Assembly (NCBI GenBank): GCA_964637365.1
Contig: CAZWWH010000001.1
Span: forward strand, 132,269-196,268
Origin: an uncultured Peptococcaceae bacterium
Lineage (GTDB): Bacteria; Bacillota; Dehalobacteriia; UBA7702
Reading direction: 5' to 3'
Length of the DNA: 64,000 bases
A program made the position numbers and the translations under genes. Below are positions 1 to 64,000 of this stretch, piece by piece. The notes under the pieces are model-generated. The model did no database searches and was not told where the DNA came from. It saw only the letters and a program-made list of their open reading frames with translations. Within the stretch, counting starts at the first letter, position 1. Every line of letters starts with the position of its first letter.

Positions 1-30
1 GATGAAAAAACGGGATGAGGAATTAAAGCA

Positions 31-981
31 GTGCAAAAAATAAAAGTCAAAGAACCTAAAAAAATCATGGGCTATCTTGCCGCCATCGTCTCTTCCATCC
101 TTTTTGGAATGATGGCGATTTTGGTAAAGCTCGCTCTAAAAACCGGGCTTGATCCTTTTGATGTGGTTTTCTTCCGCTTTTTCTTCACTTCCTTTATCAT
201 TGCCATTTATGTACTGGTACGCCGCATCAACTTAAAGCTGCAATGGGCGCAAATTTGGCGGATCATCTTTTTGGCCCTGGTAGGATATGCCGCCATGAAC
301 ATCACCTACTACACGGCCTTTGACCGTATGCCGGTATCCCTCGCCGGTATGATGCACTATATCTATCCCGTGGCCGCGGTAGTCATTGGTCGGGTTATAT
401 TTAAGGATCATATTGGCAAAGAGTGCTATTTTGCCGTGGCACTGGCGGTTGGCGGCGCCATGCTCCTTTCCTTCGGTGATTTTCAGGCCTTGGACGCCAT
501 TGGCATCCTTTGCGCTTTGCTTTCCGGGATTCTTTACGGCCTTTACGCTGTGGGACTGGGGCGCCCCGCTTTGGCGGATTTAGACAGTTGCGCCATTGTC
601 TTTTATCTTTGTGTATTCAGCACATTGTTCTTAGGAGGTTTCGAGGCTATTCGGGGAGTCAATCCTTTTGGGATACTCACAACCAAGGGACTCCTTATTA
701 TGCTGGCCAACGCTTTCTTCTGCACCGGCTTTGCCATGATGATTTTCCGAAAGGCCATTGTGTCTGTAGGAGCCGTTCCTACTACCATTCTTTCCACTTT
801 AGAACCAATTACCGCCGCAGGTTTGAGTCTTATTTGTTTCCATGAAACGTTCAATTTTTTGATGATTATGGGTTCCGCTCTGATCTTAATTGCCGTAATT
901 CTAACGGTAAAACCACCAAAGCAAAAAGATACATCGGCGCCATCCCAGGAGGAGGAACAAACAACCGTTACCCACACATAA
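31..981 (+). CDS. EamA/DMT-family drug/metabolite transporter (10-TM permease)
   Basis: 316-aa highly hydrophobic ORF with two tandem EamA-like halves (GxxxALxxG..FFRF motifs); true start may be the M at 67. Confidence 0.65.
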   Translation: MQKIKVKEPKKIMGYLAAIVSSILFGMMAILVKLALKTGLDPFDVVFFRFFFTSFIIAIYVLVRRINLKLQWAQIWRIIFLALVGYAAMNITYYTAFDRMPVSLAGMMHYIYPVAAVVIGRVIFKDHIGKECYFAVALAVGGAMLLSFGDFQALDAIGILCALLSGILYGLYAVGLGRPALADLDSCAIVFYLCVFSTLFLGGFEAIRGVNPFGILTTKGLLIMLANAFFCTGFAMMIFRKAIVSVGAVPTTILSTLEPITAAGLSLICFHETFNFLMIMGSALILIAVILTVKPPKQKDTSAPSQEEEQTTVTHT

Positions 982-984
982 AAA

Positions 985-1022
985 GCAGCGGAGACGTTTT
1001 TTTAGTCTCCGCTGTTTTTTTA
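985..1022. terminator. bidirectional rho-independent terminator between convergent genes
   Basis: perfect 10-bp stem CAGCGGAGAC/GTCTCCGCTG (986-995/1005-1014) with a 9-nt U-rich loop, followed by T7 and preceded by A4. Confidence 0.7.
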
Positions 1023-1027
1023 TTAGC

Positions 1028-3118
1028 TTATTGTACTGTAGGTAATTTGGAGAAATCAGCTTTTTTATCTTTTCCCCAGAATTTGCCCAGCAATGATTTT
1101 TGTTTTTCTTGTACCACACGGTTTTTTGGACGGCCAACCGCAACGATTTCAATATGGCACTCAATGTGGAGGTGGGCGCCGCTCCCCTCTCTTCCCACTT
1201 TGGAATCCTTCCGATCCACCAAAACTTCATAGTCGTTCATTCCCTGAAGCTGCATTTCCACAGTCATTCTCTTTTTGCCCTCTTGAATCGCCAATTCAAT
1301 GGCCGTCTCCATGGGAGTTCGTTCCCCGATTTCGTCCTTATGCTCCGAAGGCTTAAAGTGACTTTTGCCCCAAGGCGCATAAACCTCGATACCGGAAGTA
1401 TCATGATTCTGAACCAAAATACGGTAAATGTTCATGACCTTCCCCGCCGCAGCTCCCACAGCGTTTGCCACTCCGTGATGGGATGGAAATATCGCGTCAG
1501 TATGGAGCTTTTCGCAGGCGGCAGGCAGCCAGAATTCCGTGGGAGCGCCAATGCCGACGACGGGAAGGGACAGAGAAATGTCGGTGGAGACCAAAGGCCC
1601 CTGCTTTTTGCCAAAGGAATTTTCTAAGAAATATTCCATGACCGTTTCTTTGGCAAAGGGATTTAAATCCTTCTTCTCATAAGTCCACATACTATCCAGA
1701 ATGACACGGTACATCTGCTCAGTCATGGCCTGCTTCAGCGTTTCCGTCAGCTCCGACAGCTGAAAATGGTGGGTTTGAGCAACCAAATGAGCAGCCAGAG
1801 TCCCCGCTTCTTGAGAACCGATTTCACATTCTCCCGCAAAATGGAGAAGATCAGTGGGCGTAAAACCTACGGTCCCCAAAATTCCATGATCCACCAAAGG
1901 TTCTATAGATAGAAAATTGGGATTCGTTTCCAAACAGCGGCTGATTTCCACCAGCGTATGGGGGGCTTCCTTCACAATTTCTATGACCTTCCGTTGTTCC
2001 TCGGTGAGCTCTGTATGAGGAGAAGGATGATGCAAGAGCAGATATCCCTCTACAGCCTCATGCCCCAAAAGCCCCACCGGGGAAAGAGAAATCTGTTTCA
2101 ACTCATCCAAATAATGGGGATACTGGCGGCAAATTACTGACACCGGCCAGCTGCGGCGCGGACCGATGCGCCATTCTCTCGTTGTATCGTCATAGCAAAT
2201 ATGACTGTCTCCTCCCAACCCAAAGGTAGTGGCCTCCACAGCAGAAACCCGTGTATGCCAACCGCCGACCTTGGCGCCGTTCTCATCGAGGCGCGGCAGC
2301 CCTTGGCGCAAAATCGCGATATCCGTGGTGGTGCCGCCCATATCAAGAACAATGCCCTCCCGCACGTCGCTTAAAAAAGTAGCTCCGATGATGCTGGCGG
2401 CAGGCCCCGACAGAATCGTTTCAATGGGACGTTCTCTGGCAACAGATTCGTTCATCAAGCTGCCGTCGCCTTTTACTACCATAATGGGAATATCTAATTT
2501 TTTTTCATCCAAAACCGTTCGGACAGCATTAAGAAGCTCATCAATGATATAGAGAAGACGGGCGTTCAACACCGCTGTAACGGTGCGCTCCTGCATACCG
2601 ATGACGGAACTCAACTCATGGGCTGCCACCACGGGGCATTTGAGGATTTTCCGCACCATTTCTTTGACGGTCTTCTCATGGGCGTCATTGCGGATGCTGA
2701 ATATTCCCGAAACAGCCACGGCGTCCACTTTATCCCGGAGGCTTTCAATTTCTTCCTTTATTTCTTCCAAATCAAGTGGTTCCGTTTCCTCCCCGCGGAT
2801 ATTATGTTTCCCGTGGAGAATGCGGTATTCACACTGGGGTAGTTCCGCTTTAGGAGAAAATCCCAGCAAAAGCAAGCCAACACGGCAGCCACGGCTTTCC
2901 ACAATGGCATTGGTGGCTAAGGTAGTGGATAATGCCAAATAATCCACTTGTTCCAACCAAGACTGTGGCAATTGATTAATGGTATTATGAATCCCAATCA
3001 TAAGGTCTTGATGGGTTGTGGACGACTTTGTTGACGCCAAAATTTCTTTTGTATCTAAATTGATGACGACGCCGTCGGTAAAAGTGCCGCCGGTATCAAT
3101 TCCTAAAACAATTGACAT
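1028..3118 (-). CDS. hydantoinase/oxoprolinase-family protein (HyuA-like ASKHA ATPase), 696 aa
   Basis: N-terminus MSIVLGIDTGGTFTDGVVI is the Hydantoinase_A_N signature; length matches HyuA-type proteins; no Cys cluster, so not a RamA-type activator; last gene of the mttB-paralog/BCCT operon. Confidence 0.55.
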   Translation of the reverse strand: MSIVLGIDTGGTFTDGVVINLDTKEILASTKSSTTHQDLMIGIHNTINQLPQSWLEQVDYLALSTTLATNAIVESRGCRVGLLLLGFSPKAELPQCEYRILHGKHNIRGEETEPLDLEEIKEEIESLRDKVDAVAVSGIFSIRNDAHEKTVKEMVRKILKCPVVAAHELSSVIGMQERTVTAVLNARLLYIIDELLNAVRTVLDEKKLDIPIMVVKGDGSLMNESVARERPIETILSGPAASIIGATFLSDVREGIVLDMGGTTTDIAILRQGLPRLDENGAKVGGWHTRVSAVEATTFGLGGDSHICYDDTTREWRIGPRRSWPVSVICRQYPHYLDELKQISLSPVGLLGHEAVEGYLLLHHPSPHTELTEEQRKVIEIVKEAPHTLVEISRCLETNPNFLSIEPLVDHGILGTVGFTPTDLLHFAGECEIGSQEAGTLAAHLVAQTHHFQLSELTETLKQAMTEQMYRVILDSMWTYEKKDLNPFAKETVMEYFLENSFGKKQGPLVSTDISLSLPVVGIGAPTEFWLPAACEKLHTDAIFPSHHGVANAVGAAAGKVMNIYRILVQNHDTSGIEVYAPWGKSHFKPSEHKDEIGERTPMETAIELAIQEGKKRMTVEMQLQGMNDYEVLVDRKDSKVGREGSGAHLHIECHIEIVAVGRPKNRVVQEKQKSLLGKFWGKDKKADFSKLPTVQ

Positions 3119-3150
3119 GAGACTCCTCCTGAAACATGATAAATTTCATA

Positions 3151-4695
3151 TTATTCCGCAGCATCTTTTTTGGCCTCGTTTGTTCCATTGGAACCATAAA
3201 GTCCCCTGACGGCCGAAAGCGCCAGTGCGATCATTAAGAACAGCAACGGGAACGAAGCCAATACCGCCAACATCTTTGTGCCATCAATGCCGGCAAAGCT
3301 TATCATTACCCAAGCCAACGAGCCCATAATGATGCCCCAAGCAAGCTTTAAAAATAGCGGCGGCTCCCCTTCCTCCTGTTGGAACCCACTGGTACTCATA
3401 ATAGCGGCCACAGAAGTCATGGAATCAGCCATGGTGACAAAAGAAATCACAATAATGACCAAAAATAGAATGACCAGGAAGGTGCCGAGGGGGAATTGAT
3501 CGAAAAAGGTAAAAACAGCACTTTCCAAACCGTTGGCCTCCAAAGCGCTCCAAAGGTCAAAGGTACCTTCCAACTGCATATGGATAGAGGTGCCTCCGAA
3601 TACGGTAAACCAAAGAATACCAAAAATTGCTGGTGCTACCAAATTTACTGCCAAAAACTGCCGTATCGTGCGGCCATAGCAGAGGCGGGTGAGGAATACC
3701 CCCACCACAGGAGCGTAAGCAATCCAGGACGCCCAATAGAAAATGCTCCACCAGCGGGACCAGTCCTCTCCAGTGGCGGCGCCAAGATACGTGGATTTAG
3801 CAAAAAAAGTGGTGATAAACTCACCAGTGCTTTCCGCACCCAGCTTCAAGATATAGGTGGTGGGACCTACAATGAGAATGAACAATAGCACGATGACGTA
3901 AAGCTTCAAATTCTGATCTGACAGCCACTTCAAACCCTTGTCCATCCCCACAGCGCTGGAAGCTGTAAAAAACAAAATAATGCAAAGAGCCACCATAGCC
4001 CAGACAAAGGGCGTGGGATCAATGCCTGTTACAAAATTCAAACCACTGGAAATCTGCATGATTCCCATACCCATGGAGGTAGCGATACCGCCAGCCAAGG
4101 AGAACAAGCAAACAGCATCGACCACAGTGCCGATTTTACCATGGCAACGGTCTCCCATAAGAAAATAGAGTCCGGAGCTGATGGTCATTTTCTGATGATA
4201 ATTGTAAACGGCCAAAGCAATAGGAATCGTGGCCGTAACATACAGGGCATAAGGAGTAAAAGACCAATGATGAAAAACAGTGGACATTGAAAACATAATA
4301 GCTTCAGCACTTTCCGGGGTAATGCCGTGAGCAGGAGCTTCTAAATGCTGGATAGGTTCGGCAACGCCCCAAAAGACAATGCCAATGGCAATACCGCCAC
4401 ACAGACTCATGGCAAACCATTGGATAAAAGTATATTTCGGTTTTGCCTCCTCCCCGCCAAATTTGATGCGTCCTGCGGGGCTGCAAAAAATCACAATACA
4501 AAGGAGCACAAACCCCAAAGCAACCAAAGCAAAAAGCCAATCAAATCCATCGGTAATCCATTGATAAGCCCCATTCATTGCTGCGGAAAACCCATCACCG
4601 CTGATAAAGCTGAAAATCACAGAACCCAATAACACCAAAAACGGCGGCCAGAAAACGGCATGATTGATTCTGTGTCCTTTGATAGAATTTTTCAT
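3151..4695 (-). CDS. BCCT-family (betaine/carnitine/choline) transporter
   Basis: 514 aa, 12 TM; N-terminal region and Trp-rich segments (WTVFYWASWIAYAP-like: WSIFYWASWIAYAPVVGVFLTR) typical of BetT/OpuD/CaiT transporters. Confidence 0.8.
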   Translation of the reverse strand: MKNSIKGHRINHAVFWPPFLVLLGSVIFSFISGDGFSAAMNGAYQWITDGFDWLFALVALGFVLLCIVIFCSPAGRIKFGGEEAKPKYTFIQWFAMSLCGGIAIGIVFWGVAEPIQHLEAPAHGITPESAEAIMFSMSTVFHHWSFTPYALYVTATIPIALAVYNYHQKMTISSGLYFLMGDRCHGKIGTVVDAVCLFSLAGGIATSMGMGIMQISSGLNFVTGIDPTPFVWAMVALCIILFFTASSAVGMDKGLKWLSDQNLKLYVIVLLFILIVGPTTYILKLGAESTGEFITTFFAKSTYLGAATGEDWSRWWSIFYWASWIAYAPVVGVFLTRLCYGRTIRQFLAVNLVAPAIFGILWFTVFGGTSIHMQLEGTFDLWSALEANGLESAVFTFFDQFPLGTFLVILFLVIIVISFVTMADSMTSVAAIMSTSGFQQEEGEPPLFLKLAWGIIMGSLAWVMISFAGIDGTKMLAVLASFPLLFLMIALALSAVRGLYGSNGTNEAKKDAAE

Positions 4696-4753
4696 ATTCT
4701 AAAACCTTCTTTCATGTTTCATTTCCAAAGAGCTTTTCGCGGAAAATGAGCTT

Positions 4754-4782
4754 GGAATGGGAAGCGCAACACTTCCCATTCC
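4754..4782 (-). other. intercistronic perfect hairpin (11-bp stem, 7-nt loop) between the methyltransferase paralog and the BCCT gene
   Basis: GGAATGGGAAG cgcaaca CTTCCCATTCC; no U-tract, so more likely an attenuator or processing/stability element than a full terminator. Confidence 0.5.
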
Positions 4783-4797
4783 AATATTAGAGATTGA

Positions 4798-6261
4798 TTA
4801 TTCGCCGATTCTTTTCTGGGCTTTTTCAAGAACTTCGTCTAATTTGGCGATTACATCGGCAGGAAGCTCAGGAACCTCATGTTCGGCCAAAAGTTTTTTG
4901 GTTCTTTCATGCATTCTGGTACGGAAGTCGGTGGGGTTTTCTTTCCATACATCATATCTCTGTCTGTCCATGAGGTTGGGGAACCAGAGTTCACTTTTGA
5001 AGTTTTCAAAAGTGTGCATATGAGTGATGTATTCACCGCCAGGACCAATTTCTTTGATTACATCAAGAGCAAGTTTTTCGGGAGTGATTTCCACGCCACG
5101 GCGGATGCGGCGGGCATAACCGATGGCTTCGTCAGCCATGGTGATGAGGTCGAGGTGGGAGGCGGCGGCGGATTCCATGAATCCCACGTCATGAACGAGG
5201 TTGCCACCGGAGAGGCAGTTTACGAGAGAGGTAAATGCGCATTCCAAAGCGCACTGCTCGTCAACAACTTTGGAGTCGGAGGCGCAGGCCGTTTCCCAGC
5301 AGGGAAGGTCGAGATAATGATAGATATCAGCGACTAAGCTTTCACCGAGGCAGTGTTCGGGAGTACCGTAAGCAGCCTGAGTGGTGTTCATATCGACGGT
5401 CAAGGTTACGCAGGTGGCAACATAGCCGTTACCAGGACGTACAGACTGGCTCAGTACGAGACCGGCGAGGTTTTCCGCAATACCGAGGGTGATGGAGCCG
5501 GCGATGGTCATGGGCGATACGCAGCCGAGCTGTACACCGGAGGGCCAGAGAACGGTCATGCCGCGTTCCGCACAATATACGTGCTTGCGGGCAGCGTCCG
5601 CAGGAACAGTAAGGGGAGTCACAGGATCGCCAGCATAGCAGATGGCGAAGGGTTTTTCAAGGAAAGCTTCCCAGCTGCCTCTTACGGCTGCCATCATTTC
5701 GAACTGTTCTTCCAGACCTTCTACATCAACGCCCCAACAAACGATGGGCTTGGTGGTGTTCTGAAGCATTTCGTGCATTTCGCAGGTATCGGCGATGAGA
5801 GGGTTCCAGTCACGGATACCGGCCAGGGACATGATAAAGTCGATATTGGGAAGAGCGTCGGAAAGTTTTGCGCTGTTGGCAACGTCGCTCTTTCTTGCTT
5901 CACGTCTTTCATAGGTTTCAAAGTCATAGTAGAAGGGATTTGTGGGACCATTGCCAAAGTAGGTGTTGTTGCCGCCTACATCCATGGCATGTTCACCGAA
6001 ACGGTTGTAAACCTGAATATGAGAGGGAGCGGTGCTGATCGCTTTTTTAACGAGTTCTCTGTCGACAAAAACTCGGTTGCCTTCGACGCGGCAGCCATAT
6101 TTTTCCATATAATCACGGGCGCCGGGATCCATGATGTCGGTACCAACTTCTTCAAGAATTTCGAATGCACCGTTAAGAATCAATTCGATCTGTTCTTCGG
6201 TTGCCACATGATAACGCATTACGTTTTCTTTGTAATGGGAGGTGATGCCTTCAATTGCCAT
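4798..6261 (-). CDS. MttB-superfamily methyltransferase without pyrrolysine (quaternary-amine:corrinoid methyltransferase, MtgB/MtcB/MtpB-like)
   Basis: 487-aa uninterrupted ORF homologous along its whole length to the Pyl-containing mttB at 62622-64000; the residue aligned with Pyl is Cys (…ETAC-ASDSKVVDEQ…); operon with BCCT transporter. Confidence 0.85.
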   Translation of the reverse strand: MAIEGITSHYKENVMRYHVATEEQIELILNGAFEILEEVGTDIMDPGARDYMEKYGCRVEGNRVFVDRELVKKAISTAPSHIQVYNRFGEHAMDVGGNNTYFGNGPTNPFYYDFETYERREARKSDVANSAKLSDALPNIDFIMSLAGIRDWNPLIADTCEMHEMLQNTTKPIVCWGVDVEGLEEQFEMMAAVRGSWEAFLEKPFAICYAGDPVTPLTVPADAARKHVYCAERGMTVLWPSGVQLGCVSPMTIAGSITLGIAENLAGLVLSQSVRPGNGYVATCVTLTVDMNTTQAAYGTPEHCLGESLVADIYHYLDLPCWETACASDSKVVDEQCALECAFTSLVNCLSGGNLVHDVGFMESAAASHLDLITMADEAIGYARRIRRGVEITPEKLALDVIKEIGPGGEYITHMHTFENFKSELWFPNLMDRQRYDVWKENPTDFRTRMHERTKKLLAEHEVPELPADVIAKLDEVLEKAQKRIGE

Positions 6262-6339
6262 AGTTTTAAACTCCTTTCAAAATAAACATCATTTGGTTTT
6301 TGGATTGTTTGTTTTTTTGTCGTGAACGTCTTACTATAA

Positions 6340-6355
6340 TGCAAGGAGCGTGCCA
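6340..6355 (-). promoter_or_regulatory. sigma-54 (-24/-12) promoter driving the mttB-paralog/BCCT/hydantoinase operon
   Basis: minus strand reads TGGCAC-GCTCC-TTGCA, an exact match to TGGCAC-N5-TTGCW, about 80 nt upstream of the start at 6261; divergent from the sigma-54 activator gene. Confidence 0.8.
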
Positions 6356-6479
6356 AAATAAATAAAAAAACAAAAAAATTTTTCTTTACAAAAAATCTAC
6401 TTTATATATACGAATGCCAATAGAACTTAAAAATTTTTATCACAAGGGGTTGAATTACATAATTTTCATGTTATAATCT

Positions 6480-6550
6480 ATTATGCAAATATTTTTGCGG
6501 CAAAATTATTTGCTATTGCCAGGAAAAATGCAAATATATTTGCTATTTTA
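6480..6550. promoter_or_regulatory. candidate enhancer (UAS) palindromes for the adjacent sigma-54 activator
   Basis: TTTTTGCgGCAAAAT perfect palindrome plus repeated TTTGCTATT/GCAAATAT half-sites about 150-200 bp upstream of the -24/-12 element. Confidence 0.4.
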
Positions 6551-6594
6551 AAACAATGTAAATTTTTTGCTTACGAAATTTGGGAGCGGAAACT

Positions 6595-8082
6595 ATGGAA
6601 TTAAAAATCACCAAAAAAATTTTGTTTGAGATCATTGAACACCTCAAAGAAGCCGTCTATATCGTAGACGCCCAAGGGAAGGTTGTCTATTTAAACGATG
6701 CAGCTTCCGAGCTGGAACAGATGCCGAAAAAGGATTTTCTGGGGAAAACCATTGCCGATGTTTACTTTAACACAGAATTTCATTCTCACAAAAACTCCCC
6801 TTGTCTCGACGTCTTAGCCAGCGGTGAAGTACAGGAAAACGAAAACCTGGAATGGTACACCGCCGACGGTACCACCATTAATGCCATCACCAATACCTTT
6901 CCCATCATGGAAAACGGTGAGATATTAGGGGTATTTTCCATGGCGGAAAATATCGCGGACCTGAAAAAGCGCCTCATTGAAATAGGAGCCTTTCCCCGAA
7001 AGCAAACCTACCGCATGAAAAAGAAAACCCTCCATAACGGCACCTCTTACATTTTTGATGACATCATCGGCGAAAGTGACGCCCTGCAAAGCACCATCAC
7101 CATTGCCCGGCGGTTTGCCGCCAAAAAGCTGCCGGTCATGATATACGGTGAAACAGGAACCGGGAAAGAGATGTTCGCCCAAAGCATTCACAACGCCAGC
7201 TCCTCGGTGGCAGGCCACTTCATCCCCGTGAACTGCGCCGCCATCCCAGAGAATCTGCTGGAAAGTATCCTCTTCGGCACTGTCAAAGGAGCCTTTACCG
7301 GGGCCATTGACAGTGTGGGGCTTTTAGAGAAAGCGGAAAACGGCTCTGTTTTCTTAGATGAAATCAACTCCATGCCCATTGGCCTGCAAGCAAAAATCCT
7401 TCGAGCGTTACAGGAAAAGGAGGTACAGCGCATTGGCGACAGCAAAACGAGAAAGATCAACTGCCGAATTATCAGCGCCACCAACAAGCTGCCTGCGGAA
7501 GCCATTCGTGACGGAGAAATGCGGGAGGACTTATTCTACCGGTTATCAACTGGGATGATTCTCATCCCACCACTGCGGGAGCGGGGCAATGATTTTGAAC
7601 TCCTGGCAGACTATTTCATCGCAAAGTGTAACGAGGAAATTGACGCCACCGTGACGGCTATGTCGCCGGAGCTGAAAAATCTTTTAAAGACATACTATTT
7701 CCCCGGTAATATCAGAGAGCTTGCCAATATCATTGAAAGTGCCATGAATATGACCATTGAAGGAGAAAATATCCTGGACCTGCGGCATCTTCCCACCTAT
7801 CTGAAAAACCATTTCAAAGAGGAAATTTCCGCCATGCCCAATGCGGAGCAGGTCTTTCAAAGGCATAGTCCCCAAAGCCACAAAAATGTCCCTCAAATGG
7901 ACTTCCATGGCAATCTCAATACCATGATGGCAGAATACGAGAAGGGCCTGATTGAACTCGCTTTGGCCAGCACTCAAGGAAATCTCACCAAATGCGGGGA
8001 AAAGCTGGGGATCACCCGTCAGAATCTCACCTTTAAGATGAAACGGCACAATATTGATTTAAAAAAATTCAAACGCAGATAG
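6595..8082 (+). CDS. sigma-54-dependent transcriptional activator (PAS sensor - AAA+ - HTH)
   Basis: GETGTGKEMFAQSIHNAS Walker A, GAFTGA motif (GAFTGAIDSVG), ESILFG, C-terminal Fis-type HTH, N-terminal PAS-like domain; ATG at 6595 has a GGAG RBS (the ORF track starts at an upstream TTG, 6580). Confidence 0.85.
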   Translation: MELKITKKILFEIIEHLKEAVYIVDAQGKVVYLNDAASELEQMPKKDFLGKTIADVYFNTEFHSHKNSPCLDVLASGEVQENENLEWYTADGTTINAITNTFPIMENGEILGVFSMAENIADLKKRLIEIGAFPRKQTYRMKKKTLHNGTSYIFDDIIGESDALQSTITIARRFAAKKLPVMIYGETGTGKEMFAQSIHNASSSVAGHFIPVNCAAIPENLLESILFGTVKGAFTGAIDSVGLLEKAENGSVFLDEINSMPIGLQAKILRALQEKEVQRIGDSKTRKINCRIISATNKLPAEAIRDGEMREDLFYRLSTGMILIPPLRERGNDFELLADYFIAKCNEEIDATVTAMSPELKNLLKTYYFPGNIRELANIIESAMNMTIEGENILDLRHLPTYLKNHFKEEISAMPNAEQVFQRHSPQSHKNVPQMDFHGNLNTMMAEYEKGLIELALASTQGNLTKCGEKLGITRQNLTFKMKRHNIDLKKFKRR

Positions 8083-8151
8083 ATAAAAGCCTGTTAAGAA
8101 AAACTTAGAGGAGGCCAAGGCCTCCCCTTTTTCCATGCGGCACATCTGAAA

Positions 8152-9612
8152 TTATTTTACGCGGTCTTCTGCCCGGGCCAAAATCGCATCAAGGCGGGCC
8201 ACTACTTCCTCGGGCAAAGCAGGTACCTGGTGCTCAGCCAAAAGGCGTTTTGTTTTTTCGTGAACGCGAGTACGCATATCCGTAGGATTGTTGATCCAAG
8301 ATTGGTAGCGGCTGCGATCCATCAAAGTAGGCTGCCACAGCTCCTTCTTAAAGTTCATGAAAGTATGCTCGTTGGTGAGGAATTCACCGCCGGGGCCGAC
8401 GGCTTTGATAACGTCATAAGCCAAGGTATCATCAGAAATTTCGATACCTCTAGTGATGCGACGGGCATAGCCGATGATTTCATCACACATGACGATCTGA
8501 TCCAAGGAGGCGGACATAGCGCCATCAATAAAGCCCACGTCATGAACGAGATGGCCACCGCTCAAGGCGTTGGACAAGATTTGCATGGACGATTCAATGG
8601 CAGCTTGTTCATCCACTACCTTAGCTTCGGTGACACCGCCGGTTTGGAACATCGGTAAATTGAGATAATGGAAAATATCAGCAATGGCGCTTTCCCCCAG
8701 GCAATGCTCAGGGCTGCCATAGGCCGACTGGGTGGTAGCCATATCCACAGCTAGAATCACAACACCCCCCACAAATACGCTGCCTCTTTTTAACAGCTGG
8801 GACAAAACAAGGCCAATGAAAACCTCAGCCAACCCCATGGCTAAGCCTGCGGCAATGGTTACAGGAGAAGTCGAGCCCAGTTGGGGGCCGGTGGGCCAAA
8901 TGATAGGCAAACCGGCTTCAATGCCACACTCTAATTTATCAAAATTACTGGTATCAATGACTAAAGGCGTTACAGGGCAGCCGGGGAAAATGGCAACAAA
9001 GGGCTTTTCACGCAATTTATCCATACCGCCGGCGACTTCAGCACACATTTCAATTTCATCTTGGAAGCTTTCCACTGTGGTACCCCAAGCCACAAAGGGT
9101 TTTGTGGTATTTTCCAAAATTTCGCGTACTTCTACAACGTCAGCAACATCGGGGTGGCAATCGGAAATTCCAGCGAGGCCCATAATAAAGTCGATGTTGG
9201 GGCAGGCATCGGAAATCCGGGCGTTATTGGCCACGTCTTTACGGAGACCTTCGCGGCGTTCCCCGGTTTCAAAATCGTTGTACATGGGATTAGTGGGGCC
9301 ATTGCCGTAGTAGTTGTTAATACCGCCGGCACGAATGACTTCATTGCCCATGCGGTCGTAAAGCACCATTTCCGAAGGAGCCGAAGCAATGCATTCCTTT
9401 ACAAGGCTGGCAGGGACTTTGACGATGTTATCCTCCGCCGCACAGCCAGCTTTAACCAAAAGCTCAATGGCTCTGGGATTTTTAATCATCATCCCGGTAT
9501 CCTCCATGATATGGAGAGCGGCTTCAATAATTTTTTCACATTCGGCTTCGGTCAAAGCCTGATAGCGAGATTTGTTAACGTGGTAGTAAGATTGAATACC
9601 TTTGATCGACAT
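8152..9612 (-). CDS. MttB-superfamily methyltransferase without pyrrolysine (second paralog)
   Basis: 486 aa, about 50% identical to 4798-6261; the Pyl-equivalent position is Val (…MFQTGGV-TEAKVVDEQ…). Confidence 0.85.
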   Translation of the reverse strand: MSIKGIQSYYHVNKSRYQALTEAECEKIIEAALHIMEDTGMMIKNPRAIELLVKAGCAAEDNIVKVPASLVKECIASAPSEMVLYDRMGNEVIRAGGINNYYGNGPTNPMYNDFETGERREGLRKDVANNARISDACPNIDFIMGLAGISDCHPDVADVVEVREILENTTKPFVAWGTTVESFQDEIEMCAEVAGGMDKLREKPFVAIFPGCPVTPLVIDTSNFDKLECGIEAGLPIIWPTGPQLGSTSPVTIAAGLAMGLAEVFIGLVLSQLLKRGSVFVGGVVILAVDMATTQSAYGSPEHCLGESAIADIFHYLNLPMFQTGGVTEAKVVDEQAAIESSMQILSNALSGGHLVHDVGFIDGAMSASLDQIVMCDEIIGYARRITRGIEISDDTLAYDVIKAVGPGGEFLTNEHTFMNFKKELWQPTLMDRSRYQSWINNPTDMRTRVHEKTKRLLAEHQVPALPEEVVARLDAILARAEDRVK

Positions 9613-9676
9613 ATTTCATTCTCCTTTTTTGTTTTGTCGCAAACAAGTCGTGTCGTGTTTTTCACAAGTATGTAAA

Positions 9677-9692
9677 CGCAAAACCCGTGCCA
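9677..9692 (-). promoter_or_regulatory. sigma-54 (-24/-12) promoter of the second mttB paralog
   Basis: minus strand TGGCAC-GGGTT-TTGCG, about 65 nt upstream of the start at 9612. Confidence 0.75.
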
Positions 9693-9759
9693 AAACCCAT
9701 ATTTTTTCCACGATTCTTTTTCGCTACATATAGATATGGAATAAAGGAGTCAATAACTG

Positions 9760-9910
9760 ATTCTATAGGCGTCATGTAAATATTTATTGCCGCAATAAAT
9801 ATTTCATCTATAAAAAATCGCAATAAAAATTGCTACTTCGGCACAAACTATTTTTGACAATTTTCATTGCCTATTCAGGAAAAACGACATTTTTATTGCG
9901 CAATATTTCT
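9760..9910. promoter_or_regulatory. candidate activator-binding palindromes
   Basis: TTTATTGCcGCAATAAA (perfect 8+8 palindrome), AATCGCAATAAAAATTGCTA and ATTGCGCAAT; same TTGC-N-GCAA theme as at 6480-6550. Confidence 0.45.
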
Positions 9911-9987
9911 TGCGGTATGCTTTTTGCATATATCATATTAACAAAGAGGCACAAAGCATAAACCAAACCGAGAAAGGAGGAAACTCA

Positions 9988-11466
9988 TTGAGAAAAGTAA
10001 TGAATGAATCGCTGCTGCTGGATATCATTGAGCATTTTCATGCCGCAGTCTACATTGTGGATAAAGACGGAAATATGGAATACCTAAACAGTGCAGCCAA
10101 ACGCATGGACCGCCTTACCGATAATGTCATTGGCAAAAACTTATCGGAAATTTATTACAATACAGTTTTCCAGGAAGGCATGAACTCCCCCTGCTTAGAC
10201 ACCCTCAAAACAGGAAATGCCCACATTTACGAAAATTTAGAGTGGTATCTCAAAGACGGTACTACGGTCAACGCCATTACCAGCACTTATCCCATTATCA
10301 AGGAGGGAGAAATCCAGGGTGTATTTGCCCTGTCCGAAGATGTCAATCAATTAAAAAAGTTCCTGATAAAAAATGGTGCTTTCAAACAGAAATTGTCCTA
10401 CCGTTTCCGCAATAAGACCATGAAAAACGGTACTCAATATGTGTTCAACGATATCATTGGGGAAAGCGAATTGATGAAAAATACCATTATGATGGCTCGG
10501 CGGTTTGCCGCCAAAAAGCTGCCGGTAATGATATACGGCGAAACCGGTACCGGTAAAGAAATGTTCGCACAGAGCATCCATAATGCCAGCCCCTATGTGG
10601 CCGGGCCTTTTATTCCCATCAACTGCGCGGCCATTCCCGAAAACCTGCTGGAAAGTATGCTTTTCGGCACTGTCAAAGGAGCCTTTACCGGCGCCCTGGA
10701 CCATGCTGGACTTTTTGAAAAGGCCGAGGGCGGTTCCGTGTTTCTCGACGAAATCAACTCCATGCCCATGTTGCTCCAAGCAAAGATCCTCAGGGTTCTC
10801 CAAGAAAAGGAAGTGCAGCGCATTGGCGATAGTAAAACACGAAAAATCAACTGCCGCATCATTAGCGCTACCAATCAATTACCCACTGAAGCCATCCGCT
10901 CTAACAGCCTGCGTGAGGATTTATTTTACCGTTTATCCACCGGCATGGTCTGGATTCCTTCCTTGAAAGAACGCAGCGAAGATATCTCCCTTTTGGTAGA
11001 TTATTTTATGGAAAAGGCCAATGCGGAATTGGATACCACCATCCTCTCCATTTCACCAGAGCTGGACCATTTGTTCCATGCCTATGACTGGCCGGGTAAT
11101 ATCAGGGAACTGTCCAATGCCATAGAAAGCGCCATGAACATGACGCTGGATGGGGAAACCGTACTGGACCTGCGACATCTACCCACTTACTTAAAGCGGC
11201 ACTTTAGCACGGAATTGATGGGAATGCCCAATGCAGAGGAGGTCTTCTCCGTACGAAACGAGTCCATGGACAACCCTGCGCCCATGCTCCACCTTCATGG
11301 CAATATCAATGAAATGGTAGACGCTTACGAAAAAGAGCTGATTCAATTCGCTTTACGCGCTACTAGGGGCAACCTTTCCAAGGCTGGGGAAAAACTGGGA
11401 ATCTCTCGCCAAAGCCTTTCTGTAAAACTGAAAAAGCATTGCATTGATGCAAAAACTTTTAAATAA
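9988..11466 (+). CDS. sigma-54-dependent transcriptional activator (PAS - AAA+ - HTH), paralog of 6595-8082
   Basis: the same motif set (GETGTGKEMFAQSIHNAS, GAFTGA) and about 65% identity to the first activator; likely TTG start at 9988 (GGAGG 7 nt upstream) or ATG at 10000. Confidence 0.85.
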   Translation: MRKVMNESLLLDIIEHFHAAVYIVDKDGNMEYLNSAAKRMDRLTDNVIGKNLSEIYYNTVFQEGMNSPCLDTLKTGNAHIYENLEWYLKDGTTVNAITSTYPIIKEGEIQGVFALSEDVNQLKKFLIKNGAFKQKLSYRFRNKTMKNGTQYVFNDIIGESELMKNTIMMARRFAAKKLPVMIYGETGTGKEMFAQSIHNASPYVAGPFIPINCAAIPENLLESMLFGTVKGAFTGALDHAGLFEKAEGGSVFLDEINSMPMLLQAKILRVLQEKEVQRIGDSKTRKINCRIISATNQLPTEAIRSNSLREDLFYRLSTGMVWIPSLKERSEDISLLVDYFMEKANAELDTTILSISPELDHLFHAYDWPGNIRELSNAIESAMNMTLDGETVLDLRHLPTYLKRHFSTELMGMPNAEEVFSVRNESMDNPAPMLHLHGNINEMVDAYEKELIQFALRATRGNLSKAGEKLGISRQSLSVKLKKHCIDAKTFK

Positions 11467-11545
11467 TAAAGAATCAACGGCTATAGGCCCCAAATCATCA
11501 GTATTCGATCCTCTCATTCAAATATTTTTATCACATGATAGTTTT

Positions 11546-11561
11546 TGGCATAAAATTTGCA
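11546..11561 (+). promoter_or_regulatory. sigma-54 (-24/-12) promoter upstream of the MFS transporter gene
   Basis: TGGCAT-AAAAT-TTGCA (GG-N10-GC spacing preserved) about 190 nt upstream of the ATG at 11754. Confidence 0.6.
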
Positions 11562-11753
11562 ATATTATATTGACAAATGTCGTGAACAATAAAAAAATCG
11601 TCTGTCGTGAACCATGCAATTATTCCAAATTCGTTTTATCATCTTTTCAAAACGACTCAGAAAACGGGAATCAATGAAACATTTTCATACAACTGAATAA
11701 TGAATTTTCATCTTAATTTGGACTTCTTAATAAAGAATTAGGAGGCATATTTT

Positions 11754-13013
11754 ATGAGTAAAAAAGGATTAAACCGCTGGTTTGTTTTATTCATCTTATC
11801 TCTGGCCTGCGGGCTGATTTATCAACTGCCCTACCTTCGTTATAGCTATTATGATTCCATGATCGTTGCCTTTAACGTCACCAATACCCAGTTGGGGACT
11901 TTCATGACTGCCTTTGGTCTTGGTTCTCTCGTATGCTATCTCATCGGCGGCGTACTGGCCATGAAGTTTTCCGATAAAGCCTTGCTTCCCTTAGGACAAA
12001 TTCTCACAGGGGCTGCGGGACTCTGGTTTGCAACCTTTCCTTCTTACGGCATCTGCCTGTTCATCAGTTTCTTCTGGGCCTTTTCCACTTCTCTGATTTT
12101 CTGGCCCGCAGTTATCAATTTTGTCCGCGGCATGGGCGACTCCAAAGAACAAGGACGTCTATATGGTCTTTTTGAAGGGCTCCGCGGCATCACCGCCACC
12201 ATCATTGGTCTCGGCATTGTAGCGCTTTTCAACGGCGCCTTAAGTGAAACCGCGGGACTCCGCACCGTAATCCTGGCCTATGCCATCATCAATATCGTTC
12301 TTGGGATTATCACCTTCTTTGTAGTACCCAACAACAAAGAGGAAAAGAAAGCACTCAGTGCTGCCAGTGGCGAACAACTATCTCTTGGAGCGGGGTTTAT
12401 GAAAGCCCTGAAGCTCCCCATTACCTGGATTGCTTCGGGCATCGTGTTCTGCACCATGATGGTATTTGACTGTCTCGGTTATACCACGCCTTATCTCACC
12501 GGCGTGATGGGCGCCACCGTTGTATTTGCCGCCACCTTCGGCACCATCCGCACCTGGGGGCTTCAAATTGTCGGCGGTACCTGCGGCGGTATCATTGCCG
12601 ATAAAATCGGTTCCTCTGCCAAAACCCTGATCGGCGCTTTCGTCGTCATCGGCATAGGATTTGCCGCTTTGGCCTTGCTTCCTGCCGGCTCCTTCTGGGT
12701 TGCCACTATTTTGATCCTGGTGTTTGGTATCGCGATTTACGTCAACCGCGGCGTTTACTTCGCGGTTCTGGACGAAGCCAAAGTCCCTGCCAGCATCAAC
12801 GCTGCTGTGGTCGGCATCGTATCCGCCATTGGCTTTACCCCTGATGCTTTCATTTACACTGTCATCGGCTATTGGCTTGACAAATATCCCGGCGCCACCG
12901 GATATCAAATCACCTTTTGGTGCGGCACCATCTGCGCTGCAGTCGGGGTAATTCTCTCCATTATCGCAGTAAAAGTAATTAAAAACAACAAATCCAAAGT
13001 TACATCCGAGTAA
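11754..13013 (+). CDS. MFS transporter
   Basis: 419 aa, 12 predicted TM segments, two MFS-like halves; GGAGG RBS. Confidence 0.75.
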   Translation: MSKKGLNRWFVLFILSLACGLIYQLPYLRYSYYDSMIVAFNVTNTQLGTFMTAFGLGSLVCYLIGGVLAMKFSDKALLPLGQILTGAAGLWFATFPSYGICLFISFFWAFSTSLIFWPAVINFVRGMGDSKEQGRLYGLFEGLRGITATIIGLGIVALFNGALSETAGLRTVILAYAIINIVLGIITFFVVPNNKEEKKALSAASGEQLSLGAGFMKALKLPITWIASGIVFCTMMVFDCLGYTTPYLTGVMGATVVFAATFGTIRTWGLQIVGGTCGGIIADKIGSSAKTLIGAFVVIGIGFAALALLPAGSFWVATILILVFGIAIYVNRGVYFAVLDEAKVPASINAAVVGIVSAIGFTPDAFIYTVIGYWLDKYPGATGYQITFWCGTICAAVGVILSIIAVKVIKNNKSKVTSE

Positions 13014-13096
13014 CACTCATCGAAGCGACATTTTCTTTGCCCAAAAATCTGTTTCTACTTAGCAAAAAAATAACAACCTTCCCATATGTTCTCTTC

Positions 13097-13135
13097 AAAA
13101 AAAAGCCATTGGAATTTTCTCCAATGGCTTTTTCT
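13097..13135. terminator. bidirectional rho-independent terminator
   Basis: AAAAAGCCATTGGA-attttc-TCCAATGGCTTTTT, perfect 11-bp stem flanked by A/T runs. Confidence 0.75.
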
Positions 13136-13136
13136 T

Positions 13137-13868
13137 CTATGGTATTTGCTTTTCTTTCGTATGGTAATCAATATTCGCTTTTCGGGCCTGGGAACAAAGG
13201 TCTTTCACTCCTAAAGTATACTGTTTGCCGTCTTTGATAAAATGGGTACCGCATTGGCGAAATTCAAAGGAAACCCCGTGGGCCATACATTGTTCTCGAA
13301 TACCCAGCACCCAATCGTAATGAAGGGGCCGGGCAAATCGGTCCGACTCTCCTCCCACTACCACAAGGTCGATGCCATCCAGAAACGATTCCAGATTCAC
13401 GGCGCCAATCAAGGGCTGGCAGATAATATTTCTATGTTTGATAGGCAAGGAGGAAAAAATGGAAAGCCGTTCCACGGCTTTGGCCTGATTTTCCACAGTG
13501 CAGCCCACGGTCACATTATCGTAGCCATCCCCCCAGTCCTTGGGAACGCAGTCCATAAAACGATGAATGCGCTTGGTTAGGAAAAGGAAATCTAAATCGG
13601 GGCGTTGTTTCATCATGGCCCAACAGTCATCGCGCCAGGGATCTGCCTCATCCAACAAAAAATCCGAAGAAAAACAAAGATAGACCCGCTGATGGGGCTT
13701 CATTTTATATTGGCCGTTTTTCAATTTTACAATAGGAGCGTCAAACTGAGGGGTTTTTACAATTTGGGAGGTATCAATCTTGCGCTTAGCGTCGCCTTTG
13801 TGAATGTAACAAAACTTGCATCCCTCACTGAAACGGCGGCAGCCCCGCCAAGGATTCCACATTGCCAT
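13137..13868 (-). CDS. phage Gp37/Gp68-family protein (DUF5131)
   Basis: N-terminal MAMWNPWRGCRRFSEGCKFCYIH matches the WNPxxGC…SxGCxxCY signature of the family. Confidence 0.7.
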   Translation of the reverse strand: MAMWNPWRGCRRFSEGCKFCYIHKGDAKRKIDTSQIVKTPQFDAPIVKLKNGQYKMKPHQRVYLCFSSDFLLDEADPWRDDCWAMMKQRPDLDFLFLTKRIHRFMDCVPKDWGDGYDNVTVGCTVENQAKAVERLSIFSSLPIKHRNIICQPLIGAVNLESFLDGIDLVVVGGESDRFARPLHYDWVLGIREQCMAHGVSFEFRQCGTHFIKDGKQYTLGVKDLCSQARKANIDYHTKEKQIP

Positions 13869-14170
13869 AAATATTCCACCCTTCCGCTAGATACCATTAT
13901 AACAATCATCATAGGAAATAGATACCCATCTCAAACAAATTCGGTTTAATTCCTCAGGCGTCCATGACAGAAACAGCCGGAGATGGTATAATAAAAGAAA
14001 CGCAGCGTTGTTTCCATATATATATATTTGAAATCAAAGGTGCTGCTATCGATATCTTTATTTGAGTTTTTATATCAACGCGGTATAAAAGAGAGGTGGT
14101 ATACTGTGAAGCTCTGCATTGTTTAGCCGAAATAGTCTGTGAAACAATACGAAAATATAGGAGGCTTTTC

Positions 14171-14815
14171 ATGGCTATTTCGGGAATAAAAATTTATCCC
14201 CGCACAGAAGATAAAGAAACGATTTACTTAAAAAATGTTATCACAAACCCCAACATAATCGTTGGCGACTACACCATGTACAATGACTTTGTCAATGACC
14301 CAACCTTGTTTGAAAAAAACAATGTATTGTACCATTATCCAGTCAACAATGATAAACTTGTTATCGGTAAGTTTTGCTCCATTGCTTGCGGCACCCGTTT
14401 TCTCTTTAACAGCGCCAATCACGCATTATCTTCATTATCTACTTATCCATTTCCCATATTTTTTGAGGAATGGGGATTGAACGGAAAGGATGTAACCACG
14501 GCCTGGGATCATCAAGGAGACATTATCATAGGAAATGACGTATGGATCGGTTATGAAGCCGTGATTATGGCCGGGGTGACGATTGGAGACGGCGCAGTAA
14601 TCGGCGCCAGGGCATTGGTGACAAAGGACGTCCCTCCATACACCATTGTTGGTGGAATACCCGCTAAGCCCATACGAAAGCGCTTTTCGAAACAAACCAT
14701 TTCCAAACTGACGAAAATAAAGTGGTGGGATTGGTCCCCCCAGAAAATTACCCAAAACATTGATGCCATTCAAGCTGGCGACCTTGAAGCACTCTTGCGG
14801 CAGGTAAATATGTAG
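14171..14815 (+). CDS. vat: Vat-family streptogramin A O-acetyltransferase (xenobiotic acetyltransferase, hexapeptide repeat)
   Basis: YHYPVNNDKLVIGKFCSIACGTRF…NHA…STYPF…GDIIIGNDVWIGYEAVIMAGVTIGDGAVIGA…KIKWWDW motifs characteristic of Vat/Sat proteins; GGAGG RBS before the ATG at 14171 (the ORF track starts upstream at 14096). Confidence 0.8.
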   Translation: MAISGIKIYPRTEDKETIYLKNVITNPNIIVGDYTMYNDFVNDPTLFEKNNVLYHYPVNNDKLVIGKFCSIACGTRFLFNSANHALSSLSTYPFPIFFEEWGLNGKDVTTAWDHQGDIIIGNDVWIGYEAVIMAGVTIGDGAVIGARALVTKDVPPYTIVGGIPAKPIRKRFSKQTISKLTKIKWWDWSPQKITQNIDAIQAGDLEALLRQVNM

Positions 14816-15515
14816 TATGACGCTTTTGCTCCCCCCCTTCTGAGGCGAAAGAGCCCATTTTATTTTAGGACAACATCATCTTTTTGCCGCCCGCAGGAGA
14901 ATTTGTTCATTCCAAGTGATAGATTCACTTGCGGGTGGCTCTCTTTTATGCCTGTTCAAAACGGTTCATGGAAAAAATAAAGTGCGGCGGAACATTATGT
15001 CCGCCGCAAAAGCAATCGATATAAAAATTAAAATATAAGGAGAATTTAGAATCCATATCATAAGTGCACAAATCGCACGAATTTAAGAAAGAAGGGGCAA
15101 ATGCGTAACTTAGGCGAGATAGGCGATTGCCCAACAAAGAAAAAAATAAGGAGTTTGTGTTAAGATTGGCAACTAAATAAAAAAGCCTTGCTTCCGAAGA
15201 ACCAAGGCGATTTTGAGAAATTAAAAATCGCAAACTTCTTACGCGGAAGTTTCCAAATCATCAATGAGGTTTCAGTATCCTGACTTACCTTCAACGTCTT
15301 CCTGCGCCTTCCCGGTTTCCCAGTGGCAAAATGCAGTAGACTCAGAGCTTACAGTGGCGCGACCGTCCGGGATTTAAACCCGATTCCTTCATACCTCAAT
15401 GTAATGTGCTATTCACTTTTGTTGAAGTAATCATAACACATCGAATTGGAAAAATCAAGTACTTTTTTTAAAATCTTGGCATTCCGGTGATTCCAATTTG
15501 TTATCACCAAAACCC

Positions 15516-16943
15516 TCAATTTTGCGATATCAATGCCCCAAGAATCCCCAGAAATAGATCCATGGTAGGCTTTAAGGTGTCCACATGCAGGGTTTCACGG
15601 ACACTATGGGCGTCAGTAATGGTTGGCCCTAAGGAAATAATGTCGAGACCGGGATTTTTTTCGGCAAAATAACCGCACTCCAAACCAGCGTGGATCAATT
15701 CCACACGGATTTCTCTGCCACTCTGACGGAAGTAAACCTCTTTGGCAATATCCAAAATGGGGCTGGGCAACTTCGGTGGCCAAGAGGGATTTTCCGAGTC
15801 CACTATGGAAACCCAACCGCAATCCGCGGCCAACTCCGCTGTTCTTTCTGCCAGACCATGCATGGCCTTACTTTCACTGGCACGATATAAGACCTCCAGA
15901 GTTACACCGTTTTCATCGGTGGAGATTACGCCGAGATTATCGGAAAGCTCCACCAATCCCTCGATTTCCTGGGACATGGAAGCCACACCTTGAGGACACT
16001 GACCCAAAAATGAGGCGATGTTGGCGCTATCCTCTATGGAAAAACCCTGAGTATACTCTTTCATTTCTTTGCAAAGGAAGTAAAAATCCTTTTCCGTATC
16101 GGCAAATTCCTGTTCAAAATCGGTCACTGCGTTTTGAAAGCATTGGGCAAATTGTTCCTTCTGCGAAACCTCCACTACAAGCTTCACCGTAGCGTCGGGA
16201 CAAATGACGTTATGCGCCCGTCCGCCTTGGATGGCAACCAAAGAAAAACCGATCTTTTCATGAATCAGTTGATATAGGAAACGTCCCACTATCGCAATTG
16301 CATTGGGGCGGTGCTCCACAATTTCCACCCCGGAGTGGCCGCCCCTGAGGCCCCTCAAGGTAATTTCATAGCCCGCTCCCTCCATGGGATGAAGCTCACA
16401 TTGCTTTTTATAGATCACTGTCAAACTCCCTGCGCAGCTAACGCACACAGAGCCTTCTTCCTCCCAATCAATGTTAATAAGGTAATCGCCTTGGGTATAT
16501 TGCTCCGCCAGCCCCAACGCACCGCTCATACCGCTTTCCTCATCGGCAGTAAAAATTACCCGCAAAGGTCCGTGAGGTGCATCGCTGTCCAAGAGCGCCA
16601 AAATCATGGCAACGCCGATGCCGTCATCAGCGCCAAGGCTGCTGTTTTGGGCTCTTAATGTTTTTCCGTCATTCACCGTGACAATAGGGCTGGTAAGGGG
16701 GTCGTAAGCAGGGTCCTCACTGACGCATACCATATCGGAATGGGCCTGAACAATGCCAAACGGCGCTGTTTCACAGCCAGGCGTAGCGGGCACCTCAATG
16801 ATAACATTATTGGCGGCATCTCGAAAGGAACGATATCCCAATGCCTCTCCCCGTTTGGCCAAATATTCGGCCACGGCTTTTTCATGCTTTGATTTTCTGG
16901 GAATGAGGTTTAAGGCAGCAAATTCCTTTAAGATTTTTTCCAT
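15516..16943 (-). CDS. pepD: aminoacyl-histidine (Xaa-His) dipeptidase PepD, M20C family
   Basis: HSDMV, GADDGIGVA, DEE metal-binding motifs and about 475 aa length; start taken at the internal ATG with a GAGAGGA RBS. Confidence 0.8.
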   Translation of the reverse strand: MEKILKEFAALNLIPRKSKHEKAVAEYLAKRGEALGYRSFRDAANNVIIEVPATPGCETAPFGIVQAHSDMVCVSEDPAYDPLTSPIVTVNDGKTLRAQNSSLGADDGIGVAMILALLDSDAPHGPLRVIFTADEESGMSGALGLAEQYTQGDYLINIDWEEEGSVCVSCAGSLTVIYKKQCELHPMEGAGYEITLRGLRGGHSGVEIVEHRPNAIAIVGRFLYQLIHEKIGFSLVAIQGGRAHNVICPDATVKLVVEVSQKEQFAQCFQNAVTDFEQEFADTEKDFYFLCKEMKEYTQGFSIEDSANIASFLGQCPQGVASMSQEIEGLVELSDNLGVISTDENGVTLEVLYRASESKAMHGLAERTAELAADCGWVSIVDSENPSWPPKLPSPILDIAKEVYFRQSGREIRVELIHAGLECGYFAEKNPGLDIISLGPTITDAHSVRETLHVDTLKPTMDLFLGILGALISQN

Positions 16944-17172
16944 GATATGTCCTCTCAATGTAATTCAATATTTATTGTAAAAATGAAAGTCCGATGAAAA
17001 GCCTTAAAATCAGAAAAACCTTGGACAACGACTACTAACTGCCAATTTATTGGCAAAGCAAGTCGTCGCAGCTCGGGCCAGACTTTATCGACAGACCCAC
17101 CAAAGCCACGATGACTCGTGGCTTTGGCCTATTTAACGATATAATATGTTATTTTAACACATTTATTTGATG

Positions 17173-18213
17173 TTATTCAACCGCAGATTGACTGAAGTTC
17201 AATCCAATAGAACCGCTTTCACATTCTACCTCCATTTGGTCCGCGGTATTGTTTTTGGAATGCATGGTTCCTTCAATTTTTTTACCATCAATGGAAATAT
17301 CTCCATATTCTGCTTTCAATAGATAACCGTATTCCGCTTCGGCTCCAGTAAGATTTAACGTAATATTACCGTACCCCGCATCAATTTCTGTTTTGCCCCG
17401 TAAATCACCACTGATGTCGGCATCGCCGCTTTCCAAGGAAAGATCCAGACCCTTGGAAGACACCTTCTTCATGGTCAAGCTACCATATTCCACGTCGCAT
17501 TCCAAAGTAGCCAGTTGAGCATTGTCAAAGGTCACTTCACCGCTTTCGGCGTCCAAAATCCAATGATCGGTTCCTTGACATTCCGTGATTTGTACATTGC
17601 CGTATTCTGCGGACATGGTGCTCTTACCCAAACTACATTTTTTCAACACAAGATTACTGCTTTCGGCAGCGATTTCAGCATTTTCCGCTTTCACATTTTC
17701 CAAAGTCAACGCATCACCGTATTCGTTATTCAACACCAAATGATCTGTCGCGAGATCCTTTACCAAAATCTCACCTTCTGCAATGATATTTACCGAAGAA
17801 AATTTTGCATCATTGGGAACTGTTACCGTAATTTTCGCCGAATCATCAATGCCCTCCCCAAACATCATAATGCCATGATAGGAAAATTTATAATGTAGGA
17901 ATAAAGTACCGTCCTTCACTTCATAAGAGGGCTGGCGGTCTTTCAGAAAGTTGGAGCATTGAATGGAATAGCTATCCCCTGGGATAACTTCAACGCTGCC
18001 TAGCTCTGTTGTAATATCAATTGCGGAAAACGCTTCGATCTCCGTTTTATCCATAGTTACAAGGTCTTCTGCTTTATATTCCGTGATTTTTTGGTTCTCG
18101 CTCCAATAAAGGTTCGGAAAACCTCCGGAAATAAATCCCACAGCAGCGATACCGCCGCCGACCACAACAAGTACGATACCGACAATCAAAAGAATCTTTA
18201 CCGGTTTTTTCAT
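17173..18213 (-). CDS. DUF4097-family membrane-anchored beta-helical/adhesin-like protein
   Basis: N-terminal TM anchor, then repetitive beta-strand-rich segments with recurring GD/SG/EYG patterns typical of the DUF4097 'putative adhesin' fold; third gene of the PadR-DUF1700-DUF4097 module. Confidence 0.6.
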   Translation of the reverse strand: MKKPVKILLIVGIVLVVVGGGIAAVGFISGGFPNLYWSENQKITEYKAEDLVTMDKTEIEAFSAIDITTELGSVEVIPGDSYSIQCSNFLKDRQPSYEVKDGTLFLHYKFSYHGIMMFGEGIDDSAKITVTVPNDAKFSSVNIIAEGEILVKDLATDHLVLNNEYGDALTLENVKAENAEIAAESSNLVLKKCSLGKSTMSAEYGNVQITECQGTDHWILDAESGEVTFDNAQLATLECDVEYGSLTMKKVSSKGLDLSLESGDADISGDLRGKTEIDAGYGNITLNLTGAEAEYGYLLKAEYGDISIDGKKIEGTMHSKNNTADQMEVECESGSIGLNFSQSAVE

Positions 18214-18312
18214 ATTTCTTTCCTCCTCTGTTTATGAAAGGCCACCACGCCGCAGACGATGCCGAAAACAGTGGCGAACGCCGTTAAGAAACAGCTAATA
18301 TTTTTCGTTCTC

Positions 18313-18912
18313 TTATTCAACTTCTTGACCATGCTTCCTCCGTTCAATCATAAGGCGGAATAGACGCGCCATCCCGCGGAAAGTTACTTTGGTGAGATAA
18401 TAGGAAAAGAAAAACAATAAAATCCCCGCGCCAATACAACCGATACTGCAGCCGTAATAAGCAACATAATTATAGATGGAATCTGCATGTGCAAAAAATC
18501 CCCAAAAGATACCACCGATTCCCCCGGCCGCTAACGCAATGGATGTGACCCAAAAAGATATTACCACAGAAACAACGGTGATAACCAAAGAGAAAATTAC
18601 AGCGATAATCGCAATGCCTATGGGAAGCGCGATGGGAGAAGCCAATACCGCCAAAATCACCACCCACATGGCTCGGAGTCCCTTTTTCGGTGAAACCGAA
18701 GGTTCTTCCTCCATTTCCTTAACGGCATAGTCAGCGGAAAGCTGCAAAGCGATATCCTTTACGGCCCCCAACTCCGCAATGACCTCATCCTCCCGCTCGG
18801 GCCCGGCTTCAGTCAAATATTCATCATAATATACCAGGGCATTGTCACGTTCCTCCTGAGGAATATGGGATAATTCCCGTTCCAAAGCGGATAAAAACTG
18901 TTCTTTATTCAT
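18313..18912 (-). CDS. DUF1700-family membrane protein
   Basis: N-terminal soluble helical region (MNKEQFLSALERELSHIPQEERDNALVYYDEYL…) followed by 3 TM helices; start overlaps the PadR stop (GGAGGTG RBS). Confidence 0.65.
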   Translation of the reverse strand: MNKEQFLSALERELSHIPQEERDNALVYYDEYLTEAGPEREDEVIAELGAVKDIALQLSADYAVKEMEEEPSVSPKKGLRAMWVVILAVLASPIALPIGIAIIAVIFSLVITVVSVVISFWVTSIALAAGGIGGIFWGFFAHADSIYNYVAYYGCSIGCIGAGILLFFFSYYLTKVTFRGMARLFRLMIERRKHGQEVE

Positions 18913-19225
18913 TGATTTCACCTCCAAACATAATATCTTCCACAGTGGTACGATAATTGATCCATTCCTTACGATATTCCTCCAGCTGCTCACGGCCTTC
19001 ATCGGTAATGGCGTAATAACGGCGGTTCCGTCCCTGGTAAGGTTGGTCATAAGTGGTCAGAAAGCTGTTTTTTTGTAACCGGCGCAGGACTGGATAAAGC
19101 GTGGACTCAGAAATTTCCATTTTTTCCTTCATCCTCTGGGTCAGGATATATCCGTAGGCATCCCCCTGTTCCATAATGGCCAAAACGCAGCTGTCCAATA
19201 AAGCTGCACCAAAAGGAAAGACCAT
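18905..19225 (-). CDS. PadR-family transcriptional regulator
   Basis: 106-aa winged-HTH with the PadR hallmark (GYILTQRM…STLYPVLRRLQKNSFL…RRYYAITDEGRE). Confidence 0.85.
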   Translation of the reverse strand: MVFPFGAALLDSCVLAIMEQGDAYGYILTQRMKEKMEISESTLYPVLRRLQKNSFLTTYDQPYQGRNRRYYAITDEGREQLEEYRKEWINYRTTVEDIMFGGEINE

Positions 19226-19332
19226 ATAATCGCCTCCTTTCTTAATCTATATAATAATATATATTATATAATATAAATTGTCAATCTATATTATAGGATT
19301 TTAATTTTCTTTTAATCATTTCCTAATTTTCC

Positions 19333-19371
19333 ATCAAAAAAGACTTCACTCGCAGTGTTACGAGTGAAGTC
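19333..19371 (-). terminator. rho-independent terminator downstream of the frameshifted sigma-54 activator
   Basis: perfect 11-bp stem GACTTCACTCG/CGAGTGAAGTC followed on the minus strand by TTTTTTG. Confidence 0.7.
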
Positions 19372-19395
19372 ATTATTTGTTTTATATCAGCTCAA

Positions 19396-21374
19396 TCACC
19401 GAAGCTGATATTTTTTTATCTTTTTATATAATGTAGATTTTCCCATATTCAGCATTTTCGCCGCCTGGGCCACGTCATGATCCGTAGCCGTCAGGGCTTT
19501 TTGAATGGTTTCTATTTCCGCATCCCGGATTGGGTCTGGGGAAATTAGAGATTTAGACGGCGCGATTGACGTAGAGAATACGTCATCGGGAAAATTTCCG
19601 GGAACGATCCATTCGCCATTACCGGTAGTTACCGCATAGACAACGGCCTTTTGCAGTTGGCGCACATTACCGGGCCAATCACCATGAAGCAAAATGCTTT
19701 TCGCCTCAGAACTCAGTCGGGGTACCTGCCACTGCATTTTGCCGCAGTACTCCTGAATAAAGTGCTCTGCCAATAAAACGACGTCGTCATCGCGTTCCTT
19801 CAATGGTGGAATGACAATTTTCAATGCAGAAAGACGGTAATATAAATCTTCACGGAACAGGCGTTTCCGCACAAGCTCTTGTAAATCCTGATTGGTGGCG
19901 GCGACGAGACGGAATTCCACGTCAATGTACTTATCGCCGCCAATTCGCATCACCTGATGATTTTCTAAAACCCGTAGCAGCACCGCCTGCACCTCATAAG
20001 GCATGTCCCCAATTTCATCTAAAAACAAGGTGCCCCCTGGGCCAGCTCAATTTTTCCGGGGCGGCCCTTCCGCTCGGCACCGGTAAAGCTGCCGCCCTCA
20101 TATCCCAACAGCTCACTTTCCACCAAATTTCGAGGCATGGAGGCGCAGTTTAACGCGATAAAAGGGCCGTGGGGCCGTGAGGCGTTGTGGATCGCCTGGG
20201 CAAAAATTTCTTTGCCAGTACCGCTTTCCCCTAAAATCAATACATTTTCAAAGGAGGAGGCAAAGCGCATAGAGATATCCTTAGCTTTCACAATGGAGGA
20301 ACTTTCTCCGAGAATATCCTGGAACGTCAGAGTCGCAGTATTATGATTTCTTTGGGCAATGTAGCTGTCAATTTGTTTCGGGTCACTGATACGGATTACC
20401 ATACTGTCGGAAACATCGGCCTGCTCCCCCATAATGGGTCTTAGGCTGAACAGGTAGTTTTTATCTCCCTCCGGCAGAAGCAGTGTATCCTCTAAATTAT
20501 TAACGTTGGCTTGAAGCGACAGCATATGCTTTAACGGCGAATTCTCTCGAAGAAATTCACAAAGGTTGTACTGACGTTCCGAATCCTCCTTGATGCCAAG
20601 GATATTAATGCTTTTTCGATTAGCTTTCAAAATTTTCCCGTGATTCTCCGCCAAAACAATACCTTCATCCATAAAAGTAAGGGTGGCCTCCAGCATTTGA
20701 TTGGTCTTGCGGAGCTCCTCGTTCCGCTTTTTGATTTCCATTTGCTGACCTATGGACAAGGCCATGGAGGACGTCCAGCAAAGAGCATTGATTTGATCCC
20801 GATGATATTCCGTGGTCCAGTATTCCTCCGGCATTAATCGGGCCAAGGCAATGATCCCGACACTCTGCCCCTTTCCATCGAGAATCGGCGCTGCCGACAT
20901 TGTGGTCGGCTGCATGGTATCGTGAAAATTCTCCGGGCCGTTGGTTTGCACGGGACAGCCGTAGCGGAGAGCCAGCATGGTTGCGGTAGTTCCCAGATAC
21001 TCATCTTTCGAGGAAGATGCGATATACTCCGCACCGGAGTCCGTCACAGGGAATCCCTTATTGGCAATGATAGTGAAGTAGGATTTATCCTCCGGGCTGT
21101 TAAAGAAGCAAAGCAAATTCAAATCCCGATCAAATAAAATCACAATAAGGTGGGAAATGGCAAAAAGCTCCATAATTTCATCGGTAATCATTGCCTTTGT
21201 AGTCTCTATCAGCAATTTATTTTTTTGAAAAAGATAATTATTCTGTTCCACACTGGGATCTGGCGGAAAAAGATCCTGATATGGGTGGATGCCATAGGTA
21301 AAGGAGCGCTCCCATGACAGGGCTATTTCCTCCCGAATCAGGGGATTCCCCGAGGGACGAATTCCTTTTTCCAC
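19396..21374 (-). pseudogene. sigma-54-dependent activator (GAF-PAS-AAA+-HTH, AcoR-like) disrupted by a -1 frameshift
   Basis: ORFs 20019-21374 and 19396-20028 are the N- and C-halves of one activator; the break is at a C5/G5 homopolymer (20033-20037). Restoring one G gives …GKIELAQGGTLFLDEIGDMP…, the canonical activator sequence. Confidence 0.75.
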
Positions 21375-22139
21375 ATAATCCCTTTTCGCCCGTTCCAGTA
21401 TTGTACCGGATATGCGCCGTTCAAGGTAAAAGGCAAAGCCATCACTTGCCGAAAATATGCCGCAAGGATCAACCGCAAAGAATATGCCAATGCCAACCCC
21501 ATTATTCGCCTTTACAAAAACCGTTGCTCGGCACTACGTATGGAACGCAAACGTGGTAAGCACGACGATGTACTAATAAATGCCGCCCTTGCCGTTGCCA
21601 AAGAGCGTATGCAACGGGCAAAGAACGATCCCGATTATGCCAACGGACAGTATGAAGCAGATATACTTCGTGAAGAACTCTACGCCGAAGCGGACAGACG
21701 ATTAAACGGCAAATAACACAGATTGGAGGTGAGTGCCGTGAAAGAAAAGTATATTGACGAAAAGGAACTGAATATGTACCGCATCCAGCTGGCACCGCCG
21801 AAGTGGGATTTACAGGAATATATTGTGACCTATCTGAAAGAGCAAGATGACCGAACGAATGATGCTCGCCCAGCGGCTTGGTTTCTGTTTTGATTGCCAC
21901 AGCATATTTTATATGGATTATGACGATTTGGATGAATACGGTGATCCGAAAAAGAAACCAATCAAGCCAATGATGTATACCGATATTGCCACCGACCACG
22001 AATACAGCTCCGCCAATACCGCACACAAAAATGTGAAAAGGCACTTGCTAAACTAAAAGAAACCATAAAAGACTTGATATAACGAAAAAAGCCCCGTTAG
22101 AAATGCAGAATTTACTGCGCTCCCAACAGGGCAATTTAT

Positions 22140-24314
22140 TTATTTCCGCCTTTTGAAAACAAATGCAAAAACAAGCCCTAATGCAAGAAACAATACGCTT
22201 ACAATCATTACGATCCAATCGGTTGCAGGTACAGTATTCTGACCTTGCGATTGGGTTTGACCGTTACTGTTTGGTTGCGCATTGCCGTCAGGTCGTTGCA
22301 TCTGACCGCCGAAATCCCCATTTTCACCGTCAGGCAGTTCAGGCGGTGCGCCACCTTGCATTTGTTCGCCTCCGAAGCCGCCTTGGTTTCCGTTCGGCAT
22401 TTGACCATCAGGCATCTGAGAAATTGAACTATCTTCTGAGCTGCCATTTTCTGTAGCATCCGATTCTCCCGAAGGTGTTTTGTCGGTTGATTCTGTGGTT
22501 TCATTATCCTCAGCATCAGTCTGCGGTTTTTGAGTATTACCATCAAACTTATCTTTGCCGCCGCCCATAGTATTGCCCATAGAACCCATATCATTGATTT
22601 GAATATCACCGGCATCTATAAGGGTATCACTCTTTTGGGTATCAGAGGTAGAGCCAATTGTTCCGTCAAGTTGAGCACTCACGCTTTCTGCACGAAGCAA
22701 ACAGAACTCTTTAAGAGTCGTAATGCCTTTTTCAAATTCTTCATAAGTGCAGAACTTTGTAGGATCCTTTTCAACATATGGAGAAATCATTGCATTGACG
22801 TTATCTATCATCTCTGAGAAATAACCGCTATCGAAATAGGTCACAATAAATTCCGAGAAATACTTATGGTACAGTTCGGTATATTCTTCATTCTCGAAGA
22901 TCCAAGCAATCATCGGTCTATCTTCGGTGTTGCCGCCGGATACAGGAGAGTCAACCGGATAGTTGACAAGGTTGGTAGCACCGCCCGCAGACTCGAATCC
23001 GCCGAAAGCAAGGTTATAGTCCCACGGAACCATTTGCATCTGACCGTCTTTTTCGTAGAGATAATAGTTATGGATCATCGATCCGGTATAGCTGTCAAAA
23101 TTCAAAACAAAGTTATGCACCACGAAATAACGGATTACTTTTTCGATATCAACAGTATCTTCAAGCTCTTCGCCGTTACTCAGTTTTTTGAGAGCTGCGA
23201 TCAAACGTGCTTTATCGCTGTCGGAAACATCAGTTTTCGCATTGTCAAAGATGTTGGCATAGCTTTCGATCTCATCGTCAATGTATTTGAGCAATACATC
23301 GTCGCTGCCATTGGTCATACCGCCTTTATCTCCGCCTTGCATATCTCCACCGGGTATCTGTCCGCCCATTTCGGGAACGGTACCGCCTTGTTGCATCTGT
23401 CCGTTTGTATCTGATGTCGAACCGTCTGTAGTTGTTTCGTTATTAGGAGGTGTCATTCCGCCTTGTGCGTTACCTGCATTGGGCTCTACCGCTGTTTCTC
23501 CGCTCGGTAACTCAGGAGGTGTTGTGCCGCCCTGTGACTGACCACCTTGCATATTTTCGCCTGGCATCTGCGGAGTGGTTTGATCGGTATTACTGCTTGT
23601 TGTATCTTGCGTGGTAGTCGAGGTGTCGGCATCCTCGGTGTTGCCGAGGAAGTCATCCATATCGAACTTCTCGCCGTTGCCTCGTCCACCTCCCATACTT
23701 TGACTGTCGGGCTTATAGAGTTCACCATAATTGTTTCCGTAATTACGTTGCAGGAAAGATTTTTCTACACCTTCTACCGCAATGTAAAGCCCCCAATCTT
23801 CACCGTTTACCGTAATATAAACATAACTGCAAAGCGGTGAAGAAACGCCCATTTCAGCCATCATCTGATAGGCCAGATAATCCTTCATATAGGTGTTGTC
23901 CTGAATGATATTGTTTAGGCACAGCTTATCCAGACCGTAGTAGGTGTTGGTACTGTCGTAATGGTCAAACTCGATTTTGAAGCTGTAACGGTCGTTTCCG
24001 TAGGATGCCACCTGTGTCAGCGAAGTGTTGCCTTTTCCACGAATCGCCACATTTTTATACGCTTCATTATCAATGACAACAGAACAGGCATAGTATTCTT
24101 CGCTTTTGCAGTTTGCCGTAAATTCTTCCCAATCCTCCATAATAATATCAATGGTGTGGACAGCAGAGGTATCAAACAGCTTATTTTCATAGCCCATTAC
24201 GGTAGAAGCCTTTTGAACACCGAAACTTTCGGCATTCATAAACAATACGGTAAGAAGCAACGTAACAGCAAGAACAACACAGCAAATTTTATCAAAATGC
24301 TTATGTGTTGACAT
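22140..24314 (-). CDS. CotH kinase-family protein, membrane-anchored at both ends, with a long Gly/Gln/Met/Pro-rich low-complexity segment
   Basis: 724 aa; CotH-like core (…YGELYKPD…, …YYLYEKDGQMQMVPWDYNLAFGGF…); N-terminal signal anchor and C-terminal TM (WIVMIVSVLFLALGLVFAFVFKRRK). Confidence 0.65.
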   Translation of the reverse strand: MSTHKHFDKICCVVLAVTLLLTVLFMNAESFGVQKASTVMGYENKLFDTSAVHTIDIIMEDWEEFTANCKSEEYYACSVVIDNEAYKNVAIRGKGNTSLTQVASYGNDRYSFKIEFDHYDSTNTYYGLDKLCLNNIIQDNTYMKDYLAYQMMAEMGVSSPLCSYVYITVNGEDWGLYIAVEGVEKSFLQRNYGNNYGELYKPDSQSMGGGRGNGEKFDMDDFLGNTEDADTSTTTQDTTSSNTDQTTPQMPGENMQGGQSQGGTTPPELPSGETAVEPNAGNAQGGMTPPNNETTTDGSTSDTNGQMQQGGTVPEMGGQIPGGDMQGGDKGGMTNGSDDVLLKYIDDEIESYANIFDNAKTDVSDSDKARLIAALKKLSNGEELEDTVDIEKVIRYFVVHNFVLNFDSYTGSMIHNYYLYEKDGQMQMVPWDYNLAFGGFESAGGATNLVNYPVDSPVSGGNTEDRPMIAWIFENEEYTELYHKYFSEFIVTYFDSGYFSEMIDNVNAMISPYVEKDPTKFCTYEEFEKGITTLKEFCLLRAESVSAQLDGTIGSTSDTQKSDTLIDAGDIQINDMGSMGNTMGGGKDKFDGNTQKPQTDAEDNETTESTDKTPSGESDATENGSSEDSSISQMPDGQMPNGNQGGFGGEQMQGGAPPELPDGENGDFGGQMQRPDGNAQPNSNGQTQSQGQNTVPATDWIVMIVSVLFLALGLVFAFVFKRRK

Positions 24315-24325
24315 AGTGTACCTCC

Positions 24326-24997
24326 TTAACCCATATACTCGCCGTTATAGCTCACAAGAACTGCACTGTTTACGCCGGGCATAGTGCTCAGAGCATTGAT
24401 AAAATCGGTATTATCGTTTACCATACGAATTTCGAGATTCAGTTCAATCAATCCTTTGGTTGCCGTCTTGCTCTTAACAACGCATTTTTGAACATTACCT
24501 TTGAGAAAATCCACCGCTTTGTTTTCGGCCATAGAATCAGCGCAGGAAAGAACAACGATATAAGGATTGTAATAAGATTTCTTGTTTACGAACACAAGAA
24601 GGATTGCGCCGATGATAACGCTGCCGATTACTGCAAGAGGAATAAAACCGGCTGCAAGCACAATGCCGACTGCGATTGCCCAGAAAAGAAACGCAATATC
24701 GAGGGGTTCTTTAATAGCGGTACGGAATCGAACAATAGAAAGTGCACCAACCATACCAAGCGAAAGAACCACGTTAGAAGTTACCGCTAAAATAACAACG
24801 GTGGTGATCATCGTGAGGGCAACGAGCGTTGTTCCAAAGCTGGAGGAATACATAACGCCCTGATAGGTCTTTTTATATACGAGGAAAATAAACATACCGA
24901 TGCCGAAGGCAAGAGCCAAGGCAATCGCCATATCGAGAATACCCACGCTTGCGATATTCTCCAAAAAACTTGATTTGAAAATGTCATTGAAAGTCAT
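24326..24997 (-). CDS. DUF4956-domain membrane protein
   Basis: 223 aa, 4-5 TM helices plus a C-terminal soluble domain; fits the DUF4956 family that co-occurs with VTC-domain and CotH proteins. Confidence 0.55.
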   Translation of the reverse strand: MTFNDIFKSSFLENIASVGILDMAIALALAFGIGMFIFLVYKKTYQGVMYSSSFGTTLVALTMITTVVILAVTSNVVLSLGMVGALSIVRFRTAIKEPLDIAFLFWAIAVGIVLAAGFIPLAVIGSVIIGAILLVFVNKKSYYNPYIVVLSCADSMAENKAVDFLKGNVQKCVVKSKTATKGLIELNLEIRMVNDNTDFINALSTMPGVNSAVLVSYNGEYMG

Positions 24998-25026
24998 AAT
25001 ACTTACTCCTTATAATTTTTATTATT

Positions 25027-25698
25027 TTAGCCGTAGATTCTGCAAACGGCGTATTTGGAAAAAGCGCCAACACGGCGGTTATTAAGTTGGACAGCATCCC
25101 GAATAATGTCCGGCAAATACTCGTCCCATTTTACTTCAAGAATGATCGGTGTCTCGCCTGCAGGAACCGTAACACAGTTTGGATTCAGAAAGTCCGTACA
25201 GTTCATTCCTGTGCGGATGTTATAGTCAAGGGTTACTCGAACATTACCGGGTGCAAAAACAAAGGGTTCTCTTAGATAATCCACGATAGTTTTTGGGCGC
25301 AATCCCTGACCTTTCATCTTACTGTATAATTCCTGAATCAAAGGAACACCGCTATCCATCATCCAATTATAATCACCGTTTGCAATCGCCTGCGCTTGTT
25401 CTTTGGACAGTGTTGCATTGTCTTTCAAACACAAACCATTGACTTTGCTTTTCTTCTCTAAATGAATCAAGGATGTGTCGTTGTTATAATATCGAATGCG
25501 GAACTTTTCACGGACATTCACACTGTCAACCTTTTCTCTTAGTGCCTTATCGGATGCGTTATCAAAATATAAACTGCGGATCAGATACTTGCCGTCAATA
25601 GCGTGGGCATCTCGTTTCATAACGGCAGACAAACGCTGACGGAGAACAAGCATATCACCGTAGCTGATTTCGTGCTTCCATTCGTGTCGGTATTTCAT
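25027..25698 (-). CDS. VTC-domain (polyphosphate-polymerase/triphosphate-tunnel-like) protein
   Basis: 223 aa; N-terminus MKYRHEWKHEISYGD…RQRL…IRSLYFDN… and conserved Lys/Arg/Glu pattern of bacterial VTC (CYTH-like) domains. Confidence 0.6.
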   Translation of the reverse strand: MKYRHEWKHEISYGDMLVLRQRLSAVMKRDAHAIDGKYLIRSLYFDNASDKALREKVDSVNVREKFRIRYYNNDTSLIHLEKKSKVNGLCLKDNATLSKEQAQAIANGDYNWMMDSGVPLIQELYSKMKGQGLRPKTIVDYLREPFVFAPGNVRVTLDYNIRTGMNCTDFLNPNCVTVPAGETPIILEVKWDEYLPDIIRDAVQLNNRRVGAFSKYAVCRIYG

Positions 25699-25798
25699 CT
25701 TTTCACTCCTTTCTCATTTAGCTTCATAAAAAAGCCTCCTGTACTTGATAGCATCATTGTACAGGAGGAAGATTGAAGTTTGATTGAAGATTATTAAA

Positions 25799-27058
25799 TT
25801 ATTTTCCTAATGGAATATGCACAGTAAATTCAACCTTACCGTCATAACACAATACATCAATTTTACCACTATGTGTGGAAACGATTGCTTTCGCTATTGC
25901 AAGTCCGAGTCCATAGTGCTTGTCCTCACTATTACGGGCGGTATTCACTCGATAGAAGCGTTCAAATATCTGTTCACGCTGTTCTGCAGGGATTTCATTA
26001 CCTTTGTTTATAACGGAAAGCTTGGCGAGAGCGTGTTCCTTTGTCAAAGACAAATAGACTTCGCCTTGTTCTTTGCTATGACGAATAGCGTTATCAAGCA
26101 GTATTGAAACGATTTGTTTAAGCTGTGTGCTGTTACCTTCGATACTAATACCGTTTGCTATATTGCTGTTCAGCACGAGTCCTTTTTCAAAGGCAACACT
26201 TTCAAATGGGAGGGCTTCACCGGCAACCAAACGGCTGAAATCAATGTGTTCCATCTGCGGTGTTACGGTCTCGGTTCGAGCAAGGTCAAGAAGCTGACCG
26301 ACCAACATTCCCATACGCTCATTTTCATATTGTATATTTTGGAGCCATTGGTTATCGCCGATCTCACGGGACAAGAGTTCTGCATTTGCACTTACCACCG
26401 ATACCGGTGTTTTCAGTTCGTGACCTGCATCGGATATAAACTGCTTCTGTTTTTGATAGCTTTCTTCAAGGGGATTCACAATTTTTCTTGCAAGAAATAC
26501 CGACAGGAAAAAGAACAAAACCAAAGCCACACCGCCAAAAACCAGCGTATAACGGAATAAGGTCAAGGCGTTTTCGTTTACAACAGTATTATCCATAAAG
26601 GTAACAAGGTTGTAGCCACCTTTATCCGCTTTGTAAAAAGCAAGATTATTTTTAGTTCCGGTAGTTTCATTGCTCTTTATAATATCTTTTGCCAACACTT
26701 CCAAATCATCATTGGTATGCACTGTTGGCGGTTCATTCTTTACTTCAATAATATCACCGTCATAGGATACCGCAACGGTATAGAAAGTGGACAACTGAAA
26801 CAACGGTGATTGCGGATCAAAGCCGAGATTGAAACCTTGATTGCCATTAGTTTTTGGTCTGTTTGGCGGAATCATATCTTCAAAGGATTGCGGGAGCACA
26901 TACATTTCAGCGTGTGCCTGAAGCATCTGTTCATTTTGTTTTGCCATTTCAAAATAACTGGATGCATAAATAACACCAAGCGTTCCTACCCATAAAAGCA
27001 CAAGGATGGACATAATGGCTGCAACGATTTTTCTTTTTGATTTTTTAAACATCGTCAC
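25799..27058 (-). CDS. sensor histidine kinase (two TM, HAMP, HisKA, HATPase)
   Basis: H-box ISDAGHELKTPVSV, N/G boxes (IRHS…, GLGLAIAKAIV); overlaps the response-regulator gene by 14 nt. Confidence 0.85.
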   Translation of the reverse strand: MTMFKKSKRKIVAAIMSILVLLWVGTLGVIYASSYFEMAKQNEQMLQAHAEMYVLPQSFEDMIPPNRPKTNGNQGFNLGFDPQSPLFQLSTFYTVAVSYDGDIIEVKNEPPTVHTNDDLEVLAKDIIKSNETTGTKNNLAFYKADKGGYNLVTFMDNTVVNENALTLFRYTLVFGGVALVLFFFLSVFLARKIVNPLEESYQKQKQFISDAGHELKTPVSVVSANAELLSREIGDNQWLQNIQYENERMGMLVGQLLDLARTETVTPQMEHIDFSRLVAGEALPFESVAFEKGLVLNSNIANGISIEGNSTQLKQIVSILLDNAIRHSKEQGEVYLSLTKEHALAKLSVINKGNEIPAEQREQIFERFYRVNTARNSEDKHYGLGLAIAKAIVSTHSGKIDVLCYDGKVEFTVHIPLGK

Positions 27059-27728
27059 ACCTCAATTCATATCCAACACCACGGACTGCCTTAATTTCGG
27101 TTTTAGCTTCGATAAAACTGAGTTTTTTACGGGTAAAAGACATATATACTTCTACATTGTTATACTCGGCTTCACTCTCAAAACCCCAAATTTTTACCGC
27201 AAGTTGTTTACGGGTGAGTATCTGACCGCTATTTGCAATTAAGTATTCAAGGATTCTATATTCCTTTTCACTAAGTCTTACGCTCTGTCCGTTGGTAGTG
27301 CAAGATAATGTAAGGGTGCTTGTATCAAGGGTAATGTCCCCAAATGAAAGAATACCATCTGTTGTTCCAAGTGTTCGTCTACCGAGTGCACGGAGACGGG
27401 CAAGCAGTTCCTTTGTCATAAAGGGTTTTGTTAGATAATCGTCGGCACCGCTATCAAGACCTGTAACCTTGTCGTCAAGCTCTGCCTTTGCCGTGAGCAT
27501 CAATATCGGTGTTGCAACACCTTTGTTGCGAGCCCGTTTTACAATTTCGTATCCGTTCATTCCGGGGAGCATAACATCAAGAATTACAATATCGTAAATG
27601 TTACTCTCGATTGCGGCTAATCCATCAAGACCGTTTGCAAAATGATCTACTTCATATTTTTCAAGACGCAGGATTTCGCAAAGCGCCTGCGCCATTCTTT
27701 TTTCATCTTCGACGAGTAAAATCCTCAT
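27045..27728 (-). CDS. OmpR-family response regulator
   Basis: MRILLVEDE…D(53)VMLPGMNG receiver domain plus a winged-helix trans_reg_C (…VRGVGY); GGAGGT RBS before MRIL. Confidence 0.85.
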   Translation of the reverse strand: MRILLVEDEKRMAQALCEILRLEKYEVDHFANGLDGLAAIESNIYDIVILDVMLPGMNGYEIVKRARNKGVATPILMLTAKAELDDKVTGLDSGADDYLTKPFMTKELLARLRALGRRTLGTTDGILSFGDITLDTSTLTLSCTTNGQSVRLSEKEYRILEYLIANSGQILTRKQLAVKIWGFESEAEYNNVEVYMSFTRKKLSFIEAKTEIKAVRGVGYELRCDDV

Positions 27729-27805
27729 AGCGATACCTCCGCTTATTATCATTATACCATAAAAGATTGAAAAATGATTGAAGTATTTGAAAAACGGCGG
27801 CTCGG

Positions 27806-28189
27806 TTAGTTGTAAATTATATCGTAATTTACGATTTCTGTGGCTCTGCTGCGGATGTTATTCATCCGAGAAACCCATTCCATTTGACTGTCAGCTTTGA
27901 GTTGTTCGGTCACGCCCTCACGCTCTGCCATCTGTTCTACGAGCCGAAAAAACATATCCTCAGTCTGCTTGTTTACATCGGCAAGGTGCCTGTTCAGTTC
28001 ACATTGTGTGAGTAAGGTTGTATAAAACCCTTTGCGGTGCACCTTGATATACTGCAAGTGCCGCTGTCCCCAAATACCGATAGGCTGTTTTTCTTCATTG
28101 GGGAGTGCAAGGTCGGGCAAGTAGTAATCTCCGTGCAGAGTGTAGCTAATGCTCGTCTGTTCGTTATAAATGTGCTTCTCCATCATCAC
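27806..28189 (-). CDS. TnpV-like small protein (transposon-associated, Tn4451-family accessory protein)
   Basis: 127 aa; the …ISYTLHGDYYLPDL…PIGIWGQRHL…QMEWV… pattern resembles, from memory, TnpV proteins carried on Firmicute conjugative/mobilisable elements; not verified by search. Confidence 0.45.
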   Translation of the reverse strand: MMMEKHIYNEQTSISYTLHGDYYLPDLALPNEEKQPIGIWGQRHLQYIKVHRKGFYTTLLTQCELNRHLADVNKQTEDMFFRLVEQMAEREGVTEQLKADSQMEWVSRMNNIRSRATEIVNYDIIYN

Positions 28190-28371
28190 GCCTCCTTGTA
28201 GATCACTTTGAATTTCTTTTGCTTTCTATCAATGATTTTCAGTAAAACCTCATCCACCGCATCGGTGTACTTGCCGTTGGCAATAAGCTTATTCCGCATT
28301 TCATTCAGGCATTTTATAACTACCCGCCGTTCAAAATCATCAAGTGCTATGTAATATTTCTTATCCCGCAT
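28186..28371 (-). CDS. hypothetical 61-aa basic protein
   Basis: AAGGAG RBS 9 nt before its ATG; translationally coupled (ATGA overlap) to the TnpV-like gene. Confidence 0.45.
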   Translation of the reverse strand: MRDKKYYIALDDFERRVVIKCLNEMRNKLIANGKYTDAVDEVLLKIIDRKQKKFKVIYKEA

Positions 28372-28376
28372 ATCAT

Positions 28377-28676
28377 TTACTCCTTTAACAAATCTTGAAA
28401 CGGTGTGTCGGTGACTACGAAGGTATCGTATGTGAAGTTGGCTCCCAAGCGAAACCACATCATATAACTGTCAAGATTGGATTCGCCGTTTACCACGCTC
28501 CACGCATTAACGAAATCGAGAAACTTTTTCTTATTTTCAACCGATAGCCGTTCTGTTAGGAAATCTTCATTGAGCATCAAGACCTTCATTTGCTTTTGCA
28601 CCGCTTTGTTCTGCTTTGTGCTTCGTTCCTGTGGATCAATGTTGCCGTAATAAAATTCTTCTATAAATTTACCCAT
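28377..28676 (-). CDS. hypothetical 99-aa protein (first gene of the same-strand array)
   Basis: ORF with Firmicute codon usage; no recognisable motif. Confidence 0.45.
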   Translation of the reverse strand: MGKFIEEFYYGNIDPQERSTKQNKAVQKQMKVLMLNEDFLTERLSVENKKKFLDFVNAWSVVNGESNLDSYMMWFRLGANFTYDTFVVTDTPFQDLLKE

Positions 28677-28757
28677 ATTGTTACCTCCTTTGATTTTCTA
28701 TCATCATTTTACTCAAAGGCAGTTTGATAGTCGAATGTATGGATATAAAAGCATAAA

Positions 28758-28798
28758 AAGACAGAGAGAAAGGCGATTAAGCCTTTCTCTCTGTCTTT
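28758..28798 (-). terminator. strong hairpin/terminator separating spoIIID from the downstream array
   Basis: 18-bp near-perfect stem AAAGACAGAGAGAAAGGC/GCCTTTCTCTCTGTCTTT, U-run on the minus strand. Confidence 0.6.
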
Positions 28799-28954
28799 CC
28801 CTTTTGCAACGCCCATAAGTTAGTGTTTTGAAATTACTGCCTTATGTGGCGTGTGCAAATGTGCTTTCTCTTTTTTGTTTATCCACGTCACACGACATAA
28901 AACAATCCCATAGGGGCAATTCTTGCACCGTCGATTCATTGGGACACAAAGAGA

Positions 28955-28982
28955 GCCACCACATTTCAAAATGTGGCGGCTT
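28955..28982 (-). terminator. hairpin immediately after the spoIIID stop
   Basis: GCCACCACAT-ttcaaa-ATGTGGCGGC (one mismatch). Confidence 0.45.
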
Positions 28983-28990
28983 CATTGAAA

Positions 28991-29272
28991 CTATGGCTTT
29001 CGTTGAATCTTTACCTTGGCCTGATGCTCTGCAGCATATTTTTTTCGCGTGGCTTCGCCGCCTCGAAGGTGACGTTCGGCCTTGTTGATTTCTAATATCT
29101 GGCGCACTTTTTGTGCCGTTGCTTCATTAATCATCGGCAATCGCTCCGTCATATCCTTATGTACCGTTGACTTACTCACACCAAAAATGGCAGCGGTCTG
29201 ACGTACTGTGGCCGAGGATTCCATGATATAGCTGCTGATCTCCAGGACCCGTTTTTCAATATAATCCTGCAT
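28991..29272 (-). CDS. spoIIID: stage III sporulation transcriptional regulator SpoIIID
   Basis: 93 aa; …FGVSKSTVHKDMTERLP…RHLRGGEAT… is near-identical in the HTH core to Bacillus SpoIIID. Confidence 0.9.
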   Translation of the reverse strand: MQDYIEKRVLEISSYIMESSATVRQTAAIFGVSKSTVHKDMTERLPMINEATAQKVRQILEINKAERHLRGGEATRKKYAAEHQAKVKIQRKP

Positions 29273-29500
29273 GGAAAGGCCTCCCGAAAAAGCTCCTTTT
29301 TAACTATATGGCTTCGCCGCCGCTTTATGCAGGGGAGTCCAAACAGGAAAGAATTTTCGAAAGAATCACCATATAAAACATAGGCCTGTTAAGAGAAGTT
29401 CCAAATAGAGCAACCCTCTCCGCACCGCATGTAATAGGGAGAAATTTTGCCTGAAATAAACCTTTCTTAACAGCCTCAAGCTATCTAAATCGTCATCGTA

Positions 29501-29869
29501 TTAAAGTTTTGGTAAAGATTTCGTTGCAACCATATCAATACCGGTGCCGCAAATATTGGGAATTACCACATCGCCCAAAGCAATACCGTGGCCAGCCGCC
29601 ACTGCAATATGATCAATCGCCGCCATACAAGAAAAAATCGTATCTTTGGGCAAAGGAGTTGCCGAACGGATGGGTAGTAGACGGTCATCATCCGTACGAA
29701 CGGTAGTGGTTAAAGTACGAACGGGATTCACACATTCTGTGCGAGCATAGGCTTCCCCCCGTTTACATTCATTCCCGGAAACACGAATGACCTTTCCATC
29801 CTCCATTTCCACTTTAAGACGGCAGCCCACTGGGCAGACGATACAAGTCAAATATTTGATTTCCTTCAT
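29501..29869 (-). CDS. DUF1667-domain protein (third subunit of a GlpA-like oxidoreductase cluster)
   Basis: 122 aa, Cys-rich (CIVCPVGC…CKRGE…C); co-operonic with the two flavoproteins. Confidence 0.6.
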   Translation of the reverse strand: MKEIKYLTCIVCPVGCRLKVEMEDGKVIRVSGNECKRGEAYARTECVNPVRTLTTTVRTDDDRLLPIRSATPLPKDTIFSCMAAIDHIAVAAGHGIALGDVVIPNICGTGIDMVATKSLPKL

Positions 29870-31134
29870 GACTGCATCTCCACTTCTACGGTAATTTCAT
29901 CAGCGTTGATAGAGGAAATTATCCCCTCCTTCAACACCACCGTGGCCATTTCCCCCGGGGTAATAATGCGTTTCTTTTTACGAAACAGCAATTGCTCACC
30001 GCAAGTTACCGTAATATAGGCATTACGACAAACCTGATCAGGACGGAAAAAAAGTTTTATTTCCTCGTGCGTCGTTTCGATCACTTGGGGCACAACATAG
30101 CGCACCCCAGCGCCACGGTTCACTGCCACGGCATGGCCTGTTCTACGCCGCCCCTGCAAATAACGGGCAGCAGCGCGGCCCGCAATTTCCGCCTCTTCAG
30201 ACACGTAGTCGACTACGTCATGAACGTGAAGAACATTACCACAGGAGAAAATTCCCGGAACACTGCTTTCCCGACGAGCATTGACTACAGCGCCATTGGT
30301 AACAGCATCCAACTGTACCCCAGCCTTCTTTGCCAATTCATTTTCAGGGATTAATCCCACCGAAAGCAATAGGGTATCACAAGGAATATACTGGGCAGAG
30401 TCCGGCACGTATTGGCCGTCAGCTCCCACCTCACAAATGGTAACGCCCTCCACTCGCTGTTTGCCATGAACCTGCACCACTGTATGGCTAAGGAGCAAGG
30501 GAATATCAAAATCCTCCAAACATTGTACAATATTGCGTTTCAAGCCACCGCTGTAAGGCAGGTATTCCAAAACCGCTTTGACATGGGCCCCTTCTAAGGT
30601 CATGCGTCGTGCCATAATCAAACCAATATCACCGGAGCCCAAGACAACAACTTCTTTTCCCGGCAGCATGCCCTTGAGGTTCACGAATTTCTGGGCGGCG
30701 CCGGCGGTATAAATTCCCGCCGGACGGCTCCCCACAATATGAAGAGGCCCACGATTCCGTTCCCGGCATCCCATGGCCAAAATCACCGCTTGCGCATAAA
30801 TGCGGCACACTCCCTGAGGCCCCACAGCGGTGACGACACGCTGGGGCGTTAAATCCGTCACTGTAGTATTCAAACGATATTCAATATTCAACTCCCTTAT
30901 CCGCTGTTCATAGCGGGCGGCATATTCAGGACCTGTCAGTTCTTCATTAAATTTATGCAAACCAAACCCATTGTGAATACATTGCTGCAAAATGCCGCCA
31001 AGAGAATCCTCTCGCTCCAAAATTACGATGCGTTCCAGACCTTCCTCCCGGGCAGCGATGGCCGCTGCCATACCGGCAGGGCCGCCACCAATCAACACAA
31101 GGTCGTAATGTTGTTCATGGTCAATTCGCTTCAT
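29866..31134 (-). CDS. NAD(P)/FAD-dependent pyridine-nucleotide-disulfide-type oxidoreductase
   Basis: two Rossmann motifs (LVLIGGGPAGMAAA and VVVLGSGDIGL); AGGAGG RBS before MKRIDHEQ. Confidence 0.7.
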   Translation of the reverse strand: MKRIDHEQHYDLVLIGGGPAGMAAAIAAREEGLERIVILEREDSLGGILQQCIHNGFGLHKFNEELTGPEYAARYEQRIRELNIEYRLNTTVTDLTPQRVVTAVGPQGVCRIYAQAVILAMGCRERNRGPLHIVGSRPAGIYTAGAAQKFVNLKGMLPGKEVVVLGSGDIGLIMARRMTLEGAHVKAVLEYLPYSGGLKRNIVQCLEDFDIPLLLSHTVVQVHGKQRVEGVTICEVGADGQYVPDSAQYIPCDTLLLSVGLIPENELAKKAGVQLDAVTNGAVVNARRESSVPGIFSCGNVLHVHDVVDYVSEEAEIAGRAAARYLQGRRRTGHAVAVNRGAGVRYVVPQVIETTHEEIKLFFRPDQVCRNAYITVTCGEQLLFRKKKRIITPGEMATVVLKEGIISSINADEITVEVEMQS

Positions 31135-31144
31135 TCTCCGCCTC

Positions 31145-32575
31145 CTACTTGGTTCTTCCCCATAGAACCGCAGAATCATACCCCTTCTTAGTCACTTGCT
31201 CCATGGGAATTCCCAATTCACGGCTGAGAATCTCCGTCACCGAGGGTAAGCAGAAGCCCCCTTGACACCTTCCCATCCCGCTGCGGGTGCGCCGTTTGAC
31301 ACCGTCAACAGTAGTAGCGGGAGGATTACGGTGAATGGCATCAATAATTTCCCCTTCACTGATTTCTTCACAGCGACAAACGATTTTACCATAATGGGGA
31401 TCCTTTTCGATCCATTGCTGACGCACATCATCAGGTAAAGTCCGCAGCGCAGGAACACCGTGACGACAGGGATCAAAACTGGATTTTTTTTGCCCTAAAT
31501 AACCGTTTTCCCTTAATAAACCAGTTACATAGGCGGCAATGGCCGGAGAGGAAGCAAGCCCTGGAGACTCGATTCCCGCTACATGAAGAAAACGAGGAGC
31601 AAACTGAGAAAAACCAATGATAAAATCTCCAGTACTCCCCACGGCTCGTAAGCCCGCAAAGGTAGTGATCACCTGTTTCAAGGAAAGGGAAGGTAATGTT
31701 TTTCCTCCATCTACAATCACCTTGGATTGCCCTGTGGTAGTCGTATCGAGATCTTCCTTATCGGTTAAATCCTCGGCATTGGGACCAATCATCAAATTAC
31801 CGTGAGCTGTTGGCGTCACTAAAACGCCCTTTCCCATGGGGGTGGGAGCCTGAAAAACGGTATGGTGGACTCTATATCCCAATTCTTGATCAAATAAGAG
31901 ATATTCCCCACGGCGAGGATGAATGGAAAAAGAACGATCCCCCACCATAGCTCCGATATCATCGGCAAAAATCCCCGCCGCATTGATAATGATGCGAGCT
32001 TCTACCATAGCATCACCGGAAATGATCTGATAATGGTCGCCGCATGGAACAATTTGTTCCACCGGGAAGTCGCATTGCAAAAAGACACCGTTGTCCATGG
32101 CATTTCCCATAGCGGCAACGGTTAGTGAGTAAGGGCATATGATCCCCGCCGAAGGAGCATAAAGAGCGCCTATGGTTTTGGAGGAAATATTTGGTTCCAT
32201 AGCATGGAGCCTGGCAGCATCAATCAACTCCAGATTTGGAACACCATTGAGAACTCCCCGGGCATAGAGATTTCTCAAAGATTCCATATCCCCTTCATGG
32301 AAAGCAACTACAAGGGAACCATTGCGATGATAGGCAACACCCAATTCTTCAGCGACACGGGGCATCCTAGCTGCCCCCTCAACATTCAGGCGCGCCTTTA
32401 AGGTTCCGGGCTTCGCATCGAAACCAGCATGGACGATGCCGCTATTGGCGCCGGAGCTGCCTTTCGCCACATCCTCTTCCTTTTCCAAAACGATGATAGA
32501 ATTTTCGTATCTGGATAACTCTCTGGCAATCATGGAGCCTACAATACCGGCCCCAATGATAGCAAAATCAAACAT
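31145..32575 (-). CDS. FAD-dependent oxidoreductase (anaerobic glycerol-3-phosphate dehydrogenase/L-2-hydroxyglutarate oxidase-like) with C-terminal BFD-like [2Fe-2S] domain
   Basis: FAIIGAGIVGSMIAREL dinucleotide fold; C-terminal CRCEEISEGEI…GMGRCQGGFC. Confidence 0.75.
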   Translation of the reverse strand: MFDFAIIGAGIVGSMIARELSRYENSIIVLEKEEDVAKGSSGANSGIVHAGFDAKPGTLKARLNVEGAARMPRVAEELGVAYHRNGSLVVAFHEGDMESLRNLYARGVLNGVPNLELIDAARLHAMEPNISSKTIGALYAPSAGIICPYSLTVAAMGNAMDNGVFLQCDFPVEQIVPCGDHYQIISGDAMVEARIIINAAGIFADDIGAMVGDRSFSIHPRRGEYLLFDQELGYRVHHTVFQAPTPMGKGVLVTPTAHGNLMIGPNAEDLTDKEDLDTTTTGQSKVIVDGGKTLPSLSLKQVITTFAGLRAVGSTGDFIIGFSQFAPRFLHVAGIESPGLASSPAIAAYVTGLLRENGYLGQKKSSFDPCRHGVPALRTLPDDVRQQWIEKDPHYGKIVCRCEEISEGEIIDAIHRNPPATTVDGVKRRTRSGMGRCQGGFCLPSVTEILSRELGIPMEQVTKKGYDSAVLWGRTK

Positions 32576-32664
32576 GGAGAAAAGTCTCCTTTCGGAAAGC
32601 GATTTGTAATTATGGTATTACAAAATCATCTTGTTTTATACATCACTTTATCAATAAACCGTAA

Positions 32665-33495
32665 TTACTCCACTTTCGCCAAGTCATTACGGACATAGCC
32701 ACTTTCACCATCGTCCAAAACAATGTGATACCAGCCATCGACTTCTTCCAGGTAAATGCCGGAATCTCCCCGATCCAATCGAGTAACCTCATCGGAGTCT
32801 ACAGTGGCTTCGGAACGGATTCTGGCAAAGCTGTTGGTAATCACTACTTTTCGTGTGGGAGCTGAAGATGGATTGGTTCCATTCGCCTCAGAAACCAAAT
32901 CAGAGGAAACATAACCTTTCGTATCATCTGCCATACGTACATGAATCCAACCGTTGCTTTCCCCCAACTGCTCCATGGTATCGCCCTCTAAGGCGAAAGC
33001 CACTATCTCACTATCTTGGGAAGCTTGGGCGCGAACATTCACATAAAGTCCAACGGGGGAAACCAAAGTTGTTTTTTCTTTTTCTTCGGAATCTTTTTGG
33101 GAAGTTTCTTTTTCCTCTGAAGTGTCTTTATCAGAAGATTTTCCACTGTCCTCTGTGACCAATGACATCTTCACCGAAGGCACATAGCCGGAAACACCAT
33201 CCATAACTTCAACATATAGCCAATTAGGCTCATCCTGATGAATGCATGATACCTCTGTATTTTTGGGAAGGCTCATCAGAACTTCTGAGTCCATATCGGC
33301 ACTGGCATGAACATTAACAATATTGTCTCCCGTAGTGACAATTTTTCCGGAAAGGTCCTTAGTGGCTTCATCCCCGAAACCCAACATGGCAGGGAGTCCG
33401 GCAATTCCACCATTCTGATTAATATGTCCCAACAGAAATCCACCAGCCAAACTCGCCACAGAAATGATAAAGACAGTTACTACTTTTTTCCACAC
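32665..33495 (-). CDS. membrane-anchored protein with three bacterial SH3 (SH3_3) domains
   Basis: N-terminal TM, then three repeats of the N..V.VR…..S.V…L..G…..E..GW..V….G..GYV pattern separated by an acidic/Ser-rich linker. Confidence 0.65.
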   Translation of the reverse strand: MWKKVVTVFIISVASLAGGFLLGHINQNGGIAGLPAMLGFGDEATKDLSGKIVTTGDNIVNVHASADMDSEVLMSLPKNTEVSCIHQDEPNWLYVEVMDGVSGYVPSVKMSLVTEDSGKSSDKDTSEEKETSQKDSEEKEKTTLVSPVGLYVNVRAQASQDSEIVAFALEGDTMEQLGESNGWIHVRMADDTKGYVSSDLVSEANGTNPSSAPTRKVVITNSFARIRSEATVDSDEVTRLDRGDSGIYLEEVDGWYHIVLDDGESGYVRNDLAKVE

Positions 33496-33537
33496 GATTT
33501 TAATTCACCTTTCTGAAATATGAAGATAACTTCCATT

Positions 33538-34557
33538 CTATTTTTCTTTATGGACACTCAACACACCGATTTTTACAGCGCCAGCCATAATCAAAGCCGA
33601 GGCAAAGACCAACAGCAAAATGCTGTAAACCGAGGGCAACAGTGTTACCATTACGGCAAAAGCCCCCAGCAGGAAGGTAATGCCGTAGATAAACAAAACT
33701 GTATCCTTATGGCTGAATCCACGGGCCATCAACTGATGATGCAGGTGCCCCTTGTCCGCTTCAAAAATAGGCTTATGATTCATTTTTCTGCGGATGATGG
33801 CAAAAAGCGTATCAAGAATAGGGATCCCCAACACCATGATAGGGATAAAGAAGGAAATAATGGTAGCCCCTTCCGATAATCCCAAGAGGGACAGCGCTCC
33901 CACCACGAAACCAAGGAACAAGGCGCCGCAATCCCCCATAAAAAGCTGGGCAGGATGAAAATTATAGCGCAGGAAGCCCAATATACATCCCACCAGGATA
34001 ATAGCAATACTGCCACTGACGGTAAAACCTTTCGCCAAAGCCACCACAGCCAGAGACAGTGCGGCAATTCCCGAAACCCCGGAGGCCAAACCATCAAGAC
34101 CATCAATGAGATTCACAGCATTGGAAACCCCCACGAGCCATAGAAGCGTAATAGGATAACCCAGCCAACCCATATCGAAAATAACGCCATTAATTGGATT
34201 GGTAATAAATTCTAAACGGACGCCAAACCCCATCAGCACCAATGCCGCAATGATTTGACCCAATAATTTCATTTTGGGAGATATATTTTTAATATCATCG
34301 TAAAGCCCTACGGCAACGACAATCGACGCACTGAGAGCCAAACCCACAATCGTATGGGAAAACTCGCCATAAACCAGAATCCCCGCAATAAAACCGCAGT
34401 AAATGCCAAGGCCACCCAAGCGAGTCATAATACCGGTATGAACTTTACGGGCATCGGGTTCGTCATATACACCAAAATGCATGGCCATTTTTTTTGTCAA
34501 TGGCGTTACCAACAATGATATAACGACTCCGGCCAGGAAAGCAATCAATAATCTCAT
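33538..34557 (-). CDS. tagO: UDP-GlcNAc:undecaprenyl-phosphate GlcNAc-1-phosphate transferase (TagO/WecA, MraY-like GT4 family)
   Basis: polytopic; DD..N (YDDIKN), NAVNLIDGLDGLA and HHQLM motifs of the MraY/WecA family; TGAGGT RBS before MRLL. Confidence 0.8.
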   Translation of the reverse strand: MRLLIAFLAGVVISLLVTPLTKKMAMHFGVYDEPDARKVHTGIMTRLGGLGIYCGFIAGILVYGEFSHTIVGLALSASIVVAVGLYDDIKNISPKMKLLGQIIAALVLMGFGVRLEFITNPINGVIFDMGWLGYPITLLWLVGVSNAVNLIDGLDGLASGVSGIAALSLAVVALAKGFTVSGSIAIILVGCILGFLRYNFHPAQLFMGDCGALFLGFVVGALSLLGLSEGATIISFFIPIMVLGIPILDTLFAIIRRKMNHKPIFEADKGHLHHQLMARGFSHKDTVLFIYGITFLLGAFAVMVTLLPSVYSILLLVFASALIMAGAVKIGVLSVHKEK

Positions 34558-34606
34558 AATAACCTCAATTTGCCAAAACAGAATCACAACTTATTTGCAA
34601 ATTATT

Positions 34607-36142
34607 TTAAGAAGATGCACGTTTTAATTTATGGAGCAAAATCTCTTTCGTATCATTAAATTCCCGCACTTTAAGGATTGCCGCAAAGAGCAAGTAGACA
34701 GTAACGCCCATGATAATACAGCAAAGCACAAGCAGGAACACACTGTTAATGCTGAATACCCCCAGGCACCACTCAGTAAGTTTTACGGCGGCTGCCATCA
34801 ATAATGAGGAAAAGAAGATTTTCCCAAAGGACTGTACCAAGGGGCCGTAATGAAAATGGGGCATATGCTTTTTTAATGCAATAAAGAATACAAGCATATT
34901 TGCAGTTCCGGCCAAAGACGTGGCTAAGGCCAAGCCACCGACACCCATCCATTTCATGGTGAGGAAGCTAATCGCCAGGTTCACAAGAATCCCCGCACCA
35001 CCAGCATAAAGCGGCAGTTTATTATCCTCAAAAGCATAAAAGACTTTTACCATCACCAGTACAACAGCAAAAGGCAGCAGGCCGATAGCATACCACAACA
35101 AGGCAGATGAGGTCATCGCAGTAGCCGTAGCATCAAAGGCACCTCGTTGAAACAACAACGTAATAATGGGTTGGCGTAAAACCATTAAACCAACCGCCGA
35201 AGGAATTCCTAAGAACATGACCAGACCAACGCCTTTATGGATGACGCGATCCAGTCGTTCTTCTTCCCCCTTCATGGCGTATTCCGTCAGATAAGGATAA
35301 ATAGCCACCGCCATGGCAGCTACAAAAATGCCGCCGGGCAGGTTCACGACTTTGCTGGCATAGTTCAGGGCTGAAATACTGCCCTCTGCCAAGCCGGAAG
35401 CAAAAATTCGATTGATAATATAATAAATTTGATTGACCGACGTTCCCAGCACAATAGGAACCAAAGAAACCATCGCCGCCCGAACATCAGGATGATGCCA
35501 TGATAATTTCGCCTGGTAACGAAAGCCTGTTTGGGCCACACTGGGGAGGTGAATCAACATAAAGCCGACAAATCCCAATAAGGTACCAATGGCCAAGCCT
35601 TGAATCCGTGAAACCAAGCACACAGAAATGATAATAATTGCACTGCATAGCGCAGGAGCCGAAGCACTTACCAGAAAACGGTGATTGGCGTTGAGATATC
35701 CTGACAGGACCATGCCGATGCTCATAAACAGAATAGCAGGGAACATGATGCGGGTCAGCTGTACTGCCAAGGCCGCAGTTTCCCCATCAAATAACGGTGC
35801 TGTGATTTTCACCAAAATTGGCGCAAAGGCAATGCCAAGGATCGTGACGATTAGCATGACCAAGGCAACCAGGTTCAAAAAGTAATTTCCTACCAAAAAG
35901 GCTTCTTTTTTATTTTCTTCCAACAAATATTTGGTTAGCAATGGTACTGTTACTGTTACCAAGGCCGAACCCAATACTGCCTGTAAAGAATAGGGTAACG
36001 TATAGGCGACGAGATACGCGTCGGTATACATTGTTGCGCCAAAAGCGCCGGCAATGGCCATCTCCCGGACAAAGCCCAGAAGTTTTGCCACAAAATTCAT
36101 CACAACGATGACTGCCGCCGCCTTTGTAATATTGTTTGCCAT
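34607..36142 (-). CDS. murJ: lipid II / polysaccharide flippase MurJ (MOP superfamily)
   Basis: 511 aa, 14 TM; N-terminal …KLLGFVREMAIAGAFGATMYTDAYLVAYTLP… typical of MurJ/MviN. Confidence 0.8.
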   Translation of the reverse strand: MANNITKAAAVIVVMNFVAKLLGFVREMAIAGAFGATMYTDAYLVAYTLPYSLQAVLGSALVTVTVPLLTKYLLEENKKEAFLVGNYFLNLVALVMLIVTILGIAFAPILVKITAPLFDGETAALAVQLTRIMFPAILFMSIGMVLSGYLNANHRFLVSASAPALCSAIIIISVCLVSRIQGLAIGTLLGFVGFMLIHLPSVAQTGFRYQAKLSWHHPDVRAAMVSLVPIVLGTSVNQIYYIINRIFASGLAEGSISALNYASKVVNLPGGIFVAAMAVAIYPYLTEYAMKGEEERLDRVIHKGVGLVMFLGIPSAVGLMVLRQPIITLLFQRGAFDATATAMTSSALLWYAIGLLPFAVVLVMVKVFYAFEDNKLPLYAGGAGILVNLAISFLTMKWMGVGGLALATSLAGTANMLVFFIALKKHMPHFHYGPLVQSFGKIFFSSLLMAAAVKLTEWCLGVFSINSVFLLVLCCIIMGVTVYLLFAAILKVREFNDTKEILLHKLKRASS

Positions 36143-36156
36143 GGTTCTCCTTTTAA

Positions 36157-37932
36157 TTACGCCTCTTCGGAAGAAAGTTCTTTCTCAGTAGTTTCCTCTA
36201 CGTCAGCTTCCATGGAAAAGATGGAGACCTCCATCTCATCGTCATCCTGTTCCGAAAAGAGATTTGCAGCGTCGACTGAAACGTCGACCGAATTTTCTGT
36301 TCCTGTCGCAGCTCTCGCTGCTTTGCGTTCTTCCAGCAGGGCCATTTTTTCTGCCCGGGTCCGTTTCACATGATCGGATTTACGAATCACCCGCTGGACA
36401 ATGACATCCAATAAAAAATTAATTTGATTGGCTTCTTCACAAAGATTGGGAAGATTTGCCTCCAATGCGGCAACCACTGCGTCAGTATCCCCTACCAGCT
36501 TGCGATAATTGGCAAAGAAGGCGTCACTGTCATACTGTTCCGAATTCCCACAAAGAGGCACACCCACATTGTGACAAAAACTGCTTATCCCCTCTTCACC
36601 GCTGATTGCGGCAAAGGGTTTATATCTCAACGCCGCCATGGTCAAAACAGGCAAATTCATACCGATCACAAGATCTGCGGCGGAAATAATATCCATCAAT
36701 TCCTGAGGCAACAAGGAATCTCCAATATCAAAAATTTCCGCAAATTCTGTCATCTGAGACAGAACGTCTTTGGATATTTTTAAATCACGCTCATATTGGA
36801 AAGGCACAAAAACAACTGTATAACCAAAACGAACGGAATCATCAGCCAAGGACACCAAATCTCCCACGGGTATATGTTCCGATTCGGAAAGGAAGAACAC
36901 GGCCAATTTGGAATCCTCCAAAGCCCACTGCCAAGGAGTCTCATTTAAAAGACGGTGTGAACAAGAAATTTCATTCTGTAAGGAGAGGTCTTCTTTTTGA
37001 ACCGTTTCCTCATCATCAGCCGCTGTCTGGACTACGGTCTCCTCAGTAGACTCATGTTCCGGCTCAGTAATGATAATTTCAATTTCCATGGGAGTATCAA
37101 CGGTGAAACGAGCATCAGCTGCGACTAAAGGTTCTTCATCTTTCGGCAAAAGGCCTTCGGGAACCACTGTAGCAAACTGCTCCATGGGAATATCTATATC
37201 GTCAAGGCCATCAGCGTCAGATTCTTTCTTTGCTTCTTTTTCCAAGGAAGCAAAAGCTTCCGGATCCATCACCACAATTTGCAGTTCCATATCATCATTT
37301 TGATTCACTTCCACAGCAGAATCTGCCGAAGCAGACACTTCCTCCTCTTCTTTCTTCAAGGATTCTTGTTGGATCTTTTCTGACATCGCGACATATTTAT
37401 CCAAATCCCAGCAATGACTGATGGAGGTAAGATTTAGCAACGGGTCCGCAGTGATACTGATACGTCCACGGCGCATTCCCCAATCGCGTAGGCACTCTGC
37501 GGAGTCCTTATCCCGCACTGTGACGCGGGAAACCTTACGCAAGGCATTCACGATCAATTTGCGGCCCAAACCACTTTCCAGGCTACGGAATCCTTGGCCA
37601 TAAACAAATACAGGCTTTTTACGGCGTACGGCCATGCGGATCACTCTGGTATATTCGTAGTAAGAACGAAAATCTGTTTTTTCCCGCATTAAGCTGCTGT
37701 CACCGCAAATCACGATATCTGATTCAAGAATCCCCTTGTGAAGCTGGGACCACCGGCTACGGTCATAGGCAATGACTCCATAAGCAGCTGCGGTTTCCTC
37801 TGGATCGTCAGAAAAAACAACGATTTCTACATCTTCAATATGATTCCGCAGTGACTCTATTAATGAAAGTAAAGTCAACTCGTCGGCGGCAATTCCGCAA
37901 CCATAATACCCGGAAATACAAACTTTTATCAT
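36157..37932 (-). CDS. polysaccharide pyruvyl transferase (CsaB-like) with an internal ~120-aa highly acidic insertion and acidic C-terminal tail
   Basis: N-terminal pyruvyl-transferase fold (ISGYYGCGI…DIVICGDSS…VFVYGQG) interrupted by an E/D-rich low-complexity region (EEEEVSASADSAVEVNQNDDME…EEPLVAADARFT…); fold resumes afterwards; tail DDDEMEVSIFSMEADVEETTEKELSSEEA. Confidence 0.6.
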   Translation of the reverse strand: MIKVCISGYYGCGIAADELTLLSLIESLRNHIEDVEIVVFSDDPEETAAAYGVIAYDRSRWSQLHKGILESDIVICGDSSLMREKTDFRSYYEYTRVIRMAVRRKKPVFVYGQGFRSLESGLGRKLIVNALRKVSRVTVRDKDSAECLRDWGMRRGRISITADPLLNLTSISHCWDLDKYVAMSEKIQQESLKKEEEEVSASADSAVEVNQNDDMELQIVVMDPEAFASLEKEAKKESDADGLDDIDIPMEQFATVVPEGLLPKDEEPLVAADARFTVDTPMEIEIIITEPEHESTEETVVQTAADDEETVQKEDLSLQNEISCSHRLLNETPWQWALEDSKLAVFFLSESEHIPVGDLVSLADDSVRFGYTVVFVPFQYERDLKISKDVLSQMTEFAEIFDIGDSLLPQELMDIISAADLVIGMNLPVLTMAALRYKPFAAISGEEGISSFCHNVGVPLCGNSEQYDSDAFFANYRKLVGDTDAVVAALEANLPNLCEEANQINFLLDVIVQRVIRKSDHVKRTRAEKMALLEERKAARAATGTENSVDVSVDAANLFSEQDDDEMEVSIFSMEADVEETTEKELSSEEA

Positions 37933-38100
37933 GGTTTCATCCCTTCCCAACCCGATCCTTGGTCATAGAACCTTTCTAATATTCATCGGATCTGTGGTTT
38001 TATACATATAAAACTAACCTATATTATAATAAAAAAAAGACAATTCATCAAGTTTTTTCACAATAAAAGTGGAAAAGCGACACAGAAAGATGCCGCAAAC

Positions 38101-38135
38101 CAAAAAGAGCAGGGGAGGTTTGCCCCCATGCTCTT
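38101..38135 (-). terminator. rho-independent terminator after tagA
   Basis: AGAGCAtGGGGG…CCCCTGCTCT hairpin followed by TTTTT on the minus strand. Confidence 0.6.
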
Positions 38136-38142
38136 TATATAA

Positions 38143-38868
38143 TCATTTACAATCCTTCTTGACTAAGGACATAAACTTGGGTAACGCCATGGTGCGTTTC
38201 AAACGCTTTGGATCGGCGCAAAGGCGGTAAAACCATTCCAGACCGGTTTTCTGAAAAAACCTCGGCGCTCGTTTCACATTACCGGAAAGCACATCCAAGC
38301 TGCCGCCAACGCCAATTGCTACATGAATATTTGCAGCGTCATGGTACTGCGTAATCCATTGATCCTGACGGGGGAATCCCATGGCCACGAAGAGGATATC
38401 TGTTTGAGCCGCAGCAATTTCCCGAGCGATGGCGGGACTTTCTTCCTCCTTAAAGTAACCGTCACGATAACCGACAATTTCCGCTTGAGGATAATCCCGG
38501 CGAATATTGGCCACAGCAGCCTCCACCACTTCAGGATGGGCTCCCAAGAAATAAAAACGATGTTTTCCTTGGGACAACAAATTTTGTACCAGGTCAATGC
38601 CGGAGACGCGCTCTCTCAGGGGTGTACCATACCGTTCCGCCGCCCAGAGAATCCCCGAGCCATCGGCAGTAATATAATCCGCAGTCTCTACAATAGAGCG
38701 AATTTCACTGTTAGTAGCTGCAGCATAGGCAATTTCCGCATTCATGGTCACGATGCGGGAAAAGCCTCCTTCATCTACCACACGATCAATATAGGCCAAG
38801 GTTTCTTCCATAGATGCATCCACCACAGGAAGTCCCAGGACATGAATTTCTTTTCCTTTTGTCGCCAT
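38143..38868 (-). CDS. tagA: WecB/TagA/CpsF-family glycosyltransferase (UDP-ManNAc transferase, TagA-like)
   Basis: 241 aa; …ITADGSGI…FFLGA…FVAMGFPRQ(D/E)…WFYRL… family signature. Confidence 0.8.
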   Translation of the reverse strand: MATKGKEIHVLGLPVVDASMEETLAYIDRVVDEGGFSRIVTMNAEIAYAAATNSEIRSIVETADYITADGSGILWAAERYGTPLRERVSGIDLVQNLLSQGKHRFYFLGAHPEVVEAAVANIRRDYPQAEIVGYRDGYFKEEESPAIAREIAAAQTDILFVAMGFPRQDQWITQYHDAANIHVAIGVGGSLDVLSGNVKRAPRFFQKTGLEWFYRLCADPKRLKRTMALPKFMSLVKKDCK

Positions 38869-38869
38869 T

Positions 38870-39937
38870 TTATTGCGAATCCCCCGTGCTGTTATTACCG
38901 ACAGAGACTTTCCCTGCGCTACGTTCCATGGATTCTATAACGTCTGAAGGCATTTCTTCATAATTGTTCAAGGCGTTAAAGAAAGCGTCCCTGGTAGAAT
39001 CGAAAATAAAGAAATAGCTGACTCCATCCTGGTAACGGCCTTCACCCGGCGGTGTATAGGTGCTCATTTCCACACCGTCCTTCAGATTCATAAAAATCTG
39101 CAAGAGCTGTGTGCCGGTGAGGTTCGTAGATACATTGGTCTTAATAGCAGTGCAGAGATCAGGAATTTTCAATAAAGTACCAGCGGAGAACATTTGCTCC
39201 TTCAGAGTGGTCATAAACAGTTGCTGACGGGCCACACGACCGATATCGCCCTGCCCATCACTGCGGAAGCGGCAGAACTGGAGCGCTTGGTCACCGTTGA
39301 GCGTTTGGAGACCCGGCTGAAGGTCAATGCCTTCGCCATCATATTTCATGCGCATGGGAACATCAATGGTGATACCGCCCAAGGCGTCGATAACATCACG
39401 GAAGCCCTGAAAATCAATTTGCGCCATAAAGTCAACTTCAATATCGAAATTATGCTCTAGCGTCGCTTTGGACAGCTCAATGCCGCCATAAACGAAGGCG
39501 TGATTAATTTTCGTTTTTTGCCCGGCATAGGAGCCGCCTTCCGGAGGAATTTCAATATAGGTATCCCTAGGAATGCTTAAAAGGCGCATTTCTTTGGCTT
39601 TCATATCAACGAAAGCAATCATCATGGTATCGGAACGACTTTTCGTTTCTCCAGGACGAGCGTCGCATCCCATCATCAAAACGGTGAATTGATCCTTGTC
39701 AAAGGCAATTCCCTCATCCTCGGCAGCTTCCAGTTCAGCAGTGCCACTGAGATCGCCCCAAATCAGAGGATAAACGTAAGCCCCTACATAACCGACCCAA
39801 CCAAAAACCAGGACACATACGGCGAGTATACCCACAAAAATCCAGTTATGAATTTTTTTGCGCCGTTTTAAACGGTCTTTTTCCGTTTTTATGGGGTTTG
39901 ATATGATTTCATCTTTCGGCGTTTTTTTTCTGAACAT
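38870..39937 (-). CDS. LytR-CpsA-Psr (LCP) family cell-wall polymer ligase
   Basis: N-terminal TM plus LCP domain (…TVLMMGCDAR…RSDTMM…SIPRDTY…). Confidence 0.8.
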   Translation of the reverse strand: MFRKKTPKDEIISNPIKTEKDRLKRRKKIHNWIFVGILAVCVLVFGWVGYVGAYVYPLIWGDLSGTAELEAAEDEGIAFDKDQFTVLMMGCDARPGETKSRSDTMMIAFVDMKAKEMRLLSIPRDTYIEIPPEGGSYAGQKTKINHAFVYGGIELSKATLEHNFDIEVDFMAQIDFQGFRDVIDALGGITIDVPMRMKYDGEGIDLQPGLQTLNGDQALQFCRFRSDGQGDIGRVARQQLFMTTLKEQMFSAGTLLKIPDLCTAIKTNVSTNLTGTQLLQIFMNLKDGVEMSTYTPPGEGRYQDGVSYFFIFDSTRDAFFNALNNYEEMPSDVIESMERSAGKVSVGNNSTGDSQ

Positions 39938-40092
39938 GATATCGAAATCCTCAAATAAATTCTTTTGTAAACCAATAAACTTGAGTAATTATATCATATT
40001 ATTTCATATAATTCAAAAAAAATTGTGACAGAATTAGGCATTTTAATAAATATTTCGCATTAATTCAGCAAATATACATTAATTCTCCATAT

Positions 40093-41379
40093 TTAAAGCT
40101 GTTCCACGATGATTTTATAATGAGATTCTACTTCATAAACAACTTTTTCCAAATCAATGGTAGGAAATTCTCCATCACGGTAGACAATTCGTCCATCACT
40201 CATGGTAAGGCAAACATCACTGCCTTCTGCAGCGTAGACCAAATGATTTACTAAATGAGTGGCAGGCTGCCAATGAGGCTCTTTTAAATCAATCACAATC
40301 AAATCCGCCCGCATTCCAGGTTTGATAACACCACAATCATCACGGCCCTGGGCTTTTGCGCTGTTGACAGTAGCGGCGGCCAAGGTTTGTGCCGGCGTGA
40401 TCACCGTGGGGTCGTTACTGCTCCCTTTATGAATCAGGGCGAAAACATTCATTTCCTGAATCATGCTTAAATTATTATTACTAGCCACACTGTCGGTTCC
40501 CAGAGCCACATTGATACCTTTTTCAAAAAATTTGGGAACCGGAGCAATGCCGCTGGCCAATTTCAGATTGCTGACAGGGCAATGGCCCACGGAAACACCT
40601 TTTTCCGCCATAATTGCCATGTCATTTTCATCCACCCAAACACAGTGAGCGGCAGTCGTGGGCAAATCAAAAATCCCCAATTCATTGAAGTAGGCTGCCG
40701 GCGTTTTGCCGTGACGCTCCAGGGAAGCCTCATGCTCTGCTTTCGTTTCGGAAAGATGGAGATGCATCCGGCAATTCTTCGTTTTGGCGTATTCCGCCAC
40801 ACCGGTCACCACCTTAGGCGAAGAGGTATATTCCGCATGAAGACTCATGTCAATGCGGATACGACCGTCTTCTGCCATATGGTACTCGGAAAACAGCATT
40901 TCATTGGCGGGGTAATCCTCCAATTCATAAAAGCTCCGATCATCAAAACAGAGGGTACCAGTACTGTAATTCGTTTTAGCACCACTTTCAATAAAGGCCT
41001 TCAGCAATGCTTCAGCCTGCATATACATGTCAGTAGTGGCCACAGTACCACTGCGGAACATCTCAGCGATCCCCAGAAGCGCTCCATAATAAACGGAATC
41101 CGCTGTGAGATGGGACTCAAAGGGAAAAATTTTTTGATTGAGCCAATCCTGAAGAGCCATATTTTCGCCATAGCCCCTCATCAAAGTCATGGGCGTATGG
41201 GCATGGGAATTGTAAAAAGCGGGCGTCAACAGTTTACCGCTGCCATCGTATATTTCGCCGAAATCATCTTGGGGCATTTCACTTCCCACATACATAATAC
41301 GGCTATCCTTAACACCGATATAGCGATTAGGCTCAATCTCAAAATTCTCATTTAACAACAAAACATTTTTAAAAAGCAT
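40093..41379 (-). CDS. amidohydrolase-family deaminase (5'-methylthioadenosine/S-adenosylhomocysteine deaminase MtaD-like)
   Basis: HAH…H metal-binding site (YNSHAHTPMTLMRG), HLSE, GTDS motifs of the MtaD/chlorohydrolase family. Confidence 0.7.
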   Translation of the reverse strand: MLFKNVLLLNENFEIEPNRYIGVKDSRIMYVGSEMPQDDFGEIYDGSGKLLTPAFYNSHAHTPMTLMRGYGENMALQDWLNQKIFPFESHLTADSVYYGALLGIAEMFRSGTVATTDMYMQAEALLKAFIESGAKTNYSTGTLCFDDRSFYELEDYPANEMLFSEYHMAEDGRIRIDMSLHAEYTSSPKVVTGVAEYAKTKNCRMHLHLSETKAEHEASLERHGKTPAAYFNELGIFDLPTTAAHCVWVDENDMAIMAEKGVSVGHCPVSNLKLASGIAPVPKFFEKGINVALGTDSVASNNNLSMIQEMNVFALIHKGSSNDPTVITPAQTLAAATVNSAKAQGRDDCGVIKPGMRADLIVIDLKEPHWQPATHLVNHLVYAAEGSDVCLTMSDGRIVYRDGEFPTIDLEKVVYEVESHYKIIVEQL

Positions 41380-41393
41380 TGATGTCTCCTAAT

Positions 41394-41804
41394 TTACTTT
41401 TCCAGGGTTTCCAGCAATTCACAAGCGCAATCAATATAACCGGAGCAAAGTTGTTTTTTATAAGCAGGATCTTCCTTTGCTCTATCATTCACCAATTTGG
41501 CGCATTTCAAGGAGCCATTTTTGGCTTTAAACTGTTTACACAGCTCCTGCACGTTTGCATAGGTATCCTGCTTTGTTTGACCTACCTTGTCCAAGGAGGC
41601 GTCAGACTTCATCCCAGCCACCATAATCATGCCGCTGACAGCGCCGCAAACATCCTTCATACCCATACCGCCGCCGAAGCCCTCAGACAGACGATAGGCA
41701 GCGCTTTCATCAATGCCCAGTTCCTCTGCGTAAGCGCAGAGCACCGATTGAGCGCAGTTGTATCCGCAAGTAAATTTTTCCTTCGCTTTTTCTCTTTGAC
41801 TCAT
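41394..41804 (-). CDS. C_GCAxxG_C_C-family protein
   Basis: FTCGYNCAQSVLCAYAEELGI… matches the C-GCAxxG-C-C signature. Confidence 0.7.
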   Translation of the reverse strand: MSQREKAKEKFTCGYNCAQSVLCAYAEELGIDESAAYRLSEGFGGGMGMKDVCGAVSGMIMVAGMKSDASLDKVGQTKQDTYANVQELCKQFKAKNGSLKCAKLVNDRAKEDPAYKKQLCSGYIDCACELLETLEK

Positions 41805-41847
41805 TATTTCCGTTCCTTTCAATGATGTTTTCTTTTAAATTTATTAT

Positions 41848-44073
41848 TTATTTTTGCAAAAGCTGCCGCAAATAGGCTTCATTTTTGTGGGCCCGTTCCT
41901 TCATTAAGGCAGAGTTTTTTTTCAGATGCTCGGCATACTGTTGATAATGTTCCGTCAAATCCTTGACTTTTTCGGAAAGCTCCCGCAAATCAAGGTTTTC
42001 CACATTGCCACCATTGGGCATAGAGAAAGCGTCAAGATAATAAAGGATTTTAGGGTCATAAACCAAGCCGATAAAGGGAATCGCCATATGGGCGGAAAAA
42101 ATCAGAGTATGAAGCCGCATGGCAATAATAAATTCCGCTTCTCCGACCACACTCATGAGCTCCTTAGAGGAAACCGGAGAGTCAAGAACATAGGCGGGAT
42201 GCTTCATCATGTTCCGTATCTCGCGACTGATGGCAACATCATGAGGCACCTGCATGGCAATAAATAAAATATTTTTGCCATAGAATTCATGAATCTCGTC
42301 ACAGAGTGCCGCGATTTTTTCGCAAAAACCTTCCATATTGGGCCAATTACGAACTGATACTGCGACAAATGGACGATCCCGCGGAACGCCACACTGCTCT
42401 AAAAGCGTATCGGCATAATGCTCCGGCGGCGCTTCCATGGTGAAAACAGGGTCGCTTGTCACATAAACATGTTCGTTGACAATCCCCATAAGCTGCAGTT
42501 CTTTGGCAGAATTCTCATCCCGTAAAGTGATGATATCAGCTTTATTCAATAATCTTCGTACAAGATGACGGTTAAATTTTTTCCGCACTGGACCAATGCC
42601 GTTGGCATAGAGCATTACCTTTTTTCCCATCAATTCTGCCAAGCAAATAATAGAGAGATAGTACCACAGAGAACGGGTAGATGTACGGTCCTGCAAAAGA
42701 CTGCCGCCGCCGGATACCAAAACGTCGCAGCGACGGATGGCGCGCATTACCTCCCGAAAATGGAAGCGGTGGGTGGTTTGGTAACCATAGGCCTTGGCTG
42801 TGGCTTCGGGGTCATTGGACAACACCGAAATTTCCACTCGTTCCCCTATGGACTGAATATTGGCATAAACTGCCTGTAAAATGGCCTCATCACCACTGTT
42901 GCCAAAGCCATAATAGCCGCTGATTAAAACGTGATACGTTTTCTCTTTGCTCCACACTGTGTCGTAAGCCTTGAGACAGTCATCGGTCATACGGGCAACA
43001 GAGTAATATTTCAAAATGACGCTGCGTCCATAATCTCCTATGGCTTGTTTTTGCTCCGCTTCCATATGGCGGAAAAAATGCATGATGTCATCAAACAGCA
43101 ATTGAGCCGTCGGCATCTGGCAGCCACGGCAACAAAAATTTCCTTCCCGAGCCACTGCCAAATGCTCTTGGGAAAATAAACCGATATAGCCCTGACTTCC
43201 GGCTACAATAACAGGTTTGGAGGTAGCCATGGCCTCCAAAGCGGCGCGGGACACCCCGACGAACAAATCACCTACTGCCACAATTTCATTGATATCAGTG
43301 CGGGGGCCTGCCATAATAACACACTGACGGCCTAAAGCCTCATTGATAGTTTGAGCTCTGGCCTTCAATTCCTGAAAGACATCACCGCCACCCACAATCA
43401 GTAGGCGGATTCCAGGAAGTTCCTCAGATAACTGCGGGGCAAGCTCAATCAGCTGGCGGGCGATCATATCAGTCTCCTGATCCAAACGGCTAACATGGCA
43501 GATAACAGGCCCCCCTTCGGAGAGACTGAATTCCTCCCGAATTCGCGCCCCAGAGGTTTGGGGAGCAAACTTTTTGGTATCAATGCCATTGATGGTAAGG
43601 AAAATGTCCTCTTCAGCAGTATTATATTGTTTCATCAGATACTGTTTGATATCTTCGCTGACGGCAATGGTTTTTTGCCCCCAATCGGTAATATAGCGCA
43701 AAATCCCGTCAGTATCAAAAACCCCATGAGCCGAGGTAACAAAGGGGAAGCCATACTTTTTATGAAGCTTCCCGCAAATAAAACCGGGAATACGGGCATG
43801 GGCGTGAACAATATCGGGTTTTTCCTTTTGGATAATTTTCTTCATGGAACGGTACGATTGCCACATGGTGAAAACATTGCGGCGATTCATGGGAACACAG
43901 TAATGGCGAATTCCCGCCGCCTCAATTTCCGGCACATACACGCCGCCATTGGAAGCAATAAGGACGTCGTATCCTCGCTGCTTTAACTCCTTGGCCAATT
44001 CCACGATATGGGTTTCAGCGCCGCCGATATCAAGGCCCATTGTGGCCATTAAAATCTTATATTTCTGTTCCAT
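41848..44073 (-). CDS. fusion protein: N-terminal GT4 glycosyltransferase + C-terminal polysaccharide pyruvyl transferase (CsaB-type)
   Basis: residues 1-~380 look like GT-B/GT4 (GG.E…, EALA…KPVI); residues ~385-741 repeat the pyruvyl-transferase pattern seen in 36157-37932 (ISGYYGFGNSGDEAIL…VLVSGGGSLLQD…MLYANGIGP). Confidence 0.65.
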   Translation of the reverse strand: MEQKYKILMATMGLDIGGAETHIVELAKELKQRGYDVLIASNGGVYVPEIEAAGIRHYCVPMNRRNVFTMWQSYRSMKKIIQKEKPDIVHAHARIPGFICGKLHKKYGFPFVTSAHGVFDTDGILRYITDWGQKTIAVSEDIKQYLMKQYNTAEEDIFLTINGIDTKKFAPQTSGARIREEFSLSEGGPVICHVSRLDQETDMIARQLIELAPQLSEELPGIRLLIVGGGDVFQELKARAQTINEALGRQCVIMAGPRTDINEIVAVGDLFVGVSRAALEAMATSKPVIVAGSQGYIGLFSQEHLAVAREGNFCCRGCQMPTAQLLFDDIMHFFRHMEAEQKQAIGDYGRSVILKYYSVARMTDDCLKAYDTVWSKEKTYHVLISGYYGFGNSGDEAILQAVYANIQSIGERVEISVLSNDPEATAKAYGYQTTHRFHFREVMRAIRRCDVLVSGGGSLLQDRTSTRSLWYYLSIICLAELMGKKVMLYANGIGPVRKKFNRHLVRRLLNKADIITLRDENSAKELQLMGIVNEHVYVTSDPVFTMEAPPEHYADTLLEQCGVPRDRPFVAVSVRNWPNMEGFCEKIAALCDEIHEFYGKNILFIAMQVPHDVAISREIRNMMKHPAYVLDSPVSSKELMSVVGEAEFIIAMRLHTLIFSAHMAIPFIGLVYDPKILYYLDAFSMPNGGNVENLDLRELSEKVKDLTEHYQQYAEHLKKNSALMKERAHKNEAYLRQLLQK

Positions 44074-44096
44074 GTTTTGATAACTCCTACTTATCT

Positions 44097-45659
44097 TTAC
44101 TTGTGAAAATGAAACACTTTTTTACATAGAGATACTGCCGCCAGCCCCTCTTCAATGCGTAACGCAATGGCTGCCAGAAAATAAACGACAAGCCCGCCTA
44201 AAGTAGGTAGAAAAACCGTGATGATTTTACCAATCATTCCTGAGACAACCCCCTCTACCAGTAGACGAAGGCCATAAACCGCCGCCGCCATAATGAAAGC
44301 GGCCGCAATCACCTTTAGCATATCGAGACAGAATTTTTTGGAAAAAAAACCCATTCCTTTTTTTTCCAAAAAGATCACCAAAATCAGGGCATTGACAACA
44401 CAGGAAATGGATGAAGCCACGGCTAAACCAGCGACATCAAAAGGCTCTGTGAGCACTATACAAAGGAGAATATTGGTGGCAATGGCAAAAATCCCCGCTA
44501 CCAACGGAACTTTGCCGCTTTGCTCCGCAAAGAAAGCGCGGCTCAAAATCGTCTGCACAGTATAGGCTACCATTCCCAATGATAGGAATACCAGGGCACG
44601 GCCGGTAATATCTACAGAAAAGGCGTCAAATTGACCGCCGCCATAAATCAAATCCACACAAGGACGAGCCAAAGTCATGAGTCCCGCCATCAGTGGGATA
44701 ACAAAAAATAAAGATGAGTGTATGACGCTGGCAATCGTTTCCCGAAAGGCGGCATTGTCGTTCCGTGCTGTAAGCCGGGACAATCGTGGAAAGACCACAT
44801 TGGTCACTGACAATACAAAAACTCCGGTCACAATCAAATAAAGGTTGTTGGCAAATTCAATGGCCGAGACACCCGCTCCGTTGAACAAATGAGAGCCAAA
44901 CCGCGTATTAATAGCCAAATTAATCGGCTGCACCCAGGTACTGACCATAACAGGGATCATCAAGGCAAAGACTTTTTTCAGCCCCTCGGAACGAAAATGA
45001 AAAGAGGGACGGTAAAAATATCCTTTTTTCAACAACGAAGGCACTTGAACCGCTGCCTGCAAAAACCAGCTAAACAAAAAGGCTAAGGCCAAGCCGTAAA
45101 TGCCAAAACGGTCATTGAAAAAAATAAAGTACAGAATTACCGCCACATTGGAAACGACGCTAATCAAGGCAGGAATATTAAACTCGTCCATGGATTGGAG
45201 AACACCCACCATGGAAAAGGCAATGCCGGTAAAAAGCACCGAAGGGAACATTACCCGGGTCAGAGACACGCAGAGAGCCGCGGTTTCCTCATCAAATCCA
45301 TTGGCAAAGAGCGTCACAAGCTGGTCGGCAAAAACGATCCCCAAAACCGTCAAAACACAGCAAAGCAGGGAAATCAGAGAAAAAAAATCATTGGAGAAGC
45401 CAAAGGCCACCTTTTTTCCCTTTTTCGTCAAATATTCGCTGAACACAGGAATGAAGCAGGCCGCTACAGCTGAAGCAAAAATAGCGTCAAAAAAGACCCT
45501 GGGAATGCGGCTGGCAGTAAGAAATGCGTTGGTTTCCATGCCGCTGCCATAGGTAACGGAAAGCATACGATCCCGCAAAAGTCCCAATATTTTTCCCAGT
45601 AGAGTCAATATCATGACCCCGCTCACTGTTTTGACTGCGCTTTTTTTTTGTTCTGCCAT
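44097..45659 (-). CDS. second MurJ-family flippase
   Basis: 520 aa, 14 TM; …LLGKILGLLRDRMLSVTYGSGMETNAFLTASRIP… MurJ/MviN N-terminus. Confidence 0.75.
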   Translation of the reverse strand: MAEQKKSAVKTVSGVMILTLLGKILGLLRDRMLSVTYGSGMETNAFLTASRIPRVFFDAIFASAVAACFIPVFSEYLTKKGKKVAFGFSNDFFSLISLLCCVLTVLGIVFADQLVTLFANGFDEETAALCVSLTRVMFPSVLFTGIAFSMVGVLQSMDEFNIPALISVVSNVAVILYFIFFNDRFGIYGLALAFLFSWFLQAAVQVPSLLKKGYFYRPSFHFRSEGLKKVFALMIPVMVSTWVQPINLAINTRFGSHLFNGAGVSAIEFANNLYLIVTGVFVLSVTNVVFPRLSRLTARNDNAAFRETIASVIHSSLFFVIPLMAGLMTLARPCVDLIYGGGQFDAFSVDITGRALVFLSLGMVAYTVQTILSRAFFAEQSGKVPLVAGIFAIATNILLCIVLTEPFDVAGLAVASSISCVVNALILVIFLEKKGMGFFSKKFCLDMLKVIAAAFIMAAAVYGLRLLVEGVVSGMIGKIITVFLPTLGGLVVYFLAAIALRIEEGLAAVSLCKKVFHFHK

Positions 45660-45833
45660 GGTAAACCTGCTTTCCTTCGGATAAATTACATGACAATCAT
45701 CATTTTATCATAAAGAATATTGTACCCCAAAACGGCGGCGTTTTCAACTTTATTGCTTATATCACATCAAAAAAACAAGAATCGGACGACTTCTTTTCAA
45801 AAAAGCATCCGATTCTGATCTACGATTCCATGA

Positions 45834-46589
45834 TTACCCACGGCGCTGGCGCAGCACTTCATAAATCATTACCGCCGCTGCTACCGAAGCATTGAGGGAT
45901 GTAATGTGGCCCGCCATGGGGATGGTCACTTTGAAATCGCAATGCTCCATCAGCAGACGGGGAATACCCCGATCCTCCCCGCCAATTACCAGCAGCATGG
46001 GACCTTTCATATCTTGATCCCACATGGGAGCACCATCCATATCAGCACCATAAACCCAGAGTCCCTGTTCCTGCAACTGTTTGGCAGTTTGAGTCAAATT
46101 AGCAACCCGAGCTACGGGAACATATTCCGCCGCTCCCGCTGCGATTTTTGCCACGGTGGCGTTTAGTCCTACACTGTTGTTTTTGGGAATGATAATACCG
46201 TGAACACCGGCGATGTCTGCCGTTCGCATGATGGCGCCTAGATTCTGAGGACTCTCAATTTCCGCCAGCATTAAGAGAAAGGGCTCCTCCCCCTTTTCTC
46301 TGGCGGCGGCCAGCATATCGTCAACATCACCGTATTCATAACCAGCGATTTCGGCGATAACCCCTTGGTGTTTGCCGTGAAACATCTCGTCCAATCTGCG
46401 GCGCGGTACCAAAGCAGTGGGGATTTTCAACTCCTTAGCCTTGGCCATAATTTGGCGGGCAGAGCCTTCCAGTTTGCCTTCGGCAAAATAAATTTTATGA
46501 ATGGAATGCCCGGCCTTGATGGCTTCCAGCACACCATTGCGGCCGGGGATGTATTGATTTAAATTTTGTTCCTCATGTTTTTTCATCAT
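45834..46589 (-). CDS. rlmB: 23S rRNA (guanosine-2'-O)-methyltransferase RlmB (SpoU/TrmH family)
   Basis: SpoU motifs …LVIGGEDRGI…SLNASVAAAVMIYE…. Confidence 0.8.
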   Translation of the reverse strand: MMKKHEEQNLNQYIPGRNGVLEAIKAGHSIHKIYFAEGKLEGSARQIMAKAKELKIPTALVPRRRLDEMFHGKHQGVIAEIAGYEYGDVDDMLAAAREKGEEPFLLMLAEIESPQNLGAIMRTADIAGVHGIIIPKNNSVGLNATVAKIAAGAAEYVPVARVANLTQTAKQLQEQGLWVYGADMDGAPMWDQDMKGPMLLVIGGEDRGIPRLLMEHCDFKVTIPMAGHITSLNASVAAAVMIYEVLRQRRG

Positions 46590-47002
46590 TTTTTTGATTC
46601 CTTTTCGATCAACGCAAACAGACAGTGAAAAATTTCCTCCAGACGTTGGGTCTTACCGGCCAAATACAACGCCCCTACCAGAGCCTCCACCGCCGTGGCC
46701 TTACGGTAATCCTGCACATCGGTATGCTTAGGCTGATGGCCGGATTTGCTGTTCCTCCCCCGCTTCAACACTGCCGCCTCCTGTTCCGAAAGGGTTGGGA
46801 GAATTTCATGGTAAAAACGGCTCTGGAAAGTGGCCTTCACATACTCCACAGCCTTATGGTGCAGCTCCTCAGGCTTACGAATTCCCTGTTCCAACAGATA
46901 ACGGCGAATAGCCATTTCGTAAACGCCGTCGCCAATATAGGCTAACGTCAACGACGGCAAATTGATAGCGTCAATCCAGGAATATGGTGACATCGCTGTC
47001 AT
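46586..47002 (-). CDS. mrnC: mini-ribonuclease III (MrnC)
   Basis: 138 aa; LAYIGDGVYEMAIRRYL RNase III signature, lacks dsRBD; conserved cysS-mrnC-rlmB order. Confidence 0.8.
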   Translation of the reverse strand: MTAMSPYSWIDAINLPSLTLAYIGDGVYEMAIRRYLLEQGIRKPEELHHKAVEYVKATFQSRFYHEILPTLSEQEAAVLKRGRNSKSGHQPKHTDVQDYRKATAVEALVGALYLAGKTQRLEEIFHCLFALIEKESKK

Positions 47003-47005
47003 TGC

Positions 47006-48445
47006 TCAGTTCTCCTTTTTCCAACGGGGACCGTTGGGAGTATCTTCAATGATGATGCCGATTTTTTTCAGTTCATCACGGATAAAGTCCGCTGTGGGCC
47101 AATCCTTCTGACTCCGGGCTCTGGTACGGATTTCCATGAGAATGTTTAAGAGGTCATTGCTCATGTCGTCCCCTTCTTCCTCCTGGGGTACGATAACGTT
47201 CATCACTTCGTTGATTTCTCCGAAAAAGGCCAAAACTTCTTTGATGGTGGACAAAGTCTTTTCACCACCGCTGAATCCTTGAACGTTAATGATGCCATTG
47301 ACGTCACGGCAGAGGTCAAATACCGAGGCCAAGGCAAGGGAGGTGTTGAAGTCATCATCCATGGCGGCGATAAATTTTTCTCTCGTTTCGTTGACGATGG
47401 CAGTCAAGCGGTCCGCAACGTCACTATCCGAAGCAGGGTTCTTTTCCAACAAGGCCGCCTTTTCTTCGGCAATACGGTAGGTGTTCCAAATGCGGTGGAG
47501 AGATTTCTCGGCCGCTGTCAGCTTCTGGTCATCGAAGTCCAGAGGGCTTCTGTAATGGGTAGACATCAGATAAAACCGCACCACAGGGCCGGGAAATTTA
47601 TCGAGGATATCCCGAAGGAGGAAGAAATTTCCCAGAGATTTAGACATTTTTTCCGAATTGATGGTAATAAATCCGTTATGAATCCAGTAATGTACCGACT
47701 CACAGCCGTTGCAGCCTTCGCTTTGGGCGATTTCATTTTCATGATGGGGGAAAATTAGGTCGGCGCCGCCGCCGTGAATATCGAAGGTTTTGCCCAAATA
47801 TTTGGTAGACATGGCGGAGCATTCAATATGCCAACCGGGGCGGCCTTTGCCCCAGGGGCTGTCCCAAGCGGGTTCACCTGGTTTGGCAGCTTTCCACAAA
47901 GCGAAATCCAAAGGATCCCGCTTCTGTTCGCCCACGGCAATCCTGGCACCGGACTGCATTTCATCCAAAGAGCGACCGGAAAGCTTGCCGTAGGGTTCAA
48001 ATTTTCGCACTTCGTAATAAACGTCGCCGTTGACCTCGTAGGCCAATCCATTGTCGATGATGGTCTGAACCATGTCGATAATTTCCTGCATATGCTCGGT
48101 GACACGAGGATGCACATCAGCCCGTTTCACCCCCAGACGGTCAGCGTCTTCAAAGTAAGCATCGATATATTTTTCCGCCAGCTTTTTGGGGTCCATGTTT
48201 TCTTCATTGGCCCGATTGATGATTTTATCGTCCACATCAGTGAAGTTTTGAACATAGGTCACATCATAACCGCGGTAGGCGAAATAACGGCGGATGACGT
48301 CAAAAGCCACGATGGGGCGGGCGTTGCCTAAATGGATGTAGTTATAGGTCGTAGGGCCGCAGACATACATTTTGACCTTTCCCTCTTCCACTGGGACAAA
48401 TTCTTCTTTGGTGTTGCGCAGTGTGTTATAAATTTTAATGGACAT
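47006..48445 (-). CDS. cysS: cysteine--tRNA ligase
   Basis: HLGNARP (HIGH) and KMSKSLGN motifs, 479 aa. Confidence 0.95.
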
Positions 48446-49082
48446 CTTTTTTCTCCTTTAACAGATTTTCCAGATATTCAACTTTTTCAGTCAATTCATT
48501 GATTTTTTCAAATACAGGATCGTTGAATCTGCCGTCTTCCACTTCCTCCCCTTCGTTGACGCGGCAGCCATCTTTCACTACAATGCGTCCGGGGACCCCC
48601 ACCACGGTACAGTTATCTGGTACGTCGTTCAGCACCACGGAGCCTGCGCCGATTTTCACATTATTACCAATGGTAATGGAACCCAGTACAATGGCGTTGG
48701 AGCTCACAACAACGTTGTGGCCGATGGTGGGGTGGCGCTTGCCATGCTCTTTTCCGGTACCCCCAAGAACCACGCCTTTATAAAGGGTCACATTTTCCCC
48801 GATCTCCGTAGTCTCCCCAATGACAATCCCCATGCCGTGGTCGATGAAAAATCCCTCGGAAATCTTGGCGCCGGGATGGATTTCCACCCCTGTCATAAAA
48901 CGGTTGATATGAGCGATCCAGCGGGCCATGACAGTCCAATGATGACGAAAAAACCAATGGGCCAGACGGTGTCCCCAAATGGCGTGAAGGCCGGGAGAAC
49001 AGAGAAAAACCTCCCACGCCGAGGTAGCGGCGGGGTCACGATCCATGACTGCTTTGATATCTCGTTTGGCACGGTCAAACAT
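48435..49082 (-). CDS. cysE: serine O-acetyltransferase
   Basis: SATase N-terminal helical domain plus hexapeptide repeats (…[24 protein letters not shown]…); start at MFDRAKRD, with a GGAGG RBS. Confidence 0.85.
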
Positions 49083-49099
49083 CTCAAATCCTCCTGTTT

Positions 49100-49370
49100 T
49101 GACTCCTGAATCTTTTACCAAAACAAAAAAACCGCACCCAATCCAGAGACAGGGTTCGGCTGTGGTTCCACTCTGATTTACGGCGAAAAGCCGCATCTCA
49201 ATTCCTTTAACGCAGGTCATACGTCGTCGCCTAAAGAAAAAAATCCCTCAGCGCCGCGGCTCCCAAGTGCACTTCAGAAAAGTTATTGCCGAGACCGCTT
49301 TCAGCCGGTGACGGTCTCTCTCTGCTGCCAGCCCTTTTCTTACTCTCTTGTTCAAAGCCTTTGCATTTGT
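49100..49370 (-). ncRNA. probable T-box riboswitch leader (Cys-specific) of the cysE-cysS operon
   Basis: leader contains AGAGAG (stem I base), a UGCA candidate specifier, a T-box-like AAUCAGAGUGGAACCACAG (consensus AAnnnGGGUGGnACCGCG), then the terminator CCGAACCC…GGGUGCGG + U7 directly before the cysE RBS. Confidence 0.5.
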
Positions 49371-49375
49371 ATTTA

Positions 49376-49404
49376 AATTTACCAAATCCCATGGCCATTG
49401 TCAA
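49376..49404 (-). promoter_or_regulatory. putative sigma-A promoter for the T-box leader
   Basis: TTGACA-17 nt-TAAATT on the minus strand. Confidence 0.4.
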
Positions 49405-49500
49405 TAGGTTTCCGTGTCTTTCCAAAAAGAAAATATGGACGGGATTTCGACATCATGATATAATTAAATCATATGAAAAGTAAAATAAAGGAGTGATCCT

Positions 49501-50358
49501 ATGAAAAAATTACGGCAAAAACTCCCGGTACTTGTAGCCATCCTTGCCTTGGTCTGCCTCTTTGCTACGGGCTGCGGTGAGGAAACTGATACGAAAACCC
49601 CTTCGGACAATACCACGGAACAAAACCCCGCAACGCAGGAAACAGTCATCACAGAAAAAGAAGCCACTGCGTATTTTGAAGAAATCACCACCAATGTCTA
49701 TTATCATCTTCTGGAAACCCCTGTCGATGAATTGAAAACCGGCATCGATCCCTATTACTGGATCTGGCTGGCCAAGCCCGCCGCTGAAGGCGGCTTGGAA
49801 GAGCTTTCCGAACCCTATATTACCCAAGAAGAAAAGGATGCCCATACCGGTGACGGCTACCAGTTATCTTATGCGGCTTATGCCAAAAACGACATTCAAA
49901 AGGGACTCGACGGAGTTTGGGGCCAAGGAAACATTACTTGCGGTGATATCATCAAAAATTTGGAAGAGCCGTCGGTCATCGTTACAGAAAATTATTTGTT
50001 GGCAGCACAGGGTTTTGGCGGCCCTTATAACCAACAATTTTTTCAAATCAAAGAAGTGACCTGCGACGGAGCCACTGCCGTGGTTCACGCATACGTTTTG
50101 GAACAAAACCACATGGATGGTGAGGTTTTTGACCTCTCCTCCCGTACCGTTACGGAGACATCCAATACCAACGGCATGAAACAGATACATTACCAATACA
50201 AGTCTCTGGGGTCTGCCGGGTATCAGGACAGCGCCTCGGTGGAAAGTCTCTTGCACGAAGTGAATTCCTCTCTGGATGCATTGGGCGTTGTTGATTTTAC
50301 CTTAAAAAAGGACGGCAACGGCCTTCATCTCGTTTCAATCGATTGCAGTCAATCTTAA
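49501..50358 (+). CDS. lipoprotein of unknown function
   Basis: signal peptide with lipobox LFATGC. Confidence 0.7.
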   Translation: MKKLRQKLPVLVAILALVCLFATGCGEETDTKTPSDNTTEQNPATQETVITEKEATAYFEEITTNVYYHLLETPVDELKTGIDPYYWIWLAKPAAEGGLEELSEPYITQEEKDAHTGDGYQLSYAAYAKNDIQKGLDGVWGQGNITCGDIIKNLEEPSVIVTENYLLAAQGFGGPYNQQFFQIKEVTCDGATAVVHAYVLEQNHMDGEVFDLSSRTVTETSNTNGMKQIHYQYKSLGSAGYQDSASVESLLHEVNSSLDALGVVDFTLKKDGNGLHLVSIDCSQS

Positions 50359-50384
50359 CAATTAAATTTTGTTACCCCAAAAGC

Positions 50385-50412
50385 CGAAGCAATAAAGCTT
50401 CGACTTTTTTTT
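50385..50412 (+). terminator. rho-independent terminator
   Basis: CGAAGC-aataaa-GCTTCG followed by T8. Confidence 0.6.
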
Positions 50413-50695
50413 CCTCAATTGTTCCGTCAGTTCTTTGGTACAACAAAAGGAGCGCTTCAGAATGGCCAAATAAAAGAACAACGGTTGGGGCCATACTACC
50501 CTTCTCCCATTGCGACAGGGTATTCCTGCGAAAAAAATCTTACCAATACCACCATCAAAGTCAATTCTGAAATGATCCATGAAGGAAGATGTGCGACTGT
50601 TACAACAGTAAAAAAAGGATCCAATACTTGGTCCTTTACTGTCAAGGTTGGGATTGGAGAGTATCCAACATTATAAAAAGGAACGGAGGTAGACC

Positions 50696-51304
50696 ATGAA
50701 CAAGGCACTGCAAACCATCATGATTATCGCCACGACTGTTTTTCTCTGCGCGGGATGCGGCGAGGACGCGGGCATCAGCCAAAAGAACTTGGAACCCTAC
50801 GAGGCTCTCATCTGCGCCACCGACGCCGAGGTGGTGGAGGCCATGGGGGAAGGCGTTGCCCAGGATTATCCCGATACAGAAAATCAGCTGGAGAGCCCCG
50901 TCATGTGGCAGAGGGAATATAAAGGCTGTTTATTTGCCGACGGCTCTGCGGAAAACCAAGGGAAAACCGTGGTGCGTTATTATCTGCCCGACCTTGAGGA
51001 TGTAATTTCCGGGGCTGCAAAGGACGATCCTCGGAAGGTCTCCTGCGTCATCATGTCCGCAGCCCTTTCCACAGAGGACAGCGTTTCCCTCTATGAAGAG
51101 GTTATGAAAACGCTGGGGGATCCCACTTCTGAAGAAGCGCCCTTTGATAAGGCCCAGCAATACAGCGGCTTTTGGAACGGCGAAAAATGCGCCTATCAAT
51201 TTTGGTATACTCCGCCGGACAACGACGGTGAACAATGCGGAGTCGTATTTGCCATATCTGACATGGAATATTATTCTAACGAGGAATCGGCGGAATTCCA
51301 ATGA
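50696..51304 (+). CDS. lipoprotein of unknown function
   Basis: signal peptide with lipobox FLCAGC. Confidence 0.7.
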   Translation: MNKALQTIMIIATTVFLCAGCGEDAGISQKNLEPYEALICATDAEVVEAMGEGVAQDYPDTENQLESPVMWQREYKGCLFADGSAENQGKTVVRYYLPDLEDVISGAAKDDPRKVSCVIMSAALSTEDSVSLYEEVMKTLGDPTSEEAPFDKAQQYSGFWNGEKCAYQFWYTPPDNDGEQCGVVFAISDMEYYSNEESAEFQ

Positions 51305-51321
51305 CAAAACGTTATCAAGAC

Positions 51322-51353
51322 AGCGACACAGGCACTGCTTGTGTCGCTTTTTA
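51322..51353 (+). terminator. rho-independent terminator
   Basis: AGCGACACA-ggcactgct-TGTGTCGCT + TTTT. Confidence 0.65.
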
Positions 51354-51397
51354 TCTATGTAAGTCACATCACATCCTTGCCATGAAAAGAATGCAAG

Positions 51398-52009
51398 TCA
51401 ATTTTTCGTTTCCATATTGGGCATGGAGGTGTTGTAATACCCCAATTTGTGAAAATGATACCATTCCATGATATTCTCTTCAGACGCGACTTCTAAAGCC
51501 AGCAGGACCTCTCTGGCGAATTCCAAGGCGGCTGTGCCATTTGCCGTAATAATATTTTTATCACTTACAGCCTGATCCATAATATAGTTATCTTCCCCGG
51601 CATAGGAATCACCGGCCCACTGTTTCAAGTCCTTCAAATCATTGGAGGTATGCTTTCCATGGTTTAATACGCCGATGGTTCCCAAAAATGCAGAAGCGTC
51701 GCATATACCGCCTAGAACCTTGCCATCGTTCAAACACTTTTCTACCAACGGTCTAAGCTGCCGGGCGTTTTTGTTTCTCCAGGTCATCCCGCCGACCAAA
51801 ATCAAAGCTTCATACTCTGTGGGAACGGTATAAATATCATAATCAGGCAGCATACGAAAGCCACCGATGGAGCAAACATTTTCCTTTGTCAAAGATACTG
51901 TTTTCGTTTCAAAATTCCCCTGCCCAAGCATATGGATTGCCGAAGACAGATAAGCCGCTTCCCAATCAGCATATTGGTCCAATAAAACGAACAGAACAAT
52001 TTTTGCCAT
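51398..52009 (-). CDS. DJ-1/PfpI-family protein (class I glutamine amidotransferase-like)
   Basis: …ALILVGG…GICDASAFL… nucleophile-elbow Cys pattern of the DJ-1/PfpI family. Confidence 0.65.
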   Translation of the reverse strand: MAKIVLFVLLDQYADWEAAYLSSAIHMLGQGNFETKTVSLTKENVCSIGGFRMLPDYDIYTVPTEYEALILVGGMTWRNKNARQLRPLVEKCLNDGKVLGGICDASAFLGTIGVLNHGKHTSNDLKDLKQWAGDSYAGEDNYIMDQAVSDKNIITANGTAALEFAREVLLALEVASEENIMEWYHFHKLGYYNTSMPNMETKN

Positions 52010-52455
52010 AATCCACACTCCTTTGAGAGTTCCATAATTTATTTATTTGTTTATTATAATATAAACTGAGTGACCTTATTAATCATAATCAAAACGAATC
52101 AATCGTCTGCTGGAAAATAACAATTCATCATGCTTACAGTTGTCATTTTTTCTATTTTTTACAATCATTTGGGGTAGATTTTTTACCGTGCTTTCTTACT
52201 CGCCACAAAAACGTACTCTTACTTAAAAAAATTAGCAATGTTTCAATGAGGTACAAAATAACAAACGCTCCCGGGAATACTGACTGACAATTGTATGAAT
52301 GTAAGAATTTTATGTTCTCGAAAAATCACCACAAAATAGAATACAAACCTGGCGTTTTATAAACAAATCATTAAAACCATTACAAATTTCTATTCTTGAA
52401 ATCTTCTTTCAATCACTTAAAATGGAACTATAAGATTCAGGAAAGGAGATTTGCG

Positions 52456-53061
52456 ATGAACGGTTACGACGCTATTTACGATCAACTATTGCCTCGCTTA
52501 AAACAATGCGATTTGGAAAAACACGCGAAAAATTTGGGTCTCGTGTACGAAGACAGCCGAGTGAAGGTGGATTTTATGGGAGAAGAATTCACAGTAACCA
52601 ATGAGGGAGTCACCCCTTATGAGGAGGATGGCAATGCCATATCGGTTCCCATTACTCTCGTTTATTATATACTTTCCGAAGGTATTGGCGAGGCCTCGGA
52701 TCATTTTGTCGCCAGACACAATCTTTCCAATGCGATGGCGGGAATGTTCAATAAGCCCAGACTCACCGAGCCAGTACTAATCGCCGCCAAAGGACGTTAC
52801 GATATCTTTGCCCAAGCTGCTGAAAAACTAGGAGGAAAATATATGGGGGAAAGAAAAGGTGGTCATTTCTGGGTCTTTGCTCCCCTACCGAAGACTCCCA
52901 TCGGCTTCAATTTTATCGAAGCCGACGATGAACTCCCGGCAGAACTGCTGATTACTGTATCTGCCAATGCCACGGATTTTCTGGAATATGAATGCTTAGA
53001 CAGCTTGGAGGGCATTGTCATCGACCGCATTAAAAAAGAAGCAGCCCGCTTAACGAAATAG
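52456..53061 (+). CDS. hypothetical protein (~200 aa)
   Basis: AGGAGA RBS; no recognised motif; preceded by a ~430-nt AT-rich untranslated region. Confidence 0.5.
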   Translation: MNGYDAIYDQLLPRLKQCDLEKHAKNLGLVYEDSRVKVDFMGEEFTVTNEGVTPYEEDGNAISVPITLVYYILSEGIGEASDHFVARHNLSNAMAGMFNKPRLTEPVLIAAKGRYDIFAQAAEKLGGKYMGERKGGHFWVFAPLPKTPIGFNFIEADDELPAELLITVSANATDFLEYECLDSLEGIVIDRIKKEAARLTK

Positions 53062-53350
53062 TTTTCTGTGCCGTACAAAACATTGATGGAATGAGGTGAT
53101 ATATATGGAATGAAGTTTACTTTTATATCTCATTTTAATTGTAGCCCTATCCGCCTTTGCTCAGGGCATGACTGAATTCGGCATCGGCATCTTTATGATG
53201 TGTTTTCTTATCGCTAAGGTTCAGTTATTAATTGTCATTATTTGTCTGGTTTGTGCCCTGATGATAGGCTGTATCCTGATTTATCGTTTGCGGCACTATG
53301 TGGAAGTTAAAAAAGTTTTGCCCACGATGCTTGCGGCAATAAAGCAGTAG

Positions 53351-53539
53351 ATTATTTTGACTATATTCAGGGGATCAAAGATAATCCCATCGCAAAAACC
53401 GTAAAACTGGCTGATCTTGCTCACAACTCGGATGAAACACGATTGGACGGCGTAAAAAGCGTAACAGAAAAAGAACGTTGCAGACTCCGTGATAAATATC
53501 AAAAAGCGAAAGCACTACTGACCGATGGAGATCTCTAAA
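53351..53539 (+). pseudogene. 3'-terminal remnant of an HD-domain phosphohydrolase gene (RelA/SpoT-like hydrolase motif)
   Basis: frame reads DYFDYIQGIKDNPIAKTVKLADLAHNSDETRLDGVKSV…* with the KLAD(R/L)xHN HD-domain motif, but no start codon and no upstream HD (H…HD) half. Confidence 0.5.
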
Positions 53540-53566
53540 TCTCATTGGTACACACTCGCACAAGTA

Positions 53567-53603
53567 AAAAAATGGCGATGAGACAATCTCATCGCCGTTT
53601 TTT
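53567..53603. terminator. bidirectional rho-independent terminator
   Basis: AAAAAA-TGGCGATGAGA-caa-TCTCATCGCC-GTTTTTT. Confidence 0.75.
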
Positions 53604-53614
53604 CTGATTTTAAT

Positions 53615-54361
53615 TCACTGTTCCAGAGTCCGTTTGAGGAATTCTCTGGTACGGTTATGCTTGGGATTGGTAAACATCTCTTTGGGGTCCCCTTCTTCCA
53701 CGATAACGCCTTGATCCATAAAAACCACACGGTCAGCGACATCACGGGCAAAGGCCATTTCATGAGTAACCACCAGCATAGTGAGACCCATTTCCGCCAA
53801 AGATTTAATGACCTTCAGAACTTCTCCCACCATTTCGGGGTCCAAGGCCGAAGTAGGCTCATCAAAAAGCAAAGCATCAGGCTCCATGGAAAGGGCGCGG
53901 GCAATGGCCACACGCTGTTTCTGACCGCCACTGAGCTGCGCTGGACGGGCTTCAATATATTCGGCCATTCCCACTTGTTTCAAATATTTCAAAGCCGTTT
54001 CACGGGCTTCCTGTTTCGATTTCTTTAGAACTTTGATGGGACCAACGGTGCAATTATCCAAAACAGAGAGGTTGTTAAACAAATTAAATTGCTGGAACAC
54101 CATACCAAGCTTCGTACGATATTGAGCACCGGTGATCTTACCGCTGTGAATATCATCACCACGGTAATAGATATCGCCACTGGTAGCAATTTCCAAGAGA
54201 TTAATACAGCGGAGCAAGGTGCTTTTTCCGGAGCCCGACGAACCGATGAGACAAACGACCTCACCTTCGGATACATCAAAGTTGATGTCCTTCAAAACTT
54301 CGTTGGCGCCAAAGGATTTTTTCAGGTGGCGTACTTCGATTACTTTTGTTTTATCGCCCAT
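53615..54361 (-). CDS. polar amino acid ABC transporter, ATP-binding protein
   Basis: Walker [25 protein letters not shown] signature, Walker [12 protein letters not shown]. Confidence 0.9.
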
Positions 54362-55157
54362 GGGTATCCTCCACTTTGATTTCTGATTCCGGCGTTGTCT
54401 GGGAACCGTGGATCGTGTAGGTCGAAGACCCAGCCAGTTTCCGTTCTAAAAGTCGCAGGAGACGAGTGACGGTAAAAGTCATGATCAAGTACATGATACA
54501 GGTAATAAGGAATACCTGAAAGTATTTAAAGTTAATCCCTGCAATCCCCTTAGATGCAAAGAACAACTCCGTCACGGAGATGACACTTAACACGGAAGTA
54601 TCTTTAATATTGATAACGAATTCATTACCGGTGGCAGGCAGGATATTCCGTAAAACCTGAGGCATGACTACATTGACCATCGTCTGCCAATGGTTCATGC
54701 CGATGGAATGAGCCGCTTCAAATTGGCCCTTATCCACAGCAATGATGCCACCGCGGACGATTTCCGCCATATAAGCGCCGGTATTGATGGATACAATTAA
54801 GAAACCCGCAAACAACACAGGAAGGGATTTCCCGGTGGCCAAAGCAATACCATAATAGATGACCATGGCCTGTACAATCATAGGCGTGCCACGGAATACT
54901 TCAATATAGACCGACAGCAGCCAGTTAATAAACTTAAAGAAGCCACGTTTCAGCTTGGAGTCAGCAGGGCTTACCGGTATGGTACGAATCATCCCGATAA
55001 CAAGGCCAATTAATGAACCGGTGATTGTACCGGTAATGGCAATAAGCAAGGTGACGCCAGCGCCTTTCAGGAAAAGAGGCCAGTAAGTCTGGAGGATTTG
55101 CCAGGATTGTGCTAGGAATCCCGGATCCGATGAAGTTGCGGCAGCGAGTTCAAACAT
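54351..55157 (-). CDS. amino acid ABC transporter permease
   Basis: HisM/GlnP-type EAA-like loop and 5-6 TM. Confidence 0.8.
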
Positions 55158-55239
55158 AAATAGCTCCTATTTCAGACATTGGGGACAGGCAAGCCTGTCC
55201 CCTGGATTGTCAAAAACTTCATTGATTCAAGATGTTATC

Positions 55240-56097
55240 TTAGTCAGCTGCGGGCTGATTTGCCACGGCATTGTCCATGATTTCAAGGCGTTCTTCATCA
55301 CTGATACCGGCAAGAATTTCGTTGATTTGGTCTACGAATTCATCTCTGCCTTTTTTGATACCAACGGCAATGGCCACATCGTCGTCACTGGCTTCAAAGC
55401 CTTGTCCTTCATCAAAAACCACAAAGGTGAAGTTACTGTTAGCCGAGGAAGCGGAGATACCTTCAGGACGTTCGGAAACATAACCATCAATAACGCCAGA
55501 TTCCAAAGCTACGCGCATAGCGGGGAAATCGTCCATAGCAGCTTGTTTATTTACGCCTTCAATCTGATCAATTACAGTGTAGTGGAAAGTATTCAACTGC
55601 GCGGTTACTTTTGCGCCAGAGAAATCCTGAATGCTGGTGGCGTTTTCATATGCGCCGCCTTTTTTCACAACCATAACAAGGTCGCTTTTGTAATAATTAT
55701 CAGTGAAGTCAATGGTTTTTTTGCGTTCTTCTGTGGGAGACATCCCTGCGATAATAGCATCAATGGTGCCGGCCTGTAAAGCCTGGGGAAGACCATCCCA
55801 GCTAGTTTTTACAATTACGAGTTCCTTACCGAGACCTTCCGCAATTTTTTTAGCGATTTCTACATCATAACCACCGGCATAACCGCCGCCTTCCACAGCG
55901 ACGCCACCGTTACTGTCGTCAAGCTGAGTCCAGTTAAAAGGGGCGTAACCGCATTCCATACCGACACGGAACTGATCGGAAGAATCTCCAGTGGCAGCAG
56001 CGTCGTCGGAATCCTTGTCGGTACCGCAGGCAGTGAATGCCATGGCGGCAAATGCCATCATTAAAACAGCGAGCATTATCCCAAATTTCTTTTTCAT
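55240..56097 (-). CDS. amino acid ABC transporter substrate-binding lipoprotein
   Basis: lipobox AFTACG; periplasmic-binding-protein type 3 fold signatures (…VGMECGYAPF…, …IDAIIAGMSPT…). Confidence 0.8.
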   Translation of the reverse strand: MKKKFGIMLAVLMMAFAAMAFTACGTDKDSDDAAATGDSSDQFRVGMECGYAPFNWTQLDDSNGGVAVEGGGYAGGYDVEIAKKIAEGLGKELVIVKTSWDGLPQALQAGTIDAIIAGMSPTEERKKTIDFTDNYYKSDLVMVVKKGGAYENATSIQDFSGAKVTAQLNTFHYTVIDQIEGVNKQAAMDDFPAMRVALESGVIDGYVSERPEGISASSANSNFTFVVFDEGQGFEASDDDVAIAVGIKKGRDEFVDQINEILAGISDEERLEIMDNAVANQPAAD

Positions 56098-56324
56098 AGT
56101 TTCTCATTCCTTTCCAAAATTCGTAAAATTACTATAAAAATAATATAAAAATATTTTCACCCAAAACGAGCGAAATGTCAAGCAGAAATCACAGGGAAAA
56201 TCCATATTCCGGGAAAAAAATGAGAAAATATAAAGCCATAAAAAATTTCAAATGTTTTCGCTAAAAATCACTGACAAAAAATTCCAGCAAATAACAAAAT
56301 ACTCTTCCTTCCGTCAATAAAATG

Positions 56325-56333
56325 TGCTATAAT
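56325..56333 (+). promoter_or_regulatory. extended -10 (TGcTATAAT) promoter upstream of asnS
   Basis: TGCTATAAT about 80 nt before the asnS start; weak -35. Confidence 0.35.
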
Positions 56334-56414
56334 GAATATAATCATTAGAAATATTCCACCATTACTTCAAATTTTTACACAATCACTTCAAGGACAATGG
56401 AAAGGATTTTTATC

Positions 56415-57809
56415 ATGGCAAAGATTGATTTAAGAATGATTTTCACACATCCTGAATCATACGGAGATAAAACCATTTCTATTTGCGGTTGGGTTCGTAC
56501 CATTCGCAATTCTAAAACATTGGGTTTTCTCGAGTTGAATGACGGGACTTCTTGTCAAAATCTGCAAGTTGTTTTTGAAAACAGTAAGCTCCGGAATTTC
56601 TCAGAAATCGCCAAAGCCAATGTCGGAGCTGCCATGGTGGTAAAAGGTACCGTATTGCTGACTCCCAAAGCAAAACAACCTTTGGAAATTCATGCCGACG
56701 AGGTTCAAATTGTGGGTGAATCGTCGCCAGACTATCCCTTACAAAAAAAGCGCCATACATTGGAATATCTTCGCACCATACAACATTTTCGTCCTCGCAC
56801 CAATACGTTATCCGCAGTATTCCGTCTGCGCTCCGCCGCGGCTTGGGCCATTCATAAGTTTTTCCACGACAATGGTTTTTGGTATATCCATACTCCTATC
56901 ATTACCGGCAGCGACTGCGAAGGCGCCGGAGAGATGTTTCACGTTTCCACTCTGGATTTTGAGAATCTTCCCCGCACAGAAGAAGGGATGATTGATTATA
57001 AAGAAGACTTTTTCCATAAACCCACCAGTTTAACGGTATCAGGACAACTGGAAGCGGAGTGTATGGCACTAGCTTTTTCTAAAGTTTATACCTTTGGCCC
57101 GACATTTCGCGCTGAAAACTCCAATACGCCGCGGCATGCAGCAGAATTTTGGATGATAGAGCCGGAAATCGCCTTCGCAGATCTGAGTGACGATATGGAA
57201 CTTGCAGAAACTATGATAAAATCGGTTCTGAAGGAGACCATGGCGCAATGTGCCGATGAAATCCGCTTTTTTAATGATTTTTACGATAAAAATCTCATGG
57301 AACGTCTGACACACATTATGGAATCCGATTTTGCGCGCATTACATATACCAAAGCCATTTCCCTTCTGGAAGAAGTCAAAGATCGCTTTGAGTACCCTGT
57401 TTCCTGGGGGTTGGACCTTCAGACAGAACATGAACGATACCTCACTGAGGAAGTTTACCAGAAGCCCGTTTTTGTAACGGATTACCCCAAAGAAATCAAA
57501 GCCTTTTATATGCGTCTTAACGAAGACCAGAAAACTGTGGCTGCCATGGATTTATTGGTTCCCGGCGTGGGAGAAATTATCGGCGGCTCCCAAAGGGAAG
57601 AACGCCTAGATGTACTCACTAGTCGCATGGAAGAATTAGGGTTGGATCCTGAGGATTACTGGTGGTATCTAGATTTAAGAAAATACGGCAGTACAAAACA
57701 TGCCGGGTTTGGCTTGGGATTTGAGCGGCTCATTATGTATATGACGGGAATTTCCAATATCCGTGACGTCCTCCCCTTCCCCCGCACTACTGGTCAAGCT
57801 GATTTTTAA
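56415..57809 (+). CDS. asnS: asparagine--tRNA ligase
   Basis: class IIb synthetase: N-terminal OB-fold plus motifs 2/3 (FRAE, GGSQRE…GFGLGFERL). Confidence 0.85.
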
Positions 57810-57895
57810 GTTCACGATATATTCACTAATTTTACATTAAAGAGATATAAACTGAACAATAGAATAAGTATTTAGAGAATTGGAGGTAAATAACC

Positions 57896-58441
57896 ATGAG
57901 TAAAATTGTAATATTCAACGGCAGTCCCAGAAAAAAGGGGATTTGCTCCCAAGTGCTCAATGAGATGATCCAGGGCGCAGAAGAAAAAGGGAACGAAGTA
58001 ACTTATTTTAATCTCAATGATAAAGGCGTTCGCGGCTGCCAAAGCTGCTTCTATTGCCGTAAGCACGAAGGCTGCGCCACCAAAGATGATTTGCAGCCCA
58101 TGTACGAGGCCATCAAAGAGGCGGATGCCATTGTATTCAGTTCCCCCATCTATATGAGCAGAATTACCGGTCAGGCAAAATTGTGGATTGACCGTCTTTA
58201 TCCCTTCATTAACAATCAATTCCAACCCCGTAATCCCGGGAAAAAAGTTTTTGCCCTTTATGTACAGGGAGCCTTTGACGACACGATGTACCAAAGTGAA
58301 GTTGACACCATGGAAGAAGTTTTCAAAAAATTCGGTTGGGAAGTCGTGGAAAATATGATTGTCAGCAATACAAGCTCCCCGGAATTTGTTCTCAGCGACG
58401 ATATCAAAGCGAAAGCCCGTCAGATCGGCGCAGAACTTTAA
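57896..58441 (+). CDS. flavodoxin-like NAD(P)H-dependent FMN reductase family protein
   Basis: IVIFNGSPRKKG…SSPIYMSRITG pattern of NADPH-dependent FMN reductase / iron-sulfur flavoprotein family. Confidence 0.65.
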   Translation: MSKIVIFNGSPRKKGICSQVLNEMIQGAEEKGNEVTYFNLNDKGVRGCQSCFYCRKHEGCATKDDLQPMYEAIKEADAIVFSSPIYMSRITGQAKLWIDRLYPFINNQFQPRNPGKKVFALYVQGAFDDTMYQSEVDTMEEVFKKFGWEVVENMIVSNTSSPEFVLSDDIKAKARQIGAEL

Positions 58442-58486
58442 AAACAGGCAAAACCATTTAAATTAGAATAAAATTATGGCACCTTT

Positions 58487-58520
58487 AGACCATACCCTAA
58501 TTGGTATGGTCTTTTTTTAT
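58487..58520 (+). terminator. rho-independent terminator
   Basis: AGACCATACC-ctaatt-GGTATGGTCT + T7. Confidence 0.7.
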
Positions 58521-58589
58521 GTAAATCTGGAATGATTTCACAAAAAACAGGGCATATTAGGAAAAACAAACATCGGGAGGATATTTTCA

Positions 58590-59204
58590 GTGAAAACAGA
58601 TTTCAACAGCAGTGAAACGAAAATCAATCTGCTCCGCGCCTTCGCAGGGGAAAGCCAAGCCAGAAACCGTTACACCTTTGCGGCTTCCACCGCCAAAAAT
58701 GCAAATCTCCATGTAGTAGAAGCGGTGTTCACCTTTACCGCTAACCAGGAAAAAGAACACGCAGAAATTTTCTATAAGCATTTGGCCGAAGCCGCGGGAC
58801 AAAATATCACCATTGATGCGGCCTACCCCGTGGATAATGGCAAAGATGTACTCTCTCTACTGAAGGCGGCCCAACATAATGAATATGAGGAATTTGGAGA
58901 CGCTTATCCCGCCTTCGGAAAAATTGCCGAGGAGGAGGGTTTCCCCGTCATTGCCCAGCACTTTAAAATGATCGCGGAAATTGAAAAGACTCACGGCGAC
59001 CGTTTTGGCAAATTCGCGGAGCTACTAGAGCAGGAAAAGTTGTTTATTTCCGACGTGGAAACCGGTTGGATATGCTTAAACTGCGGCCATATTTTAACAG
59101 GCCGTCAAGCGCCAATGGTCTGCCCCGTTTGCGACCATAACCAGGGCTATTTTGTACGTCTCACCATGGCCCCCTTTACCGGATGCGACCTCCAAGCCCA
59201 ATAA
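58590..59204 (+). CDS. rbr: rubrerythrin (ferritin-like di-iron domain + C-terminal rubredoxin-like CxxC…CxxC)
   Basis: E..E..H ferritin-like motifs and C-terminal CLNCGH…CPVCDH; GTG start with a GGGAGG RBS. Confidence 0.85.
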   Translation: MKTDFNSSETKINLLRAFAGESQARNRYTFAASTAKNANLHVVEAVFTFTANQEKEHAEIFYKHLAEAAGQNITIDAAYPVDNGKDVLSLLKAAQHNEYEEFGDAYPAFGKIAEEEGFPVIAQHFKMIAEIEKTHGDRFGKFAELLEQEKLFISDVETGWICLNCGHILTGRQAPMVCPVCDHNQGYFVRLTMAPFTGCDLQAQ

Positions 59205-59273
59205 CGTACGGCAATGATATCTTTTTCCAAAGATATTTTTGTATAAAACTTATCTCTGAATCTCTAAATGCAA

Positions 59274-59301
59274 AAAAACCGCTTTGAAAGCGGTTTTTTT
59301 G
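59274..59301. terminator. bidirectional terminator between rbr and cdd
   Basis: AAAAAAACCGCTTTgaaAGCGGTTTTTTT. Confidence 0.75.
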
Positions 59302-59332
59302 CTATCTCTTTTTATGAAAATTATGGGCATCC

Positions 59333-59755
59333 TCAGCGATCTAAGGAATGATTCATAGAAAAGCCATGAGGCAAAAGTTCCTTTAAAGTATAAACCGCAT
59401 AGTCATTGCAGCTTTTAGCTACGATAATTTCAAAATCCCGCTCACAAAATTCCAACATTACCTGGCGGCAACTGCCGCAGGGAAAGCAATAATCCAAATC
59501 AAAACTATCCTTATCTTCATGCCCTCCAATAATCGCAATGGCCACAAATTTTCTATGTCCATCGACAATGGCAGAATAGAATGCCGAGCGTTCTGCGCAC
59601 ACAGACGCAGGATATGCCGCATTCTCGATATTGCAGCCACGGTAAATCTTTTCATCCTCAGTGAGAAGGGCCGCACCTACGGTAAAATGCGAATATGGAG
59701 CATAAGAAGTCTCACGAGCTTCTATTGCCGATTGAATCAAAGTTTCAACATTCAT
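59333..59755 (-). CDS. cdd: cytidine deaminase
   Basis: CAER…PCGSCRQ zinc-binding motifs, 140 aa. Confidence 0.9.
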   Translation of the reverse strand: MNVETLIQSAIEARETSYAPYSHFTVGAALLTEDEKIYRGCNIENAAYPASVCAERSAFYSAIVDGHRKFVAIAIIGGHEDKDSFDLDYCFPCGSCRQVMLEFCERDFEIIVAKSCNDYAVYTLKELLPHGFSMNHSLDR

Positions 59756-59780
59756 AATGACTGTTACCGCCTTTCCAAAC

Positions 59781-60476
59781 TTAATTCTCTAAATCATTTT
59801 CATCGGTCAGAGCCGCAACTGCGTTGCTGGCGCCGATTCGCTTGCAGCCTAGGGCTAGATACTTTTCCAACTCTTCTTTGGTACGGATGCCTCCGGCTGC
59901 TTTGATTTTAACGTTCTGACCAATATGCTTCTTCATCAGTCGGACGTCATCTTCTGTTGCCCCACCACTTCCAAAACCAGTAGAGGTTTTAATATAGTCA
60001 GCCCCACCCTCTGTGACACAGCGGCAAAGGGCTATTTTTTCATCTTCCGTCAAATAACAGGTTTCAATAATTACCTTTAAAATATGATTCCCACAAATAC
60101 CCTTCATGGTTCGAATTTCTTTGGTAACTTCTTCCATATCCCCATTTTTCACATGACCAAGATTTACCACCATATCAATTTCCGAAGCCCCTTTATCCAA
60201 AGCTTGCTTGGCCTCAAAAACCTTGGTTTCTGTTGTATGGTATCCCAGAGGAAAGCCTACCACAGTACAAATAGCAAGATCGGGATAGACTCGATGAACG
60301 CGTTCTACATAGGAGGGAGGTATACAAACTGAAGCTGTTCCATGGGAAACAGCCTCTTCACACAGAGACCGAATCCCTGTCCAATCTGCTACTGCCTTCA
60401 ATAACGTATGGTCAACATGGGCTAAAATACGTTTTTTCTGGTTTTCTGTGGAGAAATCCTTTTTTTGATTTGTCAT
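59781..60476 (-). CDS. deoC: deoxyribose-phosphate aldolase
   Basis: …IDHTLLK…, KTSTGF (Schiff-base Lys), KAAGGIRT; AAGGAGG RBS before MTNQ. Confidence 0.9.
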   Translation of the reverse strand: MTNQKKDFSTENQKKRILAHVDHTLLKAVADWTGIRSLCEEAVSHGTASVCIPPSYVERVHRVYPDLAICTVVGFPLGYHTTETKVFEAKQALDKGASEIDMVVNLGHVKNGDMEEVTKEIRTMKGICGNHILKVIIETCYLTEDEKIALCRCVTEGGADYIKTSTGFGSGGATEDDVRLMKKHIGQNVKIKAAGGIRTKEELEKYLALGCKRIGASNAVAALTDENDLEN

Positions 60477-60858
60477 TTCATATGCCTCCTTTCCCAAATA
60501 TTCTATAAAGTATAGGGAAATACTTTTGGATTATATCATATTTGAATCAAAATTGTAACCCAAATTACTAAAAAGCAATCAAACTGCTATTTTCAAAAAT
60601 TCTTACATATTATTTAGTTTTTTTGAAAACTCTTTATGATGATTCCGACACAAACCATATTTGCCCTCTTACCCCTCCATTATCAGCATAAAAAACGGAC
60701 AGTCGCTGACTGTCCGTTTCAGATTGTCAAAAAACTCTGCTTTCAATGAAATGATAGCGATTAGTATAGACCGTAAATCAGAAAAACCTTCTGAACTGCG
60801 AATAAGGATAACGAGCTACTCCAAGGAAGGTTTTTTTCAATCCGCCAAATACCGTCTC

Positions 60859-61350
60859 TTAATACCAGGGACGATCTTTGGAATGATCCGGAGGCTGAGG
60901 AAAAGCTCTTATTTTTTCAAAAGTGACCGTTTTCTCTTCATTGATATCACATTCATCACAACACTCCGCATATTCCGCTTCTTCCGTAATTTGTGTCTCT
61001 TCAAGTTCCCGAGACTCTTGTGCTTTTTTTACAGAGTATTTTTCGTAAACAACATCTTTATACTTACGATTTAAAACACATCTTGCAAAAAGATTCCCTA
61101 AAAGAACACCGAAAAGATATCCGAGCGTAATATAAAGAAAACCGTTGGTATGAATATGTCTGCCCACATGAATGGCAACAAACATATAAATTACAATAGC
61201 ACCGATGGACAGCATATTGCGAATCAGAACACCGTTTTTTCCGCTTTCCTCTTTGCCTATATTGAAATATGGATGTTTCCATGCGGCAATCATATATGTC
61301 ACAAAGGATAAAATAAATATTAAGACAGTACATATGTATACAATTGTCAT
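60859..61350 (-). CDS. hypothetical membrane protein (3 TM + acidic Cys-containing tail)
   Basis: hydrophobic N-terminal half; no recognisable family. Confidence 0.45.
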   Translation of the reverse strand: MTIVYICTVLIFILSFVTYMIAAWKHPYFNIGKEESGKNGVLIRNMLSIGAIVIYMFVAIHVGRHIHTNGFLYITLGYLFGVLLGNLFARCVLNRKYKDVVYEKYSVKKAQESRELEETQITEEAEYAECCDECDINEEKTVTFEKIRAFPQPPDHSKDRPWY

Positions 61351-61648
61351 AACATCGGTCCTCCCGTAAAGGATAAATCAAGCTACAAGGTCCACGATTC
61401 ACAAAGTGCCTTCTATGCTCCTCAGGCAGAAGCAGTAGAAGCAAAAACGATTTACAACTATTTCATCAGCAGACTCTCCTGTATCAATAAAAAAATGACA
61501 AGCAATTTTTTTGCCGGTTCAGGGAAGCCGGCCCTATGACAACAAATCGGGATTATTCGAACACCACCACAGACTTGCGAAAGAACGCAAATCTATGGTG
61601 GCGCCGATACAAACAAACACAACCTTCACTATTTGCCATAAAGGACTT

Positions 61649-62593
61649 TTATTCTATCAATTCTTTCTCCGTCTGAACAGCATTCTTTGTGTTCCTAAAT
61701 GCTGCGTAAAGCATGGTAGCAGAAGTGTAGAACAAGATGACAACGATGAGCCAGAACAATACATTAATCGGCATGGACTGGAAGATAAAGTATGCCAGCA
61801 ATACACCGACAACGCCACCAATATTACCAAAGGCATTTGCTCTGTAGTCGAGGGCTTCGTTTTTCAGGAAGGTAAGACCACTGGCCAGCATCAAGAAGGT
61901 ATAGGAACCGAACATGATGGGGAATGCGCATCTGGGATCCATACCAAAACCGTAACAAATGGCAATCATGAAGGCATAACCGCCAACACCACCGGCAGCA
62001 AGAATACCAACAAAGAAGAAAAGGATCGTTGCGATAACGAGCTGCACACCATAAATACCAATTTCCATACCGCCAACTGCCCAGAGGCCAAGGTTACGGA
62101 GAATCATGGTAACGGTAACAACAGCAAGGCCAAAACCGATAATAAAACGGATGGGTCTGAGCGGTAAATGGGAAACATATTTTGCACCTAATTTTGTACC
62201 GATGGTAACGGCAGCGATCAGGCAAATCAAGGTAAGGGGATCCACGGTAACGGTGGATACGAACAACATGGTTTCGGTTGCGGAACCTAATAAAGACGCA
62301 GTATTCAACGTACCGGGAATCAGTCGTTCGTCCGTAGCTTTTGTCAGCTTCAAAAGAGCGGTATGAGGAGCATTACCACCGATACCAAGGGTATCACCAA
62401 ACATGATGAAAGCAACAATAAAGAAGTGAATAAGAGAAAGCAGTTTTGTTTTACCGCGGCTTTGATAGTAAGGATTCTGAAGCATCAAACCGGGGTTTTT
62501 AAGCAGCTTGCGGTAAAATACAATAATCCAAGTAATCGCATTGACAGCGGCGCCAATGACTACTAATTTAACCAATAATGCACCAATATCCAT
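61649..62593 (-). CDS. polytopic membrane protein immediately downstream of mttB; candidate methylamine permease
   Basis: 314 aa, about 8-9 TM, Gly-rich helices; position directly 3' of mttB parallels the mttB-mttP (permease) arrangement in methanogens. Assignment is by context only. Confidence 0.4.
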   Translation of the reverse strand: MDIGALLVKLVVIGAAVNAITWIIVFYRKLLKNPGLMLQNPYYQSRGKTKLLSLIHFFIVAFIMFGDTLGIGGNAPHTALLKLTKATDERLIPGTLNTASLLGSATETMLFVSTVTVDPLTLICLIAAVTIGTKLGAKYVSHLPLRPIRFIIGFGLAVVTVTMILRNLGLWAVGGMEIGIYGVQLVIATILFFFVGILAAGGVGGYAFMIAICYGFGMDPRCAFPIMFGSYTFLMLASGLTFLKNEALDYRANAFGNIGGVVGVLLAYFIFQSMPINVLFWLIVVILFYTSATMLYAAFRNTKNAVQTEKELIE

Positions 62594-62621
62594 TGCACAC
62601 CTCCCAAATAATTTTCAAGTT

Positions 62622-64000
62622 TTATTCCTTGATACCGTATTCTTCGGCGGCTTCGGAGATAATATCACGCATGCCAGCTTCTACGCCGTCAGCAAGAGGA
62701 GCGACTTTATGGTTTTCCATGATGTATTTTGCGCGTTCATAAGCACGTTCAGCCAAGTCGGTTTTGCCTTCCATTTCCCAAGTTTCACGCATGGTGCGGC
62801 AGAAGAGGCTGCTGGTGCTTTGTTCTTTTCTGAAGCGTTCAAAGGTATGAGGATGGCTGACCAATTCGCCGCCAGGCCCGATCTCCTTGATCAGATCAAC
62901 GGCGAGATTTTCGTCAGTTACTTTGATACCTTCAATGACTTTGCGGATCATGGTATAGATTTCGTTATCAATGACGAACTGAGCATAGTCGAAAGTGATA
63001 CCGAGGTCTAACATCCCGGCCCCATAAATGATGTTGGCGCCGCCCTGGGCTGCCAAAAGGGCTGTCAATGTTTTTTCATGAGCTGCTTGAGCATCGGGGA
63101 GTTTGCTGTCTGCCTAACCACCGGCTACGAAGCTGGGGAGATTATAGAACTGAGCCAGACGTGCAACGGAAGCACTGATCATGCCCAATTCAGGAGCACC
63201 AACAGGAGCGGTAGTATAACGCATATCCATGATGGTGGTGGAGCTAGCATAGATGCAGGCCGCGCCTTTTTGGGTCAACTGAGAAAGAACGATAACGCTC
63301 AAAACTTCAGCATTGTGGGTAACGAGAGTACCGGCCAAAGTTACAGGAGAAGTAGCACCAGCCATAGCCATGGAAATGATGTTAATGGGAACACCTTCTT
63401 TGGCAGCAAGAATTACGACGTCAGTGCATTCAGGAATCAATTTCAACAAACTGGTGGGGCATACATTGAAAGTGACCAAAGGTCTTTTGCGAAGGTTTTC
63501 TCTGCCGCCAGCAACGAGGGAAGCCATACGAATGATTTTCTTAGCATTTTCAGCGCCATCGGGACCGATGAAAACGTGTTTGGTGGTATTGGGGAAAATC
63601 GCTTCCGCATTGTGGAGTGCTTGAAGAGGACCAGGGATGTCCTGAGAAGCAACGGCACGGTAAGTGATATCCATATTGGAAAGGTAGTCGCTCATGATGG
63701 AACATTTTACCAAGTCAGCTTTGGTGCTGGGACGATATTCTTTGGTTTCGATATCGCGAACAACAACGCCTTCACCGAAGTTAACAAAACCAACTCTATT
63801 TTTTTCTACCACATAGTCCTTTTGAGGATCTCTTGCAGCCAAGAGAACAGTGGGGGGAGCGGTACGGATGGCATCTTCCACCACATAGGGAGGGATGCGG
63901 ACGATATTGGTTTCAGGATCTACTACAGCGCCGCCAGCGGCAAAAATTTCTCTGGCTTCTGCGCTATCTACTCGTACCCCGACATTTTGCAGGAGATCGA
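62622..64000 (-). CDS. mttB: trimethylamine:corrinoid methyltransferase MttB with in-frame UAG (pyrrolysine) codon at 63114-63116; 5' end lies beyond the window
   Basis: ORFs 63114-63884 and 62622-63068 are in the same frame and joined through a single TAG: …LAQFYNLPSFVAGG-[UAG]-ADSKLPDAQAAHEKTLTALLAAQGGANIIYGAGMLD…. Both flanks align with the uninterrupted paralogs at 4798-6261 and 8152-9612, and the upstream frame continues to the window edge with MttB-like sequence. Confidence 0.85.

Follow-up and report, generated by a model that had tools for sequence, protein, structure and literature searches.

A stretch beside spoIIID, very probably the decayed end of a TnpV-bearing mobilizable element, in an uncultured Peptococcaceae bacterium

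Between spoIIID and a broken sigma-54 activator gene, the 64,000-nucleotide stretch of an uncultured Peptococcaceae genome analyzed here (the window) carries a CotH/VTC/two-component cassette, raising the question of how this DNA arrived and whether it can still move. A first-pass annotation had proposed that positions 21375-28800 are a horizontally acquired remnant of an integrative element, with four features: debris of a longer gene, the cassette, three small co-directional genes, and two strong hairpins facing spoIIID. All four are present there or close by, and the block itself is real, but its bounds shift, the foreign DNA (~7.5 kb) running from 21397 rather than 21375 to about 28845-28861 rather than 28800. 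Our results give strong support to a model whereby this block is the decayed terminal segment of a TnpV-bearing integrative mobilizable (or conjugative) element of a kind common in gut Clostridia. It is thus an ordinary fossil of horizontal gene transfer, which has lost its recombinase and transfer genes and kept its cargo intact.

The end next to spoIIID

The spoIIID side of the block comprises the following features.

27801..27802, minus strand: deletion site, 30 bp of another strain missing here (comparison with L001 10876-10905)
27806..28183, minus strand: TnpV, 125 aa, ATG at 28183, last gene of the end operon (Pfam TnpV, PF14198, E 1e-46)
28186..28371, minus strand: orf61, 61 aa, no family assignment, always just upstream of TnpV
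28377..28676, minus strand: DUF6809 protein, 99 aa, first gene of the end operon (Pfam DUF6809, PF20648, E 1e-18)
28706..28734, minus strand: TCGACT-17-TAAAAT, promoter-like site of the DUF6809-orf61-TnpV operon; surrounding sequence conserved among elements
28755..28800, minus strand: entry terminator, a 20-pair stem plus T-run facing into the element (terminator scan and homologous hairpins)
28845..28861, no strand: approximate element terminus on the spoIIID side (limit of homology in relatives)

The last of the three small genes (28676-27806), described earlier as TnpV-like, is TnpV over its full length (positions 2-111 of the 111 in the profile, 157.7 bits, cut-off 27) and falls in PHROG 24764, an unnamed family. 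It lies directly upstream of the response regulator gene that opens the cargo, and its position relative to the cargo is the same in related loci (L100, L186-L202, L204) and in tet(O) elements. The 30-bp deletion leaves the terminator downstream of TnpV without its 5' arm and loop. The spacing of the three genes fits the proposed translational coupling, with the DUF6809 stop 5 nt ahead of the ATG of orf61 and the orf61 TGA overlapping an ATG of TnpV.

Both partners of TnpV had been called uncharacterized; of the two, the 99-aa protein has a Pfam family, DUF6809 (68.2 bits, cut-off 27, covering positions 1-84 of the 85 in the profile). DUF6809 relatives fall into 1398 clusters (585 representatives at 50% identity) and those of orf61 into 1718 clusters at E<=1e-3, many of them 84-92% identical; orf61 matches nothing in Pfam, NCBIfam, or PHROGs and accompanies TnpV in L048, L186-L202, and L204-L207. 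The orf61 model consists of two helices (pLDDT 73), and a fold search with it gave no match below E = 2, leaving the idea of a ribbon-helix-helix protein unsupported by any significant fold match. The DUF6809 model is of low quality (pLDDT 57), and for the small end-operon proteins PDB sequences contain no relatives and NCBIfam gave nothing usable. To our knowledge, DUF6809 and orf61 lie outside the published Tn4451 gene set.

Relatives share sequence with the block only from ~150 bp before DUF6809, terminator hairpin included, and the homologous hairpin sits at the same place in L048, L191, L197-L202, and L204-L207. The genes upstream of DUF6809 are wholly different among relatives, at six sites in L197-L202, two more in L204 and L206, and in L191, such that the end operon and its terminator occupy the extreme end of related elements in at least eight unrelated chromosomal neighborhoods. 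Their shared sequence starts ~20 nt outside a conserved TAAGG (28840-28844 in the window), and the chromosomal flanks diverge from there. The spoIIID-side border therefore looks like a genuine element terminus, which modifies two earlier readings. First, the block is bounded by debris on the activator side, but its spoIIID side is a native element end. Second, the two strong hairpins said to insulate the block from spoIIID both score as minus-strand terminators (28800-28755, 20 pairs; 28981-28954, 12 pairs), but the first is the element's own, being conserved at unrelated insertion sites, while we read the second as the spoIIID terminator.

Debris next to the activator and the layout of relatives

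At the opposite side, the block begins with truncated genes.

21397..21716, plus strand: DUF6076 3' fragment, ~105 codons, pseudogene (Pfam DUF6076, PF19553, positions 70-167 of 168, E 6e-25)
21738..22056, plus strand: remnant of a ~300-aa sigma-factor-like backbone gene (split blastn and protein alignment)
22085..22144, no strand: hairpin region, conserved, bordering the cargo bay on its far side (82-87% identity with L181 and L191-L196)

The three short plus-strand ORFs in alternating frames at 21375-22139 are present and are gene remains, but of two pseudogenes rather than of one longer gene. Roughly the last third of a DUF6076 gene is left, lacking a start codon and the full domain (intact relatives have 301-397 aa; the 165-aa protein P0002 is 92% identical to the fragment), and nucleotide homology to four relatives starts abruptly, exactly at 21397. 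Chromosomal DNA gives way to the block at 21396/21397, 22 bp upstream of the GTG codon (21374) that starts the sigma-54 activator. This border is a deletion scar. In the second pseudogene, the ORF at 21738-21893 aligns to residues 1-~40 and that at 21847-22056 to residues ~230-297 of a ~300-aa protein whose gene adjoins DUF6076 in L180, L187, and L198; the GGAGGTG ribosome-binding site and GTG at 21738 are the native start of this gene. An internal deletion of ~0.56 kb at ~21850 has removed residues ~41-229, such that the C-terminal ~66 codons now follow the N-terminal ~40 codons in a different frame, and blastn against L180 and L187 splits at 21850-21853. Intact homologs match Sigma70_r2 below threshold (E 5e-5 to 8e-3) and give a sigma-factor match among PHROGs. 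The hairpin region that follows adjoins other cargo in L181 and L191-L196 and, although not flagged by the terminator scan, is by its sequence probably a bidirectional terminator for CotH and the sigma-like gene.

Relatives have a common topology in which DUF6809 (or a 113-aa gene), orf61, and TnpV are followed by cargo and then by the convergent ~300-aa gene and DUF6076 (L187, L191, L197). The cargo differs among these three loci, and across relatives the bay holds contents as varied as Kdp/CorA, DUF6591/Band_7, and ICMT/DUF92. This variable bay, together with the truncated gene on one side of the block, bears out the suggestion of an integrative-element remnant. L187 has a 546-aa large serine recombinase; L180 has a relaxase, a NikA-like gene, ALP_N, and Cys_rich_VLP beside DUF6076; and L204 ends in a NikA-like gene, a relaxase fragment, and a DUF4368 fragment adjoining a chromosomal gene. 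By their gene content, these relatives point to a parent that would have been a mobilizable element bearing a large serine recombinase and a relaxase. Other sources gave little: a DNA search of a plasmid collection returned one 58-bp match only, and the sole DUF6809 match there is an isolated gene in apparently chromosomal sequence. A phage origin was rejected, as the full DUF6076 protein found nothing among viral contigs and PHROGs offered only the unnamed family for TnpV. A tRNA target was likewise rejected, a tRNA adjoining one of seven related insertions and the window containing none.

Alternatively, recombination following, for instance, transformation or conjugative entry could have captured a fragment of such an element from another genome, in which case no whole element ever integrated here and the borders are not site-specific. 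This account would explain why the closest relatives differ among the debris (L181, 87-89%), the cargo (L100, 82-83%), and the end operon (L191, 80%) with none matching all three, why the last ~16 nt on the spoIIID side, where the exact terminal base is uncertain, do not align to other element ends, and why a search for direct repeats at the two borders, a check proposed in the first-pass annotation, found none. However, mosaicism is normal for such elements, a random fragment is not expected to keep a complete entry terminator, promoter, and operon, and the spoIIID-side border falls within ~20 nt of the ends of related elements in at least eight independent insertions. We therefore regard capture of a fragment as improbable, though better placed than the other alternatives, and favor integration of an element followed by decay.

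The block resembles clostridial integrative mobilizable elements of the Tn4451/Tn4453 and Tn6104 type, which carry the TnpX large serine recombinase, TnpV, a Mob relaxase, and accessory genes, and whose two defined ends join in a circular intermediate with a 2-bp crossover; Tn6104 also has a two-component system and sigma-factor-like genes among its accessory or regulatory content (PMC3158075). TnpV lies directly upstream of accessory genes in the block also, and the block's relatives carry a large serine recombinase, a NikA-like gene, and a relaxase. In contrast to intact members of this type, the window lacks a recombinase, a relaxase, and a second end; the cargo is different; the TnpV operon of this family lies at the extreme end rather than after tnpX; and DUF6809 and orf61 are not among the Tn4451 or Tn6104 genes in the available part of PMC3158075. 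Thus the label "Tn4451-type" is apt in kind, given the relatives with a large serine recombinase and relaxase, but not in gene order. In tet(O)/tet(40) elements of Enterococcus, Campylobacter, Monoglobus, and others, TnpV (WP_001129922) is 50% identical and immediately upstream of cargo, and sigma-70-family genes lie beyond the cargo; unlike in the block, the cargo is antibiotic resistance, the sigma genes are co-directional with TnpV rather than convergent, and the stretches compared carry no annotated DUF6809 or DUF6076. In annotated plasmid records, TnpV is found directly upstream of both tet(O) and tet(40).

Mobility, distribution, and history

The absence of an integrase from the window, noted earlier, extends to the rest of the backbone: tblastn with the ORFs of nine related loci, recombinases included, found no recombinase, relaxase, or other backbone remnant anywhere in the window, Pfam scans of the block's genes found no recombinase, and neither terminal repeats nor a defined end other than the one at about 28845-28861 were seen. 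Lacking both a recombinase and a relaxase and having a single end, the block is immobile by itself. It might still be excised in trans by the recombinase of a related element, as a cis-mobilizable remnant with an intact end operon and native-looking terminus, and remnants that retain att sites without integrase and relaxase genes have been described in streptococci (PMC9815147). CIMEs, decayed integrative elements that persist within streptococcal ICEs (PMC9815147), are similar to the block in that the latter retains cargo and the TnpV gene after loss of integrase and relaxase; however, CIMEs keep both att sites, while the block keeps at most one end. Three observations make mobilization in trans very unlikely: the other side breaks off within a gene and shows neither a terminal sequence nor a repeat to match, every sample of the species has the block at the identical position, and no recombinase was found in the window.

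All metagenome contigs of the species carry the block at the same place, and the junction between spoIIID and the element is present in at least six samples. No instance of an empty site turned up: look-ups with the exact DUF6809, SpoIIID, and PadR proteins returned the same species only, with the block in place, and in a genome scan with the neighboring oxidoreductase the nearest genome had 81% aa identity on that gene and was not syntenic here. For lack of an empty site or a syntenic near relative, acquisition is deduced rather than seen. Composition was compared as had been proposed, with the other 56 kb of the window as the only host reference. The block has a tetranucleotide distance of 0.265, compared with 0.127 +/- 0.014 in 84 equal-length windows elsewhere (maximum 0.167), placing it beyond every control, and the signal remains without CotH. 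GC3 is 0.35-0.45 in the five cargo genes and 0.56 in TnpV, compared with 0.49 +/- 0.06 outside the block. Taken by itself, codon usage is borderline, with a pooled distance of 0.076 against a null maximum of 0.075 in a pool that included one spurious antisense ORF. Composition unlike the flanks, together with backbone families found at element ends in many unrelated chromosomal contexts, supports horizontal acquisition as first proposed. That the region is instead ancestral core DNA of the lineage, only incidentally like a mobile element, would agree with its fixation in every sampled strain and its intact cargo ORFs but is the least probable reading of all, given the atypical composition, the truncated backbone genes, the same gene families marking element ends in unrelated genomes, and the different context of the cassette's nearest relative.

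In our model of a decayed integrated element, the parent would have had a terminus with a strong inward-facing terminator and a promoter, then the DUF6809-orf61-TnpV operon, a variable cargo bay, and the convergent sigma-factor-like and DUF6076 genes; beyond DUF6076 would have lain genes for maintenance and mobilization (Cys_rich_VLP, a ParM-like ALP_N, a NikA-like gene, and a relaxase), with a large serine recombinase as in some relatives. This element may have integrated immediately downstream of the spoIIID terminator. Subsequently, a deletion starting within DUF6076 would have removed the remainder of the element on that side, far end included, very likely also taking chromosomal DNA up to 22 bp before the activator start codon, and a second deletion would have gutted the sigma-like gene. 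Because foreign DNA begins 22 bp from its start codon, the activator has probably lost its promoter. No sigma-54 promoter, which would link the DAO operon to the broken activator, was found before that operon.

The cargo bay and its implications

Between the two sides lies the cassette.

22140..24314, minus strand: CotH-family protein, 724 aa, last cargo gene (Pfam CotH, E 2e-65)
24326..24997, minus strand: DUF4956 membrane protein, cargo (Pfam DUF4956, E 8e-10)
25027..25698, minus strand: VTC-domain protein, polyphosphate-polymerase-like, cargo (Pfam VTC, E 3e-37)
25769..25789, minus strand: direct-repeat box CTTCAATCAAACTTCAATCTT, upstream of the VTC operon, candidate response regulator binding site
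25799..27058, minus strand: histidine kinase, cargo (Pfam HisKA and HATPase_c)
27045..27728, minus strand: OmpR-family response regulator, 227 aa, ATG at 27728, cargo (Pfam Response_reg and Trans_reg_C)
27763..27783, minus strand: second copy of the direct-repeat box, CTTCAATCATTTTTCAATCTT, just upstream of the TATAAT before the response regulator gene

The cassette is as first described, all five products scoring above Pfam thresholds. The CotH protein has a low-complexity middle flanked by a hydrophobic segment at either end and is 733 aa long in other strains; the response regulator is 227 aa also in metagenome gene calls. The closest cassette found, in L100, has the order TnpV, response regulator, histidine kinase, VTC, DUF4956, CotH, at 82-83% nucleotide identity in a different context. 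A hairpin with a T-run follows the repeat box at 25769-25789. The OmpR-type two-component system probably binds the two boxes, which lie before its own operon and before the VTC-DUF4956-CotH operon, and the block would still express its cargo. CotH, a polyphosphate polymerase (VTC), and DUF4956 form an accessory set adjoining Gram-positive pel loci (Whitfield et al. 2020, PMC7112168). The block encodes the same three genes contiguously; unlike the pel-linked set, they are not beside a pel locus, DUF4832 was not seen, and they are preceded by their own two-component system in the cargo bay of a mobile element.

The model accounts for the route by which a spore-former would have gained and fixed a two-component-controlled VTC/DUF4956/CotH cassette, namely as the cargo of a mobilizable element that subsequently lost its mobility genes by deletion, and it offers a concrete explanation for the neighboring dead sigma-54 activator. 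The recurring layout of end terminator, DUF6809-orf61-TnpV, cargo bay, and convergent sigma-like and DUF6076 genes could aid annotation in gut Clostridia, and orf61 emerges as a common, widespread protein without a description in family libraries. Finally, it is tempting to speculate, tentatively, that DUF6809-orf61-TnpV is an uncharacterized functional module just inside one att site of widespread serine-recombinase elements of gut Clostridia, which controls the direction of recombination (excision versus integration) or drives expression of cargo in the adjacent bay. If so, orf61 would represent a new family of small proteins, with more than 1,700 sequence clusters lacking a Pfam, NCBIfam, or PHROG match, and the survival of the module amid backbone decay might reflect a role in cargo expression.

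Composition, distribution and gene content of the block

Composition and comparative anatomy support a reading whereby the block between the sigma-54 activator gene and spoIIID (21397 to ~28845-28861) belongs to a known kind of mobile element and has decayed. By its strand-symmetric tetranucleotide profile, the block lies at a distance of 0.265 from the rest of the window and exceeds all 84 equal-length control windows (0.127 ± 0.014, maximum 0.167), bearing out the expectation of atypical composition in the first-pass annotation; the excess remains when CotH is left out. GC content is 42.5% in the block and 45.6% outside it. Codon usage bore out this expectation only in part: pooled usage, in a set that includes one spurious antisense ORF, is only marginally beyond the null, and GC3 is lower in the five cargo genes (0.35-0.45) and 0.56 in TnpV, against 0.49 ± 0.06 outside the block.

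All contigs of the species (three long contigs per flank and several short ones across the spoIIID junction) have the block in one and the same place and match the window at 99.7-100% identity. An empty site was found neither in these contigs nor in the closest other genome of the species-representative collection, Candidatus Cryptoclostridium obscurum (81% identity on the neighbouring oxidoreductase), which has different DNA past DUF1667; more distant relatives are rearranged. The case for acquisition therefore rests on composition and comparative anatomy, which together support the earlier proposal that the block was horizontally acquired and is now the remnant of an integrative element. The region was mapped from six-frame ORFs and Pfam scans as follows.

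Features of the region (window coordinates; source of each assignment in brackets)
19396-20028 and 20019-21374, minus strand: sigma-54 activator, split by a frameshift (ORFs/Pfam)
21375-22139, plus strand: three short ORFs (six-frame ORFs)
22140-24314, minus strand: CotH (Pfam)
24326-24997, minus strand: DUF4956 (Pfam)
25027-25698, minus strand: VTC (Pfam)
25799-27058, minus strand: histidine kinase (Pfam)
27045-27728, minus strand: OmpR-type response regulator (Pfam)
27806-28183, minus strand: TnpV (PF14198, E 1e-46)
28186-28371, minus strand: orf61, 61 aa (ORF)
28377-28676, minus strand: DUF6809 protein, 99 aa (Pfam)
28800-28755, minus strand: strong hairpin terminator (terminator scoring)
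28981-28954, minus strand: strong hairpin terminator (terminator scoring)
28991-29272, minus strand: spoIIID (ORFs/Pfam)

The close packing noted earlier for the three small genes holds, with the orf61 ATG 5 nt past the DUF6809 stop and the orf61 TGA overlapping a TnpV ATG, and the two strong hairpins reported to insulate the block from spoIIID both score as minus-strand terminators.

The two borders

Genomic contexts were retrieved for four homologues, three of DUF6809 and one of orf61. A near-identical element occupies six distinct chromosomal neighbourhoods (loci L197-L202), and L204 and L206 represent two more; DUF6809 is the element's first gene at each of these sites. The sequence common to the insertion sites starts ~150 bp upstream of DUF6809 and includes a conserved promoter-like region and a hairpin terminator homologous to 28755-28800. 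Alignment of the window to these relatives extends to a TAAGG conserved at 28840-28844, which by analogy would place the terminus at ~28845-28861, its exact base being uncertain because the last ~16 nt are unalignable. From these alignments, we take the spoIIID-side border to be a native element end. The host-side 20 nt at L197-L202, L204, and L206 contain an A-run ~10 nt from the junction, often as AAAAATCCC...CG, and the window has an A-run too, which may hint that the element's recombinase has a loose preference for its target. No direct repeats flanking the block were found at the two borders, the outcome that deletion of one end would predict.

At the opposite border, the three short ORFs had been read as the remains of one longer gene. 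They are gene remains, but Pfam and alignments to relatives assign them to two pseudogenes. The first, in the frame that ends at 21716, corresponds to DUF6076 profile positions 70-167/168; a homologue of this fragment (P0002, 165 aa) is 92% identical to it, close homologues extend further upstream, and intact DUF6076 genes in related loci encode 301-397 aa. In nucleotide alignments with four relatives, DUF6076 homology begins abruptly at 21397, and the 22 bp that separate this position from the activator GTG (21374) bear no relation to the element. The two ORFs that follow align with the N-terminal ~40 and C-terminal ~66 residues of a ~300-aa protein, whose gene directly follows DUF6076 in the loci used for alignment (L180, L187, and L198); ~0.56 kb is missing at ~21850, and the frame is shifted as a result. 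The label sigma-like is a tentative one, given that the intact protein matches sigma-70 region 2 and a phage sigma-factor family weakly and below threshold.

A further decayed remnant lies in another genome (L181 1-3000). It retains a TnpV variant, an N-terminal fragment of a serine recombinase, an internally deleted DUF6076 gene, and the C-terminal piece of the sigma-like gene that is also left in the window; homology between the two picks up again at window position 21850.

The parent family and its cargo

The gene order of the window recurs in L187 and L197-L202, where the first gene (DUF6809 or, in L187, one encoding 113 aa), orf61, and TnpV lead into the cargo, followed by the convergent ~300-aa gene and DUF6076. 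L191 has the same beginning and is without DUF6076 within the stretch recovered. Genes past DUF6076 (L180, L191, and L204) are Cys_rich_VLP, a ParM-like ALP_N gene, a NikA-like gene, and a relaxase. L187 encodes a large serine recombinase of 546 aa, and at the end of L204, fragments of a relaxase and of DUF4368, a C-terminal domain of large serine recombinases in Pfam, adjoin a chromosomal gene. TnpV also immediately precedes cargo in annotated plasmid records for tet(O) and tet(40). PMC3158075 describes Tn4451/Tn6104 elements as carrying a TnpX-like recombinase, TnpV, Mob, and accessory genes, and cites its reference 17 for TnpX alone being enough for Tn4451 transposition; these are the same kind of element as the family of L180, L187, L191, L197-L202, and L204. 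The window had been said to contain no integrase and, consistently, a search with the ORFs of nine related loci found neither a recombinase nor any other backbone remnant elsewhere in it.

Cargo of related elements
L186-L190: Kdp, Trk, and CorA genes
L191-L196: ICMT, DUF5685, and DUF92
L197-L202: DUF6591, Band_7, and DZR genes with a 281-aa tyrosine recombinase
L204: LRR protein

The 281-aa XerC/D-like tyrosine recombinase (L191-L202, e.g., L198 16727-17572) lies inside the cargo bay, adjoins the sigma-like gene, and is present in two element subtypes that differ in their cargo; it might have a part in cargo exchange.

Of the cassettes found, L100 is the nearest; it has 82-83% DNA identity to the window from inside TnpV to just beyond CotH and lies in a different context, with a 5'-truncated TnpV, an XRE-type gene upstream, and unrelated DNA downstream; other relatives have the five-gene or three-gene cassette without TnpV. 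CotH, a polyphosphate polymerase, and DUF4956 are a known accessory set beside Gram-positive pel loci (PMC7112168). The intact state of the cargo genes and their conservation from strain to strain make their continued use probable. CotH has 724 aa in the window (22140-24314) vs 733 aa in other strains (L014 3788-5989), and its low-complexity middle has small indels between strains.

A direct-repeat box, CTTCAATCA-N3-TTCAATCTT, containing CTTCAATC repeats, occurs twice on the minus strand, just upstream of the VTC gene and its operon (25769-25789) and of the response-regulator gene (27763-27783); no further copy occurs in the window, a count that is no independent test as the pattern was derived from these same two copies. 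The two copies are candidate binding sites, consistent with the response regulator controlling both operons. At the VTC-side box, a T-run hairpin overlaps what may be a -10 element. Between TnpV and the response-regulator promoter, another strain has a 30-bp segment (L001 10876-10905) with which a strong hairpin terminator is complete; this segment is absent from the window, at 27801/27802, so that transcription of the TnpV operon may continue into the two-component genes in the window's strain.

Proposed history and significance

We propose that an element of the TnpV/DUF6076 family inserted downstream of the spoIIID terminator, that a deletion would then have removed all of the element from a point within DUF6076 to the far end, probably together with chromosomal DNA to within 22 bp of the activator start and at the cost of the activator promoter, and that a second deletion would have inactivated the sigma-like gene. 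The remnant is unable to move by itself. The sigma-54 activator (19396-21374) has one frameshift common to all strains, and two strains (L014/L015) have an extra 1-bp deletion at window position 20174, suggesting pseudogene decay in progress, which promoter loss would fit.

In several distant Firmicutes (L028, L050, L059, L073, L075, L087, and L091), the DAO-oxidoreductase-DUF1667 operon is directly followed by a sigma-54 activator gene, from which it is separated in the window by spoIIID and the foreign block. Good matches to the sigma-54 -24/-12 consensus at 6340-6355 (minus), 9677-9692 (minus), and 11546-11561 (plus) flank a second, intact sigma-54 activator (9910-11466), an MTTB-family gene, and an MFS transporter, in a window where total matches do not exceed chance.

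DUF6809 (1398 clusters at 90% identity, 585 representatives at 50%) and orf61 (1718 clusters at 90%) are both widespread. Family libraries and solved structures gave no function for DUF6809, orf61, or TnpV. orf61 is modelled as a hairpin of two helices preceded by a disordered N-terminus, and a structure search gave no significant fold match for it; the DUF6809 model is unreliable. Overall, the decayed remnant is of modest interest, and the most useful by-products are the recurring layout of end-module and cargo bay and the unannotated orf61 family.

Follow-up and report, generated by a model that had tools for sequence, protein, structure and literature searches.

The cotH, polyphosphate-polymerase and DUF4956 genes are known as a triad of accessory genes in Gram-positive pel loci (Whitfield et al. 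2020, PMC7112168). In Streptococcus intermedius the triad comprises SIR_1592-1594 and, according to PMC12345266, deletion of the DUF4956 gene or of the CotH gene lowers Pel and aggregation; the mutants described with this effect are of these two genes only, and the VTC gene, SIR_1593, is not listed among them. The CotH protein of the pel triad is predicted to be secreted, and its DUF4956 protein has been described as an MgtC-like transmembrane (TM) region with an ACT domain; MgtC is summarized in PMC12345266 as acting on ATP synthase and PhoR. An mBio paper states that it found no synteny of the triad outside pel loci. The separate families have better-studied members. In the yeast VTC complex, nine residues of Vtc4 bind triphosphate or Mn; by mutagenesis the eight that bind triphosphate are needed for polyphosphate synthesis, and K458 is the only one of the nine lost in the inactive Vtc2/3 (bioRxiv 10.1101/2023.01.27.525886). 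In Bacillus subtilis CotH, D228 and D251 have a catalytic role (PMC7821199).

Here we describe a form of the triad from a gut Clostridia genome, found in a 64-kb stretch of DNA (hereafter ‘the window’). A yeast-Vtc4-like enzyme, an MgtC-like membrane protein and a predicted surface CotH kinase appear in it to have been placed under a two-component sensor of their own. The module is real and widespread. The initial annotation had singled it out as a possible signal-controlled phosphorylation or polyphosphate system at the envelope; the observation is confirmed, and the interpretation is supported. A mode of action through phosphorylation or polyphosphate is inference, and our preferred explanation—a signal-induced envelope system in which polyphosphate would be made, exported and used at the surface by CotH—is put forward tentatively, at somewhat less than even confidence.

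Extent and setting of the five-gene unit

Five open reading frames (ORFs) occupy positions 22140-27752, all on the minus strand: an OmpR-type regulator, a histidine kinase, a VTC-domain protein, a DUF4956 protein and a CotH protein. Their co-directional order is as first described, and all five domain assignments exceed the Pfam cut-offs. Taking the longest ORFs, the intergenic gaps are -14, 100, 29 and 11 nt. The module as a whole (22136..27797, minus strand) is conserved as DNA in other genomes, between unrelated flanks. In blastn comparisons with seven genomes whose flanks are unrelated to the window's (L007, L012, L013, L014, L019, L022 and L027), similarity starts at 27760-27797 and stops at 22136-22140, the CotH stop, wherever the locus extends that far. 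These edges coincide with the regulator promoter and the post-CotH terminator. By these comparisons, the 5.6-kb block of five genes is one mobile unit, and behaves and travels as such. Loci L004-L011, for example, carry the same five genes between LysR and GH43/Rnf genes, and the complete order occurs again in other genomic contexts. In the window, TnpV/DUF6809 flanks the module on one side; the opposite flank has small ORFs and a split sigma-54 activator.

Of 80 loci in other genomes, 75 have DUF4956 as the gene after VTC, as do all distant examples whose contig is long enough. Judged by these neighborhoods, the pair is the conserved core, its linkage is far beyond chance, and the conserved association suspected in Clostridia and beyond is borne out. 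The window triad has the same three families, contiguously, as the pel triad, but it differs from it in that a regulator, a kinase, promoter boxes and terminators of its own come with it, and in being part of a traveling unit. It also lacks a pel operon (pelDEADAFG) and a DUF4832 gene: no Pel or DUF4832 family was found among the 45 window ORFs scanned, which include all those within 20 kb of the module and leave out seven ORFs of at least 150 aa at the window edges. As read from their sequences, the window and dozens of other loci contradict the claim that the triad has no synteny outside pel loci. The initial annotation's view of the system as a candidate for an undescribed one stands in part: the triad was known at pel loci, and the literature searched yielded no report of a form that is sensor-controlled and pel-free. 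VTC, DUF4956 and CotH match no PADLOC anti-phage model, and the regulator and kinase draw generic receiver and ATPase matches only; an anti-phage defense system was rejected on the lack of a match to the core proteins.

The company that the triad keeps suggests another explanation, that it is accessory to an exopolysaccharide or wall polymer whose synthesis is encoded elsewhere in the genome. CotH would use ordinary ATP to phosphorylate the glycan, or the synthase that makes it, and VTC and DUF4956 would regulate rather than supply a donor. Streptococci, clostridia and bifidobacteria have the triad contiguous with pelDEADAFG, and the S. intermedius knock-outs tie its DUF4956 and CotH genes to Pel; it also occurs inside or beside polysaccharide loci elsewhere. 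Plasmid pNP95 carries it within a glycan cluster. On a Planococcus plasmid, as in C. perfringens NELoc-2, the genes after it encode a hypothetical protein, a HEAT-repeat protein and a glycosyltransferase. The alternative third protein, Cthe_2159, is a carbohydrate-binding β-helix, and there is a wall-polymer cluster in the window, 9 kb from the module. Metabolic genes, spoIIID and mobile-element genes separate that cluster from the module, however; the five-gene unit moves between unrelated flanks without any glycosyltransferase; and pel genes are missing from the ORFs scanned. The explanation also leaves unaccounted for how ATP would be supplied beyond the membrane, and we consider it unlikely.

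The VTC-domain protein and its membrane partner

The VTC-domain protein (25027..25698, minus strand) is a soluble triphosphate-tunnel protein of 223 aa and a candidate polyphosphate polymerase. It matches Pfam VTC (PF09359) at E 3.2e-37 and 128.8 bits, against a cut-off of 23, over profile positions 2-229 of 235, and a profile built from 52 homologues has yeast Vtc4 as a PDB match (E 1.5e-10). Its AlphaFold model (pLDDT 94.9) has yeast VTC chains at Foldseek PDB ranks 1-13, led by Vtc4 (3g3r; E 2.5e-13, TM 0.71); the first other family to appear is ygiF (E 1.5e-8). On the model, the closed β-barrel tunnel fold is nearer to Vtc4 than to other tunnel metalloenzymes. The ligand-binding residues point the same way. 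In the profile alignment K8 corresponds to K200 of Vtc4, R67/R69 to R264/R266 and K83 to K281; the pairing of E188 with E426 depends on a separate, sub-threshold HMMER domain, backed by hhalign. The latter also sets Y141/R143 on Y359/R361, and FSKY (213-216) on FSKF (456-459). The alignment of S457/K458 at the Vtc4 C terminus is provisional, and agrees with the published numbering; on it, the equivalent of K458, K215, is retained. Across 52 diverse bacterial homologues, each of K8, R67, R69, K83, Y141, R143, E188, S214 and K215 is either invariant or conserved at 90% or more. Two features count against a Vtc4-type polymerase: the conserved tunnel residues are partly common to triphosphatases and cyclases, and the bacterial protein retains a Glu of the classic ExExK motif, E6, that Vtc4 lacks.

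Like its yeast counterpart, the enzyme has a membrane protein as its obligatory partner. Unlike it, the catalytic domain is a separate protein with no SPX sensor domain and no TM segment; its partner is DUF4956 rather than the three-helix VTC transmembrane domain or Vtc1; control would be transcriptional, through a two-component system, rather than by inositol pyrophosphates; and the system would be directed at the outside of the cell. Membership in the eukaryotic VTC complex was rejected, as there is no SPX, no C-terminal VTC transmembrane domain and no Vtc1 partner.

The DUF4956 protein (24326..24997, minus strand; 223 aa) matches PF16316 at E 8.3e-10, with 39.1 bits against a cut-off of 30.6. 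It is predicted to have about five TM helices (20-45, 51-71, 75-91, 98-115 and 119-138 in the model) and a cytoplasmic β-α-β-β-α-β domain. The C-terminal domain is modeled at pLDDT 70-82, the TM part at about 55. The best Foldseek match for the former is the C-terminal domain of Mycobacterium tuberculosis MgtC (2LQJ, E 3e-4). A polytopic N-terminal part followed by a cytoplasmic ACT-like domain is also the plan of MgtC/SapB/YhiD proteins, and JGI labels DUF4956 homologues YhiD-like. The NCBIfam match is weak, nevertheless (PRK09977; E 7e-5, 22.5 bits against a cut-off of 214), and membership in the MgtC/SapB family was rejected: only the C-terminal fold resembles MgtC. We call the protein MgtC-like in the sense that, by its model, it may work like MgtC or be related to it, while not assignable as a member. 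What sets it apart is its obligatory VTC partner and an invariant motif, SIVRFRTAIKEP. Written as LSLGMVGALSIVRFRTAIKEP, the motif is near-invariant, with G81, I95 and E97 differing in one distant sequence and R90, R92 and K96 invariant. DUF4956 is unrelated to the yeast VTC channel, and since its TM part is modeled at low confidence as well, its role as a channel is conjecture.

This resemblance opens a further possibility, which we regard as somewhat unlikely: that the module serves phosphate or energy homeostasis in the cytoplasm. VTC would make or degrade polyphosphate or triphosphate inside the cell, DUF4956 would be an MgtC-like regulator of ATP synthase or phosphate uptake, in keeping with the reported targets of MgtC, and CotH would be a separate surface protein, working as an adhesin or as an ATP-using ecto-kinase, whose only tie to the other two is co-regulation. 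Some VTC-DUF4956 pairs do occur without any surface partner, and so export to such a partner cannot be the pair's only role. Homeostasis leaves unexplained, on the other hand, why one conserved leader is found on two unrelated surface proteins after DUF4956, and why the triad is repeatedly embedded in polysaccharide loci.

Promoters, terminators and the sensor pair

The response regulator (27045..27728, minus strand; 227 aa) combines Pfam Response_reg (E 1.7e-29) and Trans_reg_C (E 2.2e-20), and the sensor histidine kinase (25799..27052, minus strand; 417 aa) combines HisKA (E 3.9e-13) and HATPase_c (E 1.3e-21). A receiver and winged-helix regulator encoded together with such a kinase constitute an OmpR/PhoB-type two-component system. 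The longest ORF of the regulator reaches 27752, but its likely start is the ATG at 27728, which has GGAGG upstream and agrees with a 227-aa gene call on identical contigs; the ATG at 27752 falls within the -10 box. The likely kinase start, ATG 27052, also agrees with independent gene calls on identical contigs. The two genes consequently overlap by 8 nt, and not by 14 as the initial annotation had it. The kinase has TM segments at aa 11-29 and 172-190 (419-aa ORF numbering), with a predicted outside loop of about 140 aa between them; its Pfam scan gave no HAMP or PAS match. In close orthologues the loop is 57% identical, the kinase core 75%. The top NCBIfam matches are RppA for the regulator (225.2 bits, cut-off 250) and RppB for the kinase (161 bits, cut-off 400). 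Neither protein reaches the cut-off of any NCBIfam equivalog, PhoB/PhoR included, and on this basis the named pairs (RppAB, PhoBR/PnpRS, CopRS and others) were rejected.

The exact direct repeat TTCAAT-N5-TTCAAT occurs only twice in the 64 kb, where 0.07 copies are expected, and both copies are at module promoters, 9-10 nt upstream of a -10 box. The regulator-kinase promoter (27751..27782, minus strand) has the repeat at 27766-27782 and, after 9 nt, TATAAT at 27751-27756. That of the VTC-DUF4956-CotH operon (25756..25788, minus strand) has it at 25772-25788 and, after 10 nt, TACAAT at 25756-25761. In relatives we looked for TTCAnn-N5-TTCAnn plus 8-12 nt and TAnnnT, no more than 220 nt upstream of VTC. 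Of 36 loci that have a sensor pair adjacent, 28 carry this box, compared with 7 of 51 without such a pair (Fisher p 1.7e-9) and a background of 0.5% of random 226-nt windows. The same geometry precedes the regulator gene at 15 of 35 related loci, and a second clade, with the sensor pair divergently transcribed, has another half-site, TTCAGC. The repeats, 11 bp apart and in place of a -35 element, are likely to be the regulator's sites. Control of both promoters by the adjacent two-component system, as proposed at the outset, is supported by this conservation, and the regulon appears to be the adjacent operon.

Two hexamers with an 11-bp period, 9-10 nt before a good -10 box at both promoters, recall class II activation of the PhoP/PhoB type. 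The differences are that this regulator and kinase are orthologous to no named pair, and that the kinase carries a large outside loop and lacks a PAS domain. The half-sites TTCACA/TTCAAT resemble the PhoP box of B. subtilis, whose consensus is TT(A/T/C)ACA-N5. This resemblance favors cytoplasmic phosphate homeostasis; the scores of both proteins below the PhoB/PhoR cut-offs argue the other way.

Between kinase and VTC is a hairpin, CCUCCUGUAC...GUACAGGAGG, followed by U6 (25728..25768, minus strand), which is kept in L007, L012, L013, L014 and L022. The RNA fold of 25699-25810 has -26 kcal/mol (z -2.9), and the left arm of the hairpin overlaps the VTC -10 box. It is probably the terminator of the regulator-kinase transcript; by stopping read-through, it would make the three effector genes dependent on the activated regulator. 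A second intrinsic terminator, 3' of CotH (22085..22132, minus strand), has a 13-bp outer stem, a 4-bp inner stem and U6, and folds at -28.2 kcal/mol (z -6.3), with none of 200 shuffles as stable.

The surface protein and its possible role

The CotH-family protein (22140..24314, minus strand; 724 aa) matches Pfam CotH (PF08757; E 2.4e-65) in two parts, between which lies a low-complexity insert of 137 aa at about aa 205-345; in relatives the insert is 22-219 aa. The initial annotation had the protein tethered to the membrane, and a C-terminal TM segment (aa 701-719, then KRRK) agrees, but the tether is not the whole picture. There is also a leader (aa 1-34, MSTHK..ICC..LFMNAE) with a hydrophobic part at aa 10-28, and a low-complexity stalk at aa 560-700. 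With leader and anchor together, the CotH domain is predicted to face outward, a topology that backs action at the envelope. Against the PDB match, B. cereus CotH (5JD9), NFD (D407) and PWD (D432) align with NFD and PWD motifs 23 residues apart, and the motifs N405-x-D407 and W431-D432-Y433 show conservation of 97% or more across 50 CotH sequences, of which one is the window protein, 46 belong to related loci and three are distant. The equivalents of D228 and D251 being kept, the protein is predicted to be catalytically intact.

Family membership and the atypical protein-kinase fold, catalytic Asp pair included, are shared with spore-coat CotH, and the module might accordingly act on coat proteins during sporulation. 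The source genome belongs to a spore-former, and SpoIIID is encoded 700 nt away from the neighbors of the module. Bacillus CotH is only 359-362 aa, however, half the length, and aligns over nearly its full length without leader, anchor or the kinase-domain insert. The window protein has its catalytic domain predicted outside the cytoplasm, and shows no sporulation control, the promoter being apparently regulator-dependent and of sigma-70 type. The triad is also found in non-sporulating streptococci and bifidobacteria, and no cotB- or cotG-like gene is adjacent. We find a spore-coat locus very improbable, and a Bacillus-type CotH (cytoplasmic, ~360 aa) was rejected on length, leader and TM segment, and promoter.

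In the preferred explanation, export and use of polyphosphate at the surface, the outside loop of the kinase would sense a signal and the activated regulator would bind the boxes at its own promoter and that of the effector operon. Soluble VTC would polymerize the γ-phosphate of ATP into polyphosphate, as Vtc4 does, docked at the cytoplasmic face of DUF4956, bearer of the invariant basic residues. DUF4956 would move the chain, or phosphoryl groups, across the membrane, in parallel with the coupling of synthesis to transit by yeast VTC. The third protein, held beside the pair by its leader and anchor, would take the exported phosphate donor and phosphorylate a surface polymer: wall or exopolysaccharide, a surface protein, or its own Ser/Thr/Asp-rich stalks. 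The outcome would be altered surface charge or matrix attachment. The polysaccharide loci around the triad elsewhere and the S. intermedius knock-outs fit such an envelope role too. We know of no kinase of the protein-kinase fold that uses polyphosphate, and this counts against CotH using it.

The slot after VTC-DUF4956 is filled either by CotH or by a Cthe_2159 β-helix protein bearing the same leader. The 34-aa leader averages 51% identity between these two unrelated ectodomain families. A sensor pair adjoins 26 of 38 CotH-type loci and 0 of 19 Cthe_2159-type loci (p 3e-7). To judge by these loci, CotH is one of two interchangeable surface partners, and the sensor pair accompanies the CotH form only.

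A discrete five-gene unit with its own promoters

The module consists of five co-directional genes on the minus strand (22140-27752), encoding an OmpR-type response regulator, a histidine kinase, a VTC-domain protein, a DUF4956 protein and a CotH protein. The initial annotation assigned these families from sequence alone, and domain searches bear it out. All five proteins score above the Pfam curated cut-offs: the regulator for Response_reg and Trans_reg_C, the kinase for HisKA and HATPase_c, and the others for VTC (128.8 bits), DUF4956 (39.1 bits) and CotH (221.6 bits). Judging by the sequence itself and by gene calls on identical metagenome contigs, the regulator starts at 27728 and the kinase at 27052; the two genes therefore overlap by 8 nt, not by the 14 nt first annotated. 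The gaps that follow are 100, 29 and 11 nt.

This five-gene block is a discrete unit. Compared by blastn with seven loci of other genomes, similarity begins at 27760-27797 and ends, wherever the compared locus reaches that far, at 22136-22140. The regulator promoter and the CotH stop bound the conserved span, and a strong terminator (z -6.3) follows CotH. In comparison loci L004-L011, the same five genes, with a VTC protein 87% identical, are flanked by a LysR gene on one side and GH43/Rnf genes on the other; their flanks in the window are TnpV/DUF6809 and a split sigma-54 activator. Rfam reports no RNA element within 21000-29500, and PADLOC no link of the module to anti-phage defence.

TnpV, a 61-aa ORF and DUF6809 stand immediately upstream of the module (27806-28676), and three small plus-strand ORFs immediately downstream (21540-22056). 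Both flanks look like remnants of mobile elements; the sole match of the TnpV/DUF6809 flank to the plasmid collection is 58 nt long. The sigma-54 activator (19396-21374) is broken by a frameshift into overlapping ORFs (20019-21374 and 19396-20028). This is probably no sequencing error, since the independent metagenome contig L001 has the same split.

The exact box TTCAAT-N5-TTCAAT occurs twice in the 64 kb (0.07 copies expected), both times on the minus strand: upstream of the regulator gene, 9 nt before TATAAT, and upstream of VTC, 10 nt before TACAAT. The kinase-VTC gap contains a hairpin with U6 that overlaps the VTC -10 box. Across loci, we looked upstream of VTC for TTCAnn-N5-TTCAnn with the same spacing to a -10-like hexamer. 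The pattern is present in 28 of the 36 related loci that have an adjacent sensor pair (regulator and kinase), against 7 of the 51 that do not (p 1.7e-9), and in 0.5% of random windows. In a second clade, the sensor pair is transcribed divergently, and the intergenic region shared by both transcription units carries TTCAGC half-sites facing both ways. Box sequence changes along with gene order while the geometry stays constant, as a real regulator-operator pair predicts. Boxes at both promoters, conserved across related loci, support the original proposal that the genes answer to their own sensor kinase: the adjacent pair probably controls the three effector genes, and itself. Neither regulator nor kinase reaches a named equivalog in NCBIfam. 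The outside loop of the kinase (~140 aa) evolves faster than the kinase core.

VTC and DUF4956, the conserved core

Judged by sequence and predicted structure, the window VTC protein is a Vtc4-like catalytic domain, differing from yeast Vtc4 in having neither SPX nor transmembrane parts. As a single sequence it finds only a marginal Vtc2 match in the PDB (E 0.9), but the family profile matches yeast Vtc4 with E 1.5e-10, and aligns K8 with K200, R67/R69 with R264/R266, K83 with K281, and R143 with R361. E188 pairs with E426 in a separate, sub-threshold domain of the profile search, an assignment that hhalign supports. A 48-column C-terminal profile containing the SK motif gave only noise against Vtc4; hhalign, used instead, provisionally aligned FSKY (213-216) with FSKF (456-459) of a Vtc4 sequence entered partly by hand. 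By cryo-EM, the triphosphate/Mn-binding set of Vtc4 comprises K200, R264, R266, K281, R361, K458, S457, Y359 and E426, and K458 is the one residue replaced in the inactive Vtc2/3 (bioRxiv 10.1101/2023.01.27.525886). Among 52 diverse bacterial members, R4, E6, K8, R67, R69, Y71, E81, K83, K92, Y141, R143, R154, D158, E188, K190, S214 and K215 are invariant or nearly so, and all bacterial VTC proteins examined keep the Vtc4 catalytic residues. In a PDB search with the AlphaFold model (pLDDT 94.9), yeast VTC chains take the first 13 places, and ygiF and the CYTH enzymes come after them. The bacterial family forms ~4,300 clusters at 50% identity, with a confirmed VTC-domain protein in at least 599 species-level genomes among the matches listed. 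Longer members carry N-terminal extensions without a Pfam match. A VTC-DUF4956 fusion (P0203) lacks part of its VTC domain and could have arisen in assembly.

Conservation of the DUF4956 protein is extreme: even at 38% overall identity, sequences keep the motif LSLGMVGALSIVRFRTAIKEP almost unchanged, and its R90, R92 and K96 are invariant. PDB searches with the single sequence and with a profile gave no match. The model has five helices and a β-α-β-β-α-β C-terminal domain; the transmembrane part (pLDDT ~55) is too uncertain to judge a pore, and the C-terminal domain alone was used for comparison. The one structure it matches at E <= 0.001 is the MgtC C-terminal domain of M. tuberculosis; NCBIfam adds a weak MgtC/SapB match, and JGI labels homologues YhiD-like. 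By the positive-inside rule, we infer that the basic motif and the ACT-like domain are cytoplasmic.

The predicted conserved linkage holds, and is tightest within this pair, the conserved core of the module. We compared 80 loci from Oscillospiraceae, Lachnospiraceae and related genomes: DUF4956 comes next after VTC in 75 of them, and the gene after that is CotH in 46 and Cthe_2159 in 24-25. Distant representatives, several of them on contigs too short to show neighbours, include the order CotH, long VTC, DUF4956, and also VTC and DUF4956 with no further partner. On a Pseudobutyrivibrio plasmid, the triad of VTC, DUF4956 and CotH lies within a glycan cluster. On a Planococcus plasmid (L100:4470-12824), it is followed by a ~690-aa hypothetical protein, a HEAT-repeat protein and a ~470-aa glycosyltransferase, an order matching that of C. 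perfringens NELoc-2, where a resolvase stands between two copies of the VTC-DUF4956 pair and DUF4956 was annotated as 'tubulin/FtsZ' (PMC2879425). For B. thetaiotaomicron, a table in PMC10434189 lists DUF4956 beside a DUF2490 protein (BT3498-BT3499), both of them repressed when iron is limiting; Gram-negative bacteria may thus have their own version of the pair, with another partner.

CotH and its replacement at the surface

CotH (22140-24314) keeps the equivalents of D228 and D251, the kinase aspartates of B. subtilis CotH (PMC7821199); their conservation is at least 97% across 50 CotH sequences, made up of the window protein, 46 proteins of related loci and 3 distant ones. That the module is a spore-coat kinase locus, as membership of the CotH family would suggest, is very improbable. 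An N-terminal hydrophobic leader, and a C-terminal transmembrane segment followed by KRRK, should place the CotH domain outside the membrane. The domain is split by a disordered, low-complexity insert rich in G/T/Q/D/P (aa 205-345; 22-219 aa long in relatives), and a second disordered stretch forms a stalk before the anchor (aa 560-700). Insert and stalk are possible auto-phosphorylation substrates, glycosylation sites or wall-spanning spacers.

In about a third of related loci, CotH is replaced after DUF4956 by a Cthe_2159 β-helix carbohydrate-binding protein (e.g. L017:11390-13105, L030:4222-6135, L088:11426-13102, and some 20 other loci). The two ectodomains are unrelated, yet both families begin with the same 34-aa leader, MSTHK-x2-D-x-IC...T-x-LFMNGE-x-LG, at 51% mean identity, and usually share the C-terminal anchor and low-complexity stalks as well. 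Signal peptides rarely retain such similarity, which suggests that the leader has a docking role. A sensor pair is adjacent in 26 of 38 CotH-type loci and in none of 19 Cthe_2159-type loci, upstream of which no conserved neighbour was found.

Proposed polyphosphate export and its alternatives

What emerges in silico is an autoregulated sensor pair driving an operon whose products are a cytoplasmic Vtc4-like enzyme, a membrane protein resembling MgtC, and a CotH that faces outward and has intact catalytic residues. We tentatively favour a chain in which VTC would synthesize polyphosphate at the membrane, DUF4956 would hand it across, and the docked surface protein would use or capture it. This chain explains the obligatory VTC-DUF4956 pairing, the shared leader, the exchange of partners, and the association with surface polymers, cationic Pel among them, and it offers an extracellular kinase a phosphate donor. 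Weighing against it, we know of no protein-kinase-fold enzyme that uses polyphosphate, the pore model is unreliable, and VTC-DUF4956 pairs without a partner exist. Cytoplasmic phosphate or energy homeostasis, with which such unpartnered pairs agree, is possible but doubtful, and leaves the shared leader unexplained.

A stricter form of the export reading, also doubtful, is that VTC and DUF4956 are the first bacterial VTC-type polyphosphate synthase-translocase, the polymer being made at the inner face, threaded to the surface, and used or held there by a docked ecto-enzyme: CotH or, in sister loci, the Cthe_2159 protein. Bacterial polyphosphate is ascribed to PPK1 and PPK2, and VTC-type polymerases are regarded as eukaryotic. 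A 2023 review counts VTC only across eukaryotes. A synthase-translocase would add a third bacterial route, switched by a dedicated sensor. ATP is scarce outside the bacterial cell, and CotH proteins bearing export signals occur widely, in gut anaerobes, streptococci, pathogenicity loci of C. perfringens, and Mucorales; such an enzyme would answer how a kinase works outside the bacterial cell. Export, if real, would tie polyphosphate to surface charge, to the biofilm matrix (cationic Pel) and to the sensing of signals in gut Clostridia, which are abundant. With its defined promoters, regulator boxes and terminators, the compact 5.6-kb unit could be transferred to a tractable host and induced there.

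Earlier work already counts the triad among the accessory genes of pel loci in Gram-positive bacteria (PMC7112168). In S. intermedius, deletion of the DUF4956 and CotH genes lowers Pel and aggregation; the authors report that they could not find the synteny outside pel loci (PMC12345266). An accessory role for polysaccharide, with ordinary ATP as donor, would fit these deletions and is rather unlikely here. The window triad comes without pel genes (none in 45 ORFs scanned, among them all those within 20 kb of the module), and the related, Pseudobutyrivibrio and Planococcus loci show it to be widespread outside pel. In the literature searched, no paper gives the triad a biochemical function, none reports the form under sensor control or the one with Cthe_2159, and papers mentioning DUF4956 do so only in tables of differentially expressed genes. 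The initial reading is supported, with VTC and DUF4956 as the core: the system is real, conserved and only superficially described, but not wholly undescribed. What is new is a stand-alone, sensor-controlled, mobile form of a known but uncharacterised gene set.

Several other gene sets share the window. A minus-strand cluster (33538-45659) encodes a WecA/TagO-like GT4, two MurJ-like flippases, TagA/WecG, an LCP ligase and two pyruvyl transferases, one fused to GT4/GT1, and is adjoined by a triple-SH3 protein (32665-33495). The gene content suggests synthesis of a pyruvylated secondary cell-wall polymer, a possible substrate of the module. A PadR regulator, a HAAS-domain membrane protein and a DUF4097 'toastrack' protein (17173-19225) form a recurrent, predicted stress-sensing trio. 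Three MttB-family methyltransferases, a BCCT transporter and two PAS/sigma-54 activators (3151-11466 and 63114-63884) probably mark quaternary-amine demethylation loci.

Follow-up and report, generated by a model that had tools for sequence, protein, structure and literature searches.

A CotH-family protein with two predicted membrane anchors and hypervariable acidic blocks, encoded in a conserved operon with VTC-domain and DUF4956 proteins

Where, and with which partners, would a CotH-family protein act that carries a hydrophobic segment at each end and two long low-complexity stretches? The CotH protein of Bacillus is soluble and is assembled in the mother-cell cytoplasm. The gene that raises the question belongs to an uncultured Peptococcaceae bacterium and lies in a stretch of 64,000 nucleotides (GCA_964637365.1 CAZWWH010000001.1:132269-196268), the whole of which is referred to below as the window. 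The reading preferred here is that of an active CotH-family (Fam20C-like) kinase on the outer face of the membrane, encoded in an operon with a VTC-domain protein and a DUF4956 protein. A probability of about 0.5 is assigned to this statement as a whole, and the figure is weighted towards those of its parts that are shown. The features of the locus are collected in Table 1.

Table 1. Features of the cotH locus, in window coordinates
Feature	Part of protein	Position	Strand	Basis and remarks
cotH-family gene	724 codons and TAA stop	22140..24314	-	ORF, translation
Conserved stub, putatively cytoplasmic, MSTHKHFDKICC	codons 1-12	24279..24314	-	conservation across orthologues
N-terminal hydrophobic helix, predicted signal anchor (possibly cleaved)	residues 10-26	24237..24287	-	hydropathy, AlphaFold2
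CotH domain, N-terminal part	residues 45-220	23655..24182	-	Pfam; aligns to 5JD9 residues 66-142
Hypervariable acidic insert splitting the kinase domain	residues 221-330	23325..23654	-	conservation 0.21, pLDDT <30
CotH domain, C-terminal part	residues 331-555	22650..23324	-	catalytic loop (D407...N416), D432
Conserved post-domain motif TLIDAGDxQIxDMGSMG	residues 556-584	22563..22649	-	conservation 0.63
Hypervariable acidic tail or stalk	residues 585-697	22224..22562	-	conservation 0.18, pLDDT <30
C-terminal TM helix and KRRK, predicted second anchor and cytoplasmic tail	residues 698-724	22143..22223	-	hydropathy, AlphaFold2
DUF4956 membrane protein, directly upstream of cotH		24326..24997	-	PF16316, E 8e-10
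VTC-domain protein (triphosphate-tunnel, polyphosphate-polymerase-like)	223 aa	25027..25698	-	PF09359, E 3.2e-37
Terminator-like hairpin and U-run between histidine kinase and VTC genes		25728..25768	-	10-bp GC-rich stem, then UUUUUU
Sensor histidine kinase upstream of the module		25799..27058	-	generic; same position in 44/80 loci
OmpR/PhoB-type response regulator		27045..27752	-	42/80 loci
Intrinsic terminator closing the operon		22085..22132	-	hairpin -28.1 kcal/mol, z -6.9, then UUUUUU

The open reading frame starts with ATG and its 724-aa product ends in KRRK. The Pfam CotH profile (PF08757) matches this protein with 221.6 bits (cutoff 23.8; E = 2.4e-65). The match consists of two stretches, split at profile positions 122/123 and reaching position 321 of 322; the second (residues 349-544) covers profile positions 123-321. 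Hence the kinase domain is interrupted by the insertion of the first low-complexity block. The N-terminal part of the domain (conservation 0.82 and 0.77) ends in the conserved sequence KPDSxSMGGGRGNGEKFDMD. In the motif that follows the domain, M576 and G577 are invariant among close homologues, and the motif is kept even where orthologues end soon after it.

A phmmer search of the PDB sequences with the cotH product retrieves 5JD9 (E = 1.2e-13), and a Foldseek search with the AlphaFold2 model gives Bacillus cereus CotH (5JDA and 5JD9) as the best PDB matches (E = 9e-9, target TM-score 0.70), the fold match resting on a model with a core pLDDT of just 50-89 and a mediocre catalytic loop (pLDDT 38-57). 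The Pfam family and the catalytic and metal-binding aspartates are shared with Bacillus CotH. The identity over the fold alignment, however, is only 14%, and the Bacillus protein, of about 360 aa, lacks the two helices, the 110-aa insert, the 113-aa tail and four residues of the catalytic loop, and stands in a different operon. D407 and D432 align with D224 and D247 of the B. cereus chain, the 23-residue spacing of which matches that of D228 and D251 in B. subtilis CotH; the substitutions D228Q and D251A inactivate the latter enzyme (PMC7821199). Among the species-level orthologues (80 sequences with 47-78% identity, of which 79 are complete), D407 and D432 are invariant in all 80, as are H400, N405, H415, N416 and E421. 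No NCBIfam model matches either the CotH protein or the VTC protein. The best reading of the gene product, judged by its conserved residues, is that of a CotH-family kinase domain which would be catalytically competent.

Kyte-Doolittle averages over 19-residue windows exceed 1.6 only at residues 6-33 and 694-723, and AlphaFold2 places helices at residues 4-26 and 697-723. The two methods agree on the membrane segments at both ends, the C-terminal one followed by KRRK, which had been noticed in an earlier reading of the sequence alone (the sequence-only reading). The N-terminal helix is found in all 79 complete orthologues. The C-terminal anchor is optional, being present in about 60% of the relatives: a C-terminal TM helix is found in 120 of 120 close homologues, in about 50 of the 79 orthologues and in 96 of 150 representatives, and a basic tail follows it in 94 of these 96. 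Both anchors occur together in all 120 closest homologues, in about 50 of the 79 species-level orthologues and in 81 of the 150 representatives at 50% clustering, so that the label 'atypical', given to the protein by the sequence-only reading, holds relative to Bacillus CotH only. In seven related representatives, none of them with a C-terminal TM helix, a lipoprotein signal takes the place of the N-terminal helix.

The N-terminus is mildly basic and the last helix is followed by KRRK, because of which both helices fit an N-in/C-in arrangement. Such a topology would leave a loop of 670 residues outside, and the bulk of the CotH domain is most likely situated outside the cytoplasmic membrane, as judged from the charge distribution and the lipoprotein variants. 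With the invariant catalytic aspartates added to these two observations, the surface-exposed CotH kinase that had been proposed earlier appears the most likely form of the protein, while exposure at the septum, proposed with it, is unsupported.

The family consensus of the stub is MSTHKxxDKICC, and the majority-residue fraction over residues 1-9 is 0.80, equal to that of the catalytic core, while that of the C-terminal TM helix is 0.31. In 81 sequences the synonymous sites of the stub codons are free to vary and the amino acids are fixed; therefore, selection on the stub acts at the protein level. The helix is followed by M26-N27-A28/E29 here and by V/I-N-A/G in many orthologues. This pattern, [MVIL]-N-[AG]-E, resembles a signal-peptidase I site, although the n-region is strongly constrained at the protein level, and the N-terminal anchor might be removed because such a site could be used. 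The 724-aa protein contains no lipobox ([LVI][ASTVI][GAS]C), and C11 and C12 precede the hydrophobic core. No LPXTG motif is present before the C-terminal helix, where the sequence reads ...QNTVPATDW; this pre-helix stretch is unconserved among the homologues (NAMSASSW, NAISSSSW and others).

The two variable blocks, residues 221-330 and 585-697, were delimited by conservation across the orthologues. Residues 201-345 are composed of 19% G, 14% T, 10% D, 9% Q, 8% P and 6% M, and residues 556-695 of 17% G, 11% D and 11% Q. The entropy over forty residues is 3.07-3.45 bits in the low-complexity blocks versus 3.7-3.9 bits in the core, and the net charge is -17 over residues 201-345 and -19 over residues 556-697. 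Composition, entropy and pLDDT (<30) thus bear out the two stretches rich in G, Q, M, P, T and D that the sequence-only reading had described, and both hypervariable blocks are probably disordered, according to the structural model. Across the orthologues the length of the insert varies from 40 to 169 aa and that of the tail from 0 to 253 aa. An insert of 40-169 aa stands at the same site in 120 of 120 close homologues and in every one of the 79 complete orthologues, whose genomes are independent; this excludes an assembly artefact. Compared with a 99%-identical homologue (P0002), the protein differs by a 9-aa indel in the insert and by S689P in the tail, and nowhere else.

Internal near-repeats, also claimed for these stretches, are weak. 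Tandem Repeats Finder detects no repeats in the DNA between positions 22000 and 24500, and so the blocks did not arise as tandem arrays at the DNA level. What stands of the claim is one pair of 12-mers in the protein self-comparison, GGTTPPELPSGE at 262 and QGGAPPELPDGE at 653, identical at 8 of 12 residues; region-wise shuffles yield on average 0.03 matches as good as this one. The Fam20C-like motif [ST]-x-[DE] is unenriched in the low-complexity blocks (6 observed versus 4.5-4.7 ± 1.8 expected).

The most informative fact about the locus, which the sequence-only reading had missed, is the conserved operon of the VTC, DUF4956 and CotH genes. The three genes are contiguous and co-oriented, with gaps of 29 and 11 nt, and cotH is the last; its Shine-Dalgarno sequence, TAAGGAGG, lies 7 nt before the ATG and is overlapped by the DUF4956 stop codon. 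The order VTC, DUF4956, CotH is kept in 73-77 of the 80 species-level loci; in a few of the exceptions (L005, L019 and L053) the contig ends too soon upstream. DUF4956 adjoins cotH in 77 of the 80, with identities of 62-96%, and a VTC gene is adjacent in 73-76. The sole further conserved neighbours across the 80 loci are the histidine kinase and the response regulator. The analysis thus shows a conserved, near-obligate three-gene operon that is frequently linked to a two-component system.

For the histidine kinase and the response regulator all NCBIfam matches are far below cutoff, and no phosphate, metal or cell-wall regulon can be assigned from them. The whole intergenic region between the histidine kinase and VTC genes folds with -26 kcal/mol (z = -3.6), and a regulatory link from the two-component genes to VTC is unproven because of the terminator-like hairpin between them. 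No Rfam family is found between positions 21300 and 29500. Among the genes annotated at positions 1-46 kb of the window, and among those flanking the 80 related loci, there are no Pel-type genes and no DUF4832 gene. The presence of TnpV and DUF6809 upstream raised the possibility that the cassette is mobile-element cargo; TnpV stands next to the module in only one of the 80 loci, and the possibility was rejected as a general property of the module.

The DUF4956 protein consists of a hydrophobic N-terminal two-thirds and a soluble C-terminal part. It displays a weak similarity, below cutoff, to MgtC/SapB, itself not known as a channel, and in a phmmer search against the PDB sequences it matches no solved chain, the VTC subunits included. 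In the VTC protein, R67, R69 and K83 align with R264, R266 and K281 of yeast Vtc4 and do not vary among the 20 sequences compared; the equivalents of Vtc4 E426, S457 and K458 would lie in the motifs ILEVKW and FSKY. No TM segment is seen in the VTC protein sequence. Literature searches turned up no functional work on bacterial VTC-domain proteins or on DUF4956.

Against this background, four other readings may be weighed. The protein may be a classical spore-coat CotH, that is, a mother-cell kinase for the coat proteins during sporulation as in Bacillus. The common Pfam family and fold and the retained catalytic aspartates agree with this, and spoIIID is 4.7 kb away, so that the host may sporulate. 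The Bacillus coat, however, assembles in the mother-cell cytoplasm, while the two membrane helices, the basic tail and the lipoprotein relatives point to a domain outside the cytoplasm. The window gene departs from the Bacillus type both in having membrane segments and in having no Ser/Lys/Arg-repeat cotB- or cotG-like substrate gene nearby, and it forms an operon with VTC and DUF4956 behind a two-component system. Since the same trio is moreover known from the literature in non-sporulating streptococci and bifidobacteria, a role in the spore coat is regarded as very improbable. The idea that the Met/Gln/Gly-rich segments are linkers binding a metal such as Cu(I), which the sequence-only reading had entertained for a Met-rich linker, fares no better and is considered highly unlikely. 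Methionine is indeed about twice as common in the variable blocks (5.7% and 3.9%) as in the core (2.6%), and the conserved M-G-S-M-x-x-x-M at residues 576-583 resembles MxxM motifs of the Cu-binding kind. Yet this conserved segment holds the only MxxM of the protein; inside the variable blocks the methionines are widely spaced, no MxM, MxxM or MxxxM occurs, and neither His nor Cys is among the commonest residues. Methionine accounts for only 4-6% of the blocks, of which neither the sequence (majority-residue fraction about 0.2) nor the length is conserved. No metal-resistance genes are nearby, and matches of the two-component proteins to heavy-metal sensor families are far below cutoff, as are those to dozens of other families. 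The low-complexity segments have the look of disordered spacers, not of metal sites or assembly artefacts.

The other two readings concern the anchor and the chemistry. In a type I surface protein, a Sec signal peptide would be cleaved, the C-terminal TM helix would be the sole anchor and the second block would form a disordered stalk of about 110-140 residues; in the approximately 37% of orthologues without a C-terminal helix the kinase would then be released into the medium. With about 17 residues the hydrophobic region is short, and the [MVIL]-N-[AG]-E behind it agrees in many orthologues with the -3/-1 rule. Surface proteins of Gram-positive bacteria, moreover, commonly have a stalk rich in Gly, Pro and Thr that leads to a C-terminal TM helix and a basic tail. 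The S. intermedius homologue, too, has been described as secreted. On the other hand, a disposable signal peptide would not be expected to show the protein-level selection seen on the stub MSTHKxxDKICC, position -3 is occupied by Met here, many species do without the C-terminal anchor, and the variants with lipoprotein signals retain an N-terminal tether. Cleavage is on balance doubtful, though it is the most plausible of the four. It is also conceivable, though unlikely, that the protein is a non-catalytic surface ligand or adhesin in which the kinase fold is a scaffold only, as has been proposed for CotH3 of the Mucorales. Such a role would suit a site outside the cell, where ATP is scarce, and fungal CotH proteins are described as invasins. 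The invariance of the catalytic aspartates and of the H, N and E residues in 80 orthologues at 47-78% identity nevertheless argues for retained chemistry, and the obligate linkage to a triphosphate-tunnel enzyme points to phosphate chemistry.

The VTC/DUF4956/CotH module has been noted earlier in the literature, where its function is uncharacterised. A trio of cotH, polyphosphate polymerase and DUF4956 genes adjoins Gram-positive pel operons (Whitfield et al. 2020; SIR_1592-1594 in Streptococcus intermedius, mBio 2025), and deletion of the S. intermedius CotH and DUF4956-like genes lowered Pel-dependent aggregation (mBio 2025). The same three families stand side by side at these loci, and export is predicted for the CotH; the S. 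intermedius DUF4956 partner, described as an MgtC-like TM domain with an ACT domain, agrees with the weak MgtC match here. In contrast, the module in the window has no pel operon or DUF4832 gene and is preceded by a two-component system, and where the streptococcal CotH has a C-terminal FN3 domain the window protein has low-complexity blocks and a TM anchor. The trio was reported as not found outside Pel loci (mBio 2025); the 80 loci show that it is common away from them, which corrects the published impression of a Pel-only occurrence. The NELoc-2 locus of C. perfringens, as far as descriptions of it allow comparison, has the same order of a VTC gene, a membrane protein of about 222-226 aa ('tubulin-FtsZ-like') and CotH, although its CotH has 497 aa. 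There, two copies of the locus flank a resolvase, and a chitin synthase-encoding ORF and a putative glycosyltransferase are linked to them.

CotH is reported to be distantly related to Fam20C (PMC7821199). The window protein resembles Fam20C in its presumed site of action outside the cytosol and in having acidic, disordered stretches rich in Ser and Thr. There is, however, no direct sequence or fold match to Fam20C, the significant Foldseek matches being to CotH only; motifs of the S-x-E type are unenriched in the low-complexity blocks, and bacteria have no ATP-loaded lumen. As regards the eukaryotic VTC complex, in which the Vtc4 polymerase is joined to a membrane channel, the neighbouring gene keeps the equivalents of Vtc4 R264, R266 and K281 and is encoded beside a multi-pass membrane protein, but the bacterial VTC protein comprises nothing beyond the tunnel domain, SPX and TM parts being absent. 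The dockerin-bearing CotH proteins of cellulosomes are also extracellular, occur in anaerobic Firmicutes and have no defined function; they are attached via dockerin-cohesin pairs rather than TM helices, and no VTC/DUF4956 context is reported for them.

From these considerations a mechanism may be proposed, the parts of which differ in strength. That the protein is an active kinase outside the cytoplasm is, on its sequence, quite probable, and it is equally to be expected that it forms a functional unit with VTC and DUF4956. In this unit, the conserved stub and the first helix would dock the kinase to DUF4956 and VTC, and the low-complexity blocks would serve as flexible, negatively charged spacers, the second as a stalk before the C-terminal anchor. 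Polyphosphate would be made from ATP by the VTC enzyme in the cytoplasm. DUF4956 would let it, or a different phosphoryl donor, through the membrane, and with this donor the CotH domain on the outside would phosphorylate proteins or glycans of the envelope, perhaps also its own Ser/Thr-rich blocks. That polyphosphate is what is exported, be it as donor or as product, is a tentative and rather unlikely element of the scheme, and it is opposed by the acidic low-complexity blocks, which would repel polyphosphate. More speculative still is the view that the trio is a bacterial counterpart of the eukaryotic VTC machine joined to an ecto-kinase, in which an MgtC-like DUF4956 protein would thread polyphosphate and the stub-docked CotH would use it independently of ATP.

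Within a very large and uncharacterised family of gut Clostridia, the cotH product is an ordinary member. Its relatives form more than 8000 close protein clusters, the family as a whole 9044 clusters at 50% identity (E ≤ 1e-3), and are found in at least 586 species genomes, mostly of gut Clostridia, with a concentration in abundant gut commensals (Roseburia, Blautia, Dorea, Faecalibacterium and Flintibacter). Blautia schinkii DSM 10518 and Flintibacter porci are among the carriers of the module, while at species level the closest locus (78% identity) belongs to an uncultured 'Clostridium sp.' MAG. The relatives examined have the core architecture in common, with the stub MSTHKxxDKICC and its helix, D407 and D432, and the length-variable insert as constant elements, and the architecture that had seemed atypical is the norm within the subfamily.

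To our knowledge, no energy source has been established for extracellular phosphorylation in bacteria. A kinase domain placed outside and tied genetically to a polyphosphate-polymerase-like enzyme is a concrete and testable candidate for such phosphorylation. If the trio is indeed a bacterial counterpart of the VTC machine, phosphorylated envelope proteins, glycans or the protein's own blocks would give many gut Clostridia a polyanionic surface layer. Considering the size of this family of gut commensals, any role of the module in surface chemistry, aggregation or host interaction would be broadly relevant.

By its Pfam match (PF08757, E 2.4e-65; 221.6 bits, cutoff 23.8), the product of cotH is a member of the CotH kinase family. 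The PF08757 match is split in two, and its second piece (residues 349-544) starts at profile position 123; therefore, the first low-complexity block is an insertion within the CotH domain, and its interpretation as an inter-domain linker was ruled out. Hydropathy of transmembrane grade is confined to two segments, residues 6-33 and 694-723, which AlphaFold2 models as helices 4-26 and 697-723. Residues 201-345 contain 19% G, 14% T, 10% D, 9% Q, 8% P and 6% M, and residues 556-695 contain 17% G, 11% D and 11% Q; the net charges of the two blocks are -17 and -19, respectively, and pLDDT is below 30 in both. The two membrane-grade ends and two low-complexity blocks described in the sequence-only reading are thus real by hydropathy, composition and modelling. 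The internal near-repeats also claimed there are weak, no tandem repeat being found in the cotH DNA, but one motif does occur in both blocks (GGTTPPELPSGE at residue 262, QGGAPPELPDGE at 653) and is the sole significant internal repeat.

Features of the window and of the CotH protein (residue numbers refer to the protein; conservation is the majority-residue fraction over 79 complete species-level orthologues, 47-78% identity)
Feature	Position	Strand	Details
MttB-family methyltransferases (487, 486 aa), BCCT betaine/carnitine/choline transporter, two PAS/sigma-54 activators	3151..9612		two methyltransferases
PadR regulator, HAAS-domain membrane protein, DUF4097 'toastrack' protein	17173..19225	-	consecutive
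Sigma-54-dependent activator	19396..21374	-	split into two overlapping ORFs; Sigma54_activat profile breaks at 95/97
cotH ORF	22140..24314	-	724 aa, MSTHKHFDKICC... to ...FVFKRRK, stop
Post-domain motif TLIDAGDxQIxDMGSM(G/N)xxMGG	22563..22649	-	residues 556-584, outside the Pfam CotH domain
Glycine-rich segment KPDSxSMGGGRGNGEKFDMD	23655..23714	-	residues 201-220, family-specific, directly before the variable insert
DUF4956 membrane protein gene	24326..24997	-	PF16316
VTC-domain protein gene	25027..25698	-	PF09359, E 3e-37
Hairpin + UUUUUU	25728..25768	-	10-bp GC-rich stem, between histidine kinase stop and VTC start
TnpV (PF14198, E 1e-46), DUF6809 protein, small ORF	27806..28800	-	directly upstream of response regulator
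Terminator, 20-bp stem	28755..28800		upstream of TnpV/DUF6809 genes
SpoIIID homologue	28991..29272	-	PF12116, E 5e-41
Cell-wall glycopolymer cluster	33538..45659	-	
N-terminal stub	residues 1-9		0.80; stub and next helix in 79/79
N-terminal helix			0.64
Kinase domain, two halves			0.82 and 0.78
Insert	residues 221-330		0.21; present in all, 40-169 aa
Tail	residues 585-697		0.18; 0-253 aa
C-terminal helix			0.31; absent from about 29/79

The protein had been called atypical on the premise that CotH proteins are soluble, and this premise is not supported. A word-indexed search gave at least 8000 homologous clusters (at 90%), the best 120 of which align over the full query length at 58-100% identity (624-783 aa) and have hydrophobic segments at both ends in every case (120/120). 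In an exhaustive search of 1.84 billion representatives at 50% identity, 9044 are related at E <= 1e-3 and 1105 at E <= 1e-30; among the best 150, the N-terminal segment is found in 128, the C-terminal segment in 96 (94 of them with a basic tail) and both in 81. This architecture is the rule within the subfamily and atypical relative to Bacillus CotH only; the feature is real and was described correctly, yet it is ordinary in a very large family. When one genome per species was scanned, relatives were found in at least 586 genomes, and the best 80 loci belong almost throughout to gut Clostridia (Roseburia, Agathobacter, Dorea, Faecalicatena, Flintibacter, Pseudoflavonifractor, Blautia schinkii, Acutalibacter, Faecalibacterium and Butyricicoccus). 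Contigs labelled Bacteroidaceae, Bacteroides faecis or Coriobacteriaceae also carry the VTC/DUF4956/cotH module (loci L008, L019, L020 and L026), with a CotH 56-69% identical to the Clostridia protein, which could reflect lateral transfer or contaminated bins.

Across codons 2-12 the encoded residues stay fixed while synonymous codon choice is free (e.g. Thr3: ACA 33, ACG 26, ACC 14), indicating selection on the peptide MSTHKxxDKICC. The differences from a 99%-identical homologue are limited to a 9-aa indel at residue 248 and S689P, both within the low-complexity blocks, which are the fast-evolving, indel-prone parts; their composition (G, D, P, E, N, S, Q, T, M) is kept across orthologues. 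Even orthologues without the tail and C-terminal anchor, which end just past the post-domain motif (TLIDAGDxQIxDMGSMG), still keep this motif. In the glycine-rich segment, which could be a candidate phosphate-binding loop, G208-G210, R211, G212, N213 and G214 are invariant among the 120 close homologues, and R211 is present in 68/80 orthologues. The tails of two homologues (P0090, P0092) hold an extra helix-like segment that is not of low complexity (...LSELYEELERLGLISEMP..DEILLWVKELI..GKLD..W...); the tail can therefore accommodate folded inserts.

The protein aligns to B. cereus CotH (5JD9; phmmer, E 1.2e-13), and 5JDA and 5JD9 are the only significant PDB matches of the model in Foldseek (E 9e-9, target TM-score 0.70). 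D407 and D432 align with two B. cereus aspartates whose spacing of 23 residues equals that of D228 and D251 in B. subtilis CotH, the correspondence between the two species being drawn from this spacing; the B. subtilis mutants D228Q and D251A are inactive (PMC7821199). D407, D432, H400, N405, H415, N416 and E421 are invariant in 80/80 sequences. The catalytic loop exceeds that of B. cereus CotH by 4 residues, and the structure model is weak there. The protein is likely, though by no direct evidence, an active enzyme.

The N-terminus bears K5 and K9, and KRRK closes the C-terminus past the last helix, a charge pattern that fits an N-in/C-in topology with a loop of about 670 residues outside. 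Neither an LPXTG motif nor a lipobox was found on inspection of the protein. Seven related representatives have a lipoprotein signal (e.g. LTGC, LGGC, ISAC) in place of the N-terminal helix, and none of the seven has the C-terminal helix; these variants support an extracytoplasmic CotH domain that would need an N-terminal membrane tether. The surface-exposed kinase proposed earlier is thus backed by inference from the terminal charges, the lipoprotein-signal variants and the intact active-site residues. The residues after the N-terminal helix, [MVIL]-N-[AG]-E, look like a signal-peptidase site, so that the protein might be cleaved there and tethered by its C-terminal end only; the strong conservation of the stub argues for retention, and cleavage is the less likely alternative.

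cotH comes last in a compact unit: the DUF4956 stop codon overlaps its Shine-Dalgarno sequence, and a strong terminator (-28.1 kcal/mol, z -6.9) follows. Upstream of the trio are genes for a histidine kinase and an OmpR-type response regulator, for which no assignment to a known regulon was obtained. The hairpin, without an Rfam match, lies only about 30 nt before the VTC ATG; expressing the trio from the promoter of the two-component genes would need read-through, or else the hairpin has another role such as processing or attenuation. The order VTC, DUF4956, CotH is kept in 73-77 of 80 related loci, some exceptions (L005, L019, L053) being contig ends with too little upstream sequence. When flanking ORFs of these loci were clustered, the only other recurrent neighbours were the histidine kinase (44) and the response regulator (42). 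R67, R69 and K83 of the VTC protein align with yeast Vtc4 R264, R266 and K281, which are residues mutated in catalytically dead Vtc4. The DUF4956 protein resembles MgtC/SapB at sub-threshold level only. The TnpV/DUF6809 stretch looks like a mobile-element remnant; TnpV adjoins the module in 1/80 loci only.

The protein combines a kinase fold and intact active site with two membrane segments and acidic, disordered, variable blocks, and its gene is in near-obligate synteny with VTC and DUF4956. An active ecto-kinase forming a functional unit with these two proteins is the reading preferred here, with a probability of roughly 0.8. The ectodomain would act outside the cell, the conserved stub and helix docking it to DUF4956/VTC; the VTC enzyme would provide a phosphoryl polymer, delivered to the kinase via DUF4956 or beside it. 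That the exported donor is polyphosphate is tentative and less likely than not. The insert and tail would be flexible, negatively charged spacers, the tail a stalk leading to an optional second anchor, and both blocks might also be in-cis substrates. A non-catalytic adhesin is improbable, the active-site residues being invariant, and a classical spore-coat role very improbable. Metal binding by Met-rich linkers, as proposed in the sequence-only reading, is not supported and seems just as remote; the sole MxxM/MxxxM arrangement lies in the post-domain motif.

Elsewhere in the window, the break in the split activator sits in a five-G run (CAGGGGGCACC) just ahead of the Walker B motif GGTLFLDEIGDM, whose codons are in the other frame; with five G instead of the expected six, the frame shifts by -1, and the gene is either a pseudogene or a slippage variant, or else a sequencing error is at fault. 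The SpoIIID homologue hints at present or past spore formation in the host. The PadR/HAAS/DUF4097 row resembles the usual three-gene sets for envelope signalling and has no connection with the CotH finding, and the methyltransferase genes with their neighbours suggest a quaternary-amine demethylation locus. A pyruvylated secondary cell-wall polymer is suggested by the glycopolymer cluster, which contains genes for a GT4-family MraY/WecA-like transferase, two MurJ-type flippases, two polysaccharide pyruvyl transferases, a WecG/TagA transferase and an LCP ligase. The distance from this cluster to the module, measured upstream from the response-regulator end, is about 6-18 kb, and the cluster does not accompany the module in the 80 loci.

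The trio of CotH, polyphosphate polymerase and DUF4956 has been published as an accessory group adjoining Gram-positive pel operons. In S. intermedius, mutating the CotH and DUF4956-like genes lowered both Pel production and aggregation, and the authors of that study report no occurrence of the trio away from Pel loci. In contrast, no Pel genes adjoin the trio in the annotated window positions 1-46 kb or in the 80 loci. In C. perfringens NELoc-2, VTC, a membrane protein and CotH are consecutive. Cellulosomal CotH proteins are extracellular and without known function, and literature searches turned up no biochemical work on a bacterial VTC-domain protein, on DUF4956 or on a membrane-anchored CotH. 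From the loci compared, the Pel-independent, two-component-linked trio appears to be the common form in gut Clostridia, and it is this operon logic, not the anchors or the low-complexity blocks, that makes the locus of interest.
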